Notes under the pieces: generated by a model | The model's input: the letters and a program-made list of their open reading frames with translations, nothing else | What the model was told of the DNA's origin: nothing | Databases searched by the model: none | Virus record (IMG/VR): IMGVR_UViG_3300042922_000643 | Coordinates: 124,001 to 188,000 of that record | Length of the DNA: 64,000 nt | Strand: one strand, 5' to 3' | Shown here: positions 1-64,000 of the stretch, one piece after another | Layout of the letters: each line of letters opens with the position of its first letter | Numbering within the stretch: position 1 is the first letter of the stretch | Program-made: the position numbers and the translations under genes

Positions 1-2340
1 GACTTCCTCTTCTAGAATCTTAAGCGTTCGAACAAAGACGCGATTGTCAGGGACAATAATATCCTTCTGTTTTACACTGTTATAAATAACATCTATCTGG
101 TAAGGCTGAGCGGATACGATAGCTGCTGGATCGATTCTTGGGAGAATAATCCTAGCAGGAATAATAATTGTCTTTCCAATAGCGACTGGAGTGGTTAAAT
201 CCCCATTTGCAGATCGCAAATCGTATTCATCGACTTGGAATAATGCAGCGATGCTTTCGTAGGTATCTCCGTTTTTTGTAACATACTTCATCTCGACAGA
301 GTCTCCCGATTCTGGGGTGACGTGGGTTCGAATATAGTCACCACGAAGATCGTTAAGATTAACTGTGCCTGAATAGATTTTTTCTTCGGAAACCCAATCT
401 ACAAGGCCCCAAGTCGAATCTATAGAAACGAGTACAATTACCTTATCACTGAAAGTATTTGGGTTCCCGTTAATGATTTTATTATGGGCAGAAATTTCTG
501 TAACATTTGTTTTCGGTGTATTGATCTGTTCTGAACTCCAATACATGATAACATTATTATTAACCGTACCATTGTTGGGAGCTCCTGTCTCAGGATTGTA
601 CCATCCAGACATGAGGAAGTATCGATATTCTTTGGTATCATCCAGGGATGGTGTGAAAGAAGGAAGAAGTTCCATCTCGTCACCTTGGTTGATTACAACA
701 GAGCCACCGCCATACTGGAAATGTTTAAAGACACCTGTTGTGGTTGCGTCTTTCGGCGTTGTATCTACGTTAATTCTAGCCCAAATCCTATCGTTACGAG
801 AACTGGTATAGTTTGGACGCGAGATAGATGGAGGCAAATTGTTAGTACTCTCTAGATAAAGAACGATATCTCTTGGACGCTCGGTTCTATCTTCAAGATA
901 ATACAGAGGGGTTGTCGCTTCCGCTGGAGCTGTGAAGCTTAGTGTGCTCATATCAAGAATCATTTGTTCTCCTGTATTTAAATTATCTACAGCAGAGAAC
1001 TTGTATTTGTCTATGGATTTTCGTTCTTCATAGATTAAATTTGAAGTCAGCTGAATCGAGTCAACAACTGGCGTCGCCTTATCTACCCGTTTACTTAGGG
1101 AGATCTTAATCCGATAAGGCTTGTTTGCTACACGGCGACCAATCAAACTTCGATCTGATATATATTTGGGTTGATCAAGAGAAAGTAGCACGTTGTCTTG
1201 TTCATCAAGAAATTCATAAAGAATACGAACGCTCGATTCATCCAGAGGCATATAAGAAGTGTCATCCCAGCTTTCCCAATGGTCAATACGCAGATTAGGG
1301 TTTACGCTGGCGGGGTTAATTAAAGAGGTAATGATATACCCTTCATTAAATCCTTCCTTGATGCGTAGTCGATGTGTTGACTTTTTGTATGGAGCACTCA
1401 TTGCTGAATAGACCGTACTTGATGTTGTAGCCGCAGACCGACTACGTATAGTCAAGTTGGTTCCTGTTGGAACTGTAGATGTCCAGTCGATAGAAACTGT
1501 TTCTTTAAACGTGGTTCCTGTCGGGGTTGCGACATCAATCATGTTGATAGTCCCCGTCCAGCTACCATCTTCAGTACGATTGCTGGTGTCTCCAGCGTAT
1601 ACATCAAGTTCTTCTACGATTGGCGATTTATCATTATCAGAAGAAGCAAGCCATAGTCTGATCTTTACGTGATCCTTACCAGCATAGTTGGGAGAAGTAG
1701 CTGTTAGAGTATAGGCATCAGTACGTCCTGATATAGCTGTTTTTGTAAGTGGGATTTTAACATAAGAAGTATACGTTCCACCACTACCTGTTTTTGCTTG
1801 AATCTCAAGAGTAAACGCGCAGACCCGAGCTTGAATAGAACGAAGCTGCAAAGTCTTATTCGCTGCGTTATCACTTCCCAAGGAGATCTCAACAACCTGA
1901 TTGCCATAAGCCAACTCGTCAATTACATACTGCTTGTTAGTGATAGATACGCTCACACTTGAAAATGTGTAGTTAGTAATCACACTTGCTGTTCCAGGCT
2001 CAGTGGTCGTTACCTTCACCGTTACGTCTGTGCCATCAGGTCTTCCAATATAGTTAATGATCACTCGATCACACGTTGCTGTAAAGGTTAATTTCGCGGA
2101 CGGCGTGTCGTCGTAGATGGCTGTAGAGGTTCCGTTGACACGCCAGTTTCCATTTGTACGCACAATTTCTGTAGAGGTATAACCATAGGTTGCATCAGGT
2201 AGTACCGCGGTTAGACTTGTCGTACAGGTGGCTTTCAGGGTTTCTTCTGTTAAGATATCTGAAGTCTCGTATGTACCTGAGAACGCGTTTGTATTTCCAT
2301 AATAGGACGTTCCGTAGAAATTCTTTTGATACTGTGCCAT
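1..2340 (-). CDS. Large virion (baseplate/fibre) protein with a LysM domain; runs off the left edge (>780 aa)
   Basis: Not in the ORF track. ATG at 2340 after GGAGGTG RBS; I read the frame open to position 1 (MAQYQKNFYGTSYYG...EEEV). Thr/Ser-rich beta-type sequence; LysM-like KYVTKNGDTYESIAALFQVDEYDLRSANG...IGKTIIIP at about 150-285. Confidence 0.75.
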   Translation of the reverse strand, partial: MAQYQKNFYGTSYYGNTNAFSGTYETSDILTEETLKATCTTSLTAVLPDATYGYTSTEIVRTNGNWRVNGTSTAIYDDTPSAKLTFTATCDRVIINYIGRPDGTDVTVKVTTTEPGTASVITNYTFSSVSVSITNKQYVIDELAYGNQVVEISLGSDNAANKTLQLRSIQARVCAFTLEIQAKTGSGGTYTSYVKIPLTKTAISGRTDAYTLTATSPNYAGKDHVKIRLWLASSDNDKSPIVEELDVYAGDTSNRTEDGSWTGTINMIDVATPTGTTFKETVSIDWTSTVPTGTNLTIRSRSAATTSSTVYSAMSAPYKKSTHRLRIKEGFNEGYIITSLINPASVNPNLRIDHWESWDDTSYMPLDESSVRILYEFLDEQDNVLLSLDQPKYISDRSLIGRRVANKPYRIKISLSKRVDKATPVVDSIQLTSNLIYEERKSIDKYKFSAVDNLNTGEQMILDMSTLSFTAPAEATTPLYYLEDRTERPRDIVLYLESTNNLPPSISRPNYTSSRNDRIWARINVDTTPKDATTTGVFKHFQYGGGSVVINQGDEMELLPSFTPSLDDTKEYRYFLMSGWYNPETGAPNNGTVNNNVIMYWSSEQINTPKTNVTEISAHNKIINGNPNTFSDKVIVLVSIDSTWGLVDWVSEEKIYSGTVNLNDLRGDYIRTHVTPESGDSVEMKYVTKNGDTYESIAALFQVDEYDLRSANGDLTTPVAIGKTIIIPARIILPRIDPAAIVSAQPYQIDVIYNSVKQKDIIVPDNRVFVRTLKILEEEV

Positions 2341-2353
2341 TCTGCTTCACCTC

Positions 2354-2920
2354 CTATTGGATATTCATGTAACGTTTAAGTACCAATTTTGCTTGATCAG
2401 GTTTGCTTAGGGCATTGTAGCATGACGCCAGATTGCTCGCTGCTTTCCCCGTGTTGACATGCTTTCTTCCTACCAGATTTAGATACGAGATGTAGCTTTG
2501 AGCGGCTAACGCAACCTCCTGCTTCGTCTGATAGGCAAGTCCAAGCTCTAGATGGATCTCAGCACCATAGCTGTTTTCTGGATACTTTGTTTTCAGCTGG
2601 GTTAAGTCGTTAATGTATCGATCTACATCACCAGAGAATTTGTGGAGCAGAGCCAGGTCATAATAGACCTGTGCCCCATACTCCGCATCCTCTCCAAAAG
2701 TCTCAATCATCGCTGTAGATATGTTGCGACATTCTACGCCATCTTCCATCACTACATCTAGTTTGGATTTATATGCTTTATATAGAAGATCTCTGCATTC
2801 TTGATTTAGCCTCGCTTCAGTAATAACTAGCTCATACTTTGCTCTGGCTTTATCCAACTTACGCTGTTGCACGAAACTATTTCCAAGCTCATAATGAGCG
2901 GTAAGTTCCTCGCGTGTCAT
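2354..2920 (-). CDS. Tetratricopeptide-repeat protein
   Basis: Repeated TPR patterns (AHYELGNSF, VYYDLALLH, IHLELGLAY, ASNLASCY). Confidence 0.8.
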   Translation of the reverse strand: MTREELTAHYELGNSFVQQRKLDKARAKYELVITEARLNQECRDLLYKAYKSKLDVVMEDGVECRNISTAMIETFGEDAEYGAQVYYDLALLHKFSGDVDRYINDLTQLKTKYPENSYGAEIHLELGLAYQTKQEVALAAQSYISYLNLVGRKHVNTGKAASNLASCYNALSKPDQAKLVLKRYMNIQ

Positions 2921-2932
2921 GTGAATCCCCCT

Positions 2933-5473
2933 TTAATATTTGATATATGTCTGGTTAGTAGAATAAGTGAAATCCGTTACGTTACCGCCCCAATCAACTG
3001 CTCGAACCCGATACCAGTAACTGCCTTCTCCAGGGCTGTATGTCGTTACACTTGTATCTGCTCCAGAGTAAATCGAGTACCAATACCCATTTGGATTTGG
3101 CTCTGTTGCGTACCAATGCCGCTGCTGAGCTTCAACAATGTAGTATCTAACGCCATAATTCCCTGCCACTCCAGCATTGTACAAATTAAAGTTAACGTTT
3201 CTAGAGTTAGAAAGTCTACCATTTTTATCATACGCACGGTAGTACATATAATGACCTTCTGCGGGTTGATCAAGCAGAACGTATAAGTCTTGTCCTGCGA
3301 CAACTTGATCTGGTGTAAGATATAAATTTGTTGAATACGTTTTACCTTGATATCTTTGCTCATAATAAAGCTGGTAGTAGTAGATATCGTCGTCATCAGA
3401 CACTTTAAGATCTACATTTACCCCAGGAGGGTTGAAGACAGGAGCCGCCCAAGTGAGTCTAATATTAGGATCAACGTTGCTGTTATGTGCGGAAACTACA
3501 CTTAGAGGTTTACCAAAAGCACCTGCTGTGGAAGTGCCCGTTCCATCGTAGGATAGTGTGGGCCCAGAGTTGGAAAGATTTGTAATCAAAGATCTCATCA
3601 ATTTGATACTTGCTGCATTGAAGGTTGGATTCACAAAATCCATAGCAGGAGCTGCTAGTCCTTCTTTTCTGTACAGCTCTGTAAAGATTGCTCTAAGTTC
3701 ATCAAAGTCATTTCGTGAGGGAACAACCTTACCTGTGAACAACCGATCAATTCTGGAGGTCTCAAACCCAGCGTATTTACTCGCTTCATTCTTCAGCTTT
3801 GTTTGAATGTCCAAAAGGAAATCTTTTTTAATGGTAGCCTTCTTTAGTGGAAGACTTCCCCATGTTGGGAAACCTGGATAGCTTGCCAGAATCCGATATG
3901 TGAATCTAGCATTTGTAGAGTAAGCGCCACTTAATCCGTAATTGTCCCAAGTCATAACACTCCATTCATAAGAGGCTCCATTCTCAAGACCTAGTCCTCC
4001 TACATAGAGATACTGTGTCGATCCTGTTACAGTATAAGTTCCCACAGGCACCGTGCTATTTCCAGTCACTTTTGAAAGACGTACTGAAGCACTGCTTTGT
4101 ACATCTCCTTCATCCTGTCCTGTCTGGATAACTGTTTGTTTCACGGGAACGGAAACAATGGCACCCCAGTTACTTCCGAGGTCAAAATGTTCACCACCTG
4201 TAATGTCACAAAGAGCATTGGTTTCTCTATACCATGGGCCTACAACCGTACAACGGATAGAACGATTTCTCATTTCAACAGCAACATCTTCTGCATCATA
4301 AACAGACATGCCATCTCCGTCGTCTCCATCCCAAACGGTATCGTGGAAAGGGGCATCGGTAATCGCAATAATGTGTGCTTGTGCATTCGCATTGAATGGA
4401 AGAGTCAGCGCACCATTTCCATACTTCAATCCTTCAAGTAAAGATTCTTTCCAATCTCCACCGTATTTCCAGCTTATGGAGTCAAAGTTTCGAAGAAGTT
4501 GATTTGGATCTGAAGTGAAATCCCATCGGTCAATACTTTCCCCATTATAAATATCACTGAAAGTGACAATAGCTGCTCTCCAGGTGTAGCCAGCGCCCTG
4601 CATCCTATTGATATGATTAGCGATTTGCTCACGAATAGAATTAGCCATGCCATACATACTTCCTGATACGTCTACAAGATAGACTATATCCGTAGCTCCT
4701 TGAGTGATCTGAGGGATCGTATCTATGAATTTCCAGCGAAGATACATGGAGTCTGCGATCTGCGGACTTACAACGCTATTATAGTTAGGTCCAAGAATTC
4801 GTGGAGACTCTGGCGGAGTAGAGTAGGAGAGCTCTATGTAGGGACCATACTGGCCACTTCCAATATCTCTTGAATTCATATAGAGTCCGCCCTGGTCAAT
4901 ATGGTCATTTGCATATTTCATAATTAGACCATTGTTCAAGGCAGGATTACCATACCATTCATTTACTAGGTTTTTAATGTCAAAGTCCCAGTAATAGCTC
5001 GAAACGGACTGGGTTAAACTAGCAGCAGGGGTAGAGACAAAACTTCCTCCGCCTTGAGACCATCCGTAACCTGAAGCTTTACGCGTATAGAAACTTGCGC
5101 CAGAATACATGTTGTCCCAGTCTTGACCATTACCAAACCCTTCGTCCCAATCTTCTGTCACTTTATGGACTTGGATTGTAGGATTAGAATTAACGGCGAT
5201 ATAGCCTGAGTTCCAGCTACCTGGAGTAGTTCTATATAACGTTGTTTTGAGTTTAGCTGAAGTGATAACAGAACCCGCGGGTAAAGCGGGGAGAGAGAAC
5301 TGCATGAGCGCTCTCCCCTGTTTTGCATAGAATCCAGAATATGCTTTATCAGCCCAATCCCAGTTCCCAATCCACATGCTGCCGAATTTACCTGCTTGAA
5401 ACATCACCCAGTTTGACCAAGTAGGAGTGGATATATGTACATCTTTAAATGCATATAGCTTTACAGTAGGCAC
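2933..5473 (-). CDS. Multidomain fibre/adhesin-like virion protein: DNRLRE-like domain + vWA (MIDAS) + FN3-like domains
   Basis: RALMQFSLPALPAGSVITSAKL...NNGLIMK...GPYIELSY (DNRLRE-like); DIVYLVDVSGSM (DxSxS) with IIAITDAPFH; C-terminal YWYRVRAVDWGGN. Confidence 0.75.
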   Translation of the reverse strand: MPTVKLYAFKDVHISTPTWSNWVMFQAGKFGSMWIGNWDWADKAYSGFYAKQGRALMQFSLPALPAGSVITSAKLKTTLYRTTPGSWNSGYIAVNSNPTIQVHKVTEDWDEGFGNGQDWDNMYSGASFYTRKASGYGWSQGGGSFVSTPAASLTQSVSSYYWDFDIKNLVNEWYGNPALNNGLIMKYANDHIDQGGLYMNSRDIGSGQYGPYIELSYSTPPESPRILGPNYNSVVSPQIADSMYLRWKFIDTIPQITQGATDIVYLVDVSGSMYGMANSIREQIANHINRMQGAGYTWRAAIVTFSDIYNGESIDRWDFTSDPNQLLRNFDSISWKYGGDWKESLLEGLKYGNGALTLPFNANAQAHIIAITDAPFHDTVWDGDDGDGMSVYDAEDVAVEMRNRSIRCTVVGPWYRETNALCDITGGEHFDLGSNWGAIVSVPVKQTVIQTGQDEGDVQSSASVRLSKVTGNSTVPVGTYTVTGSTQYLYVGGLGLENGASYEWSVMTWDNYGLSGAYSTNARFTYRILASYPGFPTWGSLPLKKATIKKDFLLDIQTKLKNEASKYAGFETSRIDRLFTGKVVPSRNDFDELRAIFTELYRKEGLAAPAMDFVNPTFNAASIKLMRSLITNLSNSGPTLSYDGTGTSTAGAFGKPLSVVSAHNSNVDPNIRLTWAAPVFNPPGVNVDLKVSDDDDIYYYQLYYEQRYQGKTYSTNLYLTPDQVVAGQDLYVLLDQPAEGHYMYYRAYDKNGRLSNSRNVNFNLYNAGVAGNYGVRYYIVEAQQRHWYATEPNPNGYWYSIYSGADTSVTTYSPGEGSYWYRVRAVDWGGNVTDFTYSTNQTYIKY

Positions 5474-5486
5474 TTATATCTCCTCC

Positions 5487-6509
5487 TTATCTATCGTAAA
5501 TTGCTGGGTGAGTTGGCATGATCCAGGCACAATCAAAATCAACATTGATATTGTTCGATGTTGCTGGCTTCCAAACATGCATATGGGTATCTTTAGCTGC
5601 AACATTACTTCCATGTTCAAAGGTCAGATAGAATGTCTGCCATTGATTTGCTGCGTCAAAATCAGTTCCTTTGATATAGAGGTAATTCTGTAGAACCCAT
5701 CCCGTATTAAACATATCATGCATACGAAGATGAAGAACTTCTTCACTTACACGGCTGCTGACCCGAGCACGTACCGCTAACACATAGGTACCATACAGAA
5801 AGTTTTGTACGCTATGATGGAGATATCGTACTTGGACCGTACCTGCTCCACGAGCTGCCTTATTAATTAACGTAGTATAATCTGTAATTTGAGTTCCTTC
5901 GATAGAGTCTGTCGCATCCCACTCTCGGAATAAACGAGAAGCAAGTCTACCTTGAACTTCAAGATCTTTTCGAATAGTCCCGCCCTGACTAATAGAAAGC
6001 TTGTCATTAATCACTTCAGGAAGTTTACGGGCATCTGTACTAGAGAGGAATAGATCAGCGCCTGTGATTCCGCTAGAAGCATCGAAGCTAAGTTTCGACT
6101 TAGGCAAAGTTCCTTGAACCTCGGTGGACAAACTGATTTGAGAAGGATGTCCCAAAGCTCCTGTATGGCTATGCCCTACTAGAGTCTGAGTATTAATCCA
6201 GCCCGATCCACCGTATCGAGAATCATAATCTTTACCCTCTAAGAGTTTAATTCGATTAGCGACAGAGCTTCGGTCTACATTGTCTTTATCATACATTGGT
6301 TTGATACCTAGCGCACGTTGAAGCGCCATGACTGCATCTTCTAGAGCATTAACATGCTCCGCAAGTGCATAGTCTTTAAGATTCTCAAATCCCTTCATGT
6401 TCAAGTTGTTAACCCGAGTATCAATATTATCAGGATACTGAGTCATATTAAGGTCCGTATATATCGTTTTACCAACGATAGGATTCGCTTCACTCCGTGC
6501 CACTTGCAA
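5487..6509 (-). CDS. Tail fibre/baseplate-associated protein
   Basis: 340-aa ORF in baseplate block; N-terminal YPDNID...AEHVNALEDAVMALQRALG pattern typical of fibre N-termini; beta-rich C-terminus. Confidence 0.5.
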   Translation of the reverse strand: MQVARSEANPIVGKTIYTDLNMTQYPDNIDTRVNNLNMKGFENLKDYALAEHVNALEDAVMALQRALGIKPMYDKDNVDRSSVANRIKLLEGKDYDSRYGGSGWINTQTLVGHSHTGALGHPSQISLSTEVQGTLPKSKLSFDASSGITGADLFLSSTDARKLPEVINDKLSISQGGTIRKDLEVQGRLASRLFREWDATDSIEGTQITDYTTLINKAARGAGTVQVRYLHHSVQNFLYGTYVLAVRARVSSRVSEEVLHLRMHDMFNTGWVLQNYLYIKGTDFDAANQWQTFYLTFEHGSNVAAKDTHMHVWKPATSNNINVDFDCAWIMPTHPAIYDR

Positions 6510-6516
6510 TCACTCC

Positions 6517-8103
6517 TTATATTTTAGGTTGCACCAGCCGAATAGATCCGTCTGTCGTAATAATCGTATTCGCAAGACTGCCTTTGTTCCAGTCACCTTC
6601 CGTATTGATAACATGGTAGAAATCACCGAAACCTAATTCAACCGATCCTCCGACATTCGTAATAACATTCTGTTTCAAAGTCGTTAGCGTTGAGTCGTTA
6701 CGGTCAAAATCTACTTGTGTATCCATGATGAAGTTGTGCAAACCATTTGCAGTATCTCTCCATACAACTGTTAAGCTATCAAGTGTAGGTGTTTCTGTCT
6801 TGCTGCTAGTCTCCATAAAAGCTTCAATCTGAAGTAGAGGGTGAGCTTTGGGCGTTAAAATCTCTGTTCCTTCTACAACTTCTAATTGATTCCCTGTATC
6901 ATATCTGTATCCTGTTAACGAGGAAAAATCAATCGTTGTGAGGTAATTATATTGCTGGAATGCTCGCACAATGAAATAAACATAAATAATCTCTGAAGCT
7001 ACCACTGTGTACTTGTAACTTTCAGGGCGGCTTTCTTGATTCAAGATGCTGCCTCTTGCTGTAATCTTGTATTTAAAAGAGTGCTCAGGATAAACCATTG
7101 CTCCGCTTTTACGAACACCTCGTAATCCAACTAAATATGTATAGTCACGAGTATTACTCTCTTCTTTTGGTGCCGTTACCAGAAGATCATTTTCGTCGCC
7201 GATACCGCTCTGGATCTGATCATCATTCCATCCATCCATAGATACATCCCATACATGTGGGAGATAATCAAAACCAACATTTGCCTCTGATACGGAATGC
7301 CAGTAAGCTTCGTCCCAAGACATATTGTCCCAAGAGAAGCCTAGAAGTTTGTTGATCTTATCAGCGTAAGAAACCAGTTTAGCCGTAGGACTTCCATCCT
7401 CGTTTAGCAAGGTATCCTTAAAGGCAATGTTTGAAAGCTCGTTAATAACAACTGACTCTTTACTAACACCTAGCTCACGGCTCAGAGCATTAACCAAGCC
7501 TTGCTTTGTAGAGTTGCCAGGGTTTTTAAAGATATCAAGAATTCGATTTTTAAAAGCGCCATTACGTTCTCCATAGAGCCGATAAATGCCGAGTAGTAAA
7601 CCAAACTCATCAAAGGCATTCCAGATGGCATGAAGTATCATATCGTAATGAGATGCTTGATTGATCGTAAGGTAATCATACGGCTGGTTAATATTTGCAT
7701 CGATATAGCTTGAAGGTGGACGTACATAAATGATCCCATCTGTACGATCTACAATCGCAACGTGCTCATCTGGACCTGCGGAATAAAATTCCTGCAATGT
7801 AGAAACGATCTGAACCCTGTAAGAGGAACCATCCTTATAGGCGATTACGTTATCAATATCCTGTGTGTCCAAAATAATAGGCAGCGCGAGCGGGACCTTA
7901 TATGAAATATCAATCTGGGAAAGGTCCGCACTGCCAATAAATTGGTTCTGAGAAAGAAGCTCTAAATAATCCATAACATCTTCGAATTCTAGCCCGAAGA
8001 CATTGAGAAACTGAGCGCCCACTGACTCCGTATCTTTAGCTATTTTCATCCATTGCGGAAGCATAGCCTGCAATTGTTTTGTGTAAATACTGAATTGATC
8101 CAC
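6517..8103 (-). CDS. Baseplate wedge-type protein
   Basis: Follows the J-like gene; DEFGLLLGIYRLYGERN...FKNRILD motif typical of wedge proteins. Confidence 0.55.
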   Translation of the reverse strand: MDQFSIYTKQLQAMLPQWMKIAKDTESVGAQFLNVFGLEFEDVMDYLELLSQNQFIGSADLSQIDISYKVPLALPIILDTQDIDNVIAYKDGSSYRVQIVSTLQEFYSAGPDEHVAIVDRTDGIIYVRPPSSYIDANINQPYDYLTINQASHYDMILHAIWNAFDEFGLLLGIYRLYGERNGAFKNRILDIFKNPGNSTKQGLVNALSRELGVSKESVVINELSNIAFKDTLLNEDGSPTAKLVSYADKINKLLGFSWDNMSWDEAYWHSVSEANVGFDYLPHVWDVSMDGWNDDQIQSGIGDENDLLVTAPKEESNTRDYTYLVGLRGVRKSGAMVYPEHSFKYKITARGSILNQESRPESYKYTVVASEIIYVYFIVRAFQQYNYLTTIDFSSLTGYRYDTGNQLEVVEGTEILTPKAHPLLQIEAFMETSSKTETPTLDSLTVVWRDTANGLHNFIMDTQVDFDRNDSTLTTLKQNVITNVGGSVELGFGDFYHVINTEGDWNKGSLANTIITTDGSIRLVQPKI

Positions 8104-8115
8104 GTTCTATCCCCC

Positions 8116-8919
8116 TTACGCGACTTCCAATGTGCCAATCACAATCCGTTCGTACCAATCGGCTTCAATGTTTTTAATGAACTGAGCTATTCCGTCTGTC
8201 TTGAAGTTCAAGACACTAACGTCAGTGATCTTTGTGCTCGTGTTCATAGCAGCTTTAATTGCTTCATTCATAATAAAGCTACCTCCAACTTCAATTCCGT
8301 CCATATAGGCTTTTACACTCTGTGTGGCTGCCTGTCGTATCGTAGCTTTTTCTGCATCAGAGACCTTGTCGCTGAAAACGAGTCTAACCTTTAAGTCTGT
8401 CAAAATCAACGTTGGCGTCTTGATCTCGGCTAGAATGCCATACGCCTTGGAAGCCTCGACAACGTCCTCAACCTCATTGAGAATTGCCGAAGAGGTAACT
8501 GGATCATCTGTGACTACATACAACGTAAACGACCCAGTGCCGTTTGTAAATTCCCTAGTGATAATATTTTTTACGCCGTTTACTGAAAGGGCCTTTAAGC
8601 GAATTGATGTGTAGTTTGCGCCTTGAATAACGTAAACTTGATTAACGATACGAGACCTGTAGTTCGCATCGGTCTCACCAGAAACCCGAGTACAATTCAG
8701 AAGGGCACCAATAAGATCTAGGAAGTTGCCACCCGCGGTACTAACAAACCCCATCGTGGTGAATAGATCTAGCTCCGTGTAGAACTGATAAAATTCTTCC
8801 GAAAGAACTTCTGAGAATGCCCGCGCGATACTACCTGGGTCCACATCTGTAATATCCGTATTGCTTTTCAATCGGAGAAGTAGTTTATTCAAAATCTCCT
8901 CTTTATTTTTTCTGATCAC
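8116..8919 (-). CDS. Baseplate J-like protein
   Basis: TDVDPGSIARAFSE, ATGG-like STAGGNFLDLIG, GETDANYRSRI, LSVNGVKNI motifs. Confidence 0.85.
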   Translation of the reverse strand: MIRKNKEEILNKLLLRLKSNTDITDVDPGSIARAFSEVLSEEFYQFYTELDLFTTMGFVSTAGGNFLDLIGALLNCTRVSGETDANYRSRIVNQVYVIQGANYTSIRLKALSVNGVKNIITREFTNGTGSFTLYVVTDDPVTSSAILNEVEDVVEASKAYGILAEIKTPTLILTDLKVRLVFSDKVSDAEKATIRQAATQSVKAYMDGIEVGGSFIMNEAIKAAMNTSTKITDVSVLNFKTDGIAQFIKNIEADWYERIVIGTLEVA

Positions 8920-8923
8920 AAGA

Positions 8924-9415
8924 TCACTCCTCTTTTAAACCATGAGTTAGATTGAATGTAATAGGAAGGCGATAAGGTTCGTCATCGTCTAGTAAGATTG
9001 TAATGAAGAAAACAATCTCTTCTTCGCTAATTGGAACAGCTCTTACACTAAGCTGAGTAGCACTAAGGAAACTATGGTAGGTAAGAGACCTAGTGATGTA
9101 CTGTACACCGAGTTCACCTGTCTCTCGTGTATTTGGCTCTCCGATCAAATCCGTTAGGTTTCCTCCCATTCCAGGGTGATGATACCAATCAGGATCGTCA
9201 GTCTTAAGCCTATTGAAGATGACTTGTTTCCGAGCAGCTTTGCCTGCAACATAAGAAAGATCTCGTATCAGCTTTCCTTCTTTTCCTCCACGAACCTTGT
9301 TTGTATCTACAACATCATCATCGTGTAAATATAAGATCTGGTTATTTTCATTCACCTTCGGGGCTCCAAGAGCGATGTCTCCATCTTCTGTAAAGCTCCA
9401 GTCCATCTTAGCCAT
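8924..9415 (-). CDS. gp25/GpW-like baseplate sheath initiator
   Basis: RLKTDDPDWYHHPGMGGNLTDLIGEP pattern, directly upstream of baseplate J. Confidence 0.7.
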   Translation of the reverse strand: MAKMDWSFTEDGDIALGAPKVNENNQILYLHDDDVVDTNKVRGGKEGKLIRDLSYVAGKAARKQVIFNRLKTDDPDWYHHPGMGGNLTDLIGEPNTRETGELGVQYITRSLTYHSFLSATQLSVRAVPISEEEIVFFITILLDDDEPYRLPITFNLTHGLKEE

Positions 9416-9426
9416 AATTCTCCTCC

Positions 9427-10002
9427 TTACTCTGTAGGTAACCCTAGGGATTTCATAATCTGAATCATGCTATCGCTATATCTTGTTTTAGATGTGTTCT
9501 TTACCATTGAAGGAATTGACCACTCTCGGCGCTCCCAATGCCAGCCTTGTTCCTCATCATGAACCCAATAATTCTTTGTTCCTGATAAATATTGTTCTTT
9601 CTCCGTACTAGATTCAGCATAGAGTGAAGGATTCATCTGGTACTTATTCCAAGTGAGACCTGTTGGCTTTGTAACAATATTCATGTTCTTGGAAAAGAAG
9701 TTGAGTTGGTCTCCGAAGAAATTAATAGACTGCGTTTTAGGATCTACACGAATACCTAGGGTAGGAGAAGCGAATATATCAATATAGCCCTCATCCGTAA
9801 GCTTAATCATAGAGTCTAACGTCGGATGCTTTAAAGCAACCTCGTCTTCTTTTATAAGGTAATCTTTATCGTTCTCATCTGCAATATCTTTCACACCTTT
9901 TGCCATCTTTAGCGCAAGGTATCTCTGCTTCCAGTAGGGTAAATCAAGTTCAGTATCGTTTGTATCATTATTCGGATGGTCTGCCATAATGTTCACCCCC
10001 AT
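9427..10002 (-). CDS. Baseplate/spike-associated hypothetical protein
   Basis: 191-aa ORF in baseplate block; position only. Confidence 0.4.
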   Translation of the reverse strand: MGVNIMADHPNNDTNDTELDLPYWKQRYLALKMAKGVKDIADENDKDYLIKEDEVALKHPTLDSMIKLTDEGYIDIFASPTLGIRVDPKTQSINFFGDQLNFFSKNMNIVTKPTGLTWNKYQMNPSLYAESSTEKEQYLSGTKNYWVHDEEQGWHWERREWSIPSMVKNTSKTRYSDSMIQIMKSLGLPTE

Positions 10003-10358
10003 ATACCATAGGTAATTCCTTTAGGAATCCCCGCGGCACCCTTTGCGTAATAGTCTCTACGAGTGGATTCATTGTTGTAGATAATTGAGATATATGGATT
10101 GAAGTCACTTCCATTAATAAAACCAAGTTTTACACGCTGTCCAATCTTTGGACTCTGTTTAAATATTCCATTTCCATCTTGCGGCATAGACAACCCAAGA
10201 CTGGTATGGACTCCACCATGACGATCTGCCCATCGAACGTCTAAGGTCTGTTCATGATAGTTCACGGACATGATTTTACCATTAGCTTCATAGGTAATGG
10301 AATCAAGACTAGGCTTAACTACAGTATCATATATAAGCTGCTGAATAGGAGTTGTCAT
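9993..10358 (-). CDS. Baseplate spike OB-fold protein (gpV/gp5 N-terminal-like)
   Basis: GKIMSVNY...LDVRW...PKIGQRVKLGFINGSDFNPYI pattern. Confidence 0.6.
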   Translation of the reverse strand: MTTPIQQLIYDTVVKPSLDSITYEANGKIMSVNYHEQTLDVRWADRHGGVHTSLGLSMPQDGNGIFKQSPKIGQRVKLGFINGSDFNPYISIIYNNESTRRDYYAKGAAGIPKGITYGIWG

Positions 10359-10370
10359 TTCATCTCCTCC

Positions 10371-11093
10371 TTAATGGCTCGAAGGCCCTCTATATTTAGG
10401 TACACCTGGATAAGACCATCCTGAGATGGGGTCGGGTCCACAATCTATATGTACAAAAGATTGACCAATGGCAACGCCTCGAAGCCCAAGACTCCATGCA
10501 GCGTCTGCAATAGTATATCTTTCTTGTCCAAAAGAACCGATATCTATGGCGATTCCACACATATGAGGACTCCATTGCGATTGTACGGGGTCATGTCTAA
10601 ACCCTGAATTAATCTGTATCTTTTTCACACCGATCTTCGGAGCAATAACTTGATAGAGCAGTGGAAGAATATTAGCGAAGTCTGCTGCGAAAGTATTCTG
10701 CTTCGGATGTACAAAGTAGAATTGTTCTGTGCTCACAGGAACAAATCCTGCGAAATTCGCTTGTCTTGCTGCCAATATACGTGCTTTGTGATAGTCCTTT
10801 CTACTGCCTGTAGGGATAGTGACCGTGTTACCTGTCAAATAGGCTGACTTCATATTCCCAGGAATTACAATAGATGATGGATCTACGCTTGCTGTTACCA
10901 CATCGGTCTGTATAGGGCCGATAAAGTTAGGATCTGTGCTGGAGATACCAGTAACAGCGGAGGCACTAGCCGCAGCTAGTACCTTTCTGTTCTGAATACC
11001 TTCAACTTCAGAGCTGGCAATTTCGGAGATGTAGTTTACTTTCTCTACATAATCTTGCTCCCACTTGATCTTGCTACTAGATCTCTCCGCCAT
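10371..11093 (-). CDS. Peptidase M15-family (LAS) cell-wall peptidase, probably tail-associated
   Basis: INSGFR...SPHMCGIAIDI...FVHID zinc-ligand motifs. Confidence 0.85.
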   Translation of the reverse strand: MAERSSSKIKWEQDYVEKVNYISEIASSEVEGIQNRKVLAAASASAVTGISSTDPNFIGPIQTDVVTASVDPSSIVIPGNMKSAYLTGNTVTIPTGSRKDYHKARILAARQANFAGFVPVSTEQFYFVHPKQNTFAADFANILPLLYQVIAPKIGVKKIQINSGFRHDPVQSQWSPHMCGIAIDIGSFGQERYTIADAAWSLGLRGVAIGQSFVHIDCGPDPISGWSYPGVPKYRGPSSH

Positions 11094-11105
11094 ATGTCTC
11101 TCCCC

Positions 11106-14100
11106 TTATTCATTGTTCGTCCACGATTCTTCAATATAGGTGTCATTGGAGCCTGAACTTTCTGTCCGCTCTCCTGAGTTAATATAGTAGTCTACACTAC
11201 CTAAGCCTGCTTCTTCATCAAATGGATTTAGACTTTGATTATCGAAGAAGTAGTTGAGCGTCTTTCCTAACGCAGCCGTCCAATCGTCTGCTCCAGCATA
11301 CCCAGCCCCCATGTAGAACTGGTCCATTTTCCCTGGTTTACTGCCCACGACGGAACCAGCGTATCCATTAATCCCAGCGGTAAAATTACGTTGCTGATAT
11401 TTCATTGGCATGATCATAACAGCTTGACGTGCTTTTTTATTCCGAAGGAAGGCCTCAGCCCACGTTGCGGCAATATAACTTACGGCAAGCCCTGCAAGAA
11501 CATCTACAGCAATTAATGGCCCACCAACAAGGAATCCACCGACCTTGAGGAAGTTCATTGCATTCTTTCCTTCACCAAGGTTTTTCACTATGCCTTCTGA
11601 GACAGAGACTAACCCCTTACGACTCACTTTGCCAAGCTTTTTTAATCCCGTTCCTTCGATTGTGGATACTTTACCCTTCATTTTCTCAAGAACCTGACCC
11701 ATTTCCTCAATAACCTTAGCTTCGCTTCGTATAGCCCCAGGCTTTTTGACGTCATCATATTCACGAAGCAGCTCTTTGAACCGACCAAAGTCTGCATCAC
11801 CCTTCTCAGGTGAAAGCATCGAGGCAAGCCTTAACATCGCATTTCCTGTCACCGAACCTGTCCACTGTGCTGCCTTTGATACAGCTGCCGTTCCCATAAT
11901 CTTACTCATGGTTCTTGCAGCAAGGTATTTCCCTAGCACGTAAGAGGATAGGCCAATAGAGGCGGAACAGAACCAAGTTGCACGAGAAATTGTAGACATA
12001 TCGTCAACGACGACGACAGCATCAGGAGTGATCATCGTAATAAATCCTGTCTCTAAGGAGAAGCTGTGAGTCACGTCTTTTACAAGGAACGGACCATTCA
12101 TCTCATGCACAATGTCTGTCATATGACACATATCGTGTGGCTTTACTGATGGGTCACCTAGAACTGTTAGAGTTCCCTTGTACATATCCTTCACGGAGTC
12201 TCTCAGTACACTTTGAGCATAGTAATTGAGCTGCTTATCAATTGTCCAGAAGTCTGGGACCAATGGAGATGGGTCCGTCAGGTTAGTTTCAATAACCTTA
12301 GTCTTCTGTTTATCGTATCTGATATCAAAGTCTGCCTGTTGAAGCAAGCTCTGTTCTCCTGAAGCAGATCTAGCAATGATGTTTGTATAAACACCGTCTT
12401 CAGAAGCTTTTATTTTGTTGCCAATGATATCAGTGATGCTGTTATAAATATGGAACTGCTGGAATGGTTTGCGGACTTCTTTAGTAACAACCCGCTCCCA
12501 GTAGCTATCCAGTTCATTCCAGTTATACAAGCTATCATAACGATAAGCTACACGATAGTATGGTTTCCCGAAGAACAATGTTGATCTGGTTTCAAAAGGA
12601 AGCACGGCTGCAATATAGTCTGGAGATGTGTAAGCCAGTGTCTGGGCAACATCCCAAGTGCTCTGTCCATATAGCTTCATCTCAATGTCCATCTCGTCAC
12701 CACTCCACTGAGGAAGGAAGCCAAAGCCATTCCATTTTACGCCCATAGATGCACCATCTTGATACGTCCACTGGCTAAATGTATTCGCTCCATTACTGGA
12801 ATAGATATTTTGCACAGCTTCACCATATTGTGCATCCGTAATATGCCATCCGAAGATGCTTCCAATCGAAGCGTTGGTTCCTGGAGTCTTTACAGGATTA
12901 CCGAAGTGAAGAATACCTAGCGGATTATCTTTAAAGAATCTGCCGCCCGACTGGTAGTTGATTGCATCTTTGAACCAGTTCCCCTTAGAGGTCATTAACT
13001 TAGCCAGTAAATCACGAGGCTCTGTAAGCTTTTTCATGAAAGCATCGTTAGTCTCATCAGGGTCTGCGCTAATTACATTCGTAAGCTCGATACCATCACC
13101 TTGAGCAATGATCGTAATAAGATCATCAGTATCCATCTCTGTAATTGTTCCATTAAACATGACAGGAAGAGATGTTGCATCTGATCCATAACCCAAGCGC
13201 AGGTGTATACGAGCGCCTGTTTGTAGGAACATTCCATCGACTAGCTCTGTTCTTGCGTTTAGAAGCTCTTGCGTTGGTTGTCCAAAAATGAAGTTATCCC
13301 AGATACTATACTCCCAATCACCATATCGGTCTTCCATACGTCTAGAAGTCAAGTTACTATAGATGTTAGTCATCTTTACAACCGCAGTATCTGCTGCGAT
13401 GTTCCGACTCTTATGGACGTCAATGGAAGTTATAGCATTAAACCCATAGAAGTTGTCCCATAGACGATAGTTAGCCATCCATCGACCTTCATCAATAATA
13501 AACATTTGGAAGGTTGGGAACGCTCTAAGCATTCTTCCTCGTTGATCATACTCGCACATGTCCGTAAACATGTCTCTCCAAGTTTCTTGAGGTGTTTCAT
13601 TGTACTTCAAGTTGTTAATCCCCAGAGCTTTAGCTACAGTAGTATATTCTTGATACACTTGAAGGTCAGACTTTGGTGCTTGCTTTGCTGTTTCTAAAGA
13701 AAGTACTAGTGGGTTCTTATCCAAAACAAGAGGACTTTGAGAGTAAATCTTGTACATCTTCATCAGGATTTCATCACTTATTTTTTCTACCCGTTCATCT
13801 TTTACCCGCTGGTCAATAATGACACTATACTGCTGCTCGAATCGGATGATCTCCTTGATCATGGCTTCACGATCAGTACGGATGAGTGCTACAGCAGTGG
13901 AAGATACATTATTCAGATAGCTGTATACACTGTTATCCAGTTTGGCAGAAGGTGTTGCAAACTTTTTCTCCGTACTATTGTACCGACCTTCAAACCATTT
14001 TTCGATGACTGGAACATAGTACTCACTCTTGAGCTTTCTTTCCTTAAAGTTCTTTGGCTTGTTGTATGCAACGACAGCCCATTCCCATGTTCTAGAACGA

Positions 14101-17100
14101 ACTTGGATATCATCAGACTCATTCATCTTCTTGAGCTGGGCTTTAAAGATAGTTGCCATACGACGGATATTAAATTTCCAATCCCATGTTAACCGTCTCG
14201 CCTCAGACACGCTATAGGCATGGACAATCAAAGTGATCTGGCCAATACCTGCGGCAGCTTGTTTTCTCTGAGAAGAAGATTCGCCAGGATAGAGCTTGGC
14301 TGTATATCCGTTAGCTCCATGATAGAGTTGTTCCCATCCGCTTTCTTGACTAAGCAAGGACTTCAGGATGTTGGCAGCCCGTTCTCGCGTAATCATTCCT
14401 TTAGTAGCGTTCAAGTCGGAGTAAGGAATAGAACCAATAGAAATACTTGGAGCATTCTTCCATTTAGGATCACCAGAATGTTTCAGCCATAGATAAGATG
14501 CTTTCGCGTAATCATCCATGCTGGCATAGGTTAATTTTTCTTTGACCACCTTGCTTGAACTTTTTCGCTCATCGAATACAAAGCCAGCAAACAGCTCATC
14601 TATAATGGCATAAATCTCTTTATAAACTTCAAGCTTCGTTGGATTAACAAGGAACTGCTGAAGTGTTACACCACTAACTCCTGTCCAAGCATCAATTTCT
14701 GTCTGGGTTGGGAACGCAGTAACATTGCTGAAGTTCTCCATCCAGGAGTCCACAGACTGTCCTGAAGACTGTAGTGTCTTGCCAACGCCACCCCAGTTCG
14801 TTGTTGGCTCCGAGCCTTCTTCTGTCGAAAACGCAGTTCTAGCTGTTTCACTGCTGTCTTGGTTAGACATGAAAGACACTTTAGTTAGTTCAGTGCTTGC
14901 ATTACGAGCAGCCTCTGTATCTTGAGCGAGCTTATTAAACATAGCCATATTTGCATCGTCGGCATCAAAAATATTTTCGCTATCGAGCTTCGTAGTAGCT
15001 ACGAAACCAGAGTAGTCCTGTATTCTTGTCAGTCCAATCTCTGTTTCTGTTCCTGTCTCTTTTTCATACTTGTACTGTTTTAAATAGTTTCGATATGTCC
15101 ACGATGTGGAGATATAAAAGTCAGGGTCTACATATTTTGCGCCTGACGGATTGTGATAAGCGCGAATGCCCGCTTTAATATAACCGAGTGCGTTGTTTAA
15201 CTCTTGGTATGTAGGAAGTTCCAAGTCAGGATAAAGTTCAAGATCTTTCATCTTACGTTCAACAACGATAGGATCTCTACCTTCTACTGTAGAGACATGT
15301 CTCTCTTCGATCTTTGTAGAATCTGTTGCTGCAAATCCATCCAGAGTTTCTGATCTTTTTTGTGTCTTGTCAAATCCACAAAGAGTCATTTCAATCTGGA
15401 AACGGTTAGGGAATCCAGGCACAGTCCGAGTAACACAAGATTCGATCATCACGCTATTAACACCAAACAGGCGGGTCAGCTGATTCTCAAATCCAACGAA
15501 GCCTGAGGAGATTCCTAGTCTATATTTCTTAGAGTAATAATCAGACTTTTCGATAAGCTCTCGAATAGAACGGATAGCGTTACGATCATCGGTTTCCATC
15601 GTCACTTGAATATAAGGATCTTGTGATCCCATGTATTGATAAGTTGGGTGGTCCCCCATCTGAGTTGATACTTGAGCGAAGTTGTTTTCGTATGTCACAT
15701 TCATTGAAGTAATCAATACATTATCCACGTAGTAATCTTCCATGATAATAGTGCCTTCGCTTGAATTTGCTTTCTCTTGCAACTTTTGATAATTCACATT
15801 GTATGCCGTCTTCTGGAAATTTGCTTGGATCTCAGACTTATTGATCGTAACTAAATAACCCAAGTGTGTAGTATTGTTTGGGTCAAACGCATATAGATCT
15901 TGATTCTTATTATTCATAGCGACATCAGTTATAAGTAGCTTCTTTGGTATCTTAGCCCTATTGGTTTCGGCGCTTACCCGAAGAACAATCAGATCTGTAG
16001 TTCTGGATATCAATCCGAATGTACATTCCATAGGCAAGTAGAACGCATCGCTATTTGCTAAAGAGAAATTCTTTCCATAGATAGCCTCATAAACATCCTT
16101 ATTCAAAGTAGGACTGAATTTTGACGGAAAGTCTTTGCCTTTTCTGACTCTAAGAGAAGCACATCTATTCAGTTGATCAAGCGCTTGAGATACACGTTCT
16201 CCATCAATAGCCATACGGCCTAACAGGTTCTTACCATCAGCGTATTCGGTATTGAACTCGGAAGCACTGGATAGAAAGCGCAGTTCTTTGACAGAGTCCT
16301 GACGCTCAGCCAGATCGCTCTCACTTGCAATCGTAAAGTGAAAATCGTTTGTGAGTTCGCCTTCAATAGGAGCCAGATAGGATCTGTACGGATTCTTCTG
16401 ATCTCTCATTGTTTGTTGATAGTACCAACGAAACATTGGATAGTTAATTTGCTGATCAAGGAATTCTACGTGGGGCATATAAGCTTCATGATCGAACTGA
16501 GCTAGAATGAGGGTAGCCGCAATAGAATGAGGGAATCCTGGGACTGTAGCTACATTTAGGTTCACCAAAATGACATCATGAATATTCATAACTTCATTGA
16601 TGTATTCATTCTCGATAGGAAGAAAAGGCGCTTTTTTGAACTGAGCAATCAATGAACGAAGACCATCCATGTAATAGTACCCACCATCAGCCATCTTCAC
16701 AGGGTAACCGTTGATGGATTCAAGATCATGGAAATACAGCTGTAAGCTAATTGTCTGATGAGAAGATCCAGCCTTAACCATCATCGAAGACTTGGTACGG
16801 AGAGTTTTCACTTTCTCGATACTAGAGGTCGTATTCACTTGAATAGATAGCGGCGGAATAATAAACTGCACATCCCCAATACGCATATGATAAGGAGATG
16901 TCATAGATCTGCGATCATCCATACCTGAAAAGAAGTTCAGTGTATTATCCTGGATAGCTTCTGCGCCAACAACGAACTCATTTTGTTTCTGAGCTTCGGT
17001 AAGCTTAACTACAATAGGAACAACGATGCTTGTGATAGAAGGGTACAAAACGAAGTTGCCATTTTCATCAGGCAAAAGATTATTCGCACTAATCAGCGTA

Positions 17101-18335
17101 TTCTTATCGACTTCGTACCCTTTGCCAGCGAACTCTTTAACAATAGAAGATAGAGTATCTCCCTTTTTAATAATATAAGTATGAGTTGTTTTTGTTGTCA
17201 GCTCGTTGTCATAGCGCATCCGAGCAAGTTCTTCTTGAATCTTTTTTTCGGCAGCGACCTTTAGAGCTTCGTCTTCAGCCTGAATAGCCTGGACCTTATC
17301 GCTGGAGTCATAGCCTTCAACGTATTCCCAGTTAATCGTATCAAACTTTGTGTTGTTATTCTGATACTGATATGTTGCCGATGGGAAACCAAGAGGCACA
17401 TGTCTTTCTTTGCCTTGGTCATCAAAGTAAGTAAACTGCGTAGAGCTTGCAAGCAAACTTTTATTCGCATTGATGTACCATTCGCTGTCAGATAAAGCTT
17501 CGTCAGCCAGAGCATATACTGTCTTATAGACAACACCCATCCAACGGCTACCTGTTCCGTCTTTTGCGGGTGCATTATTCTTTACATCAATATCAACAAT
17601 AACTGTGCCTCCAGCAATGCTTAAGATATCGACAGTTGCTTGTTTGCCTAGCGCACCAATTTGATAGGTGGTATCCATATCGATCTTGTATTTTCTAGAG
17701 ATCTCATTATTCCGATTATCTGCATCCTCAGAAACAGAACCGTTAATGTTCTTAAGTGTCTCAGCAGTATCTACTCCTGCATAACGAATACGAATAGTTT
17801 TTCCTTCATCAAAATCATCGTATGTATTTAGGCTGTTCCCACGGCGAGATATTAAGACATCAATAGTATCTCCGTCGATAACTGTTCCTTTACCGACAAC
17901 TAACCAAGAACGGTCACCAGGGAGATGCTCCCAGACCAGGTCATATTTATTACCAAAGTAAAAAGTCTTTGTCCGTTCCTTACCGAGGTTCACGCTGTTG
18001 ATATCATACTTAGAAGGATTTAGCTCTTTCAAGATAAGATTATACGCTTGAATAGAGAGGTCAAGGCTGGAGACATTAATTCTCCCGCCCTCTGTCTCTT
18101 TAGTGTATTTCAGGTAAAAGTCTTCATCATATGTGACGCCGCTGTTCCATTTCCAGTCACTGTTCGCAGCTTCAAGCATGGCAATGACCTCAACCAAACG
18201 AGCACCTACAAAGGAAGCTACCTTATTATCTTTCCATATTGTCAATTCAGCTTTACCATCAGGAGTCAGGAAGCTCGCTTCCCAACTCTTACTATATGGA
18301 TTTCTATGTACCCGTGCTGCGTTTACTGAGATCAT
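11106..18335 (-). CDS. 2409-aa baseplate hub fusion: SNase fold + LysM + two tube-like repeats + lytic transglycosylase + gp27/GpD-like hub + hydrophobic C-terminus
   Basis: VIDGDT/RYAGVDTAE (SNase); YIIKKGDTLSSI (LysM); TVPGFP twice; LLSQESGW...AGIGQI...AVVAYN (SLT); IHLRLGYG...FNGTITE...GDPSVKPHD...VKDVTHSF (hub). Confidence 0.8.
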   Translation of the reverse strand: MISVNAARVHRNPYSKSWEASFLTPDGKAELTIWKDNKVASFVGARLVEVIAMLEAANSDWKWNSGVTYDEDFYLKYTKETEGGRINVSSLDLSIQAYNLILKELNPSKYDINSVNLGKERTKTFYFGNKYDLVWEHLPGDRSWLVVGKGTVIDGDTIDVLISRRGNSLNTYDDFDEGKTIRIRYAGVDTAETLKNINGSVSEDADNRNNEISRKYKIDMDTTYQIGALGKQATVDILSIAGGTVIVDIDVKNNAPAKDGTGSRWMGVVYKTVYALADEALSDSEWYINANKSLLASSTQFTYFDDQGKERHVPLGFPSATYQYQNNNTKFDTINWEYVEGYDSSDKVQAIQAEDEALKVAAEKKIQEELARMRYDNELTTKTTHTYIIKKGDTLSSIVKEFAGKGYEVDKNTLISANNLLPDENGNFVLYPSITSIVVPIVVKLTEAQKQNEFVVGAEAIQDNTLNFFSGMDDRRSMTSPYHMRIGDVQFIIPPLSIQVNTTSSIEKVKTLRTKSSMMVKAGSSHQTISLQLYFHDLESINGYPVKMADGGYYYMDGLRSLIAQFKKAPFLPIENEYINEVMNIHDVILVNLNVATVPGFPHSIAATLILAQFDHEAYMPHVEFLDQQINYPMFRWYYQQTMRDQKNPYRSYLAPIEGELTNDFHFTIASESDLAERQDSVKELRFLSSASEFNTEYADGKNLLGRMAIDGERVSQALDQLNRCASLRVRKGKDFPSKFSPTLNKDVYEAIYGKNFSLANSDAFYLPMECTFGLISRTTDLIVLRVSAETNRAKIPKKLLITDVAMNNKNQDLYAFDPNNTTHLGYLVTINKSEIQANFQKTAYNVNYQKLQEKANSSEGTIIMEDYYVDNVLITSMNVTYENNFAQVSTQMGDHPTYQYMGSQDPYIQVTMETDDRNAIRSIRELIEKSDYYSKKYRLGISSGFVGFENQLTRLFGVNSVMIESCVTRTVPGFPNRFQIEMTLCGFDKTQKRSETLDGFAATDSTKIEERHVSTVEGRDPIVVERKMKDLELYPDLELPTYQELNNALGYIKAGIRAYHNPSGAKYVDPDFYISTSWTYRNYLKQYKYEKETGTETEIGLTRIQDYSGFVATTKLDSENIFDADDANMAMFNKLAQDTEAARNASTELTKVSFMSNQDSSETARTAFSTEEGSEPTTNWGGVGKTLQSSGQSVDSWMENFSNVTAFPTQTEIDAWTGVSGVTLQQFLVNPTKLEVYKEIYAIIDELFAGFVFDERKSSSKVVKEKLTYASMDDYAKASYLWLKHSGDPKWKNAPSISIGSIPYSDLNATKGMITRERAANILKSLLSQESGWEQLYHGANGYTAKLYPGESSSQRKQAAAGIGQITLIVHAYSVSEARRLTWDWKFNIRRMATIFKAQLKKMNESDDIQVRSRTWEWAVVAYNKPKNFKERKLKSEYYVPVIEKWFEGRYNSTEKKFATPSAKLDNSVYSYLNNVSSTAVALIRTDREAMIKEIIRFEQQYSVIIDQRVKDERVEKISDEILMKMYKIYSQSPLVLDKNPLVLSLETAKQAPKSDLQVYQEYTTVAKALGINNLKYNETPQETWRDMFTDMCEYDQRGRMLRAFPTFQMFIIDEGRWMANYRLWDNFYGFNAITSIDVHKSRNIAADTAVVKMTNIYSNLTSRRMEDRYGDWEYSIWDNFIFGQPTQELLNARTELVDGMFLQTGARIHLRLGYGSDATSLPVMFNGTITEMDTDDLITIIAQGDGIELTNVISADPDETNDAFMKKLTEPRDLLAKLMTSKGNWFKDAINYQSGGRFFKDNPLGILHFGNPVKTPGTNASIGSIFGWHITDAQYGEAVQNIYSSNGANTFSQWTYQDGASMGVKWNGFGFLPQWSGDEMDIEMKLYGQSTWDVAQTLAYTSPDYIAAVLPFETRSTLFFGKPYYRVAYRYDSLYNWNELDSYWERVVTKEVRKPFQQFHIYNSITDIIGNKIKASEDGVYTNIIARSASGEQSLLQQADFDIRYDKQKTKVIETNLTDPSPLVPDFWTIDKQLNYYAQSVLRDSVKDMYKGTLTVLGDPSVKPHDMCHMTDIVHEMNGPFLVKDVTHSFSLETGFITMITPDAVVVVDDMSTISRATWFCSASIGLSSYVLGKYLAARTMSKIMGTAAVSKAAQWTGSVTGNAMLRLASMLSPEKGDADFGRFKELLREYDDVKKPGAIRSEAKVIEEMGQVLEKMKGKVSTIEGTGLKKLGKVSRKGLVSVSEGIVKNLGEGKNAMNFLKVGGFLVGGPLIAVDVLAGLAVSYIAATWAEAFLRNKKARQAVMIMPMKYQQRNFTAGINGYAGSVVGSKPGKMDQFYMGAGYAGADDWTAALGKTLNYFFDNQSLNPFDEEAGLGSVDYYINSGERTESSGSNDTYIEESWTNNE

Positions 18336-18349
18336 CCGCTCTACTCCTC

Positions 18350-21300
18350 CTATGAGATGATACGACCTCCGCTAATCGCTTGGGATACAATCCCTTGTAG
18401 CCATTGCTGATCTAGGTTCGTCGTATTATCTTGTACATTCATATTCATGTTTAACTGCATTGGCATCATAGCGTTAAGTTCTCCATGCACCAGTGCAGCG
18501 ATTTGTTGTTCACTCATCGTGGAGGCCTGCTTGCTGTTAATCGAGATATTAATGTGTTCTCCATCCTCGTTCGGTGTAACTCGTGCAGTAGGAGATTTAT
18601 CAAGCATTCCCATCGCAGAACCGCGAGGCATAGACTCTTCAATAACTCCATCCTTACCTCGAACTGTTTCTTCAGGAGTAGGACCACCTCTAGTGATTGC
18701 ACTAGCAGCCCAAAGCCCTCCGAAGACTAAACCAGCAGCTCTGATTGTGCCAAACCCTGCCGAACCTCCACCGCCAAAGCCTGCGGCAAATCTGTCAGCT
18801 AACTCCCGTACTTTTTCCCCAGAATTTTTAGCGGTAGTAGCTCCGCCTAGTAGTTCCTCGCTAAGAGGTGTTGCCTGAGATTCACGAAGTAGACTACCCA
18901 TATTTGGCTCTTCCAAGTTAGATGCTAAAGCCTTACTAGAGTATGATAAGGGTTTTTCTAGTGATTCCGCAATACGAGGATCAAAATTAATTAAATGTTG
19001 CATACCAGGTGTTTCTAAAATTGAAGTTCCTTTGCCTCGCAGCATGTTACTCAAGTCTTCTGGGGATTTGATCCCTTCAGAAACGAATAGTTTATCGGAT
19101 ACGTCATTGAAGAGTCCGCGGCTTCTTCCTGTATACTGCCCTGTCTTTTGCAGGCTATCAAGCATGTGTTCAAATTCAAATGGTTGAGCGTCAGTTGGAG
19201 TGAAGCCAGCGCCTGAAGCAGTATCGAAAATTCCAAGCACGGAGTTTGCTTTACGGATACGCTCAATACCATCACCATCAGGACGATTGATACCGCCTTT
19301 CAGGTCTTCTAAGGCAGCATCCCGTTGGATGAGGTTTGTTCGTGCATATTCCTGAGCAGCTTCAAGTGTTGCGCCTTCGTTATTCGCAATATAGCTCTGT
19401 ACGAAGTCCTCTATCTTGAATTTTTTGGAAGAGATTGCTTTCTGGGAAACGGCTCGACCAAAGTCATCCAAGTGACTTCTCATTGTTGATAGTTCAGCAG
19501 AGCGCTCTTCGGTTAGCATTCCGCCAGACTTGAGTGTCTCTTTAACCCCGTAAATCAAACTCGAAAGCTTATAACGAGTATTATCGAGGACCCCTACATC
19601 CGCTTTACCTAAACGTGCGATAGCTGTTTCAGCATCTTGAAGCGGACCGACTTTAGGTGCCCATTGCTCGTGGAATTCTTTACGGAACTCTGCACTTCTC
19701 CACAGCTCTTGAACTGTTACCCCTTGGGCCGATGCCTTGCTCTCGATATCTGAGCGAACTTCTTTAGCGACAGCTTCAAATTCTGGCAACGATCCTTGAT
19801 GGATTTTAGCCATAGCTTGATGAACTTCTGCGCCCTCTTGGTATTTATAATGAGCAAGCACATTAGAGATAAAGTCACCATCATAGTCGGCATTTAGAGA
19901 AGTTGCTGTACCAACAGTGAATAGTCCTGTTCGTGCGTTCGCTTTTGTCAGTTCGTTTGAGACCTCAACCTTAAGTACAGCGTTCGTACTTTCATGGATC
20001 GTTGGATAACGGTTTACAAATCCATATAAACCCTTCTCTTTGATTTCCGCAAGTGCTGCTTCGCGCATGAACATATTCTTCGGGATACGATCACTTGTCT
20101 TAAGATTCTTATTGGCTTCTTTCCATTCTGTAGAAAGTACATTATGTCTCTCTGCATTAGTAGCTCTTAGAACCTTGTCTTCAGCGCCATCGATCATTTC
20201 CAGCATCCGCTGTTCGCTAACGTACAGGGAACCTTCTTTAAAGTTTCCACTCGCTAGAGGATTCACAGTCTGAGCACGAAACCGACCTGACATGTCCTGC
20301 TGAGATGTTAAGAGCTTCTTCGCGATACTACCTTTAGATGAAGTGATCTCATATCGAACCTGCTCATCATAATTACTAATTGCATTACGAAGGGCTGTCT
20401 CTGTTTCAGGTGTCTGAGCTGCCTGATACTCTTTCGATTTTGATGCAATCTTAATTTGCGCTTTCTGAAGATCAGTAAGTACTGCCATACTCTCATCGGC
20501 ATTAATAGGCACACTAGCGATATGAGAATCAAAGAAACGAACATATTTTCTACCGAAGTTGTCCCCTGGCAATTCGAAGAGCGCTGTTCCACCATTTTGA
20601 CGGATAGCGTCACTCATCTTTTTACCAGTTGCTTTGCCGTTCTCAAAGAGTTCGACATGCTCTCCGCCCATTTGAATTACGGTATTACTATAATCTCCAA
20701 CAGTCCGCGTTTGTCCTTTGTAACCTGACTGTGGAGGGTCAGTGAAAGTGTGTGCGGATATTTCAGTGATACCGTTATTAATACGGCCTGCACGGATACC
20801 GTCTCTATCATTGATATGGAAAGAATCACCACGTGTACGAATAACAACTTCGCCCTCACGCAAGATCCCCTTTTGCTGAAGGTCAGTATCTGTTAAGTCT
20901 AAGGAAGCACTAATGAGATTACGAGCATATCCATCGATGTCTCTGTTCTGCGCACGAGCAGCTGCACTTACATGTTTATTTACCCATGAAGAGACAGCAT
21001 TCCCTTCGCCTAAGAAACGGTCTGCGCGATCACTGATTGCTCCTGTTTCTTTAATCCCCCAGCTAACAAGACCATCAATGCTTTCAACTTTTTTCATCCG
21101 TCCCGTACGAGGATCAAAACGTCCCTCGAAGGTAGCGCCCATTGAGTTTTCCCAGTTATAGACATCTGCGTTACCAAATGATTCCTGTCCATATTCAATG
21201 GTATTCTTGAGGAAGCCACCAGCACCAATCCATTTGTTCTCTTCTTTGTCAAACTCAGAAAGGAAGTTTTGGACACTCTGAAGATTGAATGAGCCCTGGG

Positions 21301-24300
21301 CATTTGCACCCAGATTAGAGTTCATAATCAACTGACCTTTAGAAAGCTTAACATCTCCCTCACTAAGACCGAAATGTTGTGTCATAAACCCACGGATTGC
21401 ACCCATCGCATTATCCATAGCTTCGACTCTTTTAACGTCTCCAACAGTAAATTGTTTATCGATTTGCTTTTGCGCTTCATCAATAACGAGTCGAACTTTT
21501 GAGTTCACAAATGATCCGTACTGTTCCTTCGAGAACTTCGCTTTTGGAAGAACGACATCCGCTTCAATGCCTAGCGCGTTAAGGATTTCATCAGAAGCAA
21601 CACGAGCCGTAACACGGTGACCAGCCTCAGAGATGATCTTTACACCATCAGACATGGATTGAAGCTCTTCGAAGATTAAGGAGTTGTTTGTAGTATCCAG
21701 ACCTTTAAAGATTGCTTTTTCACTACGTCCATTATAACGATATGATTCTCTAACCTTATCATCCTTCATTAAAGCTCCAACAGTGATATGCCCCTTTGTT
21801 GGGCTTCCGATACGATTGTCACGATCTAACAGAGACATGATATCGCGCTCAGATTCAGTTAGAGTTTCTTTAACACGGATAATACCATCTTCGCCTATCT
21901 CAGTACCGAGCATGTCCATCAATCTACGATCAATATTTGCACCTTCAGCCATACGTATACGGCTTTCGCGAGAAGTAACAAGCCCTTTGGCATAGCTTTC
22001 ACGAACAAGAACCATACCATCATAAGTTGTCATCATCGGATTGGACTTGCCCATCGTTTTTTCCATCATACCTTTAAGCTGGGAATCGTCGATATAGGCT
22101 GTCCGAGTACTCAGATATGCAAGTTCTTGGTCGTATATATTCTTACCAACATCTGTTACTAGTCCAGGAGTCAGATATCTACTGATCTGGTCAGCACTCT
22201 TTCCTCCACGACTTAGACCATCAACTACACGATTCCGATCAAGTGGAAGATAGTTGACAGACTTTTGGATATTTTCCTGCGTCATGGAGTTCCAGAAACC
22301 AAAAGGTGTGTCTTGTCTAGCATCGACACCAACCGCAGAAAGAATATTGTTGGCGGCTAAGGTATCCTTAACGTTCTGGAAATTGATATGGAGATTCAGT
22401 TTGCTTGCATAGGTAGGCGCTTCTTGATCGAACTTTCGACGTTCCTTCATGTTTAAAGAGTCGAGGAATGATCCTTTGAATTTGCTGGAGGCTTCATACT
22501 CTTTCTTTTTAAGAGCTTCACTACCATATTGATCTGCATACCAGCTTTTAGCAAGACCTGCTACATCAATCTGACCTGTGCGCAATCGTTTTGCACGGAG
22601 TGATTTACGAGCCTCTTCCTTCGTTAAACCATCTTCACTCATATATTTATTGTTCATAGAGAGAGATCCTATAGTTTGACGAACAATATTATTTCCCCAA
22701 GATTCACTTTCAGGTGCGCGACCTTGAAGTACAAGGTCTTTAATTTTCTTCGAGGAGCGAATCAGTTGCTGGCTCACAACATCGACACCAGAACCTAGCA
22801 TAAGCTTGCCGCGGTTGCGTCCCGTGCTCATCTCCATGGTCATAAGACGAGCAGATCTTTCCTGCCCAGGAACGAATACGTTGTTTTTCTCATTCAGAAG
22901 GGGCACCTTGATTGCGGCGACTTTACTGTGTTCAATAATCTCGTTTCCTTTAAGGCTGAAGATCTCTGCGGCTTGCTTTTTATTAGTCAGCGCCATTACT
23001 AGACCTTTATGCTTTTCATCATAAACAAATCCAACGGCAACGTCGTCAGAGGAGAATGCTCTTGCAAGATCCGTAAGTGTTTCAGAGATGCCTTGGCTTA
23101 CCAATGAAGAGTTTTTAGCTCCCGTGGATTCGAGTATATTATTGAATACCTTGTCATGAGTCTGGATCATCTGGTTAAAGATACTGTCTGTAGGATTGAT
23201 CAGGCCCTGACCTTGCCAGGAATTCGAGCGGAATGGAACGGCAGGAAGGATTGCGCGTTGATGAATCGATGCACGCTTACCGCCGTACCCACTACGAATT
23301 TTTTGAGCACGCAAAGGGTTCACATTAAAAGGATCTTCAACGGTCATAGTACTCATACCCATACCGTTGAGTCCTTTAGCTTGTTCATAGGTATGTTCTT
23401 GATGAATACGACCTGCAATTTCAGTGTAAAGTGTACCTAAAGAGTCATGGTCATCTAGGCGATCAATCAATCGGTACATTTCTTTAGCCGCTGAACCTGT
23501 AAGTCCTGAGCGACCTTTCGTACGTAGCTCATCGATCATTGTTTTGAGACGCTTTTTCGTAATACGCATCGATGGCTTGCCCATATCATAGCCGCTACCT
23601 ACAACACGTTTGATCCCCGACTCAACACTAGCAGGATCTTTTAATGAAATGTTATGTATTTCCCCATCCATCTTAATAGGGATTACTTTTTGGCTATCTG
23701 GAAGCTGAACTTCCATTGTGTTTCCACCAAATTCAGCGTCAATGATCTTACGATAGTTTTTCAGAGCTACGCCTTGGGCATATTTAGCACTAGAGCTGTC
23801 ACCTTGAAGCGGAGATTTCTCCAATTCAGAGATAAAGTCAAGGATATGATCCTTTTCCCCTGCTACACGCTTCTTCAAAAGCTGGTAGTCTCGAACAAAT
23901 TCAGGTTTTGCTTCTTGGAAGACGCCCTTATTGTCCATGTATCCAAGTGCTTTTCGGACTTCCTCTGGGGATTTGCCAGCTGCTTCAGCTTCAACCCCGC
24001 CAATCATTCGTTTAATCTGTGTAACGCCGCCTTCAGGACTGAATAAACGGTCCCAACGACGACGAGCGCGGTCAGCCATAGTGTTTCCTTGCAGTGTTTT
24101 ACGCTCAATTTCAGATAGATGATCCATAGGAATGAAATGCTGCCCAAAAACAGAACGCAATTCATCTTCGCTTTCTCTAAAAATCATGTGATAAAGGTCT
24201 TCGCCATCAGGAGTTTGGTTGCGAAGTACAGCTCCAAAGTGGCTTTTCCCATCAATCTGGAAATCTTTAACTGTTTTTTCTAATGTATAAGCTGTATTTT

Positions 24301-25618
24301 TATAAATTGGGTTCGGTTTAATATTTTCATACACAGGAACAAGCTGACCTTTTTCGTCTCGCTTATAAACCATATCAAATTTACCATTACGTGATGCTTC
24401 AAACGAAGACATGCCACTAACCGAGAATAAGGAGTCGCCCATTTTAAAAGGAGTTCTATCCCACGAAGCACTGAGAGGACCTTTCACTCCAATACCATTC
24501 GGACCAATCAGATTCTGAGAAGAAACCAGCTTGTTAAAAATGTCCGCGGAAGTGTTCAAGTCATCAATCGCTGTATGCGCAACACCCTTAGAGATACCAA
24601 GCATGTCTGCAACCTGCTCTTGTTTCAGGTTCTTACCAAATATACTAGCTTGATTGCGGAAAAACGTTCTAAAGATCTGAAGATTATCCACTACTCGACC
24701 TGAACCGAAGCTGTTTACTAACGCTGTTAGCTCTTTCTGTTGCTTAGGACTAGTAACTAGCGGGTTTAGATGGTTCATTAAATAGTCTTTCATCATTGGA
24801 ATATCGTAAGCATCAATGTTTGCGCCACCAATAATCGCATTCTTTCGCCCACCAATAACTCGTGCAAGCTCACTTACAACTTGTTCTGGTGAACTGCCGT
24901 AAGATAAGTTAGTACGACCTTTATGCATCCGCTTTACTTGGTCAGGAGTAAAGATAAATCCTGTAGGAGCCTGCTTGTCTCGAAGCTGTCTATTAAGATA
25001 GGTAGCGCCGTTTTTACCTTTACTGAAATAACCATTGCCAAATGGATCATCATCCCCATAGAGGATAAGGTCATTCAACGTACGGCGTTCATCTTTTGAC
25101 AATGAGCTTGTGGCATAACCATTACTCGCTACTTTCTGAAGCAGAGAATCAATATGAGCAAAGACATTGTCTGTAGGCCGAACAAGAAGAGATACCTCTT
25201 TGGACTTTGGCATTCTTTCAAAGGTATAATTGCTGGAAACTTTCCGCTGTCCAATCGCTATTTCTGTTGGGGAATACCAAGGGAGGCTATCGCTACCTTT
25301 GCCTCCGAAAGTACCCAGGTTTTCTATGTCCATCATAAATACATTGTCTCCAGGTCTTACGGATAACAAATTTTCGATGGTCTTTTGCGGACTCGAACCA
25401 AACCAATTGCCAGGGCTTACGCTACGGTAGATACCAAGCTCTTCAGCGGGAGCCCCAAGCATACCTTGTGCATTTCGGGCATAAATCTCCCCAAGCGGTT
25501 CGCTTCTTTTAAAAGATCCGCTTCGAATGCTAGACCAGACCAGGCGAGAATTCTCGCCCGATCCTATGTATGTATAATTCAGTTTAGCTTTCTTCGCTGC
25601 GTCTTCGTAACTAGCCAT
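18350..25618 (-). CDS. Single-chain double-psi-beta-barrel (multisubunit-type) RNA polymerase with N-terminal DEDDh exonuclease; putative virion RNAP
   Basis: NADYDGD at 19874-19894; FVNRYPTIHES at about 19988-20020; SKGSIAKKLLTSQQDMSGRF at about 20280-20340; beta-like TYDGMVLVRE and GVKIISEAGHRVT; DEDDh motifs MMDIENLG / GANIDAYD / AHTAIDD. Confidence 0.88.
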   Translation of the reverse strand: MASYEDAAKKAKLNYTYIGSGENSRLVWSSIRSGSFKRSEPLGEIYARNAQGMLGAPAEELGIYRSVSPGNWFGSSPQKTIENLLSVRPGDNVFMMDIENLGTFGGKGSDSLPWYSPTEIAIGQRKVSSNYTFERMPKSKEVSLLVRPTDNVFAHIDSLLQKVASNGYATSSLSKDERRTLNDLILYGDDDPFGNGYFSKGKNGATYLNRQLRDKQAPTGFIFTPDQVKRMHKGRTNLSYGSSPEQVVSELARVIGGRKNAIIGGANIDAYDIPMMKDYLMNHLNPLVTSPKQQKELTALVNSFGSGRVVDNLQIFRTFFRNQASIFGKNLKQEQVADMLGISKGVAHTAIDDLNTSADIFNKLVSSQNLIGPNGIGVKGPLSASWDRTPFKMGDSLFSVSGMSSFEASRNGKFDMVYKRDEKGQLVPVYENIKPNPIYKNTAYTLEKTVKDFQIDGKSHFGAVLRNQTPDGEDLYHMIFRESEDELRSVFGQHFIPMDHLSEIERKTLQGNTMADRARRRWDRLFSPEGGVTQIKRMIGGVEAEAAGKSPEEVRKALGYMDNKGVFQEAKPEFVRDYQLLKKRVAGEKDHILDFISELEKSPLQGDSSSAKYAQGVALKNYRKIIDAEFGGNTMEVQLPDSQKVIPIKMDGEIHNISLKDPASVESGIKRVVGSGYDMGKPSMRITKKRLKTMIDELRTKGRSGLTGSAAKEMYRLIDRLDDHDSLGTLYTEIAGRIHQEHTYEQAKGLNGMGMSTMTVEDPFNVNPLRAQKIRSGYGGKRASIHQRAILPAVPFRSNSWQGQGLINPTDSIFNQMIQTHDKVFNNILESTGAKNSSLVSQGISETLTDLARAFSSDDVAVGFVYDEKHKGLVMALTNKKQAAEIFSLKGNEIIEHSKVAAIKVPLLNEKNNVFVPGQERSARLMTMEMSTGRNRGKLMLGSGVDVVSQQLIRSSKKIKDLVLQGRAPESESWGNNIVRQTIGSLSMNNKYMSEDGLTKEEARKSLRAKRLRTGQIDVAGLAKSWYADQYGSEALKKKEYEASSKFKGSFLDSLNMKERRKFDQEAPTYASKLNLHINFQNVKDTLAANNILSAVGVDARQDTPFGFWNSMTQENIQKSVNYLPLDRNRVVDGLSRGGKSADQISRYLTPGLVTDVGKNIYDQELAYLSTRTAYIDDSQLKGMMEKTMGKSNPMMTTYDGMVLVRESYAKGLVTSRESRIRMAEGANIDRRLMDMLGTEIGEDGIIRVKETLTESERDIMSLLDRDNRIGSPTKGHITVGALMKDDKVRESYRYNGRSEKAIFKGLDTTNNSLIFEELQSMSDGVKIISEAGHRVTARVASDEILNALGIEADVVLPKAKFSKEQYGSFVNSKVRLVIDEAQKQIDKQFTVGDVKRVEAMDNAMGAIRGFMTQHFGLSEGDVKLSKGQLIMNSNLGANAQGSFNLQSVQNFLSEFDKEENKWIGAGGFLKNTIEYGQESFGNADVYNWENSMGATFEGRFDPRTGRMKKVESIDGLVSWGIKETGAISDRADRFLGEGNAVSSWVNKHVSAAARAQNRDIDGYARNLISASLDLTDTDLQQKGILREGEVVIRTRGDSFHINDRDGIRAGRINNGITEISAHTFTDPPQSGYKGQTRTVGDYSNTVIQMGGEHVELFENGKATGKKMSDAIRQNGGTALFELPGDNFGRKYVRFFDSHIASVPINADESMAVLTDLQKAQIKIASKSKEYQAAQTPETETALRNAISNYDEQVRYEITSSKGSIAKKLLTSQQDMSGRFRAQTVNPLASGNFKEGSLYVSEQRMLEMIDGAEDKVLRATNAERHNVLSTEWKEANKNLKTSDRIPKNMFMREAALAEIKEKGLYGFVNRYPTIHESTNAVLKVEVSNELTKANARTGLFTVGTATSLNADYDGDFISNVLAHYKYQEGAEVHQAMAKIHQGSLPEFEAVAKEVRSDIESKASAQGVTVQELWRSAEFRKEFHEQWAPKVGPLQDAETAIARLGKADVGVLDNTRYKLSSLIYGVKETLKSGGMLTEERSAELSTMRSHLDDFGRAVSQKAISSKKFKIEDFVQSYIANNEGATLEAAQEYARTNLIQRDAALEDLKGGINRPDGDGIERIRKANSVLGIFDTASGAGFTPTDAQPFEFEHMLDSLQKTGQYTGRSRGLFNDVSDKLFVSEGIKSPEDLSNMLRGKGTSILETPGMQHLINFDPRIAESLEKPLSYSSKALASNLEEPNMGSLLRESQATPLSEELLGGATTAKNSGEKVRELADRFAAGFGGGGSAGFGTIRAAGLVFGGLWAASAITRGGPTPEETVRGKDGVIEESMPRGSAMGMLDKSPTARVTPNEDGEHINISINSKQASTMSEQQIAALVHGELNAMMPMQLNMNMNVQDNTTNLDQQWLQGIVSQAISGGRIIS

Positions 25619-25632
25619 CGCTACATTCCCCT

Positions 25633-28600
25633 TTATCCAAATATTGAACCCATGTTATTGTTAAACTCCGAGACGATTTCATCTCTACGGTCTTTGATAA
25701 AGTCCATTGCAAGACTTATCTTATTCTCACCCTGTAAAGGTGAAGTCGTCATACTCACCTGCGCATCCTTAAGCCCTGCGCCTTGAAGAATCTTTTCGAT
25801 TCTAGTGATATCAATCGACATGCTAGGGCGGAATGGTTCAATTCGATTAACCCCAGAAGAGTCTGCATTCTTTACATCATCCTGCCACATTCCAAACTCT
25901 GTCAGTTCTAGACCTTCGTTTCGAACGACTTTAAGTTTGATATCGTCAAGATTGACATTGGCATCCCAGCCCTCCCACTTTGCATTAGGGAGATAGTGAT
26001 CCTTAAAGTACGAGTTTAAGCTCTCAGGCTCGTCTGTGTCCATACCCCATTTTGCTTGGTAGAACCGACGCTGATTCTTAGGAACCAACCGAAGAATTTC
26101 TTCTCTTTCTTTCGGAGCCGCAGTCATAAATTGAGTAAAGAATTCACGGTCCTTACTAGGAAGAGCTCGGAAGATCTTTGTCATGTCTCCATTCGGATCT
26201 GCCCCGTATAGTGTGGACTCATACTGCTCTTTATATTGCAGAGCTTGCATCGTCTTCGAACCGATACGGTAAGAACCGCGGTCTTGATCGATCATCTTGA
26301 GTCGGCTACGAACATTATCTAACTGTTCCTCGACTACGTCCTCGTCAACATAACCTATCTTCTTCGCCATGGAAAGCCATTTTTTCGAAGCATCCAGATA
26401 ATTACGAAGTTTTTTATTCTTTTGACCGCGGTCACCGCTGTCTCCGACAAGTTGATCGACGTCGATCCCCTCTTCGTCCTTAGCTCGCTCAGCAGCTCTC
26501 TCGTAGAGACCTTTATACTTCATGTATTTCAGAACATCGAAATACTCATTAATAGCACGTTCTTTTTCTCTTCGCTTAGGAATCCAGGCGTAGTCATCTC
26601 CACCAGGAGAACGACGACCTACAAATTCGTCGATGCTACGTGCAGCCGCGAGTCCACCAAAGACAGCAGCTCCAACCCACTTACCATAATACTTACCTGC
26701 GCCCTTCTTACCAAAGAGCCATCCAATACCATAGCCTTGTGCTGCACCAACCAGAGGATTCTGAGAGGCTGCGGTTTCCAACATCGGCTGAATCCATCCA
26801 CCCCAAGGATCTGTCCAAGGTCTCCAAGCTTTACCATAGACTTCATTCTTCTTGTACATTTCAAGTGGTGAACGAACCTGCATAAACTTGTCTGCAATTA
26901 CCCCAACGATTGGGATCTTCGGAATAGCATCATGAGTCATCCATTCCATCATGCGGCCTACGGTGACCTGCGTCTTGTCATACATAGCGATAGTGCCTAC
27001 ACCCGTATTTTCACCTGAAGCATTTACGCCGTCTTTCTTATCAAACTTACGAGCCAGCATTGCATTAACGGATTGCCCTTTGGTACTCATATAGAAAGGA
27101 TTGTGGTCATTGCCGTTACTATATACAACAGCGTGCATCGTGTTCATCGTATCGTCACGGACTCTATTGATTGGGTCAGCGTCTACACCAATCGTAATTT
27201 TAGCGCCCTCGTAGATATACTGCTGGAGCCATTCTTTCGCCTTCTCTGCATCCGCTTTTACCTTAACACCTGCAAGACGAATTGGATTGTTTGGATGTTC
27301 CGCAGTTAAGAAAGTATTCGCATCAAGAACCTTAGTAACAGTCACTTTCTGGTTATCGACTTCTGCATTGCGGAATTTGTTTGGATAGAAGTGGTATTTA
27401 TCTTTCTTAGCAGCCACTTGATCACGGACTTCTGCGTATTCATCTTCCATGCCCGTAGTCAGTGCGCCTGCTTCTTTCATCTGAGAAACCATTCGACGCC
27501 AGTATTTATATTCATCAGAGTAAGGTGCAACGTCAGCCAGGATCTTGAATCGATCAAATGCACCATAGTCTCCAAAGGTGTCAGGATGGAGCTTGTTAAG
27601 GCTCTCATACGCAGCGCCAGGAAGTCTCATTTCACCCTTAGCAACTTTAGTATATGGGTCTCCATGTTGGAAATCGATGAAGTAGTTAACGCCTGGCAAC
27701 CAATCAGGCATCTTATTTTGCAGAGGATTGTAATACTGTTTACGTGGATCTTTTGCTAGATAACGACGAGCAATTTCTGAGAACTCGCCGCCGAAGAATC
27801 CATCGGCACCGCCCATTTCCATATCCCAGAAGGAACGGCCATAACTCATCATACGGCTGGAGCGGTCTAACTTCTGACTCCGAATATTCGTATCTATTCC
27901 CATTGCCATATTTGCAGAGAAACCATAGATACCCGCTTGTTCTGTAAGGCCGTACCACATGTCTCCAAGGACCTGTGAGCCGCTGTACGGGCTTCCAATG
28001 TCCTTAAGGTCTGCTACAAAGTCTGGGTCACGAAGCGACTCCAGGCTGCTCATAGGGCGTGCTGGGAGCAACATACCGCCACCAGGTCCTACACCAGCAC
28101 CAGCGCCTGTTCCTCCAGCACCAGCAGCAACTATACCTGCGTTGATAGATCCGAGATTGTCCATAGCCAAAGCACCTGTAGTATAAGCGCCTGAGCTACT
28201 AGGACCACTTTTCCCATACCGAGTTAGCTGCGGAAGAGAAGGAGCATCTAATGAAGAAAGACCTTCACCAAAACCACCTCCGAAGGAGGAAGACTCAGAT
28301 AGCAGGTTGTATCCACCCGCAGGCATGAACTGAATAACGCCTTCACCTGTCGCGCTATCATACTGAGAAGTAATGTAATCATTAACTTCTTTCTGGTACT
28401 CACGGTGAGCCTTCGACAGGTCTTTGTTTTCACGATATGGATTGAGTAGACCACCAACTGTTCGATTTAGAGCAGGCCCAATAAGCGGGATCATTCCCAG
28501 CTCTTGAATGCCTCCACTAATTGGATAAGGGCGATCTTCAGCATGCTTTTTCTCATAGTGATCTGGATCAGTCAAGAAGTGCTTAATTGGAGCAAACGGA

Positions 28601-31600
28601 TGAGTAAGAGTAGGCATCCAACTATTAGCCCAGTACTCACTCTCACTACCGTACATTGTGTCTGTGAACTTATAATCAGACTTCATGCGGCGATACCAGT
28701 TAGGCTGGAAGCGGTCTATCTTTCCGCCTTCCCAAGGGGTTGTTGAGCCTATTCCCCACCAGCGGCCTTTGCGGACAGCGTCTTCTCCGCTTTCATAGTA
28801 ATGACGAAGTTCATCCTCACTACGAGTGTCCCCAAAGAATCCAAATGATCCATACTTAACAGCAGCACCAATAGGTGTTTTCCATAGCTGATCTAAGCCA
28901 GGTATCAATTCTGCGAACTCTTTACCGATCTGATTAATGCCAGTAAACTGTTTAAACCATGCAGTATCCAAAGACATGTTCGCATATGTATCCGCGGCTT
29001 TGTCACTGACTCTATCACCAGTCATACCGTCCAGGTGTTGCAACTGCTGAAGAGCAACATATGGAAGAACAATTCGCCGTCCAAACTGGTTGGTTATGAT
29101 ACTCTGCATCGATCCTCTATTTTTTTGAGAGAGACCAAGACCGATCTTCGCCAGGGAGTTGTCCAGACGTTCTGCAAAGTAGTACGGAATCATAGATGCC
29201 ATAGTAAAGTCTTGAATATTTTTGCGGCCTGCAAATGGTTGACCTAGAACCTTCATAGCAGAACTTGTTGATGCTTTTAGAGGACTTACTCCGTCTGTAA
29301 TTTGACGATTAATGTCTTCAAGCATCCAGTTCTTACCTCGGCCTTTATTCATGACGAGGTTACCGACTAAACCAAAAGGCTGTGGAGGTTGATCGCCAGG
29401 GCCCATGGACCATATTGGTGTGTAGTTTGTTACGGTATTAGAAAGAACTTCTCTGAAATCATCACGACGTATTAGATCGCCCTTAAAAGCTTCTAATGCT
29501 TCAGTCTTAGCTTGCGGACCTAAACGATAAACATCGTCCCAGTAGCGGTGTAACTCGTTAAGGACAGACAAATCCCCAACTTCTCTTGCTGCTTTCTCAG
29601 GAAGATTACCGTTCTTGATTCCTTCGCGAACGAGATCTGCTACAGAAACCTGAGCAGTTTGCTCGATCTGTTCAATAGCGTGCTGATGGATTAAGCGTTT
29701 AACATCGTCAATTCTATTTACTATATTAGTTTCGTGTACGTCTAAAGGCTGTAGAGGTCCCATGAGGTAAGGAGCATTGTCAGAGACAATACGCTTACCC
29801 TTTAGAAATTCCCCTTGGTTGTTGTGGTACTTCTCCCAAGTCTCGCTGACCTGACTGCCTACTTTACGCATGGCAATCCGACCATTCTTTTCACTCATAC
29901 CCGCACGAATACGGCCTAGAGACCCCATAATATCATCAGGCCCAAATAAGTTTCCTAGATCGATATTCGACTCTCCGTACGCTTGCTTCGCATAACTATT
30001 TAAGAAGTTTGCAGTATCATCGGACAAGGGCTTTGCTCTGGAGTTAATTTCTGCGTAGATATCCTTGTAAGAAGATTCTAAATCTTTGATCGTTGCATCA
30101 TCTTTAAAAATTGTTTTGTAGCGGTTACGCATCCAGTTTGGATCATCAAACTTGGTGAATGTGCTTAATGCTCGACTAAGAATAGTTTCAGACTCTTGTC
30201 CGCCGATATCAAATAATCGTTTAATGAATCCGCGATTAGCTCCAGCGCCCGTATGTAAGTTTGCAATGGAAGACATTGCTCTTGGAATAGCACCGAATCT
30301 AGCAGAGGCCAGCGTTACATTATCCTTAACAATTTCACCACTAACCAAATCCATAACTTTATTATTAGAGTACAGATAGTCTCGGCTCAGTACACCTACG
30401 GCAGCGTCTTGATTATGAGCCCGTGGATGTCTTAAGGTTTCGGCCACCCCATGTAAAGAAGGCTGGATAGTTCCTCGTTGCATCAAGTATGTTTTTGGAG
30501 CTTCTTTCATTGCTTCGTATGTGGTCCAGTGTGCAAGATCCAATGGGTTAAATCTCAGGAAAGGGACTTGGAAGTTTTGTTGAACGAACGAAGCAGACTT
30601 ATATAGACCTTCATGGAGACTTCTAGTATCTACGATATGTCCCGCATCATTAATGAATATACGGTGGTCTGCAACAAGATCAAGGAATCTGCTGTCTTTA
30701 TTGGCCATTGCAGCGATTTTATTACCTATACGGCCATTGACAGCCTCACCATTAATACGGCGGCGAATGACAGAGTCATTATCAAAGAGCTTATTGACCC
30801 ATTTTCCTGATTCATTCTTCTCTAGTAAATCTTTATTTACAACGGGACGGTATCCTGCACCACCCATCATTTTCGTAAGGAATGTTTCTTTCTTTTGATG
30901 GCGAGAAACAAAGTCATCAATGAGCTTGTTTTTCAGATTAACACTGCCCTGTACAGGAACACCATCAATAGATCCAGGCCGTTTTGCACCTCGAAGAACA
31001 CGACGGTCTAGTCGTCTAGCATCTGCTCTTTTTTGGAGAGTAGTGAACATTCCCTCAACAAATTCTTTACGAGCTGTCTCATCAGGAAGTTCTATCGAGA
31101 ATGCATTGTTATTCTTAACTTTATTTTCAGGACTGTATCTCTTCAACATATTCTCAATTCGTTCTACTCCAGGGTTCAGGAAGAAGTCCGAATCTTGAGC
31201 GTGAAGGTCATTAAGAATTTCACCAAGTCCTCTTTCAAAATGCTGAGGGAATTTGGTCTTGAGATCATTCATTGCCAACGTCTTTTGAGTAGAACGAATA
31301 TAACTTCGGCCTGTCGAAGAGAGATCAGTAATCAGCTGGCTATAATCTGTTTCAATATTAGTAGGCATACCGCCTAGTATACTTTGTTGTCTACGTATAG
31401 CTGTTTCGGTACTTCGAGATAAAGAGGATTCTAATCGCTGATTAAACCTCTCTGGGTTTAAAAAATGAGATACAGGGGAGCGTCGGTCTAAAGCATGATC
31501 AAGTGCTTTGATACCTGACATTGCATCCCCGATGAGGCCACCTATCTTAGGGGCCTGGTGAAGGTATGAAGCCGTTCTAAGAGCTGCACCCCCAACGATA

Positions 31601-31758
31601 CGGCCTGCGTCTCCAAGCGTCTCAGACGCCATCCTACGAGTTGCTGGGGACAGTGCGAGGGTGGCAGCAGCGCCAAGTGCAGCAATACCCCAGACCCCGT
31701 GATGAGTCTCTTGTTCTTTCTCACTATTCAGGTATCTTGAGTATTGGTTATCCGCCAC
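25633..31758 (-). CDS. 2041-aa tape-measure-like protein with a degenerate SNase-fold domain
   Basis: First gene after the tail chaperones; helical with Gly-rich hydrophobic segments at both ends; VTKVLDANTF...IRLAGVK...VNAMLARK at about 27040-27350. Confidence 0.6.
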   Translation of the reverse strand: MADNQYSRYLNSEKEQETHHGVWGIAALGAAATLALSPATRRMASETLGDAGRIVGGAALRTASYLHQAPKIGGLIGDAMSGIKALDHALDRRSPVSHFLNPERFNQRLESSLSRSTETAIRRQQSILGGMPTNIETDYSQLITDLSSTGRSYIRSTQKTLAMNDLKTKFPQHFERGLGEILNDLHAQDSDFFLNPGVERIENMLKRYSPENKVKNNNAFSIELPDETARKEFVEGMFTTLQKRADARRLDRRVLRGAKRPGSIDGVPVQGSVNLKNKLIDDFVSRHQKKETFLTKMMGGAGYRPVVNKDLLEKNESGKWVNKLFDNDSVIRRRINGEAVNGRIGNKIAAMANKDSRFLDLVADHRIFINDAGHIVDTRSLHEGLYKSASFVQQNFQVPFLRFNPLDLAHWTTYEAMKEAPKTYLMQRGTIQPSLHGVAETLRHPRAHNQDAAVGVLSRDYLYSNNKVMDLVSGEIVKDNVTLASARFGAIPRAMSSIANLHTGAGANRGFIKRLFDIGGQESETILSRALSTFTKFDDPNWMRNRYKTIFKDDATIKDLESSYKDIYAEINSRAKPLSDDTANFLNSYAKQAYGESNIDLGNLFGPDDIMGSLGRIRAGMSEKNGRIAMRKVGSQVSETWEKYHNNQGEFLKGKRIVSDNAPYLMGPLQPLDVHETNIVNRIDDVKRLIHQHAIEQIEQTAQVSVADLVREGIKNGNLPEKAAREVGDLSVLNELHRYWDDVYRLGPQAKTEALEAFKGDLIRRDDFREVLSNTVTNYTPIWSMGPGDQPPQPFGLVGNLVMNKGRGKNWMLEDINRQITDGVSPLKASTSSAMKVLGQPFAGRKNIQDFTMASMIPYYFAERLDNSLAKIGLGLSQKNRGSMQSIITNQFGRRIVLPYVALQQLQHLDGMTGDRVSDKAADTYANMSLDTAWFKQFTGINQIGKEFAELIPGLDQLWKTPIGAAVKYGSFGFFGDTRSEDELRHYYESGEDAVRKGRWWGIGSTTPWEGGKIDRFQPNWYRRMKSDYKFTDTMYGSESEYWANSWMPTLTHPFAPIKHFLTDPDHYEKKHAEDRPYPISGGIQELGMIPLIGPALNRTVGGLLNPYRENKDLSKAHREYQKEVNDYITSQYDSATGEGVIQFMPAGGYNLLSESSSFGGGFGEGLSSLDAPSLPQLTRYGKSGPSSSGAYTTGALAMDNLGSINAGIVAAGAGGTGAGAGVGPGGGMLLPARPMSSLESLRDPDFVADLKDIGSPYSGSQVLGDMWYGLTEQAGIYGFSANMAMGIDTNIRSQKLDRSSRMMSYGRSFWDMEMGGADGFFGGEFSEIARRYLAKDPRKQYYNPLQNKMPDWLPGVNYFIDFQHGDPYTKVAKGEMRLPGAAYESLNKLHPDTFGDYGAFDRFKILADVAPYSDEYKYWRRMVSQMKEAGALTTGMEDEYAEVRDQVAAKKDKYHFYPNKFRNAEVDNQKVTVTKVLDANTFLTAEHPNNPIRLAGVKVKADAEKAKEWLQQYIYEGAKITIGVDADPINRVRDDTMNTMHAVVYSNGNDHNPFYMSTKGQSVNAMLARKFDKKDGVNASGENTGVGTIAMYDKTQVTVGRMMEWMTHDAIPKIPIVGVIADKFMQVRSPLEMYKKNEVYGKAWRPWTDPWGGWIQPMLETAASQNPLVGAAQGYGIGWLFGKKGAGKYYGKWVGAAVFGGLAAARSIDEFVGRRSPGGDDYAWIPKRREKERAINEYFDVLKYMKYKGLYERAAERAKDEEGIDVDQLVGDSGDRGQKNKKLRNYLDASKKWLSMAKKIGYVDEDVVEEQLDNVRSRLKMIDQDRGSYRIGSKTMQALQYKEQYESTLYGADPNGDMTKIFRALPSKDREFFTQFMTAAPKEREEILRLVPKNQRRFYQAKWGMDTDEPESLNSYFKDHYLPNAKWEGWDANVNLDDIKLKVVRNEGLELTEFGMWQDDVKNADSSGVNRIEPFRPSMSIDITRIEKILQGAGLKDAQVSMTTSPLQGENKISLAMDFIKDRRDEIVSEFNNNMGSIFG

Positions 31759-31763
31759 TTATC

Positions 31764-32270
31764 TCATCTCTCTTCTTCGAGTTCTATACCATCAAATGTT
31801 TTGAGTACCCACTTAGCTCTTGAGTAGAACCACATTGTTTTATCGATTCCCCATGTCTCAATTTCTTCGAGTCTATACTGAGGAAATGCCTTCCCGATAA
31901 CACAAGTAAGCTGATTATCAAATGAATTCATCTCGTTATCATATTTAAACATAAGTTCTTTAACGATACTTTGTCCATCAATAAAGCCCGATTGAGTGAG
32001 GATCTCTGTTGTTATTGTCTCTGGAATACCCGCGCCTAGATCCGAAGTGTAATCAATCCCCGCAGGATCAAGAACACAGACAGAACAAACATACTCTGCG
32101 CGGTCAAATTCATCTTCATACATCTCCATAGCTTTGCGGTATTCAGAACGACTAAGAGCTCTAAATACATAGAATGTTTCTCCTATTTCAACAGCATACA
32201 CGTTTTGATAGATCTCTTTCCATTTCTCAATCTGGATTCTGGCTTGCTTCTCTGTTAGTTGTTCAGCCAC
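31764..32270 (-). CDS. Tail assembly chaperone (paralog 2)
   Basis: KWKEIYQNVY...VFRALSRSEY...GIPETI...SGF; GTG start at 32270 after GGAGGAG (ORF-track start 32303 lies in a hairpin). Confidence 0.7.
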   Translation of the reverse strand: MAEQLTEKQARIQIEKWKEIYQNVYAVEIGETFYVFRALSRSEYRKAMEMYEDEFDRAEYVCSVCVLDPAGIDYTSDLGAGIPETITTEILTQSGFIDGQSIVKELMFKYDNEMNSFDNQLTCVIGKAFPQYRLEEIETWGIDKTMWFYSRAKWVLKTFDGIELEEER

Positions 32271-32283
32271 GGTTTCTCCTCCT

Positions 32284-32317
32284 AAATAAAGAGAGGCCCT
32301 CATAAGAAGGCCTCTCT
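32284..32317 (-). terminator. Intrinsic terminator-like hairpin between the two chaperone genes
   Basis: AGAGAGGCC-10nt-GGCCTCTCT perfect 9-bp stem followed by a T-rich run on the minus strand. Confidence 0.6.
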
Positions 32318-32327
32318 GGGATATGTA

Positions 32328-32816
32328 CTACAGGCGATAGGCCCCTGTCTTCGCAGTGAAACCAGATTTCTCCATCACCAATTCAAAGATGAGGGTGGGG
32401 ATACCTGCTTTACCTGTTCTCACCTTTTGGAAACCGTAATTTTCAGGCCAGAGCAATACGGTGCTGAAAATCTTTTCTTCTTTATAGTAGTTGTCAGCGT
32501 TTGGAATCTTCATTGCATCTTTGTATTCTTGACGATTCAATGGACGCCATACAAGCATTTCTCCGCTTTCAAACTCCGTCAGATAAACTTCATTGTACCG
32601 AGAGCGCCACTCCGCTACTAGGTCTGCTGTTGGGCCATTAGGGAACTCCAGCAAATTTCCTGCTTCGTCATACATAGTAGCTTCTTCTTGATAGATAAGC
32701 TCACTCTCCCCCGCTTCACCCCATTCAGAGATGTCGGCTTGACCACCCTCGACAAGAAGTGATTCTACTTCTGGAGCCTCCACCGCTACTTGAACTTCCT
32801 GTTTCTTACCTGCCAT
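32328..32816 (-). CDS. Tail assembly chaperone (paralog 1)
   Basis: EWRSRYNEVY...VWRPLNRQEY...GIPTLI...SGF; follows the tube genes. Confidence 0.75.
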   Translation of the reverse strand: MAGKKQEVQVAVEAPEVESLLVEGGQADISEWGEAGESELIYQEEATMYDEAGNLLEFPNGPTADLVAEWRSRYNEVYLTEFESGEMLVWRPLNRQEYKDAMKIPNADNYYKEEKIFSTVLLWPENYGFQKVRTGKAGIPTLIFELVMEKSGFTAKTGAYRL

Positions 32817-32845
32817 GATTAATTCCTCCCATAATCTTTTATCTA

Positions 32846-33652
32846 TTATGACTCGACCCCAAAGCTGTATCTAGGATCGGATTCATACATATTAACGTTC
32901 TCGTTGATATCCCGACCTATAAAACTATATTCTTCATAGATAGGTTGACCACTACCATCAACGACTTGGCTGACGCCTGTAAGGTAGACTCCTGTGATCG
33001 TAGTAGCTGTGCTGGCTACATTCTCCGTGAGTGCTCCAGTTGCATAGTTCTGCGTGTAAGGACCATATAGTAGTTCTATAGTGAATCCTTTTTTAGCTAG
33101 ATTAGGTCTGGACTTTGTAGGCGTAAAATAACTGTCCGACCCACGGCTATTCGTGTTAGACTGCATACCTGTATTTGTTGTTACTCCCCAGAGAGACTCC
33201 TCAAATTCATAGGCAAGCTGCTCGAATTTTGCAGAGTTACTTGTTGATACAGCAAGCATATGTTCAGGACTTACAAGGTCCTTTGTCTTCGTCGGATTAC
33301 TCTGTGCATATACTTTAGCCTCACTCAATTCTGACTCTAATCTATTAGTTATGAAATGTAAATAGTAACTCTCCTTAAAATTTATACGAAAAGTTCCTAC
33401 TACTTGCCGACTTCCTACGGCCATTCGGTCATAAGTATAGGAGGCGTATCCTAGGATAGGAGCAGCATTTTCTTGCAGGTTATATTGGATGCCTACAATT
33501 TCATCGACCCAGGTATTACCAAAATAGATACGAACGTCTTGGCCCGAAAAATACTCTTCGCTGAACCGTTTAAACTCGGCATTCGCTGTTGGCTTTCGGT
33601 TGTACGAATTCTGTAGATGCTGACTGAAGTTATAATCTACTGCTTTTGCCAT
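32846..33652 (-). CDS. Divergent tail-tube-like protein (paralog 3)
   Basis: FSGQDVRIYF...GSRQVVGTFRINF...FTIELLYG...TITGVYL aligns by eye with the other two tube paralogs. Confidence 0.6.
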   Translation of the reverse strand: MAKAVDYNFSQHLQNSYNRKPTANAEFKRFSEEYFSGQDVRIYFGNTWVDEIVGIQYNLQENAAPILGYASYTYDRMAVGSRQVVGTFRINFKESYYLHFITNRLESELSEAKVYAQSNPTKTKDLVSPEHMLAVSTSNSAKFEQLAYEFEESLWGVTTNTGMQSNTNSRGSDSYFTPTKSRPNLAKKGFTIELLYGPYTQNYATGALTENVASTATTITGVYLTGVSQVVDGSGQPIYEEYSFIGRDINENVNMYESDPRYSFGVES

Positions 33653-33663
33653 GCTCCTACCTC

Positions 33664-34221
33664 CTATTCCTCAGTATAGTTATAATTTGCTTGTGCGCCG
33701 TAGTCCATCAAATCTATATCCATTGCCATATACTGCATCGTATTTTCTGTGATCATATCTTCGATAGACATTGTCTGTCCTTCTGTAAGAATATAGACCC
33801 CGTATATAGTAAGTGTTGCGGAGTTTCCATACTCATTGAGGAAATGAATATTGATATCGAAAGGGGGAAGTTCATCAGTTTTTGCATAATTCCGAAGATC
33901 GGTAATGTCGGCTTCTGTAAATCCGTAGCTGGTCTTAAAAGAGTTTTCTTGTTTGCGATAAACATCCATCACGCTCTTTAGTACGTGACGATCAAATACG
34001 GTAAAGATTAAAGAACCTGCAATTGTTCTTGGGCCGCGGGTAATTCCCTTAGGACCAATCCGTCCTAACGCAGTTACAGCAGAAACAGGACGGTAGATAC
34101 TATAAGAAATTGTTTGAATCTCGCCAAAAACAATTGGTTTCCCTCCTTGAGGTGTAATACTAGCTACAATATCTGCACCTGAGAAGGAAGTATATGTTTT
34201 GGAATATTTATTTTCTGCCAT
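33664..34221 (-). CDS. Tail tube protein (paralog 2)
   Basis: SFSGADIVA...IAGSLIFTVFDR...DELPPFDINIHFLNEYG...TIYGV; near-identical motifs to 34278-34862. Confidence 0.8.
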   Translation of the reverse strand: MAENKYSKTYTSFSGADIVASITPQGGKPIVFGEIQTISYSIYRPVSAVTALGRIGPKGITRGPRTIAGSLIFTVFDRHVLKSVMDVYRKQENSFKTSYGFTEADITDLRNYAKTDELPPFDINIHFLNEYGNSATLTIYGVYILTEGQTMSIEDMITENTMQYMAMDIDLMDYGAQANYNYTEE

Positions 34222-34235
34222 TTCTTCTCCCCCTA

Positions 34236-34272
34236 ATAAAATAGAGAGGGCCCTGTGAGAGCCCTCCCCGTT
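34236..34272 (-). terminator. Intrinsic terminator after the major tube gene
   Basis: Minus strand GGGGAGGGCTC-TCACA-GGGCCCTCTC then TATTTTATT. Confidence 0.7.
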
Positions 34273-34277
34273 TGGTG

Positions 34278-34862
34278 TTAGTTGATTGTTGGTTCTGTGA
34301 AGGCATCTGGTTTCATGTCGTCAATCGCACGGGCGATAAACGTACAAGCTTTTTCAGTGGTGATATCGTCAATCGACATCCCCATACCTTCATTCAGGAT
34401 TTCAACTCCGTAGATAGTCATTACAGAAGACTGACCATACTCATTCAGGAAGTTGATTGTGATATCGAATGGAGGAATTTCATCCGCATACGCGATTTCA
34501 GATCCACGGTTCCAGGCTTCGATACCTGCGGAAGTTACAGCATTTTGATCGACATCCTGAATCGGGTTTGGACTAAGCTGTCCCGAAGTATTCAGCTGCT
34601 GTCTGTAGACCTTTGCATCTTTCTTCAACTGGTGAAGAGCGTTGCGGTCAAAGACTGTGAATACCAAGCTACCTGCAATCCCGCGTTTACCACGGGAGAA
34701 GGATACAGGGTTTGGATTACCCATTACGTAAATCGGACCTTTTTCACGAGTTACGGAATATGTAATAGCTTGGAGTTCGCCGACAACCACTTGGTTAAAG
34801 GTAGCAATGATATCTGCACCAGAATACGAAGTGAATGTTTTTGTATAGTTGGAAGTAGCCAC
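34278..34862 (-). CDS. Major tail tube protein
   Basis: SYSGADIIA...IAGSLVFTVFDR...DEIPPFDITINFLNEYG; directly after the sheath; strong codon bias; followed by a terminator. Confidence 0.85.
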   Translation of the reverse strand: MATSNYTKTFTSYSGADIIATFNQVVVGELQAITYSVTREKGPIYVMGNPNPVSFSRGKRGIAGSLVFTVFDRNALHQLKKDAKVYRQQLNTSGQLSPNPIQDVDQNAVTSAGIEAWNRGSEIAYADEIPPFDITINFLNEYGQSSVMTIYGVEILNEGMGMSIDDITTEKACTFIARAIDDMKPDAFTEPTIN

Positions 34863-34876
34863 TAGTTAGTTCCTCC

Positions 34877-36484
34877 TTAGCTCAGCAGCGGACGCAGGGA
34901 CACGTCTACCGAGATCTTTGTATTTTCGAATGCAGGGACGAGTTGCACAGTAATCTTCGTCTGACCGATTTGACTTCCCGCTTGAGTAACCGTGAAAGCA
35001 TAATCGGATACTGCCCCAGCAGATCTCATACCGATGAAGCCGCTATTCAGAGCCGAGTTCAGGGCATTACGCTGAGGAACACCAGAAGGTTCACCGATAA
35101 ATGGTTCCGATACCTGACGGATCATGTTGATCGCCGCATGCGTGATACGCAGGGTAGACAGGCGAGTGTAGTCCGATTTGTTGGTTTGGTTACCAATCAC
35201 GATATCAGGAGCAGTTGTAATACCGTCTGTCACATACACACCACCGTTTTTGAAGCGGAAGGATACGTATTTGTTTCCAGACAGGGAGTTCAACTGACGC
35301 AGGGACAGGTTGTATGCTAGACCAGCAACACCAGAAACAGCCTTGTTGGTTGGAGCAGACTGTGCTGGCAAAGTCGAAACCAGAGCGGCATAAGTTACTG
35401 CGCCATTAGCGTAGTAGTAGCCAGATTTACCTGGAACGCTATATGCCAGTTCAGGACCAGCAGTTACACTCAGGTGTCCGCTATACTCGTTGTTCAGAGC
35501 AACAGCAGCATCAACAGCAGTCTTGATATCTGTTAGAGTAGTAGACAAAGGAGCAGAAACTCCGATGAACCCCTTAACAGTGTTATGGTTGATGGTTTGA
35601 TCTTCACAGTAGTCCTTCAGAAGCTCAGCGAAGTTACCAACATAGAGAGTACCTTCGTCATGACGAGTCTTCACAGCAACAGCATCAGCAGTCATTTTCA
35701 GAGCAGCGGTAGCATCGCCAGCAGTACCTACTTTGTAAGTGAATGCAGTGTCACCCAGGATAACCAGCTTGTTTTCTTCGATGAGAACGTTGAAGTTTTC
35801 CAGGCCAGCAGCAGCAGTCAAGTCTTCTTTAATGTCAGCAGCCAGATCAGCAAAAGTTTTGCCAGATGTGCCGTCATAGACTTTAGGGCCAATAGTTACG
35901 GTCTTGTCAGTTCCAATGTTCAGAACAAAGGAATCGGAAGTTCCCGTAGCGATAGTGACAGGATAGCTTAGAGCAGTACTTGCCACTTTAAATCCGTACT
36001 TCAGAACTCCACCTACGTTAGGGAAGTTTGCAACATCTTCAGGGTTAGTGAAGTCAGCAGCAGTCAGTACAGTTGTTTCTTTATCTGCGAAATAATCACG
36101 CAGAGCAATATTGTCGATAGTGAAGTCAGCCAGGATACCGAAGAACAGGTTATGCATTTTAAGGAATGCACTCTTTGTTTTTGCAGCAGCATCGGCACCT
36201 TCACCATTAACAGCCAGCAGGTATGTACGACGGTTTCCACCTTCGAATGCGGCCTTCCATGCGGCAGTAATCGGATTAACTACACCGTTTTTGTCAGTAA
36301 AAGCGCCGAAGTAAGTTACTGCGTCGCTCGATTGACGAGCCAAGGTAGGATCAGCTGGAACCTCGGTGGCAGTAGAAGGAGCAATGATAAGCAAGCTCTC
36401 TGTAGTGCCGTCCTCTGGTAAAATCAAACCACCATCTTGGGCCGATACTTCAATCCCTGGCAGGTTTGGATAGGAAATGGACAT
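34877..36484 (-). CDS. Major tail sheath protein
   Basis: N-terminal YPNLPGIEV; C-terminal YTRLSTLRI...SEPFIGEP...ITVQLVPAFE..I sheath signature. Confidence 0.9.
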   Translation of the reverse strand: MSISYPNLPGIEVSAQDGGLILPEDGTTESLLIIAPSTATEVPADPTLARQSSDAVTYFGAFTDKNGVVNPITAAWKAAFEGGNRRTYLLAVNGEGADAAAKTKSAFLKMHNLFFGILADFTIDNIALRDYFADKETTVLTAADFTNPEDVANFPNVGGVLKYGFKVASTALSYPVTIATGTSDSFVLNIGTDKTVTIGPKVYDGTSGKTFADLAADIKEDLTAAAGLENFNVLIEENKLVILGDTAFTYKVGTAGDATAALKMTADAVAVKTRHDEGTLYVGNFAELLKDYCEDQTINHNTVKGFIGVSAPLSTTLTDIKTAVDAAVALNNEYSGHLSVTAGPELAYSVPGKSGYYYANGAVTYAALVSTLPAQSAPTNKAVSGVAGLAYNLSLRQLNSLSGNKYVSFRFKNGGVYVTDGITTAPDIVIGNQTNKSDYTRLSTLRITHAAINMIRQVSEPFIGEPSGVPQRNALNSALNSGFIGMRSAGAVSDYAFTVTQAGSQIGQTKITVQLVPAFENTKISVDVSLRPLLS

Positions 36485-37128
36485 TAGAAATTTCCTCCTC
36501 TATTGAATTTAAAGTCTATTGCTTCTGTATAATGATCTTGGTCACCTGACATTGTAGATCGGAGTTCGACCTTGCCAATAACCTCCTTGATCACCGCGGA
36601 CGGTATCGCAACTTGCTTTTCTAGCCTTACTAGATAAGTGAACTTACGGCAGGTCGCCGACTCTTTTAAAGTCGAACCATTAGCGCCTGTCATCTCTAGG
36701 AAAATCAGCTGGTTCACTCCACGACTCATAAGGTATCCCGTACAAATCGTTATAAGATCTTCGAACTGATTAGCTAGCTTATTTAGCTTTGCATTGTTCT
36801 CTTCCCACACTTCAAAGATGACAGTGTAATCGAATATCTGAGAATAGACATTGATGACTTCCGCATTTTCATCGGCAGCATCAGGAACTCGAAACATCTC
36901 TCTAAATCTAGGTTTTATTTCCTTAACTCCCTTGCCGAATTCACCAGGCACTTTCTTAGAAAGGGCATAAGTAATAATAGGGAATTCAACGTCAGTAGGG
37001 TCAGTTCCATTGGGAAATGCTTCGCAGAATGTGCCCCAGTTTTCGCCCCAAGATTCGTGGAGGATTTTATAGAGCATGTCTGTGAAATCTTCAAAGGAAC
37101 AAGATGATTCTGCTTGTGTTCTACTCAT
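36484..37128 (-). CDS. Tail completion/terminator-type protein
   Basis: Between the two sheath genes; FPIITY...FDYTVIFEVW pattern. Confidence 0.55.
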   Translation of the reverse strand: MSRTQAESSCSFEDFTDMLYKILHESWGENWGTFCEAFPNGTDPTDVEFPIITYALSKKVPGEFGKGVKEIKPRFREMFRVPDAADENAEVINVYSQIFDYTVIFEVWEENNAKLNKLANQFEDLITICTGYLMSRGVNQLIFLEMTGANGSTLKESATCRKFTYLVRLEKQVAIPSAVIKEVIGKVELRSTMSGDQDHYTEAIDFKFNRGGNF

Positions 37129-38675
37129 AGGGAGCCTCCCTTCGAGAAGGGGATAGTAACAGAAGAGGAAACAGAAGCGGCATGAGAGGTGGGAATAAAG
37201 TAGATCATCACATACATTTCCGTGAAGTTGGAGTTGTAGGAGAATTTCACATCATAGCTGCGAATAGAACCAATTCTTGAGTATTCGTTCATAAACTCGA
37301 AGACTCTAGCTTGTGCTCTACTGCGAGATACGGAGGTACTTGCTTCCCCAATGTATGGGTCTAGGTAGTAGACAGCGCGTCTAGCAATTTCATGCACTGT
37401 GCGAACAACATGTGGATAACGAAGCAGAGAATTTTTGTTTTCCGTGGATGCAGTCACTGCGCTGAAAGGGACAAGCCCTTTGCGTACAGAACTCACAATA
37501 GATATATAACCATTAGCGGCCAAATTAGCAATATCTTCTTTGGAAAAAGAATAATTAATTCGTGCTGCTCCTCGTAAACTCTTGTTTGTCATGTTTGTTT
37601 GATGTGAAAGCATTGCCTGGGTTCCCGCATAAGAGTAGGCAAGGCTGAGTAGTTTTGGTGCTTCGGCAAGCACACTAGAGATAAGGACATCTCCTGTAAC
37701 AATTTGAATATGGCTGTAAGGACTAGCTTCGCCATACCCTTCAGTCTCACCAATAGAAGAAGCAAGATCGCCTGCTTTCTTTTGCATCAAGTTCATAGCT
37801 AGGTTATGGATACTTTCTGCCGTTGGATCAATGAGGGGTTTAACTCCTATAACTCCAATGGTCCCCGTATGACTAGTAGAGAACTTGTTATAGCAAAACT
37901 TCGCCAACATCTTTGTATACTCAGCACCATCATCATGAAACATGTCTACTAGACAGGCAACGCCGAAGTCCATTAAGCCGAGTGTGCTATTAGGTTCGAA
38001 GTTTGCTTGGTCCGTAATATCTTCTCCGAAGAGAGCTACGTTCAGCATCGATTCTAACTGCTCTAGCTGCTCCTCAGGGACCTCGGAAGTAAATCTATCA
38101 ACAACTACACTAGCTTCTGTGTCAGCGCCCTGTAGGGCTGCTGTGTAGAGGTGATTCTCATCGAATAATCCCATCTGGAAAGAATGAGAAAGTGATTTAG
38201 CTGTAAACTCGATCAAGCCATACATAGCGTCAATATTAAGAGCATCGGCAAGTAGTGTGGCACTAGGATAGTCCGCAAAATAATAATTACGAATGTCTCC
38301 TCCGCTGCTCGATACAACGAGACGACCATCACCTGCGGAAATGGTGATATTATTACTGTCATCATTAGCAGAAACAGAGTGGAATGACATTACGTCTTCT
38401 CTAGTTCCCATTTCAGTATCTATGTAAGTCAGAGTAGCATCTGCATGTTTACCATTAATACGGTACAATAAGATGCTTGTTACCCCTGTCGAATATGCCA
38501 GATTATAGGCATGAGCCAAGGGGCAGTCTCCGATAATATCAATGACATCAGCACTAGAAGAAAGAGCGAAGGGGGCATGACTTGGCCCATCTTTTGCAAC
38601 GCCAATGAGAATAAGAGTATTCTCTGGGTTAGCTACGGTTTCTACGACTTCGAATTGTGCTTGAGTAGCTGTCAT
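37125..38675 (-). CDS. Second tail-sheath-like protein
   Basis: LILIGVAKDGP...LLYRING N-terminus; LRYPHVVRTV...LDPYIGEA...VMIYFIP sheath C-terminal pattern. Confidence 0.75.
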   Translation of the reverse strand: MTATQAQFEVVETVANPENTLILIGVAKDGPSHAPFALSSSADVIDIIGDCPLAHAYNLAYSTGVTSILLYRINGKHADATLTYIDTEMGTREDVMSFHSVSANDDSNNITISAGDGRLVVSSSGGDIRNYYFADYPSATLLADALNIDAMYGLIEFTAKSLSHSFQMGLFDENHLYTAALQGADTEASVVVDRFTSEVPEEQLEQLESMLNVALFGEDITDQANFEPNSTLGLMDFGVACLVDMFHDDGAEYTKMLAKFCYNKFSTSHTGTIGVIGVKPLIDPTAESIHNLAMNLMQKKAGDLASSIGETEGYGEASPYSHIQIVTGDVLISSVLAEAPKLLSLAYSYAGTQAMLSHQTNMTNKSLRGAARINYSFSKEDIANLAANGYISIVSSVRKGLVPFSAVTASTENKNSLLRYPHVVRTVHEIARRAVYYLDPYIGEASTSVSRSRAQARVFEFMNEYSRIGSIRSYDVKFSYNSNFTEMYVMIYFIPTSHAASVSSSVTIPFSKGGSL

Positions 38676-39203
38676 CTATTCCCCTCCATCCCTCAATATC
38701 TCATAGTTCTTGATACCATTCGTATTTGCAATTCGAATGCCTCGAATGTTTCGCTCTACGCTTTCTCCTGCTACATATACCTTTTGAAAAGCAACCTCTC
38801 CACGCTCAAAACGGTTTCTATCAATATAGTTAATCTCCGAAATCTCTCCACCGTTGTAGATCGGCTTACCTGTTGGAGACCAGTCTACTTCTAGAATCAA
38901 ATCTTTCAATGCAATCTTGACATCAGACTTGAAGAAATAGGCTTTACCTGACATAGCTAGTGGTCCAAATGAGCTATCCTGTACGGCCCTAGGCAACGTC
39001 TGTGGTATAGATACGGTCATAGCTCGTACTGTATGTTTCTCAACAACAGGAACTGTGCCTATACCAAAACAGACAGGGCAGGTTTTGTCCGCGGACATGG
39101 TTTTTTCATGCCAGCAAGAGCATTTCAGTTTACTCTCTTGTCGAACTACGAGTACATTGTGACCGTAGTCTCGCAAGATATTATTGAATTCATCTTTTAG
39201 CAC
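38676..39203 (-). CDS. Head-tail connector/closure protein with Cys cluster
   Basis: KCSCW...CPVCFG; neck position between capsid and sheath genes. Confidence 0.6.
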   Translation of the reverse strand: MLKDEFNNILRDYGHNVLVVRQESKLKCSCWHEKTMSADKTCPVCFGIGTVPVVEKHTVRAMTVSIPQTLPRAVQDSSFGPLAMSGKAYFFKSDVKIALKDLILEVDWSPTGKPIYNGGEISEINYIDRNRFERGEVAFQKVYVAGESVERNIRGIRIANTNGIKNYEILRDGGE

Positions 39204-39213
39204 TACGGATCAC

Positions 39214-40767
39214 CTACTCATAAATGTCTGTGAGATCTCTTGTGAAGTAATCAGGGTATGTTTCGACATCCTCACCCTTAACAGTAACAAGTGGCTTAGC
39301 ATATCCACGCTGAGTCAATCCATACAGTTGGTCTTTCCAAGGCTGAATACGGCTTTTGAATACCGAGACGTAAGGCGTAAGATCTACATCAGCACTTTCT
39401 CCAATACTAAGGTCAGCCAATGTACGGGAAGAGCCCATATCTGAAGATTTCTCCATCAAAAGATTAACCAGCAAATCATAATCTGTTTGAGTTCGTACAT
39501 ATTCTGCGAGATAGCGAGGAGGATCAGCGAAGAAAGCTTCTTCATCTGTCGGTGCCTGGACTGTGATTACGATATCTCTAGCAGTAATACTAGCGTCTCT
39601 CATATACTGATAAAGGGCTTTATCATTTAGGCTACTAACAAAGCCTTTGATATCGCCACGGATTCTTTCAGGGTCACCATAAAGAGGACTATAAACGGAT
39701 GTGAAAGAAAACGCATATGCTTCGCCTAGCAACTGCCCTGAAGCGCTCTTAATACTTTCCCGAAGGATAATTGTAAACTCCTGATTATCAATGAACAGAG
39801 TCGGATCTACTATTAAAGATAGAAGGTTCGGATAATCTGTTGCTTCGATAGTATAGGGGACAGCATTAGAAGGACCATAGGTAGTCATCAAGTCAATGAA
39901 TGATAGTTGTGACGGAGCTTTCTTATTTAAAATGTAGAGGCTTTGTGGGTTGAATGTTGATAGGTCTATCGGGGAGGTGAACAGAACCTTAATACTAGAT
40001 GGTTTGATATGAACATCACCGTTTTTCGGGAATGTTTCTAAGATATCAAACATCGTATCATCGCCGCCGCCAGATCCTCCAGGAATCTCTACGACCTCTT
40101 CTTCAATAACAATCTGCAAAGACGCCCATGCTCCATTATTATCCTCAGAAACCCCGCGGACATAGATATAGTAACTACCTGGATCTAAATCTTTTCTGGC
40201 TTTGACTGAGGTCTGTGTAATACGACCAATTGTATCCGTAGCTAATGGCCATACTACAGAACCAGGATCTTGATCAGGATCTAAATTAGTTAGACTGATA
40301 TAGACCTGATAGTAAGGAATTTTCCCTAGATCATAGATATCTGGTTGCAACCATTGGATTTGAAGATGGTCTTTCTTTTGCTCAGCGGCAAGATTCTTAG
40401 GAGCAGTAATAAGCACATCCTGTGTAGTTGTAAACACATACTCTCTGGAGGCAGCGAGCGTTGTGCCAATAGAACTCTTAATCCCCTGCGTTCCTCCCAG
40501 TGCAGTTAGCCGATAAGATGTTCCCTTTTGAAGAGGGGCATTTGGCTGAACATGAGCAAGTCTTTCTACCCTGCTATAGGTAACTGTTACTGGAATAGAT
40601 TCACCGTTTACTTCATGAAGAAATAATGTTCCTGAACTGATTGTATTGATGTCCATATCCATAACAAATCGAACAGTCATCCCTTGATTGATAGGAACAC
40701 TTTTCTCTTTATTAGCAGGACTAACCTCTACAATTAGGAACCCGTTGTTGTACATCTTAACCTTCAC
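39214..40767 (-). CDS. Neck/adaptor protein with two Ig-like and one FN3-like domain
   Basis: VSPANKEKSVPIN...PLQKGTSYRL...FTT; APKNLAAE...YYIYVRG; TFPKNGDVHI...FSFTS; helical adaptor-like C-terminus. Confidence 0.65.
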   Translation of the reverse strand: MKVKMYNNGFLIVEVSPANKEKSVPINQGMTVRFVMDMDINTISSGTLFLHEVNGESIPVTVTYSRVERLAHVQPNAPLQKGTSYRLTALGGTQGIKSSIGTTLAASREYVFTTTQDVLITAPKNLAAEQKKDHLQIQWLQPDIYDLGKIPYYQVYISLTNLDPDQDPGSVVWPLATDTIGRITQTSVKARKDLDPGSYYIYVRGVSEDNNGAWASLQIVIEEEVVEIPGGSGGGDDTMFDILETFPKNGDVHIKPSSIKVLFTSPIDLSTFNPQSLYILNKKAPSQLSFIDLMTTYGPSNAVPYTIEATDYPNLLSLIVDPTLFIDNQEFTIILRESIKSASGQLLGEAYAFSFTSVYSPLYGDPERIRGDIKGFVSSLNDKALYQYMRDASITARDIVITVQAPTDEEAFFADPPRYLAEYVRTQTDYDLLVNLLMEKSSDMGSSRTLADLSIGESADVDLTPYVSVFKSRIQPWKDQLYGLTQRGYAKPLVTVKGEDVETYPDYFTRDLTDIYE

Positions 40768-40806
40768 CTCCTAGATTAAGGAATAGGCGGATTTCTCCGC
40801 CTGTTA

Positions 40807-41130
40807 TTATTTCTTCTTTGCAGTTTTAGCTTTTGGAGCTGCAACTTCTTCTGCCTGGACATTCTCAGCTACAGTTTCTCCAGCAATCTCAGGCTCTTGA
40901 ACAGCGGCCTGGACTACCTCAACTTTTTTCTCTGTAGGAGCAGGGATTTCGCCTTCTAAGAGAATAAGGATATTCATACGAAGAGCATTACGAACACCAT
41001 CAAGATTTAGCTCATTGCTAACATCATAAGTGATAATCTCGCCGTACCTTCCTTTTTGAAAAACAAGACCACTCACCGCGTCTTCATATTTCCCATCATT
41101 AAAGAATGGGGAAAGTGCTACCTTCAACAT
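40807..41130 (-). CDS. Small head-associated protein
   Basis: 107-aa ORF with RBS after the capsid gene; acidic/Ala/Lys-rich tail. Confidence 0.55.
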   Translation of the reverse strand: MLKVALSPFFNDGKYEDAVSGLVFQKGRYGEIITYDVSNELNLDGVRNALRMNILILLEGEIPAPTEKKVEVVQAAVQEPEIAGETVAENVQAEEVAAPKAKTAKKK

Positions 41131-41205
41131 TGATTTTCCTCCTTATTTAGAACAGAAAGCCCCCACATAAAGTGGTGGGCTTCCCGAGGGTATGGGTCAA
41201 ATCTA

Positions 41206-42309
41206 TTAAATTTGATCCTTTTTAGACATCTTAGTAGCGTCAGTGAAGTCACTAGGCAGCGGCATGAGGTCGAATGCACGTTCTGGAGCTGGCCAGGTCT
41301 TTGCATACTTGATGTTACGGGCAACAGCGATACCAAGACCACCATAGAGAATACCTACGCCGTAACGCTCTTTAACCTTCAGCGTCTGGATATCACGAAG
41401 CGGATCATCAAACTGCTCAGTGGAGATTTCGTCTTTTACCACGATAACCCCAATGTTATTACGGTCAATGACATAGAAGTCGAACTTCTTGTCAGCTTGA
41501 TGGAAGCCGATGAATGGCGAGAAGATGATATTCAGGCCAAGAGAGTTGTTGGCATTGTACTCACGAGGATCTTTGAAGTACTGACCTTGGCCGAAAGCAG
41601 CGATGTCGTTCTGACCGAGCATAGCGTTTTTAGCGAACAATGCCCAGCACAGAGGGTGCATGATGATATCGGTAGGTGTAAAACCTGCGGACATGATGGA
41701 AACCGCCATGTCAACCATATCTTCAGCAGTCATAGTACCGTTGAATTCACCAGAGAAGCCGCGGCCTGTCGGATAACCGTCATCACCAGGAGCATATTTA
41801 TCAGCATCGAATACTACGTGACCATGTTTGTTGAACTCTTCGAAGATAATTTCTTCTTTCAAACGAGCCATTGCACGGCCAGCAGCACGCAAGTGAAGTC
41901 CAATTACGTCCCATTGGGAGTCAGCGATCATTTCGTCAGTAATAGGCACTTTCAAACCGTATTTCTTGACTTTAACATCTACCGACTGTGCAATACCTTG
42001 TCCTGTCAGGTTCAACAGCTGATCTCTGTATTCTTGACCTTCGCCAACTTCGAACGCCCGTACAGCACCAAAGTGCATAAACTCAATGGAGCGTCCTTCA
42101 TTCAGCTGGACCTGCTGGAAGAACTGGGAAGCCAAGTACAACGGCTCAGCAGCTTCAACAACAACCTGCGAAATGACTTTCGGGATGAGCAAGTTAGCAT
42201 CGGCAGTAGTCAGTGCCTCTGTAACTGTTACACGAGATTCACGATCTCTCCGACCTTCGAAGCTCATCATTTTTGTATATTTTTCTTGCAGTTCAAGAGC
42301 AGTCGTCAT
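41206..42309 (-). CDS. Major capsid protein (HK97-type)
   Basis: EALTTADANLLIPKVI, VGEGQEY, KYGLKVPITDEMIADSQWD, QTLKVKERYG; strong codon bias. Confidence 0.85.
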   Translation of the reverse strand: MTTALELQEKYTKMMSFEGRRDRESRVTVTEALTTADANLLIPKVISQVVVEAAEPLYLASQFFQQVQLNEGRSIEFMHFGAVRAFEVGEGQEYRDQLLNLTGQGIAQSVDVKVKKYGLKVPITDEMIADSQWDVIGLHLRAAGRAMARLKEEIIFEEFNKHGHVVFDADKYAPGDDGYPTGRGFSGEFNGTMTAEDMVDMAVSIMSAGFTPTDIIMHPLCWALFAKNAMLGQNDIAAFGQGQYFKDPREYNANNSLGLNIIFSPFIGFHQADKKFDFYVIDRNNIGVIVVKDEISTEQFDDPLRDIQTLKVKERYGVGILYGGLGIAVARNIKYAKTWPAPERAFDLMPLPSDFTDATKMSKKDQI

Positions 42310-42376
42310 TAGTATGAGTCCTCCTTCATATTTATATGGTGGGGAGGTCTCCCTCCCTCACCATGAGGTTTGTTAA

Positions 42377-43681
42377 TTAGCGTTGCAGCAAGATGCGCAC
42401 GGCACCTACGGAACCAGCATAATCCCACTCTGTAGGAATGCCTGCGACAGGATCTACAACCAGCTTGGCATCAACAGTAACTGCATTCACAGTCACGCCT
42501 GCTTCCAAGTAGAGAACTACCAGGTTGTTCGTGTAGTCAATATGTACGTCGCTAGCGGATACGGCAACGCCGTCTGCTTTTACAACAACAGGATTATCTT
42601 CAACACGGTCGATTGGATGACGAAGCTTGATGAACAAAGCGTTGTTGCGAGTATCGGCGGAAACTTTCGCGCCCTTATCTACAACATTGTTAGCCGATGG
42701 AGTGAATGTACCCGTTACATCATGACCGAAAGTAATGCCACCGCTAAAGATAACGGACTCAACATGACCATCGTTGTTCGTAGATGCATTGTAGATATCA
42801 TCCATAGCAATACCAGTTACGACTTGTTTAGCCTTGAAGTAACCGTCTGTCAGGAATGGAATACCGCGGTTGATTACTGGGTTCAGCAATTTCTCGAAGT
42901 CAGTTTTCCAGCCGTGCAGTTTCCAAGGGTAACCGAATGGATATGCTCCAGCATCACCAGTACCACCAGCAGGAGCAAGTGGATCATTAGGATACGAAGG
43001 GGCCGATGTGCCATTCTTACCTGGGGATGGAGCGTAAGAGCTGTCTTTGATGAAGGCTTCAAGTTCATCAATTTTCAGATCCATGAAGTAGGCCAGCAAA
43101 CCAGCAGGTGGCAATTCTTTTTCTACGGCCCATACTTGACCGATGATCTGGAATGCGTTGTCAGCAGTTGTGTCCAGCTTCGTAAAGTTACCATTTGCGC
43201 CTACTTTAACGTAGTCACCTGGTTTCAATGCCCCAGCAGTACCATAAGCTGCACCGAATTTCATTGCATCTGCAAAGCCTTGAGCAGTAGACAAGGTTGC
43301 GTGTTCGAACAATGGAACTTCGATATAGTTACGGGTAATAACTGTAGCTGCGTTACCAGAGAAACGGTCACGTTTGCGTTCGTACAAGTTGTGATGGTTG
43401 ACACCAACAGCAGCCTTGGAGTCAGCAGCAGCTTGTTTTACAGTCAATACTTTGTAGCCAGTTTCGTAATCGAATTCAGGTTCGCCAAGTTCTACGACTT
43501 TACCTTTTGCGATAACAACGTTCTGATTACCTTCTGGTCCGTAAGCATAGTTGAATTTAACGCCTTCAGACTTTGCTGGAATCATTTTCTCCGAAGGGGC
43601 GACACCCTCGGATACGACGAGACCCGTATGAGTCTTGCCTTTGAAATACATATCGCCTGTTGTACCAGGGAATAATGGCAT
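42377..43681 (-). CDS. Head decoration/cement protein
   Basis: Between protease and MCP; strong codon bias; ALKPGDYVKVGANGNF..IIGQV beta-tulip-like pattern. Confidence 0.6.
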   Translation of the reverse strand: MPLFPGTTGDMYFKGKTHTGLVVSEGVAPSEKMIPAKSEGVKFNYAYGPEGNQNVVIAKGKVVELGEPEFDYETGYKVLTVKQAAADSKAAVGVNHHNLYERKRDRFSGNAATVITRNYIEVPLFEHATLSTAQGFADAMKFGAAYGTAGALKPGDYVKVGANGNFTKLDTTADNAFQIIGQVWAVEKELPPAGLLAYFMDLKIDELEAFIKDSSYAPSPGKNGTSAPSYPNDPLAPAGGTGDAGAYPFGYPWKLHGWKTDFEKLLNPVINRGIPFLTDGYFKAKQVVTGIAMDDIYNASTNNDGHVESVIFSGGITFGHDVTGTFTPSANNVVDKGAKVSADTRNNALFIKLRHPIDRVEDNPVVVKADGVAVSASDVHIDYTNNLVVLYLEAGVTVNAVTVDAKLVVDPVAGIPTEWDYAGSVGAVRILLQR

Positions 43682-43710
43682 GAGTATATATCCTCCTCTA
43701 GATAATTGAT

Positions 43711-45126
43711 TTATTTCTTTTTGCTAGTAGCCCCACTAAACAAACCTTTTAAAACTTGTTCGTGAGTAACGGGTTCCTTCTTCTTATCCGCCTCAGTAGT
43801 AGCAACTGTACTAGTAGTGACGTTAGATTCCTTACCGTCTCCTACAACAGAGACGCCAGGATTAGCGGCTTCAGTGACAACACGCACTGTTGGAGTGTTT
43901 GTAGTCGCTTCAACAAGCAAATCTACTAGAGAGTCAGATAGCGATTCAGTAGTACGACCAACGTGCTGCTCCAAGGCTTCTTCGCGGTTAGAAACCTTAC
44001 CTAGAACCAACTTCAGGTCTACAACGCGCTCAGCCGTAGCTTTGTGCATTTTACTAGACAAATCAGTATTCTGATCTAGCAAAGATTCTCTTTCCGACTC
44101 CAAACCTTTCACAGATTCAGTCAGTGTCACAACTTCAGCTTCAGCAGCTTCTTTAGCTTTGACGGCTTCTGTCAGCTCGGATTCTTTCTGAGCGAGTTCG
44201 GACGTCTTTGTTTCCAGAGCGCTTTTGGCTTCTAGCAATTGGTTATCTACTTCACTCTTTTCAGTAGTAACCTTTTCAAGAGCTTCCGTCAACTGTGTAT
44301 TTTGATTTTTCACACTTTCGAGCTCTTCTTGCATAAGTTTGATCTGTTCTTCAGTCAAAATGTTCAAATCTCCCTTCTCATTAGTTTCTAGTAGCCCCTT
44401 CTCCTTAGCGGATTCAGTAGTTACTAGCCACTCTTTTTTACTTCTGCCGAGGTCGATGATCCCTTCGCCTGTTTGAGCAAACGCCTCAGACATTTGGATT
44501 TCTCCTACATCTGTAACCATTGCATCAGAATCAGCAGGAACGTTTACCCAGCTCAGTTCATCAAACCACACTTGGCCTATGATCCAGTCGCAGACATGAC
44601 CATCATAGACCGCGCCTTTGTCGTGACCACACCATCCTTCATCGATGATGTCAGTACCACAAATGCTACAGGTACAAGAGTCTGTTGTTGCACCAATACT
44701 TACTGTCATCAGACGCCCATCTAGTAGAGCTTGCACAGCGCTTGCTTCTGAGATTTTTGGAACAACGATGATACCTGGCCGACCAGCCTTTGTCTCTTTC
44801 GAGAAGAACGCACTTTGCACGCGTCCAGCAGGAGCGGTTTCAACATCATGGTTGTAAATAACTGGCTTCTGGTAAGGTTGAGTCCAACTATAGATACCAC
44901 TCTTATTCAAAGGATCGCCTTTTAAACGGTCTGCTAGATAGCGAGTGTTATTACGAGTTGTCCCTTCGTGAATTGCTTCAATACGAGGAAGTAAGAACGA
45001 GGCTCCACCTTTAGCGCTCTCTTGAAGTGCTTTGTGATTGCCTTTTAAAACATTCAAGGAGGTGGTGGTAGATTCATTGACCTTTCTGGGATCAATTTCT
45101 AGACCTTTCCACTTTAAAACTTCCAT
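43711..45126 (-). CDS. Prohead protease with C-terminal coiled-coil scaffold
   Basis: KPVIYNHD...GRV, TVSIG, FDELSWVNVPAD; heptad-rich C-terminal half; ATG 45126 after GGAGGTG. Confidence 0.8.
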   Translation of the reverse strand: MEVLKWKGLEIDPRKVNESTTTSLNVLKGNHKALQESAKGGASFLLPRIEAIHEGTTRNNTRYLADRLKGDPLNKSGIYSWTQPYQKPVIYNHDVETAPAGRVQSAFFSKETKAGRPGIIVVPKISEASAVQALLDGRLMTVSIGATTDSCTCSICGTDIIDEGWCGHDKGAVYDGHVCDWIIGQVWFDELSWVNVPADSDAMVTDVGEIQMSEAFAQTGEGIIDLGRSKKEWLVTTESAKEKGLLETNEKGDLNILTEEQIKLMQEELESVKNQNTQLTEALEKVTTEKSEVDNQLLEAKSALETKTSELAQKESELTEAVKAKEAAEAEVVTLTESVKGLESERESLLDQNTDLSSKMHKATAERVVDLKLVLGKVSNREEALEQHVGRTTESLSDSLVDLLVEATTNTPTVRVVTEAANPGVSVVGDGKESNVTTSTVATTEADKKKEPVTHEQVLKGLFSGATSKKK

Positions 45127-45130
45127 TCGG

Positions 45131-47260
45131 TTACACCTCCTCTTCGGACGGATTAACGTATACGGTACATGTGCAGTTCGTATGGTGTGGTGGAATTGCA
45201 TCCATCAAGTCAGGCTGGTTCAATGTGATAGGATGACCTGACTTCTCAAGACATGCTTCACAATTTCCTTCGTGCTTGGTGTAAACAAATTCTTTGTCAC
45301 TATATTTGGCTGCAATCGCGATACCAAAATTGTAGGCTCGGTAGAGCTCGGTGTTCGTAATAAACTGAAGACGATAAGTATTAGAGTTGAAAACACCCAT
45401 AAGCTTAGATAGTTTCTCTGTAGGGCTTTCTTCATTAAGAGCCTTGAAGATTTGAGTCTTCATTTCGTTTACTAGACGATCTACAAAAGAAGCTGTATAT
45501 TTCTTGAGCTTTTCAGCTTCGAAATATGCTTGTCCAAGAGGCGTGCTGCTCTTCAGCTCACGTACACCTTGGTTCAATCCATAATGGAATGATTGAGTAA
45601 CACTCTTTTCAATCTTAGATCGTAAGTTCTGTTTCACAAGCTGGATAACGAATCCTTCGATTCGGCTTTCCGACTCTCCCGTTTTTGCCATTCTCATGAC
45701 ATCATCACGGAATGCAGACCACATACGAAGTAGATCATTGTGTGTGTCAATGATTTTCAATTCAGTTTGAAGATTAACCATTTGAACGGTATCCGTCAAT
45801 ACGTTTTCCAAAATTTCTGCTTTATTCTCCTTACTGGCCTTTGGAGCGGCTTTACTACGCTTCGGTTTGCCTGGAGAACCTTGCGTTCCACTTTGGTTTG
45901 TCGGCTGATCCTTATTGGTTCCTGCACTATTTGCAGCACTTGCAGCATCTTGAGCTGCCTGCGCACTAAGAGCTGCGGTAACCATATTAAAGTATAGTCG
46001 GCCTTCATCGGATACAGGGTCTTGCCCCATACCTGCACGTAGTTCTTCATGAGTAATCGCATTCTGAGTGAAGAGCTGAACAAGATGATTCTCTTTCTTG
46101 ATCTTGGCATCAAGCTCAATTTCAAGGAGATTGAACACAGCTTCATGTTCTTTATTCGCTACAGGGTCATACCCACCTTCAAACAAAAGCTCATTAATAA
46201 TCTCGCGCTGGACTGTATTCCTTAGTACGGATTGGAATTCTTTCGTACCATCGATCATTTCCGCAGTGAGGTTATCTGCTGTTCCTGTAGACACACCACC
46301 GATACCCATTACAACATCGGATACGCCGAGACCAGAGAAAACACGCTGACGGTAGATCTTCATGTACGGTTCCACATTCATAACTGCACTATTACTACTT
46401 ACAACAGTAATATTGTGGCGTTCAGGAACAACGAGTGCCCCATCCATAGGCACACTACGGATTTCGTCACGCAATTCTTCAATTTCTTCAGGTGTTGCTT
46501 CAAATCCTGGCTTATCAAGACCAACCTTATACTGGTAGAGAGGAAACAGATTCCGATAGATCAAACGAGAAACATTATCTTCTACTTGACGAAGCATCTT
46601 AACATCATTAAGAGCAGGCCATACATAAGGTACGCCAAAAGCGCGACCACGCGGTCTTTTATATGCAAAGTGGATAATGTCTTCAGGTTTAAAGTCTATA
46701 GTAGATCCAGTTCCTGCATCTTGCTGATAGGCTGTGATCTTACCTTTTTCATCACGCGAAATCTTGATTGTCCAAGGAGGTAGCACAAAATACCCGTTAA
46801 TCGGCTTCGTACTAGAGTAACCTACAGCCTTAACCCCAGATACGCTAGACGATCCTGATTGTCTCGATTTTACGACGAATGCATTTCCGTACATAACGAT
46901 ATCCTCACAAATCTCTTTTAAGAGGTTGTCGATAGATTGGGAAGTACCTTCTTCAATAAGCTTCAGACGCAGCCATAGATAGTCTGAGATTGCCTCGTCT
47001 TTTGCGGAGACTTCCCAACCTGCTTTCAGCATAAGTTCTGAGTATTTATCAATTGCTCGTTTGACATAAGAGTCCGTATTGTATGCCATCGTAACGATAT
47101 TAAAGTCAACGGGCTGCTCCTCAAAGTCACCGCCGCCACTGCCTTTAATAGGGCTACCTAGTCGTTTGACAGCTACCTTTTTAGGATCTCGCTTTGCGCC
47201 TGAAGCTTCTGTAGAGTAGCCTAGCGCATTTACAATCCTTTGTTTTAACTTGTCGAACAT
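45131..47260 (-). CDS. Portal protein fused to a C-terminal MuF-like domain
   Basis: IVMYGNAFV, IIHFAY...AFGVPYV, GALVVP portal motifs; C-terminal TELYRAYN...CEAC...IPPHHTNCTC. Confidence 0.85.
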   Translation of the reverse strand: MFDKLKQRIVNALGYSTEASGAKRDPKKVAVKRLGSPIKGSGGGDFEEQPVDFNIVTMAYNTDSYVKRAIDKYSELMLKAGWEVSAKDEAISDYLWLRLKLIEEGTSQSIDNLLKEICEDIVMYGNAFVVKSRQSGSSSVSGVKAVGYSSTKPINGYFVLPPWTIKISRDEKGKITAYQQDAGTGSTIDFKPEDIIHFAYKRPRGRAFGVPYVWPALNDVKMLRQVEDNVSRLIYRNLFPLYQYKVGLDKPGFEATPEEIEELRDEIRSVPMDGALVVPERHNITVVSSNSAVMNVEPYMKIYRQRVFSGLGVSDVVMGIGGVSTGTADNLTAEMIDGTKEFQSVLRNTVQREIINELLFEGGYDPVANKEHEAVFNLLEIELDAKIKKENHLVQLFTQNAITHEELRAGMGQDPVSDEGRLYFNMVTAALSAQAAQDAASAANSAGTNKDQPTNQSGTQGSPGKPKRSKAAPKASKENKAEILENVLTDTVQMVNLQTELKIIDTHNDLLRMWSAFRDDVMRMAKTGESESRIEGFVIQLVKQNLRSKIEKSVTQSFHYGLNQGVRELKSSTPLGQAYFEAEKLKKYTASFVDRLVNEMKTQIFKALNEESPTEKLSKLMGVFNSNTYRLQFITNTELYRAYNFGIAIAAKYSDKEFVYTKHEGNCEACLEKSGHPITLNQPDLMDAIPPHHTNCTCTVYVNPSEEEV

Positions 47261-47275
47261 TTTCCTATCACATCC

Positions 47276-48157
47276 CTACATATCGACTCGAATATCTTTG
47301 CGATCTCCTTTGAATTCAAAGCGTACTAGCCCCGTAATGGAAGGAGTTAATGCCTTCATTTCACTATAGCCGCCGTATTCTAAGAAGGAGCCGCACACTG
47401 CAAAGATTCTTCGGTGGGCAACTAGGTTTTCATTTTCTTCATCGAACAGATAGATCAGGTCATCATGCCACATACGTCCGTGTGTGTGTCCTGAGATATA
47501 AAGATCTGCATTAGGTACAATCTTTGCTACTTTTTCAGCAGTATTTGCTCTCGATCCTGAGGTTGCGCCGCCGCCACTGCCATGATAGGCATTGACACGG
47601 TAGGTTTGTGTACCAACATTGAGACGGAAGTAACCCTGATAGCCTACGTATGGAACATTAAGGCGTTCAGCCAGCATTTCCATTGGATTGATACCGATCA
47701 AGTTTGCTACCCGTTCTTCATGGTTACCTGGAAGGATTCCAAGAATTTTACCAGCCTGTGCTAGTGGGCGAAGAATATCTGTCAGAACATTCAACTGTTC
47801 AGGAATATTCATTTCTTCTTCGAACATCGCTGCGCCTACACTGACTTTTGTAGCCGTTTCGCCAAGATCACCATTCAAAATGGTTACACAATTAGGGACA
47901 GAGAGTATGTATTGAACAAATGCTTTAAAGTATGGGATATTACACTGGCGAGATCCAAGATGTACATCGGTAATTGGAACGATAATTAAACCGTCTTTCT
48001 CGAATGCTTCACCGACGAAGTCATATTTGTAAACAAGTTTTCCTTTTCGGACATAAGAATCCCGCACTTGGTAAAACGCTTCTAGTGAATCCTCTGCGGT
48101 GATCGGTTGCAGTCCCATCTTCGCCAAAATTTCTTCCGTCTTCTTCTGAATAGACAT
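47276..48157 (-). CDS. Calcineurin-like metallophosphoesterase
   Basis: DVHLG, NGDLGE, GNHE, HG, GHTH motifs. Confidence 0.9.
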   Translation of the reverse strand: MSIQKKTEEILAKMGLQPITAEDSLEAFYQVRDSYVRKGKLVYKYDFVGEAFEKDGLIIVPITDVHLGSRQCNIPYFKAFVQYILSVPNCVTILNGDLGETATKVSVGAAMFEEEMNIPEQLNVLTDILRPLAQAGKILGILPGNHEERVANLIGINPMEMLAERLNVPYVGYQGYFRLNVGTQTYRVNAYHGSGGGATSGSRANTAEKVAKIVPNADLYISGHTHGRMWHDDLIYLFDEENENLVAHRRIFAVCGSFLEYGGYSEMKALTPSITGLVRFEFKGDRKDIRVDM

Positions 48158-48169
48158 AAAATCCTCCCT

Positions 48170-49594
48170 TTATAACCCCTTATATTTGACAAACTCTTCA
48201 ACCCAACTAGATAACTGGCTATTATTTGGCCATCCCTTTTCTTTCCCGTAGGATATTAGAGACTCAATTATCTGGTAGAGCTGTCTTGCCCCGTCCTTAT
48301 CCACGACTTGCGACAACTTCTGTCGATACAGCTCCGAATCCATATAGTGGATTTTGTGGAAGTCCCCTGATTGTTCGGCGTAGATATTATCCGTCTCTGC
48401 AACACTGTCCATAATGTACGCACCAACCATTTCGAAGGTGGAGTCTTTAGGTGCATCTATTGAATCTAGTAGATCATGGACGCTATTATAGACCTCATTA
48501 CGAAGATGTACGCCCTGAGTCAGGGAGGTGTTTACATTAACTTTGTTTCTGTTACTTGCAATGCCATCAAGATCTGTTTTTGTATTTTGTACCGTATTGA
48601 TTTTCCCATCAATAGAGAGTCTCAATAGTGCCTGTACTTTTCGTAACCCATTTTCGGCAGATTGTCTAGTAATATAAGGAGATAAAATAGAATAAAGAGT
48701 AGAACTTATTTCAGAATCATAGGGTTCATAGCTTGAGAAGTTATTGATTGACGCTACAAGTGACTCTGTATTAGCAGCCTTATACTGTACAAGATCAACG
48801 ACTTCCTTCTTCGTATACAGCTTTCGTTCAATAGAACTTAATATTTTTGCAGATTCTTCGTAAGCATATTCGGCATCGTAATAGTCCGAAGTATCTGGAC
48901 TTGTCATATAAGCTACACGTAGGTCTTCGAAGTTTGCATCGTTTAAATCTTTCGCTGCAATATACTGATCACTTAAAGCTTTTTCAGCGGCCTCGACGAG
49001 TGCGAGTACAGATCCGTTATCAGTCCCAGCTTTCGGAAGGTTTTTGGAATCTACAATCTGTAATAGTAGAGCACTGTTAATGAAGTCTTGCATAGACTGC
49101 CAATCCTGTCCGATAGAGATAATATCTGCATAGAGTTCTCCAGCAATACTACCGTTTACGTCTAGGTAATAGTCGTCAAAGATGTCTTTCAATATATCTC
49201 TAGCTAAAGAATTCTCGCTAAGAATAACCTTTTTATACAAATCAAAAGGAAGCCCATTATTACTGACAGCAACGCCATAGCTTGCGGCAGCTTGTGCTGC
49301 ATCCGTCAGCTTTGCAGTTGGGATCGTAATATAGTCATCCTTTAGCTGGTCATACAGTATTTGTTCAACATCCCGAATCGAATCGATAATTTCCTCTGAC
49401 TTTATCCAAACTTCCACAGTCTCGACGGCCAAAAATGGCGCTTCAACGACAGGAGCTGTAGGGTAGGTATAGCCATTCGGATTAAGAGCGGGTTGCTCAT
49501 ATTGAATCTTAGGTCGATATTGAATTTGATCACGCTCTCGCTGTGTATCAATCCCTGGTCCATTCTTTTCGATAAAGTCCTCCATGAAATTCAC
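48170..49594 (-). CDS. Hypothetical helical, acidic protein (474 aa)
   Basis: Long ORF in operon orientation; no motif recognised. Confidence 0.6.
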   Translation of the reverse strand: MNFMEDFIEKNGPGIDTQRERDQIQYRPKIQYEQPALNPNGYTYPTAPVVEAPFLAVETVEVWIKSEEIIDSIRDVEQILYDQLKDDYITIPTAKLTDAAQAAASYGVAVSNNGLPFDLYKKVILSENSLARDILKDIFDDYYLDVNGSIAGELYADIISIGQDWQSMQDFINSALLLQIVDSKNLPKAGTDNGSVLALVEAAEKALSDQYIAAKDLNDANFEDLRVAYMTSPDTSDYYDAEYAYEESAKILSSIERKLYTKKEVVDLVQYKAANTESLVASINNFSSYEPYDSEISSTLYSILSPYITRQSAENGLRKVQALLRLSIDGKINTVQNTKTDLDGIASNRNKVNVNTSLTQGVHLRNEVYNSVHDLLDSIDAPKDSTFEMVGAYIMDSVAETDNIYAEQSGDFHKIHYMDSELYRQKLSQVVDKDGARQLYQIIESLISYGKEKGWPNNSQLSSWVEEFVKYKGL

Positions 49595-49613
49595 CTGCCC
49601 AATATTATAGTGT

Positions 49614-49740
49614 AAAAAAGCGCAAAGACCCGAGGGAGGGGAGGGGGTTTCCCAGGGGCCTTTGCAAAGGAAAGGGAGGGGAAGAAACTTGCAAGGACGA
49701 ACGCGGCGAGGTAGAGGAAGGAGGGGTTCTCCGTTCTACA
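49614..49740 (-). ncRNA. Candidate ~125-nt small RNA/leader with three C/U-rich (anti-SD-like) tracts
   Basis: Bounded by a sigmaA-type promoter and a GCAAAGGCCC/GGGTCTTTGC stem plus T6. Confidence 0.55.
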
Positions 49741-49745
49741 TTCGC

Positions 49746-49774
49746 AGAATAAGCTATTGATGATAGCCCGTCAA
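49746..49774 (-). promoter_or_regulatory. sigmaA-type promoter with an internal inverted repeat
   Basis: TTGACG-17nt-TATTCT; spacer contains GCTAT-N5-ATAGC. Confidence 0.7.
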
Positions 49775-49781
49775 TACAAAA

Positions 49782-51587
49782 TTACCAAGTTGGTCTTCCT
49801 CGCATCGCATTTCCTGACGAACCACGGGATGCCCAGTTCTCTGTCTGGTTTTTAGCCTTCGAATATCCAAGACGAACTTTCTTTAAAGGAGCTGGTCCTG
49901 GCTCATCCCATTCTGGTTCTTTACTTAATGTATTGGTCCCTCTACCCATGGATAATTCCTTGAGTGGATCGTATTGAACAGTCTTCGCCGAAAACATGGT
50001 ACGAGCGACTTCAATTTGGAAGATCGTATTCGTAAGTTCAGGCATTTCAATTGTAAACGCAAGAAGAGATAGCATGAATGCATCTAGTGCATGCTCATCT
50101 TTATTGGTAAAGGTGGCCTCACCAGTTTTCGCAGCGATCTTTACGACCTGATAGTTTGTCATCTGGCGGAAGACTTCTTCGTCCACTTTGACACTAGGAA
50201 TACGTAACATCCCACGTTCGAGAAGGAGAACGGCCTGGTTAACCATGAATGGCTTGATTGGTTTTCGTTCAAATACACGAGAGATTGGATCTCGAACTTC
50301 ATAAGAGGAACCTAAGTGGATACCTTTAACCTTGTCACCGAGTGCTTTACGAAGCATTTCGATCTGGTATTCACCAGCACCTCGGTCAGGATAGATAAAA
50401 GCGGGGTTGTAAATACGGTCTAGCCTCATAACTTCTTTAACTGCATTGTCGTAGGTGAGTTCACTTTTTGGAATCTCTACACGCTGTATAATACGGAATC
50501 GTCCATCACCTATCCAAATATTGTTTTCTACACGACGAGAATCACTAGGTTCGTATTGAGTAACAACAATCTGAGTTGCTGTTCCGTACTTATCCCAGTC
50601 AATCCCGATGCAGATTGGACCATTATGCTGAGGTGCATTCAAGAAGGGGTAAGAAATACTTGCTGCTTCATCAATAAAGTCCTTGTTGAATACCCCGACC
50701 ATTTCAGTACCAAACTCAGCCAGGATTTCATGTTCATAAGCCATCTGAGTGTACATACCTCTAAGTTCAGCTTCCATGTTCGGATTCCACTCAGGGTTGA
50801 CCATTGTAGGGAAGTAGAATTCTACCCAGCCCTTTGCTGTTTTACGGCGATATTTATCTACATTCTGAAACAACTTTTCTTCCCGATTGTATGTAATAGG
50901 AACTTCTGGACCCAGATTTTCATCGTCGATCTTTCCATCTGCACCAATAATAGCCTCTGGATAGTTCTTAAATTTCTGTTGTGTACAAATATTATAGAAC
51001 ATACCGCGGCGACCCGTAGGTGTGGACGCAGCCATGATTCCGATACGGTCTGGTGCTTCCATGGAAATAGCAAAAATCGTTTCGAAGTCTTTATCAGAAA
51101 GATAATCCATCTCATCAAGATAGAGCCAGTCTGCTTTCTGACCACGCATCGATCCGCCCTCTGCACCTGAACGCGTACCCGCAGTAAAGAGCTTAATACG
51201 AGAATTGTTTTTGAATTTAATAAGATATGGATTTTTCGTCATAGTGTCAACGCTCTGTGCTAAGATCGGGTTATTCTCGATAAACGTTTTCAGCTGATCG
51301 AAAATTTCTCGTGCTTGAGAGTCATAAGGCGTAGCTACTAGACAGGTCGCACCCTTTTTGATATTTTTGCCACCATTACAGGTGAAAGCAACCCACAGCA
51401 TATGTGCTGTCATCGTCCAAGTTTTTCCAATACGTCGGCCACATCGTAGTATTTTACGATGATGGGGGTGCTTGAGAATTTCTTCTTGATACCAGCGAGG
51501 TGGTTCACCCAAGTGATGAGCGGCCCATTTCGCGGGATCAGACATGATCTCAATCATCTCTTCATCATATTTTGTGAATCTAGCCAT
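49782..51587 (-). CDS. terL: Terminase large subunit
   Basis: CGRRIGKT (Walker A), WLYLDEMD (Walker B), ASTPTG, GIDWDK and HALDA nuclease motifs. Confidence 0.95.
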   Translation of the reverse strand: MARFTKYDEEMIEIMSDPAKWAAHHLGEPPRWYQEEILKHPHHRKILRCGRRIGKTWTMTAHMLWVAFTCNGGKNIKKGATCLVATPYDSQAREIFDQLKTFIENNPILAQSVDTMTKNPYLIKFKNNSRIKLFTAGTRSGAEGGSMRGQKADWLYLDEMDYLSDKDFETIFAISMEAPDRIGIMAASTPTGRRGMFYNICTQQKFKNYPEAIIGADGKIDDENLGPEVPITYNREEKLFQNVDKYRRKTAKGWVEFYFPTMVNPEWNPNMEAELRGMYTQMAYEHEILAEFGTEMVGVFNKDFIDEAASISYPFLNAPQHNGPICIGIDWDKYGTATQIVVTQYEPSDSRRVENNIWIGDGRFRIIQRVEIPKSELTYDNAVKEVMRLDRIYNPAFIYPDRGAGEYQIEMLRKALGDKVKGIHLGSSYEVRDPISRVFERKPIKPFMVNQAVLLLERGMLRIPSVKVDEEVFRQMTNYQVVKIAAKTGEATFTNKDEHALDAFMLSLLAFTIEMPELTNTIFQIEVARTMFSAKTVQYDPLKELSMGRGTNTLSKEPEWDEPGPAPLKKVRLGYSKAKNQTENWASRGSSGNAMRGRPTW

Positions 51588-51771
51588 TGCTTATCCTCTT
51601 TTCATTTTTACATATGTAGCATTCAACAGCGCAGTCGCTTCGAATGAGCATAGTATAATGAGGATGGATAGGGCATTGGAACCGCCGATACCCATCCTCA
51701 ACCATATTGTCTTCAAACTCCTGCATTGCTTTATCTAGCTCTACCCCGCGTTTCCCCCTACGTCTTCCCAT
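51580..51771 (-). CDS. Small zinc-ribbon-like protein
   Basis: CPIH...CAVECYIC; GGAGGAG RBS; overlaps the terL start. Confidence 0.6.
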   Translation of the reverse strand: MGRRRGKRGVELDKAMQEFEDNMVEDGYRRFQCPIHPHYTMLIRSDCAVECYICKNEKRISNG

Positions 51772-51782
51772 GGTTACTCCTC

Positions 51783-52253
51783 CTAGTAGTTACTATTTTG
51801 AGAGAGTAGCTTTGCTTCTCCACCCAAAGCACTTCGAGCGTTAAGCTTAGACCCTTGGATAGCCTGCACCGCAGACTGACGCATGGTGAGCGCACGCTGT
51901 GTGTCTCGATAGTTACCACCGAAGTTTGGAAGAAACTGTTGATTCCACCAAGCTTCCTTCTGACGCTTCCAACTTGCTACACCATTGATAGCAGCAGGTG
52001 CGATTTGAGCAACTGAAGCAGCAGTCATAATACCAGGCATAGTATGCCAAAGCATACCTGTGAAAGCCCCTTTAACAGCCGCAGTTCCGAAGTCATCACC
52101 TGATTTCATGTTTAAGAACGTATCAATAGCAAAACCGCCAGCAAAAGCTCTGCCGCCTGAGAATTTTTTTCCACTGATTCTTGGTACTTCACTAGCTAGT
52201 CTTTCGGAATCAGCGACTCTACGACGGAGTTCATCTTTCATTGCACTATCCAT
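51783..52253 (-). CDS. Gly/Ala-rich basic protein with hydrophobic helices (putative internal/ejection protein)
   Basis: AFAGGFAID, GTAAVKGAFTGMLW, IMTAASVAQIAPAAINGV. Confidence 0.55.
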   Translation of the reverse strand: MDSAMKDELRRRVADSERLASEVPRISGKKFSGGRAFAGGFAIDTFLNMKSGDDFGTAAVKGAFTGMLWHTMPGIMTAASVAQIAPAAINGVASWKRQKEAWWNQQFLPNFGGNYRDTQRALTMRQSAVQAIQGSKLNARSALGGEAKLLSQNSNY

Positions 52254-52256
52254 TTA

Positions 52257-52682
52257 TTATCCCCTCCGCATCGAGTTCAGCCCGAATACTAGAGAACCGC
52301 TTGCGCCAAGACTTGGTGCTCTAGACGCACCCATACCATCTGCGGTCATAATCGGGGCTTCGCCATATTCTGTCTGCCCTGCAACTGGAGTGCCTTTCGC
52401 TTTAAGACTGGTAATACCGCCATAAGCTGCTGCAACTCCGAATGCTCCAAGCGTTGCTTTCTTTGTTGGAGCTAGCCCCGTATATCCATTATAGAAAGTT
52501 GCAGGAGTTTCTCTGGTTAATCCGCTTTTAAGGCCTCTTGCTGTTTTACCAAGACCTCTTTCGACGAGATGATTTACGTCCTCGATTGCAGAACCAATAA
52601 CTCCAGCTTCTTTACCTGCTTGCCCTACGGAGACTTTAAAAGCGCCACCCATTCTCATGGCGCGTATACCTTTACCGATCAT
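52257..52682 (-). CDS. Gly/Ala-rich basic protein with a hydrophobic helix
   Basis: ATLGAFGVAAAYGGIT; SLGASGSLVFGL. Confidence 0.55.
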   Translation of the reverse strand: MIGKGIRAMRMGGAFKVSVGQAGKEAGVIGSAIEDVNHLVERGLGKTARGLKSGLTRETPATFYNGYTGLAPTKKATLGAFGVAAAYGGITSLKAKGTPVAGQTEYGEAPIMTADGMGASRAPSLGASGSLVFGLNSMRRG

Positions 52683-52695
52683 GAGAAATCCTCCT

Positions 52696-53223
52696 TTAGA
52701 GTCTAGCTCCGCCGTTCATAACGCTGCCCGCGGTTCTAGCAGTTTGTGTATTCCGCTGAATTGCTTTCACCTGATTACTTACTGCTGGCTTCATTTGATT
52801 GAATGCCTCACCAAAAGCACCTTTGCGACCAAAAGGATTACGAGAAGTCGCACCTGTAGCAGTTTTGAGCGTGCGATATCCAGCGTATCCAACCGCACCG
52901 TTGAATGCTCCTGATTTTGCGCCTGTCCAGAAACTTCCGCCTTTAGACCATTCCATAGTACCGCCAATAGCAGCACCACCTACTGCACCTCTAGCTGCAT
53001 GTTTCAGTGTGGCACTTGCAATATCCCATCCATCTCCATGCGCTTCACCAAGGCGACCTTTCCATTGAGAGAGCACATCTCCCATTGTAGACTTGTTGCT
53101 AGCCTTTAAAGTCTCACCTAGTCCACCGCCACCCTTAACACGAGCTTTAAAAGCCCCACCTGCTGCACCAGGAATACTTCTGGATTTTCTAAGAGCCTTT
53201 AGTTCTCTTAAGTTCACAGCCAT
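52696..53223 (-). CDS. Gly/Ala-rich basic protein with GxxxG helices
   Basis: AARGAVGGAAIGGTME; GAKSGAFNGAVGYAGY. Confidence 0.55.
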   Translation of the reverse strand: MAVNLRELKALRKSRSIPGAAGGAFKARVKGGGGLGETLKASNKSTMGDVLSQWKGRLGEAHGDGWDIASATLKHAARGAVGGAAIGGTMEWSKGGSFWTGAKSGAFNGAVGYAGYRTLKTATGATSRNPFGRKGAFGEAFNQMKPAVSNQVKAIQRNTQTARTAGSVMNGGARL

Positions 53224-53236
53224 GTATTCTCACTCC

Positions 53237-53890
53237 TTATTTGAATTTGGAATTACCCATTAGATGATGACCAATTCGATCATCCCACATATCCATGACA
53301 ATCTGACCCATATCCAAAGGTTTGTCGTAGCCAAATAGCTCACGCTGGGTCTTTTTCTGCTTGCTCTCTTTTCGAACAAGCTTGGTTTCCTGCCTAGCCT
53401 TTTCTCTTTCGACAGCAAGCTTGTCATCCATACTATTTCGAGCACTTGCTAGAGTACCTACAGCAATCAAGGCACCAATACCTTTCGCTCCGATGTTAAA
53501 TCCTCTAGCTGCTCTTCTAGCTGTTTTCGCAGACACAGCTTCGACATCTCGAATAACATTAGCCTCGGTCATTGCGCCTACACTAATCGTCTTCTTCATC
53601 CCAAACGATTCTTTAATATCGGACCCGAATTGGTCTACGAAAAGATCCAAGGATTGAGAACCTATAATACTGGCAGTGGCTCCGATTCCCGTATCAAGAA
53701 TAGTCTTGCCTAGCCCTGCATCTTCAGATCTTGAATGTAGAAACCCTGCGGCCCCACCGACAGCACCAGCTAGACGGAGACGTCCGCCTAGAGTAAGAGA
53801 TCTATATTCGCCATACCCACTTTTAACAATGTCTCCTACAGTCGTTTGCTGTTTAAAGGCACCTTGAGGGTGTAAAGGAGAGTCTGCCAT
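53237..53890 (-). CDS. Gly/Ala-rich protein with hydrophobic helices and a coiled coil
   Basis: LAGAVGGAAGFL; GIGATASIIG; GAKGIGALIAVGTLASA. Confidence 0.55.
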   Translation of the reverse strand: MADSPLHPQGAFKQQTTVGDIVKSGYGEYRSLTLGGRLRLAGAVGGAAGFLHSRSEDAGLGKTILDTGIGATASIIGSQSLDLFVDQFGSDIKESFGMKKTISVGAMTEANVIRDVEAVSAKTARRAARGFNIGAKGIGALIAVGTLASARNSMDDKLAVEREKARQETKLVRKESKQKKTQRELFGYDKPLDMGQIVMDMWDDRIGHHLMGNSKFK

Positions 53891-54585
53891 TATTCATCAT
53901 CGCCTTCGTATTCGATAGGCGTAACATCAATAATGCCTTGCTTAGAAGCTTCCATCGCTGCAACTTGGGCCATCAATTGAGCTGCATAGGTAGAAGGATC
54001 TGTTTGAACTGTAATTTTACTTCCCGCCTTGTCTTTACGAGTACTGTTCAGTAATTGCAAGATGCCATGTCTATTTTTCAAGAGACGCTCTTTATACTCA
54101 ACAGCTTTATGTATTGCAGGGTTTGTGATCTCGTCGCCATCTTCTGTTATGTTGATAACAACATCTTGAATAAACTCACCACCGTCAATAGACAAACGAT
54201 TATCTGCCCGTTTAATCTGAACATCCAGATCGATCAGGTCTTTAATCAGTGTCATATCTATAATATTGTCATAGTCGTCGATATTGAGTTCGCGAGTGTA
54301 GGATTCAAAGCGAAGTAAGATTTCGGAGATTTCAATCGGGCAACGTTCGCCAACAGGGTGCTCATTCACTGCGAACAGAGGACAAGTTTCTTTATACGCA
54401 CAAGTTTCTCCACGGCAAACCATAGGAATCGCTGAATAAAGGCCATGTTTTACTCTTCCATTTGCTAAGGACTTCTCAATACCTTTTTTGATTTTCGTAG
54501 AGCTACCCCATGCAGACGGAAGTTCGACAGCCATCAAGTCCTCAATACGCTCAGACTTTGGAACTGGTAATTTATCGTCACTCAT
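53890..54585 (-). CDS. Probable terminase small subunit with a Cys cluster
   Basis: First gene of the morphogenesis operon; CRGETCAYKETC...CP; helical core and ITNPAIH pattern; ATG 54585 after GGGAGGAG. Confidence 0.6.
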   Translation of the reverse strand: MSDDKLPVPKSERIEDLMAVELPSAWGSSTKIKKGIEKSLANGRVKHGLYSAIPMVCRGETCAYKETCPLFAVNEHPVGERCPIEISEILLRFESYTRELNIDDYDNIIDMTLIKDLIDLDVQIKRADNRLSIDGGEFIQDVVINITEDGDEITNPAIHKAVEYKERLLKNRHGILQLLNSTRKDKAGSKITVQTDPSTYAAQLMAQVAAMEASKQGIIDVTPIEYEGDDE

Positions 54586-54605
54586 CTTTTTTCTCCTCCC
54601 TAGAT

Positions 54606-54654
54606 AAACTAAAAAGCCAGGAACACCTAACTCTAGCGTTAAGCATCCTGGCTT
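54606..54654 (-). terminator. Strong intrinsic terminator immediately upstream of the terS RBS
   Basis: AAGCCAGGA...TCCTGGCTT stem followed by TTTAGTTT on the minus strand. Confidence 0.75.
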
Positions 54655-54862
54655 ATAACGAAGCGGATAGCTAGGTTTTCCCACCCGTACCATAACCGAT
54701 TCGTTTTAAATTTACAATATGTAGTTGTCTATTTGCGATCATCCTCGAAATTCCTATGCTGAGAGAAAGGCACTACTCTCGAACCGCGGTATCATTCCAT
54801 TTAGGTCGTGTGACGCGTTTAGGAAGCACCTTTCTCTTAGCATGGGAATATCTTACCTCTTA
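54606..54862 (-). ncRNA. Candidate ~250-nt structured leader/sRNA with a long rod (54751-54848)
   Basis: About 24-bp imperfect stem; bounded by a promoter and a terminator. Confidence 0.45.
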
Positions 54863-54867
54863 AATTC

Positions 54868-54896
54868 ACTTTAACCTTTAGCCAATATCTAGTCAA
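54868..54896 (-). promoter_or_regulatory. sigmaA-type promoter
   Basis: TTGACT-17nt-TAAAGT. Confidence 0.6.
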
Positions 54897-54897
54897 T

Positions 54898-54923
54898 AAA
54901 AAAGCTACGCCCGTAAGCGTAGC
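54898..54923 (-). terminator. Intrinsic terminator
   Basis: GCTACGC-TTACGG-GCGTAGC followed by TTTTTT. Confidence 0.75.
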
Positions 54924-54969
54924 GGATATACATATGTATCCAAGGAGTACCATCACATGTTCTAAATCT

Positions 54970-54999
54970 AGTATACTAGACGTTACTAGATTGTGTCAA
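54970..54999 (-). promoter_or_regulatory. sigmaA-type promoter with a palindromic operator over the -10
   Basis: TTGACA-18nt-TATACT; perfect palindrome TCTAGTATACTAGA at 54967-54980. Confidence 0.65.
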
Positions 55000-55040
55000 A
55001 CTTTATCTGTAATTTGAATCAGAAAAAGGAAAAGCACCTC

Positions 55041-56135
55041 CTAAGATCTAGGAGGCACCTTCACCCACAGTTTACGAATCGCATTGTTGTTCATATCCGA
55101 AAACAAATAACCTGATCCGTCCCAAATGAAATCGGTAGGGTTGTCCATTGCAGCTTCGTCTCGAACTCCATCTACGAAACCGAGGCCACCGCCTGCTACA
55201 AGGAATGGATCTTCACTCTGGAAGTCTAAAGCTTTGATCTGGTAATGAACGTTGTCACCAAGCACCCAATAGAGAACCTTGTCATTATCACTCCAGGAAT
55301 CGAGAATCTTTCCTTCATTCGTATCGATATAGGTGAGACTCTTTCTAGGGAAGATTTTTTCATACCATACATATCCTAGTTCAGATGATACTGTTATACC
55401 TAGATCATGAACAAAGAAGTTAGACGCATTTGGATACTCCTTGGGCTCTAGGATCTGTTCGATCTTTCTAGTCGAAGGATCGTAGCTTACAAAGCCATAG
55501 GTATAGTTCTTGCGGAATAGCATCAAGATAAGTTTATCTTTGTAAGACTTCATACGATAAACGTATTCATACTTATTATCCTTCATCCAGGTTTTAATCT
55601 TTTCATCTGCAACGGTTGCTCTCTCGTTTGTATATAGATACACTTTTTCTTCAGAGGAGAAGTATACCTTATCTTTGACCACAGCTACACCTGTCTTAAA
55701 GAACTCGCCTTCTCTAGCGGTGACTGTATTTTTCGTAAGATCTAGCAAGGTTTTAGCTTGATTGTTTTTAACCACTCTAAGTTTCGCGCTCTTCTGTGTT
55801 CCATCTAGGAAATAAATATTCCCTTTGGAATCTGGTGCTGGATACCTAGGATGGTCTAGCATATAGCTGCTTTCACCAACGACACCATTGCCTGCTACCG
55901 TAGTAACTTCTCCATACTCACCATCCGTCTTAATATCAGTAGAAGGGTTATGCTCTGTAACCTTCTCATGCTGCGTATAAGGCACTGTAGCTGTTGCGGT
56001 AGGCGAAGGACTAGGACTGACTGTAACGGACGGCGTAGGCTGTACCATGGCCATCTGAGGGGCTATGGTCTTCTCTACATCTCCACCATGTACCAAGAAA
56101 TTGAACACTAACATTACTATCGCGATTACGCTCAT
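55041..56135 (-). CDS. Secreted/membrane-anchored NHL-repeat beta-propeller protein
   Basis: Hydrophobic N-terminus, Pro/Thr/Ser linker, PRYPAPDSKGNIYFLD and NPTDFIWDGSGYLFSDMNNNAIRK; ATG 56135 after AAGGAG. Confidence 0.75.
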   Translation of the reverse strand: MSVIAIVMLVFNFLVHGGDVEKTIAPQMAMVQPTPSVTVSPSPSPTATATVPYTQHEKVTEHNPSTDIKTDGEYGEVTTVAGNGVVGESSYMLDHPRYPAPDSKGNIYFLDGTQKSAKLRVVKNNQAKTLLDLTKNTVTAREGEFFKTGVAVVKDKVYFSSEEKVYLYTNERATVADEKIKTWMKDNKYEYVYRMKSYKDKLILMLFRKNYTYGFVSYDPSTRKIEQILEPKEYPNASNFFVHDLGITVSSELGYVWYEKIFPRKSLTYIDTNEGKILDSWSDNDKVLYWVLGDNVHYQIKALDFQSEDPFLVAGGGLGFVDGVRDEAAMDNPTDFIWDGSGYLFSDMNNNAIRKLWVKVPPRS

Positions 56136-56177
56136 CTCTATCACGCTCCTTAGTACTAATATACCCATAAAAGTACA

Positions 56178-56207
56178 TTGACATACATGCACTTTATATT
56201 ATATTAT
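56178..56207 (+). promoter_or_regulatory. sigmaA-type promoter for the RHH gene
   Basis: TTGACA-18nt-TATTAT. Confidence 0.6.
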
Positions 56208-56297
56208 GGTTATGTGAAGAACGTACAAAGGAGGCGTGTGTCATGATCACGTCGAGAGTTAAAACTACATTAATACTACAAGGAGGTAAGGTCAGTT

Positions 56298-56489
56298 ATG
56301 GGCAAGAAGAGTTTGAAAACAAGATCGCAGTTCACCAGCACCTTACGAAATGATCTTTATGCAGAGCTTCAACAAGCATCACAAAACAGTGATATACCGA
56401 TCTCTAGGATTTTAGATCGCGCATTAGAAAAACATTTGGAGGAATTTGACTCCACTTCTAAAAGTTTAGACAGGTATAAAAAGGAATAA
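56298..56489 (+). CDS. Ribbon-helix-helix DNA-binding protein
   Basis: FTSTLRNDLYAELQQAS...IPISRILDRALEKHL. Confidence 0.8.
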   Translation: MGKKSLKTRSQFTSTLRNDLYAELQQASQNSDIPISRILDRALEKHLEEFDSTSKSLDRYKKE

Positions 56490-56742
56490 GGTAGTCCATA
56501 CTATTAGAGTCCAGAAGACTCCCTTTAACAGCCCTTGGGACTCAGACCCCAGGGGCCTCCTTATGGGACTAAGGTCTATACGAACAGCTAAGGTAAATGT
56601 TGTAATCTATTGAAAAGTGCTCACAAACGAGTAAAAATGTTTTATACTATAGAAACTAAGATGTTTCATCTCGAAAGAATGCGGTTATAACACTCATACA
56701 GCAAGATGATACGTACTTAGAAGACTTTTGGGAGGATTGAGG

Positions 56743-57393
56743 ATGGGAACAATGACTAGAGAGATCAAAAACCTACGTGGTAAACGTGCCGCTAAGAGAA
56801 TCCAGGAGGCGCAAGACGCTGTTAGAGAGTCTGAGCAGAATGCAGTTCGCTACCAAGAAACTGAAAACACAACGGCAGGATATCTACAGCAGCTATACTT
56901 CGGTATCGATCAGCTAATCCAGATCGCAATCCGACAGGACGAGGAAATTAAGAACCTAGTGGAGCAAGTCGCCATGATCACAGACAAAGGCCGAGCGCCA
57001 GTGCCTGTAGCCGCAACGATCTTGGAACCAGTCACATATACAAAGCCAGAGCTTACTACTTACGAACCTAGTCCAGTAACGGCTGTACGGAAAAAGGGCG
57101 CACAGAAGAATGTACTTACACTGGCTAAAGCTTTTAGCTTAATTGAGAAGTACCGTTCTAGCCAGGGCAGAATCTTGTGGTCTCAAGCTCCAAAACCAAA
57201 GAAGCTCGTTTTCGCTTATCTACAAAAGGCAGAGCTCGAAAAGCTGGATATTGAAAGCACGATGGTTATGCAGAGTATTCCTGAGTATCGCCGAGTATTC
57301 CAGTATGTTGTTTATCACATCGGACCTTGGAGAGAGATCGTAGAGGAATATAAGAGTGAGCGTGGGGATTTGAAAAAACAGGAGGCCGTATAA
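56743..57393 (+). CDS. Hypothetical protein: coiled coil plus C-terminal helical domain
   Basis: ATG after GGAGG; heptad N-terminal half. Confidence 0.6.
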   Translation: MGTMTREIKNLRGKRAAKRIQEAQDAVRESEQNAVRYQETENTTAGYLQQLYFGIDQLIQIAIRQDEEIKNLVEQVAMITDKGRAPVPVAATILEPVTYTKPELTTYEPSPVTAVRKKGAQKNVLTLAKAFSLIEKYRSSQGRILWSQAPKPKKLVFAYLQKAELEKLDIESTMVMQSIPEYRRVFQYVVYHIGPWREIVEEYKSERGDLKKQEAV

Positions 57394-57432
57394 ACTATAT
57401 GGCGGATGATGAATCGGAGATTCAACAAGAAT

Positions 57433-57477
57433 AAATAGGAGAGTCCTCTTCATAACAGAGGGGCTCTCCTATTTTGT
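57433..57477. terminator. Bidirectional terminator between convergent genes
   Basis: AAATAGGAGAGTCCTCT-loop-AGAGGGGCTCTCCTATTT with A/T flanks. Confidence 0.75.
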
Positions 57478-57657
57478 TTATCTGCGGTTAAGGGATTCTT
57501 CAGCGATCTGGATCAATCTCTTCGTAATGTTGCCACCAATAATCCCAGCTTCTCTAGACGTCAGGTTACCATTGTAGTCACTCAGTTGAATACCAAACTC
57601 TTGTGCAATTTCAAACTTCATCCGATCTAGTGCCTGTCTCGCTTGTGGAACTTGCAT
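57478..57657 (-). CDS. alpha/beta-type small acid-soluble spore protein (59 aa; below ORF-track cutoff)
   Basis: MQVPQARQALDRMKFEIAQEFGIQLSDYNGNLTSREAGIIGGNITKRLIQIAEESLNRR; GGAGGTGA RBS. Confidence 0.92.
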   Translation of the reverse strand: MQVPQARQALDRMKFEIAQEFGIQLSDYNGNLTSREAGIIGGNITKRLIQIAEESLNRR

Positions 57658-57686
57658 ATGTATTCACCTCCCTAAGTTTATAGGGA

Positions 57687-57715
57687 TAGCATTTCCATCC
57701 ATGGCGATTTTATAC
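57687..57715 (-). promoter_or_regulatory. Candidate forespore (sigmaG/sigmaF-type) promoter for the SASP gene
   Basis: GTATA-17nt-AATGCTA, just downstream of a terminator. Confidence 0.45.
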
Positions 57716-57748
57716 AAAATAAAAACTGCCCTCACTTGGAGAGCAGCT
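57716..57748 (-). terminator. Intrinsic terminator isolating the SASP gene
   Basis: CTGCTCTC-CAAGT-GAGGGCAG followed by TTTTTATTTT. Confidence 0.75.
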
Positions 57749-57753
57749 ACACA

Positions 57754-57954
57754 TTAGCCCCAGTAGTATCCATCGCTTTGAACCTTAGCCCATTGCTCTG
57801 TATCCCATATCTGCGTAGACTGTTGTTTATTACCATAGCAATTAGCGATAAGAACGACCTTTAGGAAATCACGACCAGGAAAAGAAGGTGTCCAGTCAGA
57901 TACATAAGGTTCAACAGAGATGATCTCTTCGATATAGTTCTCCAATAAGTTCAT
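57754..57954 (-). CDS. Hypothetical phage protein (66 aa)
   Basis: ORF with GGGGGG RBS, in operon orientation. Confidence 0.55.
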   Translation of the reverse strand: MNLLENYIEEIISVEPYVSDWTPSFPGRDFLKVVLIANCYGNKQQSTQIWDTEQWAKVQSDGYYWG

Positions 57955-57966
57955 TTTGTACCCCCC

Positions 57967-58728
57967 TTAGGATTGAGACAATAGTTCTTCGAATGCGCGT
58001 TTTCCATTTTCATTGTATAGAAAGTTCTCTACTTGCTTATTAGCGTATCTAGCCTGATCAAGGATAATAATCCCGTTCAGTGGTGTCTTCAGTCCATGCA
58101 GATTAGCTAGACGACCAACCTTCTGCTTAGATATGCCTAGAGACTCAGCAATCTGTGTAGCGGTATAGCTCTTTGCGATTTGAGGCTTCGGTAGAGAAAG
58201 TGTAGGGATCGCTGTCTCCGCAGCCGTATTAGCAAGGAGCTGGATAGAAGGAGGACTCAAGATGCCTTGAAAGTTTGCGACCATTTGCATAAGAAGATTA
58301 GCTTTATCTATCCGAAGCTGCTCTTTCCTTACCTCTAGGTCTTCGTTCACGATTGGAGCATGAGGAGCCTGAACTAGACGTCCTTTACGGTACTCCTCAA
58401 TAATCTTCCATGTCCAATCCATGAACTGATTTGCCTTGGGCTGTCTGCTCCAACGACAGATCTCATACACACCCATAGAGCTATAAACATATGCCTCTCG
58501 CTCTACTGTGCGACCTCCTTCAACTTGGCTCAGTTTGAGCTGGGTTGAGAAGTGATTTAATCTATCCTCATATCTGGCATGTATATTCTTTATTGCAGTA
58601 CCTGGATTCGAATATCCTAAAGCTCTGCCGATTTGCTCACGAGTTAACCAGACCTCATGATCTCCTTCTGAAAAGAAATCACATTGTGCCTCTTCAAATC
58701 GCTCATTTCGTATAACTGATAATTGCAT
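57967..58728 (-). CDS. Bro-N domain antirepressor-like protein
   Basis: VWLTREQIGRALGYSNP...YSSMGVYEICRWSRQPKANQFMDW; C-terminal YTATQIAESLG HTH; ATG 58728 after GAGGAGG. Confidence 0.85.
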   Translation of the reverse strand: MQLSVIRNERFEEAQCDFFSEGDHEVWLTREQIGRALGYSNPGTAIKNIHARYEDRLNHFSTQLKLSQVEGGRTVEREAYVYSSMGVYEICRWSRQPKANQFMDWTWKIIEEYRKGRLVQAPHAPIVNEDLEVRKEQLRIDKANLLMQMVANFQGILSPPSIQLLANTAAETAIPTLSLPKPQIAKSYTATQIAESLGISKQKVGRLANLHGLKTPLNGIIILDQARYANKQVENFLYNENGKRAFEELLSQS

Positions 58729-59098
58729 CGTTACCCGCCTCCTCAATTGTGCAATCATAATATTTGACCTTATATGGAGGTCCGTATTTCTTTAGCCACT
58801 TCTTTTGGATGCGGCGATTCTTGGTCATTCTCTGACGGCTCTTTGGCATTCCTTTTTTTGAGATGATAATATCGAATGCAGGCATCTGCTCACCGAGCAA
58901 TTGATTCCTAAAATGATCTTGGTCATCCCACTTTACATTCGTCAAGGTAAAGCTTCTCGTGAAGCTGATAGGCTTATTACCTCCTGATACACGCAGTGGT
59001 TCATTCTCGATACTGATGGATTTAAGCTCGCCGATGGGTTCACCATTGAAGGTCGCTGTTATACTTTCGATCTCTCTATTCCCCCACATCTCAATCAA
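58703..59098 (-). CDS. Hypothetical phage protein
   Basis: 131-aa ORF in operon orientation. Confidence 0.5.
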   Translation of the reverse strand: MIEMWGNREIESITATFNGEPIGELKSISIENEPLRVSGGNKPISFTRSFTLTNVKWDDQDHFRNQLLGEQMPAFDIIISKKGMPKSRQRMTKNRRIQKKWLKKYGPPYKVKYYDCTIEEAGNDAIISYTK

Positions 59099-59246
59099 CC
59101 TCCCTATAAGTCAGAACAATTACATTATCCGAAGCAATAACAGAGATAACTTCAATTTCATCGCCATTTCTGTCCATCCACTTTTGGTACTGTACTGCTA
59201 CTGCATAAAAGCTCAATGTACTGTTGAACACCTCTACATTAATCAT
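59091..59246 (-). CDS. Small protein (51 aa, not in ORF track); weak resemblance to Cse60-like small proteins
   Basis: MINVEVFNSTLSFYAVAVQYQKWMDRNGDEIEVISVIASDNVIVLTYREVD after GAGGAGGGG RBS; family resemblance judged by eye only. Confidence 0.5.
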   Translation of the reverse strand: MINVEVFNSTLSFYAVAVQYQKWMDRNGDEIEVISVIASDNVIVLTYREVD

Positions 59247-59257
59247 AAAACCCCTCC

Positions 59258-59698
59258 TCAGCTAAATTCACGGTCCCACCAAAAGTAACCCTCTCCGTCC
59301 TGACGAACCCCTCGCTCACGCTGGTTCTGCTCCCCAGGCCAATCAATAAGATTACTCTTCAGCTCTTCCCAGGTCAGCACTCTATCGTACTGGTCTACGA
59401 TCTCATACTTAAACTGAGTATCCTTATAGAACCTTCTCAGTTCTTTCACCGATCTGAAGTTTTCATTCTCCTGAAACAATGGCTTCCATCCTACGGACCT
59501 TTTCCCTATGTGAATCATTTCACATTCATAGTAGGTATGCTCTCTGATCTTCCACTCAATTTCAACCAGATGCCTATCCACAATAACAACCTTCTTTAAG
59601 ATGTCCAAGGCTTCCCTGATCGCATAGTCTACTCTTTCGTCGTACTGAATTTTAGCAATGTAATCTTGTTTATTACGGAAGTAATAGTTCGTTCCCAC
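59258..59698 (-). CDS. Hypothetical phage protein
   Basis: GTG start (MGTNYY...) after GGAGGGG; IHIGKRSVGWKPLF motif seen in phage proteins. Confidence 0.6.
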   Translation of the reverse strand: MGTNYYFRNKQDYIAKIQYDERVDYAIREALDILKKVVIVDRHLVEIEWKIREHTYYECEMIHIGKRSVGWKPLFQENENFRSVKELRRFYKDTQFKYEIVDQYDRVLTWEELKSNLIDWPGEQNQRERGVRQDGEGYFWWDREFS

Positions 59699-59936
59699 AT
59701 CTTCCCCTCCTCTAAAAAATGCCGCGGTGATTACGCACAGATGTTTTTTGTCGTGCCATAACATACATTAACTTTCTTATCTCCACTATATTATATGAGG
59801 GCCAAAAATGCAACAATTTCCATAGGGGAAAATAAAAATAAGAAAAATTTTTTTGGGATGTAGTAAAACAGCGAGAGGGGTACCCCCTTCGTTCTGCCGC
59901 CCACCCCCTTCCTCACAACACTTCCTATCTAAGATG

Positions 59937-59950
59937 CGAACATATGTTCC
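59937..59950. promoter_or_regulatory. LexA (DinR/Cheo) box
   Basis: CGAACATATGTTCC matches the Bacillus consensus CGAACRNRYGTTYC at all positions. Confidence 0.75.
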
Positions 59951-60086
59951 ATTACTATATCAAAACCATTGTGTGGAAAAACCACGACAAGCTACTTATG
60001 ATGCTTTAATCCTGGGCTGAAACCGAGCCCACGGGGTATCTGCCAACAAGCCACAGACAGTGGATGAGGTGAAGGGAGCAATTAAA

Positions 60087-60485
60087 ATGACAAATCATGT
60101 ACAAATCCAAGCAATCCTAGAGGAAGTATTCGTACCTAAGAAGGTAGTAGATAGTATCACTACCTATATGGTACATGCAGGGAAAGATGTATTGCTTAAC
60201 CTTATTACTAATAATGAGTATGAGTATATCCTTGCTGATACTGAGCACAACACACGAGGATATGTAGCTGAGGATACGTACTTATTCAATATTACACCTG
60301 AGCAGTCTAGTGTAATAGAAGAGGCAGTAGATGCATACTATCAAATGATAGAGGATGAGATGGATGCTACCTATGATGACTCTGATGATGCGAAGATACA
60401 GCAAGACTCAGTAGCTCGTAGGGATGACTATGGGTATCGCGGCCCTGCTATGTACGACCCATCATTTGACCCATTCACTAATTAA
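60087..60485 (+). CDS. Highly acidic first gene of the rightward operon
   Basis: ATG after AAGGGAG; about 27 D/E versus 8 K/R in 132 aa (hand count). Confidence 0.65.
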   Translation: MTNHVQIQAILEEVFVPKKVVDSITTYMVHAGKDVLLNLITNNEYEYILADTEHNTRGYVAEDTYLFNITPEQSSVIEEAVDAYYQMIEDEMDATYDDSDDAKIQQDSVARRDDYGYRGPAMYDPSFDPFTN

Positions 60486-60509
60486 TCCATATAGAGGAGG
60501 ATACTAATA

Positions 60510-60755
60510 ATGAATACTAATACTGATCTAGTAACTAAGATTGGCCGTCTTACTATGCTTAACAATATCGATGAGGACATCCTTGCTGATGCATCTGAGG
60601 TGGGTAATATGGAGCTGGCTAGACTAGCTAGTCAGGCTATTGCTGATCGTACTAAGGAGATAGCAGCACTACAGGCACAGCTATCTGCAATGCTCATAGT
60701 AGAGGATATGCACCCTGTAGTAGGTAGGAGGCTAGCAGTAGTAAGGCATAGATAG
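60510..60755 (+). CDS. Hypothetical helical protein
   Basis: GAGGAGG RBS; 81 aa. Confidence 0.6.
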   Translation: MNTNTDLVTKIGRLTMLNNIDEDILADASEVGNMELARLASQAIADRTKEIAALQAQLSAMLIVEDMHPVVGRRLAVVRHR

Positions 60756-60807
60756 GTACTAATAGGTTGAAATAGGGGTGCTATAGGTCTATATAGGCCC
60801 CTATAGG
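60752..60807 (+). repeat. Six helically phased ATAGG pentamers
   Basis: ATAGG starts at 60752, 60762, 60772, 60783, 60793, 60803. Confidence 0.85.
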
Positions 60808-60873
60808 TGCGTAATGCGTACCCTGATGAGACCATCAGTCGTGGGTAATCCCCACTAAGGAGGATGTACATCT

Positions 60874-61161
60874 ATGAGTATCAAGATTAAGAAAGTCACA
60901 TCTATGAACACCTTTGCTAATTCTTTCTTCCGTATGAACGGGCTGATTCATGACGTAAAGACTCTAGTGGATAGCAAGGAGAAGTCAGCTGTTGCTGTTG
61001 CTCTTATTCAGCGTGAGGCTAGTCTACTGTGTATTAGTGATACAGTAGGTAAGGAGTCATTCAAGGCTATTATGAATGACTATGGATTCGACATCCGTTA
61101 TGCAGGGTCATCTGGTTATATCCTGCATGGTGATGTATATATTGCATTCCCACTACTATGA
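60874..61161 (+). CDS. Hypothetical protein
   Basis: AAGGAGG RBS; 95 aa. Confidence 0.6.
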   Translation: MSIKIKKVTSMNTFANSFFRMNGLIHDVKTLVDSKEKSAVAVALIQREASLLCISDTVGKESFKAIMNDYGFDIRYAGSSGYILHGDVYIAFPLL

Positions 61162-61176
61162 AAGGAGGTGATATGG

Positions 61177-61311
61177 ATGAAGCATGGGCTTAGGTTACTG
61201 GCATTCATTATTGTGGTCTTGCTGCTGTGGAAGTTCAAATGGTGGATTGTTACCATTGGCGGCATCGTTGTTGGCGCGTATCTTCTTAGACAAACCAAGG
61301 GAGGAAATTAA
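61177..61311 (+). CDS. Small two-helix membrane peptide (44 aa; not in ORF track)
   Basis: MKHGLRLLAFIIVVLLLWKFKWWIVTIGGIVVGAYLLRQTKGGN after AAAGGAGGTG. Confidence 0.65.
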   Translation: MKHGLRLLAFIIVVLLLWKFKWWIVTIGGIVVGAYLLRQTKGGN

Positions 61312-61312
61312 C

Positions 61313-61516
61313 ATGTACATTTACCGTAACCAAGAAAGAAGCCTACTTATGAGAAAGTCGTCTAGTGGAAAGCACCGCCTGTATCTGAATGATGCAGGTC
61401 AGGTATTTAAGATTCACAATTTCCAAGGGGGACTAGCCCATATCCAGCGTAACCTCTATGGGGTGCGCCGTGCTGTAGCTACTGTTAAATTACTGCTTGT
61501 TGCTGTACTGCTCTAA
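61313..61516 (+). CDS. Hypothetical basic protein (67 aa)
   Basis: ATG after GGGAGG; the ORF-track start at 61184 is over-extended. Confidence 0.55.
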   Translation: MYIYRNQERSLLMRKSSSGKHRLYLNDAGQVFKIHNFQGGLAHIQRNLYGVRRAVATVKLLLVAVLL

Positions 61517-61558
61517 TCTAAATTATCGGCTAGCAACCTACTGCTAGGAGGAATTCCT

Positions 61559-62086
61559 ATGTTTATAACTCGCGAGAAAGCTCTCGTAATCGCAAACAAA
61601 ATCATCTCTGTTCATGCACCTTTGATTCTGAAAGAGCTTGGTCTGGATCAAGAAAACGATGGGATATTAGATCGTATTACAGCAGTTTATAAGGAGGTGA
61701 CGCCTAAAGAAAACTATTGTGGAATATTCAATTATGTCGTAAGGAAAACAACGATTGGATTCTTTACCGATACTTACGAATATTTAGAAGGTACTGGGTC
61801 CATCGAAATCAACATGAAAGCTGCTTTTACTACAAAAACGAAGGAAGGAGTATACAAAACGTTTTGGCCATCTCAAATCCTTGGATCAGATAAGAAGTTA
61901 AAAGCTTGGGTCCTGTTTGCTCTTGCTCATGAGCTTCGTCATTATTGGCAATATGTGACTGGGGAAATATGGAGCAAATCCCTTCAAATCGATGGGGTTA
62001 GCCTCATGCCTTATGCATGGAGATGGGAAGAAACTGATGCTAATGAGTTCGCCTCTGCCTATGGGAAGAAGGTAGCAAAAGGATGA
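61559..62086 (+). CDS. HExxH zinc metallopeptidase (ImmA/IrrE/SprT-like)
   Basis: FALAHELRHYWQ...WEETDANEFA. Confidence 0.75.
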   Translation: MFITREKALVIANKIISVHAPLILKELGLDQENDGILDRITAVYKEVTPKENYCGIFNYVVRKTTIGFFTDTYEYLEGTGSIEINMKAAFTTKTKEGVYKTFWPSQILGSDKKLKAWVLFALAHELRHYWQYVTGEIWSKSLQIDGVSLMPYAWRWEETDANEFASAYGKKVAKG

Positions 62087-62205
62087 ACTTTATTAACTTC
62101 TGCGAAATGATCTTCGGGCGCTATCCGAATATGGATGGCGCTTTATTGTTGTCGATGTGTGACGTCGCCTACCAAGAGCTCTTAGAGGAGGAACAGGGAA
62201 TATGA
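62083..62205 (+). CDS. 40-aa peptide translationally coupled on both sides
   Basis: ATGA overlaps with both the upstream stop and the downstream start; MNFINFCEMIFGRYPNMDGALLLSMCDVAYQELLEEEQGI. Confidence 0.45.
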   Translation: MNFINFCEMIFGRYPNMDGALLLSMCDVAYQELLEEEQGI

Positions 62206-62402
62206 GGCATCCTATTTTCCAAGTTATCTCTGATGAGCGTATCAAGCAATCCCTTACTATAGGTGCTCTTGCTGACAGATCGGGTTTGCCTTGTTCACTT
62301 GTCATTCGCGCAGTCGTTACTGGAGAAGGAAACATGAATACCGTCATCACATTATTAGATACTCTCGGTTTTGAAGTCGAAGTCAAGAGAAAGGAGGTGT
62401 AG
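62202..62402 (+). CDS. XRE-family HTH protein
   Basis: ERIKQSLTIGALADRSGL...ITLLDTLGF. Confidence 0.75.
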   Translation: MRHPIFQVISDERIKQSLTIGALADRSGLPCSLVIRAVVTGEGNMNTVITLLDTLGFEVEVKRKEV

Positions 62403-62404
62403 TC

Positions 62405-62617
62405 TTGAAAACAGAAATCGCCAAATTAATAAGAGATGAACGTATTAAGCAAGGCCTGTCTATTCGCAGTTTAGCTGATAAGGCGGACTTGCATCACCCA
62501 CAAATTGTTCGCCTGGAACAAGGTAAGGGTGATCTTACCACTTTCGAAAAGACACTGGCGGTGTTAGGCTACAAACTTCAAGTCATCAAGACGAATGAAG
62601 AATCATCTGAAAAATAA
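62405..62617 (+). CDS. XRE-family HTH protein (tandem paralog)
   Basis: ERIKQGLSIRSLADKADLHHPQIVRLEQG. Confidence 0.85.
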   Translation: MKTEIAKLIRDERIKQGLSIRSLADKADLHHPQIVRLEQGKGDLTTFEKTLAVLGYKLQVIKTNEESSEK

Positions 62618-62633
62618 AGGAGAACTACCACTA

Positions 62634-62852
62634 ATGCATACAACTTCAATCACACCTAAATTCACAACTCTGCTCGATCTGCTAGAATCACAGCACGTTG
62701 CATGGGGCTTTTATATGCACGAAGAAAATGGAGAAGAGTCTGAACGCATCAAATTAACGAACATACCTAGTGATTACTTCTACAGAGATGAAGATGTTAA
62801 CGGTAAAGCTGTCTATTGCTTAGGCTTTATCCCTCAGTCGCTCGTAGCTTAA
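62634..62852 (+). CDS. Hypothetical protein
   Basis: ATG after AAAGGAG. Confidence 0.5.
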   Translation: MHTTSITPKFTTLLDLLESQHVAWGFYMHEENGEESERIKLTNIPSDYFYRDEDVNGKAVYCLGFIPQSLVA

Positions 62853-62894
62853 TCACGCATATAACTAAAAATATAACTATATGGAGGAATTACA

Positions 62895-63458
62895 ATGACT
62901 ACACCTACAAGACAAATGATGAACAAGGCTAACAAGATGAATGCAGAAGGAGCTAACAAATTCTTGGATTTCGAATCAATGATGTTCAACAACATGGAAA
63001 AGTATAAGAACACTGCTGTCGTGGCAGAGAATGCTCGTATGTATGCCTATGAGGAAGTCCTCAAGGAATGTGTACGTGAGATTCACAAGCTCAGTAAGGT
63101 TATCGACAAACAAAATCAAAAGATAGAGGAGTTGGTAAATAAGAACGATGTACTGGCTATGCGTCTCACTCGTAACAAAAACATCCTGATCGAGGAAAAG
63201 GTTACAGAGACAACCATCACGGTATCTTCTGAGCAACCTGATCGTCCTTTCGTTCGTGAATCTAAATGGACTAAGGATACGATCTTCCGCACGTTTGATA
63301 TCTACAGAAGAGATCACTATCTCTTTAGTAATATCACACCTGAGATTGTGCGGGACAACTGGAGATCAGTATACAACTACTGCAAGAAGTACACTGGTAT
63401 GACGCTTAAAGAGCTGCTCAGAGAATATGCTGATGAGCGGAATCTCAACTTTGCCTAA
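62895..63458 (+). CDS. Hypothetical protein: coiled coil plus C-terminal helical domain
   Basis: GGAGG RBS; same broad architecture as 56743-57393. Confidence 0.6.
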   Translation: MTTPTRQMMNKANKMNAEGANKFLDFESMMFNNMEKYKNTAVVAENARMYAYEEVLKECVREIHKLSKVIDKQNQKIEELVNKNDVLAMRLTRNKNILIEEKVTETTITVSSEQPDRPFVRESKWTKDTIFRTFDIYRRDHYLFSNITPEIVRDNWRSVYNYCKKYTGMTLKELLREYADERNLNFA

Positions 63459-63535
63459 ATGTTTACGACATGGGCCTGTATAGATATAGAAAGAGATAAA
63501 TAAAAACTAACCCAAATTAAAAGGAGACTATTTCA

Positions 63536-63799
63536 ATGGACAAAATTATTCGCGTTACTGCAAAATCAAACACAAATTCGGTTGCTGGGTATCTCGCAAT
63601 GGCTCTGCGTGAACATGGACGGGTTGAGATTCACGCTATTGGCGGGGGTGCTGTAAATCAAGGGGTCAAGGCTATTGCAATCGCTCGCGGATATGTTGCT
63701 CCAAGCGGTGTTGATTTGATTTGCATTCCTGCCTTTGATCACACAGAGATCAACGGTGAAAGTAAAGTCCAGATCAAGTTCATCGTTGAACCTCGCTAA
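63536..63799 (+). CDS. spoVS: Stage V sporulation protein S
   Basis: NSVAG...AIGGGAVNQGVKAIAIARGYVAPSGVDLICIPAF...IKFIVEPR closely follows B. subtilis SpoVS. Confidence 0.95.
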   Translation: MDKIIRVTAKSNTNSVAGYLAMALREHGRVEIHAIGGGAVNQGVKAIAIARGYVAPSGVDLICIPAFDHTEINGESKVQIKFIVEPR

Positions 63800-63869
63800 A
63801 TCGTACTTCGCTTATTCCCTAGCTCACACCTTATGTATACCTAAAATTAAAAATGAGGAGTGTTTATTC

Positions 63870-64000
63870 ATGCAAAGATTGCAAGGTATCGTGTCAGAAA
63901 TCCCTACCCCTCCAGTTGCTACTCCTGTTCAAGAAGAGAAAGCACCTATGCCTATTAAGCCTGCGCGGGAATTCAATGCTTATTCTCCGTACTCTTATGG
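63870..64000 (+). CDS. Partial CDS running off the right edge
   Basis: ATG after GAGGAG; MQRLQGIVSEIPTPPVATPVQEEK... Confidence 0.5.
   Translation, partial: MQRLQGIVSEIPTPPVATPVQEEKAPMPIKPAREFNAYSPYSY

What the first reader, a model, noticed from the sequence alone, without database searches (positions are those of the whole stretch)
49614..49774. Promoter-and-terminator-bounded RNA with three anti-Shine-Dalgarno-like C/U tracts between terL and the next gene
Seen on the minus strand: TTGACG-17-TATTCT, then tracts CCCCUCCUUCC (49716-49726), CUUCCCCUCCCUUUCC (49669-49684) and CCCCCUCCCCUCCCUC (49632-49647), ending in a 10-bp stem plus U6. A rival stem UUGCAAG/CUUUGCAA overlaps the terminator 5' arm, so two folds are mutually exclusive. 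Known: Bacillota sRNAs such as RoxS/RsaE and RNAIII use C-rich loops to block SD sequences. Inference: a phage-encoded multi-target translational repressor, or an attenuator gating readthrough to the portal and capsid genes.
Basis: partly seen in the sequence, partly recalled or inferred. Interest (0 to 1): 0.68.

Follow-up and report, generated by a model that had tools for sequence, protein, structure and literature searches.

The report
Conserved anti-Shine-Dalgarno small RNA after terL
Just after the terminase gene of a 251-kb soil Bacillus-type jumbo phage lies a roughly 128-nt structured RNA with exposed C/U-rich "anti-ribosome-binding-site" stretches; it is conserved with compensatory stem changes across a whole clade of related phages, and most likely represses translation, though its targets and even its expression are untested.

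Summary

It is not chance. The same element follows terL in all 17 distinct related phage lineages I could fetch: Bacillus phages Edson/WH1 and KLEB27-3, plus metagenomic contigs.

- **Sequence:** the middle tract (about UCCCUCCCUCUCCCUU) is nearly invariant, while the stems change sequence but stay paired.
- **Homology:** a covariance model built only from six distant relatives finds the window's copy (32 bits, E 2.5e-5). It rejects 80 unrelated loci that carry the exact 16-mer.
- **Promoter:** the hexamers are conserved in six lineages with divergent spacers, and cleanly absent in others, where the RNA would be a terL 3'UTR.
- **Rival stem:** it comes from loss of the family's hairpin H2 in this phage, is not conserved, and has equilibrium probability of 0.01 or less.

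Best reading: a new phage family of LhrC/RsaE/"cuckoo"-type small RNAs with several anti-Shine-Dalgarno seeds. One conserved candidate target is the ribosome-binding site of the phosphoesterase gene two genes downstream. It matches no Rfam family. No RNA-seq data exist, so expression and targets remain inferred.

The parts
49769..49774 (-). -35 hexamer TTGACG of the RNA's own promoter
   Evidence: The identical hexamer sits at the same place in KLEB27-3, L006, L009, L010 and L029, with divergent spacers.
49746..49751 (-). -10 hexamer TATTCT (TAWTCT in relatives); predicted start about 49739-49742
   Evidence: TTGACG-N17-TAWTCT occurs twice in the 251-kb genome, against 0.55 expected. The start site is inferred, not measured.
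49706..49745 (-). 5' hairpin H1. It has an outer stem and an inner GGAG/CUCC helix, and contains tract 1 (49716-49726), which is partly looped and partly paired.
   Evidence: MFE fold. H1 pairs covary across the family: 10 of 10 pairs show changes on both sides. Mean P(unpaired) of tract 1 is 0.62.
49685..49705 (-). Linker. It holds the palindrome UUGCAA (49689-49694), a remnant of family hairpin H2, which is lost here.
   Evidence: The model-based alignment shows that the window lacks H2. In L006 the equivalent is UUGCUUGC-UUCU-GCAAGUAA.
49669..49684 (-). Tract 2, the single-stranded CU-rich seed (pyrimidine run 49666-49687). It is homologous to the near-invariant family motif UCCCUCCCUCUCCCUU.
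   Evidence: P(unpaired) is 0.99. These are invariant or near-invariant alignment columns. The 16-mer is identical in most lineages.
49621..49666 (-). Terminator hairpin H3, an 11-bp outer stem. Tract 3 (49632-49647) is displayed in its large loop.
   Evidence: The hairpin alone folds at -23.7 kcal/mol. All 14 H3 pairs show changes on both sides across the family, and many are G-U pairs, which would be C-A mismatches on the other strand.
49614..49619 (-). U6 tail of the intrinsic terminator, the predicted 3' end of a roughly 128-nt RNA
   Evidence: A U run of 5-8 follows H3 in every family member.
49782..51587 (-). terL, the large terminase subunit (601 aa). The RNA lies at its 3' end.
   Evidence: phrog_2 at 1.6e-38 and Pfam Terminase_6N.
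48170..49585 (-). Downstream 471-aa conserved hypothetical gene. Its ATG lies only 28 nt after the U run, so there is no room for a promoter of its own.
   Evidence: Homologues always follow the RNA.
48163..48171 (-). AAAGGGAGG in the ribosome-binding region of the metallophosphoesterase gene (47276-48157). It is the exact complement of CCUCCCUUU in tract 2 and is a candidate target site.
   Evidence: In relatives the motif is AAAGGGAGAG, paired with tract CUCUCCCUUU. This is a lead, not a demonstrated interaction.

Best explanation
This is a gene for a small structured regulatory RNA of a phage-specific family not found in Rfam 15 or in the held literature.

**How it is made.** In this phage it is transcribed from its own sigma-A-type promoter (TTGACG-17-TATTCT). 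It ends at an intrinsic terminator, giving about 128 nt. It probably also forms the 3' end of terL transcripts. In relatives that lack the promoter it would arise only as the terL 3'UTR.

**What it displays.** The RNA is G-poor and exposes C/U-rich UCCC/CUCCC motifs at three places:
- partly in the 5' hairpin;
- in a fully single-stranded central tract;
- in the large terminator loop.

**How it most likely works.** These motifs are complementary to purine-rich Shine-Dalgarno (SD) regions such as GGGAG and GGAGG. The most likely mechanism is base-pairing to the ribosome-binding sites of mRNAs to block translation initiation, as LhrC, RsaE/RoxS, RNAIII and the alphaproteobacterial cuckoo RNAs do. 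One conserved candidate target is the SD region of the metallophosphoesterase gene two genes downstream in the same operon. Other phage or host targets are likely.

**A second role.** Because the terminator sits inside a tightly packed operon, it must also act as a partial terminator that is read through to express the downstream genes.

**Status of each step.** Shown: the sequence features, family conservation, structure covariation and strand. Inferred: transcription, 5' and 3' ends, base-pairing, targets and the direction of regulation.
For: **Real conserved RNA.**
- The element follows terL in all relatives fetched.
- Every individual MFE fold gives the same layout: hairpin, single-stranded tract, terminator with a CU loop.
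- Model R1 was built from six distant relatives only. It finds the window copy at 32.2 bits, E 2.5e-5, and all other lineages. There is a single copy in the genome.
- 92.8% of cells are paired, against 42-51% when partners are slid. 29 of 32 pairs show changes on both sides, and 0 of 500 shuffles reach this.
- As a negative control, 80 unrelated genomic loci that contain the exact 16-mer all score below 18 bits.
- Abundant G-U pairs fix the strand as terL-sense.

**Independent gene.** The promoter hexamers are conserved in six lineages with divergent spacers. A promoter-terminator pair with nothing else between them points to the RNA as the product.

**Seeds are accessible.** P(unpaired) is 0.99 for tract 2 and 0.75 for tract 3.

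[quoted passage not shown] All three bind the SD region of lapB (PMC4132741). Cuckoo RNAs have 2-4 hairpins with variable stems and the anti-SD loop motif CCUCCUCCC (PMC4615179). Subclade-A H1 contains that exact 9-mer.

**Candidate target.** The metallophosphoesterase ribosome-binding region is the best partner of tract 2 among neighbouring genes in 13 of 13 lineages. It carries AAAGGGAGAG, complementary to CUCUCCCUUU. In the window both sides differ together (AAAGGGAGG with CCUCCCUUU).
Against: - There is no expression data. No RNA run holds this phage.
- Many family members lack a recognisable promoter, so a purely cis-acting 3'UTR role is possible.
- Target prediction is weak. C/U tracts pair with any strong SD. 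In this genome the phosphoesterase site ranks only 45th of 351 by duplex energy, and its 9-mer also occurs before another gene.
- The top-ranked phage target, the tail sheath, is not conserved as a target in Edson.
- The two-tract lineages L023 and L040 lack the phosphoesterase gene yet keep the invariant tract. It therefore cannot be the only target.
- The covariation alignment was fitted to the model's structure, which inflates pair counts somewhat (caveat).
Confidence: 0.5

Rival explanations
1. A cis-acting 3'-end module of the terL transcript. It would be a partial intra-operon terminator that sets the ratio of terL to downstream gene expression. The hairpins and C/U tracts would serve RNA stability or bind a protein, for example a KH- or S1-domain protein or Rho. 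There would be no trans-acting base-pairing role.
For: - Most lineages (subclade A, Edson, L023, L028, L053) have no recognisable promoter between the terL stop and the element.
- The element is strictly tied to the terL 3' end in all lineages.
- The downstream genes are packed 12-28 nt apart with no room for promoters, so the terminator must be leaky.
Against: - A conserved dedicated promoter in six lineages is hard to explain if the RNA only matters as part of the terL mRNA.
- Termination or stability alone does not need a near-invariant 16-nt single-stranded tract, or C/U motifs repeated in accessible positions.
- Other terminators in this phage have ordinary small loops.
Confidence: 0.2
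2. A transcription attenuator or leader. The promoter would serve the downstream 471-aa, phosphoesterase and portal genes. Alternative folding, or an antiterminator factor, would decide read-through at H3.
For: - The promoter is followed by a terminator and then by genes with no promoter of their own.
- In the window, Edson and KLEB27-3, the nascent RNA cut before the 3' arm pairs 8-11 nt of the terminator's 5' arm with upstream sequence.
Against: - No such pairing, or only 0-2 nt, is seen in L009, L015, L017, L018, L032, L038 and L053. Where pairing exists, the partner segment differs between lineages.
- In the window the rival stem is a remnant of a deleted hairpin. Its fold is 3.8 kcal/mol worse, with probability 0.01 or less.
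- No ligand- or protein-binding motif of a known riboswitch or attenuator is present; Rfam finds nothing.
Confidence: 0.1
3. A decoy or sponge rather than a gene-specific regulator. Its multiple CCUCC-like tracts would imitate the 3' tail of 16S rRNA, or would offer an ideal C-rich ligand. The RNA would then soak up SD-bearing mRNAs in bulk, or a host factor that binds C-rich RNA such as Rho or a KH-domain protein.
For: - The 16-nt tract is nearly invariant across phages whose neighbouring proteins share only 25-47% identity. This suggests a universal, conserved partner.
- There are 3-4 sites per molecule.
- H1 contains an internal GGGAGG:CCUCCC helix that resembles an SD/anti-SD duplex.
Against: - Phage mRNAs themselves use strong SDs, so an indiscriminate sponge would also hurt the phage.
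- There is no evidence about abundance.
- No partner protein has been identified.
Confidence: 0.1
4. A DNA-level signal, such as a packaging (pac) or terminase recognition site, or G-quadruplex/H-DNA on the purine-rich strand, that merely overlaps a terminator.
For: - It is adjacent to terL.
- It has repeated polypurine/polypyrimidine tracts.
- The plus strand opposite tract 3 fits a (G3+N1-7)x4 motif (read).
Against: - The stems covary to keep RNA pairing and use many G-U pairs, which are mismatches in DNA on the other strand.
- The tracts are always C/U on the terL-sense strand.
- KLEB27-3 tracts are too G-poor on the opposite strand for a quadruplex.
Confidence: 0.04

Closest known systems
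Listeria monocytogenes LhrC1-5 (with Rli22/Rli33 relatives), UCCC-motif sRNAs
   Same: - It is about 110-140 nt and G-poor.
- It has three redundant CUCCC...UUU(U) sites, placed in a 5' hairpin loop, a single-stranded stretch between the hairpins, and the loop of the intrinsic terminator.
- In LhrC these sites bind the G-rich SD region of targets (PMC4132741).
   Different: - There is no detectable homology; no Rfam hit even at E up to 10.
- It is phage-encoded and single-copy, and tied to the terL 3' end.
- In many lineages it has no promoter of its own.
- Binding, and independence from Hfq, are untested here.
RsaE/RoxS, FsrA and S. aureus RNAIII: C-rich or UCCC-loop sRNAs of Bacillota
   Same: Unpaired C-rich motifs pair with SD sequences to repress translation. 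This class is summarised in PMC4132741. The details for RoxS come from my own knowledge.
   Different: - There is no sequence or structure match to those Rfam models.
- Those are chromosomal stress or virulence regulators with known regulons.
Cuckoo RNA family (Rfam ar14/RF02344, CcsR/RSs0680) of Alphaproteobacteria
   Same: - It is a modular series of hairpins with highly variable, compensating stems. The only conserved sequence is an anti-SD-like motif, CCUCCUCCC (PMC4615179).
- Subclade-A members carry that exact 9-mer in H1.
- CcsR RNAs are matured from the 3' part of an mRNA (PMC8034643 is listed; the processing detail is from my own knowledge).
   Different: - Only a sub-threshold Rfam score: 20 bits against a gathering score of 58.8.
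- The host phylum differs.
- Here the main conserved motif is single-stranded between hairpins, not in every loop.
3'UTR-derived sRNAs and partial intra-operon terminators
   Same: - The element is the terminal part of the terL transcript.
- It sits between co-oriented, tightly packed genes.
   Different: In six lineages it also has a dedicated conserved promoter.

Membership tests
Rfam LhrC, RsaE/RoxS and other curated sRNA families | Covariance-model score at or above the family's gathering threshold | tested here: not met
   There were 0 gathering-level hits in the 64-kb window. With E up to 10 on the locus and on five relatives, only ar14 appeared, at about 20 bits against 58.8.
LhrC-type architecture (functional class, not homology) | [quoted passage not shown] | tested here: met
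   Shown by the folds of 17 lineages and the unpaired probabilities in the window. The definition comes from PMC4132741.
LhrC-type architecture (functional class, not homology) | The sites base-pair with the SD region of target mRNAs and repress translation | not testable with these tools
   Only in-silico duplexes are available. No RNA data exist.
Cuckoo/ar14 family | 2-4 adjacent hairpins, each loop carrying CCUCCUCCC | tested here: not met
   The window has no exact CCUCCUCCC. Its best-conserved motif is single-stranded, not in a loop. The ar14 score is sub-threshold.
Intrinsic (Rho-independent) terminator | A G+C-rich stem followed directly by a U run, conserved in relatives | tested here: met
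   The stem is 11 bp at -23.7 kcal/mol and is followed by U6. All 14 pairs covary, and a U run of 5-8 is present in all members. Efficiency was not measured, and the loop is unusually large (13-24 nt).
Sigma-A-type promoter | -35 and -10 hexamers at 17-nt spacing, under selection | tested here: met
   TTGACG-17-TAWTCT is conserved in six lineages with divergent spacers. It occurs twice in the genome against 0.55 expected. Activity was not tested.
Terminator/antiterminator attenuator | A conserved alternative helix mutually exclusive with the terminator | tested here: not met
   Folds truncated before the 3' arm were compared across 17 lineages. Upstream pairing of the terminator's 5' arm is absent in many and not homologous in the rest. 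Its probability in the window is 0.01 or less.
phi29-type packaging RNA (pRNA) | Homology to the pRNA model or structure | tested here: not met
   There is no Rfam hit of any kind beyond ar14. Only the adjacency to terL resembles a packaging role.

The most novel reading that the evidence does not exclude
The RNA may not be a gene-specific regulator. It could be a mimic of the 16S rRNA anti-Shine-Dalgarno tail that a clade of Bacillus jumbo phages makes together with its packaging genes. Its 3-4 exposed CCUCC-like sites would titrate purine-only SD sequences in bulk, or a host factor that binds C-rich RNA. That would shift translation late in infection towards messages whose ribosome-binding sites contain GGUG and cannot pair with an all-pyrimidine tract. 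The genes flanking the RNA have such sites.
Probability: 0.1. Interest if true: 0.85.

Novelty: new variant of a known kind. Interest (0 to 1): 0.62.

Why it matters
Regulatory small RNAs encoded by phages of Gram-positive bacteria are barely known. One recent Listeria phage study explicitly noted the absence of UCCC-motif RNAs in its phage (PMC12282133).

This element is a family-level, covariation-supported RNA. It is absent from Rfam, and nothing matching it turned up in the library of papers I could search. Its position is fixed in the packaging and head operon of a clade of large Bacillus phages.

Three cultured members have known hosts: KLEB27-3, WH1 and Edson. The hypothesis is therefore directly testable. 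If confirmed, it would show a phage using the same anti-SD multi-seed design as host stress and virulence sRNAs to tune its own operon, host translation, or both.

Tried and rejected
- **Rfam.** Searches at gathering level and at E up to 10 gave nothing but a sub-threshold ar14 match.
- **Sequencing runs.** Only three soil DNA runs hold the phage, and no RNA run does. I did not use read laying because DNA contigs cannot show a transcript.
- **Related loci.** A single-protein search in viral contigs found nothing. The alignment query gave one distant locus, L005, whose contig begins too close to the gene to show the RNA.
- **Exact 16-mer in 185,579 species genomes.** Hits fell in unrelated taxa at roughly chance frequency, and none fit the model.
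- **Gapped pattern in metagenomes.** It returned three low-complexity CT-rich contigs, which I rejected, and one true member.
- **Cellular homologues.** None was found in 151 sampled genomes drawn from the same taxonomic class as a Paenibacillus genome. This means not found in those searched, not absent.
- **A second copy in this genome.** The weak hit at G000 69,363-69,467 and the nearby C/U tracts are the antisense of ribosome-binding sites of minus-strand genes. The C-skew maximum at 55,235 on the plus strand is the antisense of a coding region.
- **Tail sheath as a conserved target.** It ranks at or near the top in this genome (first, fourth by tract 2 alone) but is not complementary in Edson.
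- **terL's own ribosome-binding site as a cis target.** Pairing was weak in most lineages, by an accessibility-blind whole-RNA duplex.
- **Function of the 471-aa neighbour.** There is no Pfam, PHROG or PDB match, and the Atlas model has low confidence.
- **Literature.** Papers on KLEB27-3 and WH1 are not in the held library.

Full report
**Where the window lies.** The window is bases 124,001-188,000 of a 251,543-bp virus record that is rated complete. Soil metagenomes hold it. Its only GenBank relatives are three large Bacillus myophages: Edson and vB_BceM_WH1 (host B. cereus) and vB_BauM_KLEB27-3 (host B. australimaris). They share about 71% nucleotide identity over parts of terL. The downstream protein shares only 25-31% amino-acid identity with theirs.

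On the minus strand the gene order is:
- small hypothetical genes;
- terL (49782-51587; phrog_2 at 1.6e-38);
- the finding;
- a 471-aa hypothetical protein (48170-49585);
- a metallophosphoesterase, annotated "DNA repair exonuclease" (47276-48157);
- a 709-aa fusion of a portal with a Mu-F-like domain (45131-47260).

**The observation.**
- The 136-nt stretch folds at -39.3 kcal/mol, z = -4.74.
- The stretch is the most C-over-G-skewed 128-nt window on that strand of the genome.
- The promoter match alone is no better than chance: 19 sites found against 18.7 expected.

**The element is a conserved family.** The GenBank relatives have a 150-200-nt gap after terL with the same content. Eight further homologues of the 471-aa protein came from metagenome assemblies, and each has a gap of about 165-220 nt with the same features. 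An exact search for the central 16-mer in IMG/VR added more lineages that were not chosen through the protein: L023, L028, L029, L032, L038 and L053.

Seventeen distinct sequences were folded one by one, and all give one plan:
- **H1:** a 5' hairpin whose inner helix is GGGAG(G)/C(C)UCCC, with C-rich loop residues. It carries no C/U tract in Edson, L023, L028 and L053.
- **Linker:** a short stretch that often contains UCCC.
- **H2:** a small hairpin with an ordinary loop.
- **Tract 2:** a roughly 20-nt single-stranded tract, UCCCUCCCUCUCCCUU or a close variant.
- **H3:** a terminator hairpin whose 13-24-nt loop is again C/U-rich (for example UCUCCCUCCCCUU), followed by U5-8.

**Tests of homology and structure.**
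- I built a covariance model from six subclade-A sequences only (L013, L014, L015, L017, L032 and L038).
- It recovers every other lineage. The window scores 32.2 bits, E 2.5e-5.
- The window's copy is the only significant hit in the phage genome.
- On the resulting alignment, 92.8% of cells are standard pairs. With partners slid by 1-3 columns the figure is 42-51%.
- 29 of 32 pairs have changes on both sides, and no shuffle of 500 reaches the observed values.
- That alignment is fitted to the model, which favours the structure. The independent single-sequence folds agree with it.
- Frequent G-U pairs show that the folded strand is the terL-sense strand.
- As a specificity control, 80 loci from unrelated genomes that contain the exact 16-mer all score below 18 bits.
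- No hit appeared in 151 sampled genomes drawn from the same taxonomic class as a Paenibacillus genome.

**Promoter.** TTGACG-N17-TA(T/A)TCT is present at the same place in the window, L006, L009, L010, L029 and KLEB27-3. The spacers differ in most positions. KLEB27-3 is among the most distant relatives, so the promoter is likely old.

In subclade A, Edson, L023, L028 and L053 the roughly 45-nt promoter module is missing, and H1 starts within about 10 nt of the terL stop codon. In those phages the RNA can only be the 3' end of the terL transcript.

The same promoter type occurs once more in this genome, inside the portal gene (window 45771-45799). It is conserved there in L006 and L009.

**Terminator and the rival fold.** The 471-aa gene starts 28 nt after the U run. 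The next two genes follow at 12 and 15 nt. H3 is therefore an intra-operon terminator that must be partly read through.

The model-based alignment and the closest relative, L006 (UUGCUUGC-UUCU-GCAAGUAA), show that this is what remains of hairpin H2 after an internal deletion.

I folded each RNA truncated before the terminator's 3' arm.
- The 5' arm pairs upstream over 8-11 nt in the window, Edson and KLEB27-3.
- It pairs over only 0-2 nt in seven other lineages.
- Where pairing occurs, the partners are not homologous.

In the window the rival fold is 3.8 kcal/mol less stable than the MFE fold, and its pairs have probability 0.01 or less. A conserved antiterminator is therefore not supported. 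A lineage-specific kinetic effect cannot be excluded.

**Likely mechanism.** In the window, tract 2 is unpaired with probability 0.99 and tract 3 with 0.75. Tract 1 is half paired to its own GGAG.

[quoted passage not shown] There, each site can bind the G-rich Shine-Dalgarno (SD) region of lapB. The UCCC motif is likewise used by RNAIII, RsaE, SprD and FsrA (PMC4132741).

The only Rfam model with any affinity is ar14, at 20 bits against a threshold of 58.8. It belongs to the "cuckoo" RNAs, which have variable hairpins carrying the anti-SD-like CCUCCUCCC (PMC4615179). Subclade-A H1 contains that 9-mer.

I therefore read the element as a new phage family of this functional class, and not as a member of any of those families.

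**Candidate targets.** I scanned all 351 predicted translation-initiation regions of the phage. The highest-ranking include the tail sheath gene (window 37125-38675), first or fourth depending on the scan, and a DnaB-like helicase. The sheath site is not complementary in Edson.

A more consistent signal is the metallophosphoesterase gene.
- Its leader carries a purine-only motif, (A)AAGGGAGAG, immediately after the upstream stop codon, in most of the 13 lineages that have the gene (L009, L010, L014 and L018 carry close variants; the window and Edson differ).
- This motif is the exact complement of the invariant CUCUCCCUU(U) of tract 2.
- KLEB27-3 has an 11-nt match.
- The window has AAAGGGAGG opposite its own variant, CCUCCCUUU.
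- This leader is the best partner of tract 2 among neighbouring genes in 13 of 13 lineages.

There are caveats.
- In the window's genome the site ranks 45th of 351, and the 9-mer also precedes one other gene.
- In KLEB27-3 the 11-mer occurs at two other places.
- L023 and L040 lack the gene but keep the tract.

This is therefore a lead for one target, not the whole answer. The neighbouring 471-aa and portal genes mostly use SDs that contain GGUG, which an all-pyrimidine tract cannot pair with.

**Rivals.** Each is set out, with evidence and a refutation test, under Rival explanations:
- a purely cis-acting 3'UTR or partial-terminator module, possibly protein-bound;
- a leader or attenuator;
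- a bulk decoy of the 16S anti-SD tail or of a C-rich-RNA-binding factor;
- a DNA-level signal.

The conserved dedicated promoter, the accessible repeated motifs and the RNA-type covariation favour a trans-acting RNA. Without transcript data I put this at about 0.5.

**Novelty.** No Rfam family matches. The literature searches available here found no description of it. A 2025 study of a Listeria phage remarked on the lack of UCCC-motif RNAs in that phage (PMC12282133). The kind of RNA, an anti-SD multi-seed sRNA, is known. The phage origin, the fixed terL-3' position, the dual origin from its own promoter or from a 3'UTR, and a possible target within the same operon are new.

**Limits.** There is no expression evidence. 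Targets are predicted only. Promoter-less members might use unrecognised phage promoters. The host of this phage is inferred from its relatives.

Noticed in passing
window 45771-45799 (-); L006 6811-6839; L009 6878-6906: A second TTGACG-N17-TAATCT promoter-like site lies inside the portal gene, between the portal domain and the C-terminal Mu-F-like domain. It sits at the same position in two relatives. Its spacer end (CAAATGGTTAATCT) is identical to that of the sRNA promoter of L029. This suggests a small promoter class shared with the RNA.
   Followed up: partly
window 49782-51587 (-); L014-L017; L002-L004; L053 990-2415: terL is uninterrupted here (601 aa). Relatives carry an intein with a LAGLIDADG endonuclease (terL 975-999 aa). 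In L053 two group I introns (Rfam RF00028, 91 and 56 bits) lie just upstream of the RNA, where terL is expected.
   Followed up: no
window 47276-48172 (-): An SbcD/Mre11-like metallophosphoesterase gene sits between terL and the portal. Its purine-only leader motif AAAGGGAG(A/G)G overlaps the stop codon of the upstream gene and is conserved across lineages. The gene is absent from the two-tract lineages L023 and L040.
   Followed up: partly
window 45131-47260 (-): The portal protein is fused to a Mu-F-like head-morphogenesis domain (Pfam Phage_portal at residues 107-410; Phage_Mu_F at residues 608-700, below the Pfam cut-off).
   Followed up: no
window 49736-49741 (-); L006 about 2836-2841: The predicted 5' end of the RNA carries a start-stop mini-ORF (ATG TAG here, ATG TGA in L006). 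It is not conserved in other lineages and is probably incidental.
   Followed up: no
window 49604-49609 (-): A perfect TATAAT lies just after the terminator, 19 nt before the next gene's ATG. It has no -35 and is not conserved in relatives.
   Followed up: no
window about 49632-49656 (+): The purine-rich strand opposite tract 3 fits a canonical four-run G-quadruplex motif. It is not conserved in KLEB27-3, so it is probably a by-product of the C-rich RNA.
   Followed up: no
window 48170-49585 (-): The 471-aa protein that always follows the RNA has no Pfam, PHROG or PDB relative, and only a low-confidence predicted structure. Its N-terminal GPGID motif is invariant in the four aligned relatives.
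   Followed up: partly

What the first reader, a model, noticed from the sequence alone, without database searches (positions are those of the whole stretch)
57478..57748. Unannotated alpha/beta SASP gene as a stand-alone forespore-expressed unit
Seen: a 59-aa SASP with the FEIAQEF germination-protease site and LTSREAG..GG.ITKRL motif. It is flanked by terminators and has a GTATA-17-AATGCTA promoter candidate. Known: alpha/beta SASPs coat spore DNA, protect it from UV and heat, and are sigmaG-transcribed. Inference: the phage supplies its own DNA armour when trapped in spores.
Basis: partly seen in the sequence, partly recalled or inferred. Interest (0 to 1): 0.6.

Follow-up and report, generated by a model that had tools for sequence, protein, structure and literature searches.

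The report
Jumbo phage carries spore DNA-coat gene
A 251-kb soil phage carries a working copy of a bacterial spore DNA-coating protein gene behind a promoter that looks like its host's developing-spore promoters. This is a good example of something already known from other Bacillus phages, not a new kind of system.

Summary
Window 57478..57657 (-) encodes a 59-aa alpha/beta-type SASP (Pfam PF00269, E 7e-25). It aligns over both helices of SspC in structure 2Z3X and keeps the EIAQEF and GGNITKRL motifs. The gene is its own unit: upstream terminator, GTATA-N17-AATGCTA promoter, strong ribosome-binding site, and a bidirectional downstream terminator.

A scoring matrix built only from Paenibacillus chromosomal ssp promoters ranks this promoter 3rd of 503,020 positions in the phage genome. 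Two related phage contigs keep the unit. Their dN/dS is about 0.05, the -10 box is unchanged, and both terminator stems carry compensatory changes.

The genome is a 251.5-kb, non-integrating jumbo phage related to Bacillus phages Edson, WH1 and KLEB27-3, which lack a SASP. The gene nests among Paenibacillus SASPs, so it was captured from a Paenibacillaceae host.

Forespore expression and protection of trapped phage DNA are well motivated but untested. No RNA data exist.

Phage SASPs are already known (SPbeta/phi3T sspC, SPO1 gp34.25, CampHawk, phage G), and the "armour" idea was published in 2013. The new details are:
- a hybrid sigmaF/sigmaG-like -10 region (GG upstream);
- loss of the N-terminal arm;
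- a spoVS homologue 6 kb away.

Verdict: a new member of a known kind, of moderate interest.

The parts
57478..57657 (-). [quoted passage not shown]
   Evidence: PF00269, E 7.2e-25; SspC 2Z3X, E 8.7e-12; dN/dS 0.045-0.052 against L084 and L086
57665..57672 (-). Ribosome-binding site GGGAGGTG, 7 nt before the ATG
   Evidence: Conserved in L084 and L086
57687..57696 (-). -10 region GGAAATGCTA: the AATGCTA heptamer plus an upstream GG
   Evidence: Identical in L084 and L086. GGAAACGATT sits at the same place in the distant relative L092
57711..57715 (-). -35 element GTATA (GCATA in L086)
   Evidence: The same pentamer is found in Paenibacillus ssp promoters and in phi3T sspC
57714..57748 (-). Intrinsic terminator of the preceding gene (stem-loop 57748..57724 plus T-run). 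It insulates the SASP unit from upstream transcription
   Evidence: -13.9 kcal/mol, z -3.2. Compensatory G>A / C>T change in L086
57433..57474 (.). Bidirectional terminator hairpin shared with the convergent gene 56728..57393
   Evidence: -22.2 kcal/mol on the minus strand, -24.3 on the plus strand. Compensatory change in L086
57754..57954 (-). Upstream neighbour, 66 aa, phrog_3458 (unknown function). A separate transcription unit
   Evidence: The same order is seen in L084
56728..57393 (+). Convergent downstream neighbour, 221 aa (likely start ATG 56743), no family match
63536..63799 (+). SpoVS homologue, 87 aa: a second sporulation-type gene of the same phage, also kept in the relative L092
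   Evidence: (PF04232, E 1.4e-30)

Best explanation
This is a functional alpha/beta-type SASP gene that an ancestor of this jumbo phage captured from a Paenibacillaceae host. The phage keeps it as an insulated single-gene unit.

The proposed mechanism has five steps:
1. The phage's own transcription programme does not drive the gene. It is read by host RNA polymerase carrying a forespore sigma factor (sigmaG, possibly already sigmaF).
2. The gene is therefore switched on only when the phage genome sits inside a developing spore.
3. The protein joins the host SASP pool there and coats double-stranded DNA without sequence preference, the 251-kb phage genome included. This protects the DNA from UV, heat and desiccation while the spore is dormant.
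4. At germination the host protease GPR, which the phage does not encode, cuts it at E|IAQEF.
5. The DNA is released and the phage can resume development.

Shown here: the protein's identity and intact motifs, the unit's architecture, purifying selection, the promoter's resemblance to host ssp promoters, and host origin.

Inferred: which sigma factor acts, expression in the forespore, DNA binding, GPR cleavage, entrapment of the phage genome, and any fitness benefit.
For: Identity:
- PF00269 at 87 bits.
- Alignment to both helices of SspC in the DNA complex 2Z3X.
- The EIA GPR motif (PMC8452069) and GGNITKRL are present.

Selection:
- dN/dS is 0.045 and 0.052 against two diverged phage copies.
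- The gene sits at the same position in L092, a syntenic relative whose shared proteins are only 26-70% identical.

Architecture:
- Both terminators fold far better than shuffles.
- Both carry compensatory stem changes in L086.

Promoter:
- GTATA-N17-AATGCTA ends 29 nt before the ATG. Paenibacillus ssp genes carry GTATA/GAATA-N17/18-CATGATA/CAAAATA/AATAATA ending 25-33 nt before the ATG.
- The host-derived matrix ranks the site 3rd of 503,020.
- The -10 is invariant, and the -35 change in L086 (GTATA to GCATA) stays within the consensus.
- The gap holds no sigma-70-like site.
- The motif is unique in the genome, so it is not a phage promoter class.

Precedent: sspC of phi3T/SPbeta carries GTATA-N17-CACAATA.

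Origin:
- The gene nests in a well-supported clade of Paenibacillus SASPs, apart from the Bacillus-phage SASPs.
- The nearest cultured relatives lack it.

Context:
- There is no integrase or resolvase.
- The phage also carries spoVS.
- Candidate hosts encode GPR and the phage does not.
Against: - There is no expression evidence. Only soil DNA metagenomes hold the phage.
- The -10 departs from the classic sigmaG heptamer at its first base (A for C).
- The distant relative L092 does not match the sigmaG pattern cleanly.
- SASP genes of SPO1 and Thrax5 show no forespore-type promoter in my scan, so forespore control is not universal among phage SASPs.
- Candidate hosts already carry about 7-8 full alpha/beta SASP genes each (9-11 family hits), so the marginal benefit of one more is unclear.
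- Binding is non-specific, so any protection cannot be aimed at phage DNA.
- The host is inferred only from protein similarity.
Confidence: 0.6

Rival explanations
1. Early silencer rather than armour. The promoter is read by sigmaF straight after asymmetric division, before the host's own sigmaG-dependent SASPs appear. The phage SASP then coats DNA early and shuts down phage lytic genes in the forespore, so that the spore is completed with a quiescent phage genome inside.
For: - The -10 region reads GG-N2-A-N-G-C-T-A at 14 nt from GTATA. This is the spacing and GG signature of Paenibacillus sigmaF-type promoters: sigG GAATA-N14-GGGGATAATT and GGAGATAATG, and spoIIR GGACATACTG.
- None of the 22 host ssp promoters has this GG.
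- The GG is kept in L084, L086 and L092.
- In C. difficile a G upstream of the -10 distinguishes sigmaF from sigmaG promoters (PMC3789822).
- SASPs influence sporulation progress in C. difficile (PMC8452069).
Against: - The conserved A at position 7 of the sigmaF decamer is G here.
- Only ten host sigmaF-type promoters, of about four distinct types, were compared.
- Sequence alone cannot separate sigmaF from sigmaG.
- There is no evidence on timing or on silencing.
Confidence: 0.12
2. Host-benefit or sporulation-manipulation gene. The extra SASP, together with SpoVS, raises spore quality or pushes the infected cell through a sporulation checkpoint. The phage benefits only indirectly, through survival of the carrier spore.
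For: - A spoVS homologue lies 6 kb away and co-occurs with the SASP in L092.
- Phages often carry sporulation genes (PMC10294663).
Against: - Hosts already encode many SASPs.
- The checkpoint role is known only in C. difficile.
- This reading largely overlaps the main explanation and differs only in who benefits.
Confidence: 0.15
3. Vegetative weapon or shield. The SASP is made during lytic infection to coat DNA, either shutting off the host chromosome or hiding phage DNA from nucleases.
For: From established knowledge (not tested here), alpha/beta SASPs bind any double-stranded DNA and block transcription and replication when expressed in growing cells. SPO1-type virulent phages carry SASP genes without a recognisable forespore promoter.
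Against: - The unit is insulated by terminators on both sides.
- It has no sigma-70-like promoter.
- Its promoter motif is unique in the genome rather than shared with other phage genes, and it ranks 3rd genome-wide against host ssp promoters.
Confidence: 0.08
4. A neutral passenger: a recently captured host gene with no role for the phage.
For: The closest cultured relatives lack it, and it lies in a variable region between modules.
Against: - dN/dS is about 0.05.
- The promoter and terminators are conserved with compensatory changes.
- It is retained at the same position in a relative with only 26-70% protein identity.
- The N-terminal arm is lost consistently in the phage lineage.
Confidence: 0.03

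Closest known systems
SspC of Bacillus subtilis prophage SPbeta / phage phi3T
   Same: A phage-borne alpha/beta SASP, kept as a single gene set against the orientation of its neighbours. Its forespore-type promoter is GTATA-N17-CACAATA. The protein has the same fold as the 2Z3X structure.
   Different: - About 53% identity, in a separate clade.
- 70 aa with a full N-terminal arm, against 59 aa here.
- Carried by a ~130-kb temperate Spbetavirus, not a 251-kb phage without a recombinase.
- Classic C-first -10 without an upstream GG.
SASP of SPO1-like virulent myophages (SPO1 gp34.25, CampHawk, Goe2 and others)
   Same: A large virulent-type phage of a spore former carrying one SASP gene as a lone, oppositely oriented unit. 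The CampHawk authors already proposed that it protects phage DNA (PMC3868849).
   Different: About 51% identity, 80 aa with a long C-terminal tail. My scan found no forespore-type promoter upstream.
sspD-like SASP of the megaphage G (Lysinibacillus host)
   Same: A giant phage of a spore former carrying a SASP among other sporulation genes (PMC12484599).
   Different: Phage G also carries a spore protease, RsfA-like regulators and a sporulation sigma factor. This phage has no GPR and no RsfA, only one divergent sigma factor, and SpoVS.
Chromosomal alpha/beta SASPs of Paenibacillus (for example P. qinlingensis, P. oryzisoli, P. alkaliterrae)
   Same: The closest sequences, at 67-71% identity, in the same clade. 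They share the loop insertion (YNGN) and the same promoter geometry.
   Different: The host proteins are 69-75 aa with an N-terminal arm. Their promoters lack the GG before the -10, and most begin the -10 with C.

Membership tests
alpha/beta-type SASP (Pfam PF00269) | Matches the family profile above the curated cut-off over nearly its full length | tested here: met
   87.2 bits against a cut-off of 22; residues 3-56 match profile positions 5-59 of 59. The six-frame search of the genome gives the same result.
alpha/beta-type SASP (Pfam PF00269) | Small size (about 60-75 aa) with two conserved helical segments, as in the SspC-DNA complex | tested here: met
   59 aa. Aligns to 2Z3X chain residues 4-55 with a 3-residue loop insertion. 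It is the shortest of 84 compared sequences and lacks about 5-8 N-terminal residues.
alpha/beta-type SASP (Pfam PF00269) | Germination-protease (GPR) recognition sequence around E-I-A in helix 1 | tested here: met
   KFEIAQEF is present. The 'EIA' motif is cited as the GPR site in PMC8452069. Q replaces the S of B. subtilis SspA/SspC, as it does in the Paenibacillus homologues. Cleavage itself was not tested.
alpha/beta-type SASP (Pfam PF00269) | C-terminal DNA-contact motif G-G-x-[IM]-[TV]-K-[RK]-[LM] | tested here: met
   GGNITKRL aligns with GGEITKRL of SspC.
alpha/beta-type SASP (Pfam PF00269) | Forespore-specific transcription (sigmaG, in some cases sigmaF) | tested here: inconclusive
   The promoter sequence matches host ssp promoters and ranks 3rd of 503,020. 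The -10 mixes sigmaF and sigmaG features, and no RNA data exist.
alpha/beta-type SASP (Pfam PF00269) | Non-specific binding to double-stranded DNA, with protection from UV and heat | not testable with these tools
   Needs purified protein, or complementation of an sspA sspB mutant.
Phage-borne SASP units (SPbeta sspC type) | Encoded in a genuine phage genome, not in flanking host DNA | tested here: met
   Terminase, portal and major head protein lie in the window. The terminase is 59-64% identical to those of Bacillus jumbo phages. Both contig ends carry phage genes. The same synteny is seen in three other viral contigs.
Phage-borne SASP units (SPbeta sspC type) | Single-gene unit with its own promoter and terminator | tested here: met
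   The same lone-gene layout is seen in phi3T, SPO1 and Thrax5.

The most novel reading that the evidence does not exclude
The phage has retuned a captured ssp promoter into a sigmaF/sigmaG hybrid. It has GG at the sigmaF position with 14-nt spacing, a feature absent from all 22 host ssp promoters examined. It has also trimmed the protein to its DNA-binding core. As a result the phage SASP would be made earlier than any host SASP and would act as a dormancy switch: it would silence the phage genome in the forespore and, together with the phage SpoVS, commit the infected cell to finishing a phage-carrying spore.
Probability: 0.12. Interest if true: 0.6.

Novelty: new member of a known kind. Interest (0 to 1): 0.35.

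Why it matters
Spores are a refuge from phages, and phages that ride inside spores gain the spore's persistence. To my knowledge the role of phage-borne SASPs has been proposed but never tested.

This case gives a clean test object: a 59-aa minimal SASP with a compact, conserved forespore-type promoter, in a non-integrating jumbo phage of soil Paenibacillaceae.

It also shows that this gene class was captured independently in at least two phage lineages, Bacillus phages and this Paenibacillus-type lineage. That argues for a recurrent selective advantage.

It does not change current understanding. It is a well-documented further example.

Tried and rejected
- Nucleotide search of the region against 50,697 phage records: no match.
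- Rfam scan of the whole window, plus a permissive scan of 56200..57800: nothing credible.
- Search for a sporulation-type phage sigma factor that could drive the gene: the only sigma factor (G000:218283..218951) is a divergent sigma-70/ECF-like protein, far below every SigF/G/E/K cut-off. The SASP promoter motif is unique in the genome. I therefore rejected phage-sigma control.
- GPR, RsfA, tyrosine integrase and serine recombinase in the phage: all absent.
- Spo0A boxes: TGTCGAA occurs 43 times against 33 +/- 8 expected, which is not significant. TGNCGAA occurs 176 times against 113 +/- 12, but this may reflect codon usage. I left this as inconclusive.
- Other forespore-type promoter candidates in the genome (27573-, 60706-, 50206-, 31200+): weak or without a clear downstream gene. 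Not pursued.
- RNA evidence: only three soil DNA metagenome runs hold the phage, and all three are possible sources of the record. I did not use read laying because contigs cannot show expression.
- Literature search by consensus strings gave only noise. Two cited papers were not held.
- I did not run the large representative protein search, structure prediction or complex prediction. The family assignment is unambiguous, and SASPs fold only on DNA.

Full report
**What is there.** On the minus strand, window 57478..57657 is an ATG-to-TAA frame of 59 codons. It reads MQVPQARQALDRMKFEIAQEFGIQLSDYNGNLTSREAGIIGGNITKRLIQIAEESLNRR. It matches Pfam SASP (PF00269) at 87.2 bits against a cut-off of 22, E 7.2e-25, over 54 of its 59 residues. 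It aligns with E 8.7e-12 to SspC in the solved SASP-DNA complex 2Z3X. The alignment covers both helices and has a three-residue insertion in the connecting loop. The EIA-containing protease site (named as the GPR site in PMC8452069) and the GGxITKRL segment are intact. This is the only SASP in the record.

**The unit.** Sixty-six bases separate the gene from the preceding gene (57754..57954, minus strand).
- That gap begins with a terminator: stem-loop 57748..57724 plus a T-run. The scan called it, and it folds at -13.9 kcal/mol, z -3.2, with no shuffle folding as well.
- Next come GTATA (57715..57711), 17 bases, and AATGCTA (57693..57687).
- Next is the ribosome-binding site GGGAGGTG, 7 bases before the ATG.
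- After the stop codon lies a hairpin at 57474..57433. It folds at -22.2 kcal/mol (z -5.1) on the minus strand and equally well on the plus strand. It therefore also ends the convergent gene 56728..57393.
- No sigma-70-like promoter is called in the gap.

The "stand-alone unit flanked by terminators" is therefore real.

**Is the promoter more than chance?** I tested this in three ways.
- Pattern frequency. GTATA-N17-[AC]AHNHTA occurs three times in both strands of the 251.5-kb genome.
- Comparison with host genes. The closest chromosomal homologues are Paenibacillus SASPs at 67-71% identity. Their upstream regions carry GTATA or GAATA, 17 bases, then CATGATA or CAAAATA, ending 30-33 bases before the ATG. 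The phage motif ends 29 bases before its ATG.
  - I widened this to all SASP genes of five Paenibacillus genomes. Of 30 genes, 22 show the motif.
  - Three orthologues use AATAATA, so an A at the first -10 position is within the natural range.
- Scoring matrix. A position weight matrix built only from the 16 distinct host sites was scanned over both strands of the phage genome. It ranks the SASP upstream site 3rd of 503,020 positions. The chance that one of the top three sites falls in this 66-base gap in the right orientation is about 4 in 10,000.

The motif is also unique in the genome, so it is not one of the phage's own promoter classes.

**Conservation.** Two related viral contigs carry the same unit.
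- L084 (97% protein identity) has the same gene order: Bro-N anti-repressor, 66-aa gene, SASP, convergent 216-aa gene, RHH gene.
- L086 is 86% identical.
- dN/dS is 0.045 and 0.052.
- Across the three copies the -10 region GGAAATGCTA is invariant. The -35 changes only from GTATA to GCATA, which stays within the consensus. The spacer varies.
- Both terminator stems carry paired G>A / C>T changes that keep the helices intact.
- A much more distant relative, L092, keeps a 62-aa SASP (70% identity) at the same place next to the RHH gene, and also keeps a spoVS homologue. Its shared proteins are 26-70% identical and lie in the same order. Its upstream region reads GTATA-N15-GGAAACGATT. This shares the GGAAA-G-T skeleton but does not fit the sigmaG heptamer.

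**What carries it.** The window lies in a 251,543-bp viral record of 42% G+C.
- Terminase, portal and major head genes are in the window.
- The terminase is 59-64% identical to those of Bacillus jumbo phages Edson, vB_BceM_WH1 and vB_BauM_KLEB27-3, and 34% identical to that of 0305phi8-36.
- None of those four genomes has a SASP.
- The record has no tyrosine or serine recombinase.
- Its ends carry phage genes (DNA polymerase III alpha, ribonucleotide reductase), not host flanks.
- It occurs in soil metagenomes.
- In a tree of 90 SASPs, the three phage copies form a supported clade (97/97). That clade sits inside a supported clade (98/89) otherwise made of Paenibacillus chromosomal SASPs plus L092. 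It is well separated from the SASPs of phi3T, SPO1 and Thrax5.

The gene was therefore captured from a Paenibacillaceae host, independently of the Bacillus-phage SASPs, and after this lineage split from its Bacillus-infecting relatives. The host assignment rests on this similarity alone.

The sequence does not settle it.
- Host sigmaF-type promoters, taken from the same five Paenibacillus genomes, read GAATA-N14-GGGGATAATT and GGAGATAATG (sigG), and GGACATACTG (spoIIR).
- The phage has GTATA-N14-GGAAATGCTA. This has the same spacing and the same GG, but G instead of A at the seventh place.
- None of the 22 host ssp promoters has that GG.
- In C. difficile, a G upstream of the -10 is what separates sigmaF promoters from sigmaG promoters (PMC3789822).

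The promoter is therefore best called forespore-type, with mixed sigmaF and sigmaG features. Expression may start earlier than that of host SASPs. This is inference only.

**How it most likely works.** When the phage genome ends up in a forespore, host forespore RNA polymerase transcribes the gene. The protein adds to the host SASP pool and coats DNA non-specifically, the phage genome included. At germination the host GPR removes it. GPR is present in all five candidate host genomes and absent from the phage. From established knowledge of SASP stoichiometry (about one protein per 4 bp), a 251-kb genome would need tens of thousands of extra molecules. That gives a simple rationale for the phage to bring its own gene.

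The phage-lineage proteins are the shortest in the comparison, at 59-62 aa against a median of 68. They lack the N-terminal arm. I did not test what this loss means.

**Rival readings.**
- An early sigmaF-driven silencer.
- A spore-quality or checkpoint effect, acting together with SpoVS.
- A vegetative DNA coat.
- A neutral passenger.

The last two are disfavoured by the insulation of the unit, the promoter evidence and the purifying selection.

**What is known already.**
- 63 phage records hold a SASP. They include SPbeta/phi3T sspC, whose promoter here reads GTATA-N17-CACAATA, the SPO1 group and Thrax5.
- The CampHawk genome note of 2013 states that the phage SASP presumably protects phage DNA (PMC3868849).
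- The megaphage G carries an sspD-like gene (PMC12484599).
- A systematic list of 31 phage-carried sporulation genes contains neither ssp nor spoVS (PMC10294663).
- PHROGs leaves the family unnamed, so such genes are easily overlooked.
- SPO1 and Thrax5 show no forespore-type promoter in my scan, so this control is not universal.

**Verdict.** It is a new member of a known kind. The points worth following up are the hybrid promoter, the trimmed protein, the link with spoVS, and the independent capture in a Paenibacillus-type jumbo phage.

Noticed in passing
window 63536..63799 (+): An 87-aa homologue of stage V sporulation protein S (PF04232, E 1.4e-30). It also occurs near the SASP in the relative L092 and in 14 phage records, including the related jumbo phage KLEB27-3.
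   Followed up: partly
window 56474..56503 (+) and 56490..56742: A perfect sigmaG-consensus match, GTATA-N18-CATACTA, lies at the end of the RHH gene, 224 nt upstream of the 221-aa convergent gene. The 250-nt intergenic stretch is 98% identical in L084, more conserved than synonymous sites nearby. No Rfam match.
   Followed up: partly
G000:C1:218283..218951 (L087:1390-2058, +): The phage's only sigma factor: 222 aa, a weak Sigma70_r2/r4 match far below all sporulation-sigma cut-offs. It lies next to a membrane protein with a DnaJ domain.
   Followed up: partly
window 11106..31758 (-): Three consecutive giant frames of 2409, 2422 and 2041 aa in the structural module. Not examined.
   Followed up: no
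window 41206..42309 and 42377..43681: The major head gene and its neighbour each have an antisense open frame of almost the same length on the + strand (41212..42312, 42383..43675). This is probably a codon-bias shadow. Not examined.
   Followed up: no
G000:C1:250378..251543 (L145:5879-7042, +): The record's right end cuts a ribonucleotide reductase large-subunit gene after 388 codons, so the '100% complete' record is cut within a gene. DNA polymerase III alpha is split into an 879-aa frame and a 311-aa frame.
   Followed up: partly
L088, L089, L090 (Bacillus phages Edson, WH1, KLEB27-3): Their terminase genes are about 975-985 codons and match this phage's 601-aa terminase in two pieces. This suggests an insertion (intein or intron) that this phage lacks.
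   Followed up: no
L092 (Logan contig, 24,965 bp): A distant syntenic relative carrying SASP, RHH, SpoVS and a subtilisin-like peptidase. Its SASP upstream reads GTATA-N15-GGAAACGATT.
   Followed up: partly
Paenibacillus genomes G001-G005: Each has 9-11 hits to the SASP family, including two-domain or split forms of about 97-119 aa.
   Followed up: no
whole genome G000: The loose Spo0A-box pattern TGNCGAA occurs 176 times against 113 +/- 12 expected. The strict box TGTCGAA is not enriched.
   Followed up: partly
window 56178..56207 (+): A near-consensus sigma-70 promoter (TTGACA-16-TATATT, 11 of 12) lies upstream of the RHH gene. This contrasts with the SASP gap, which has no such promoter.
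   Followed up: no
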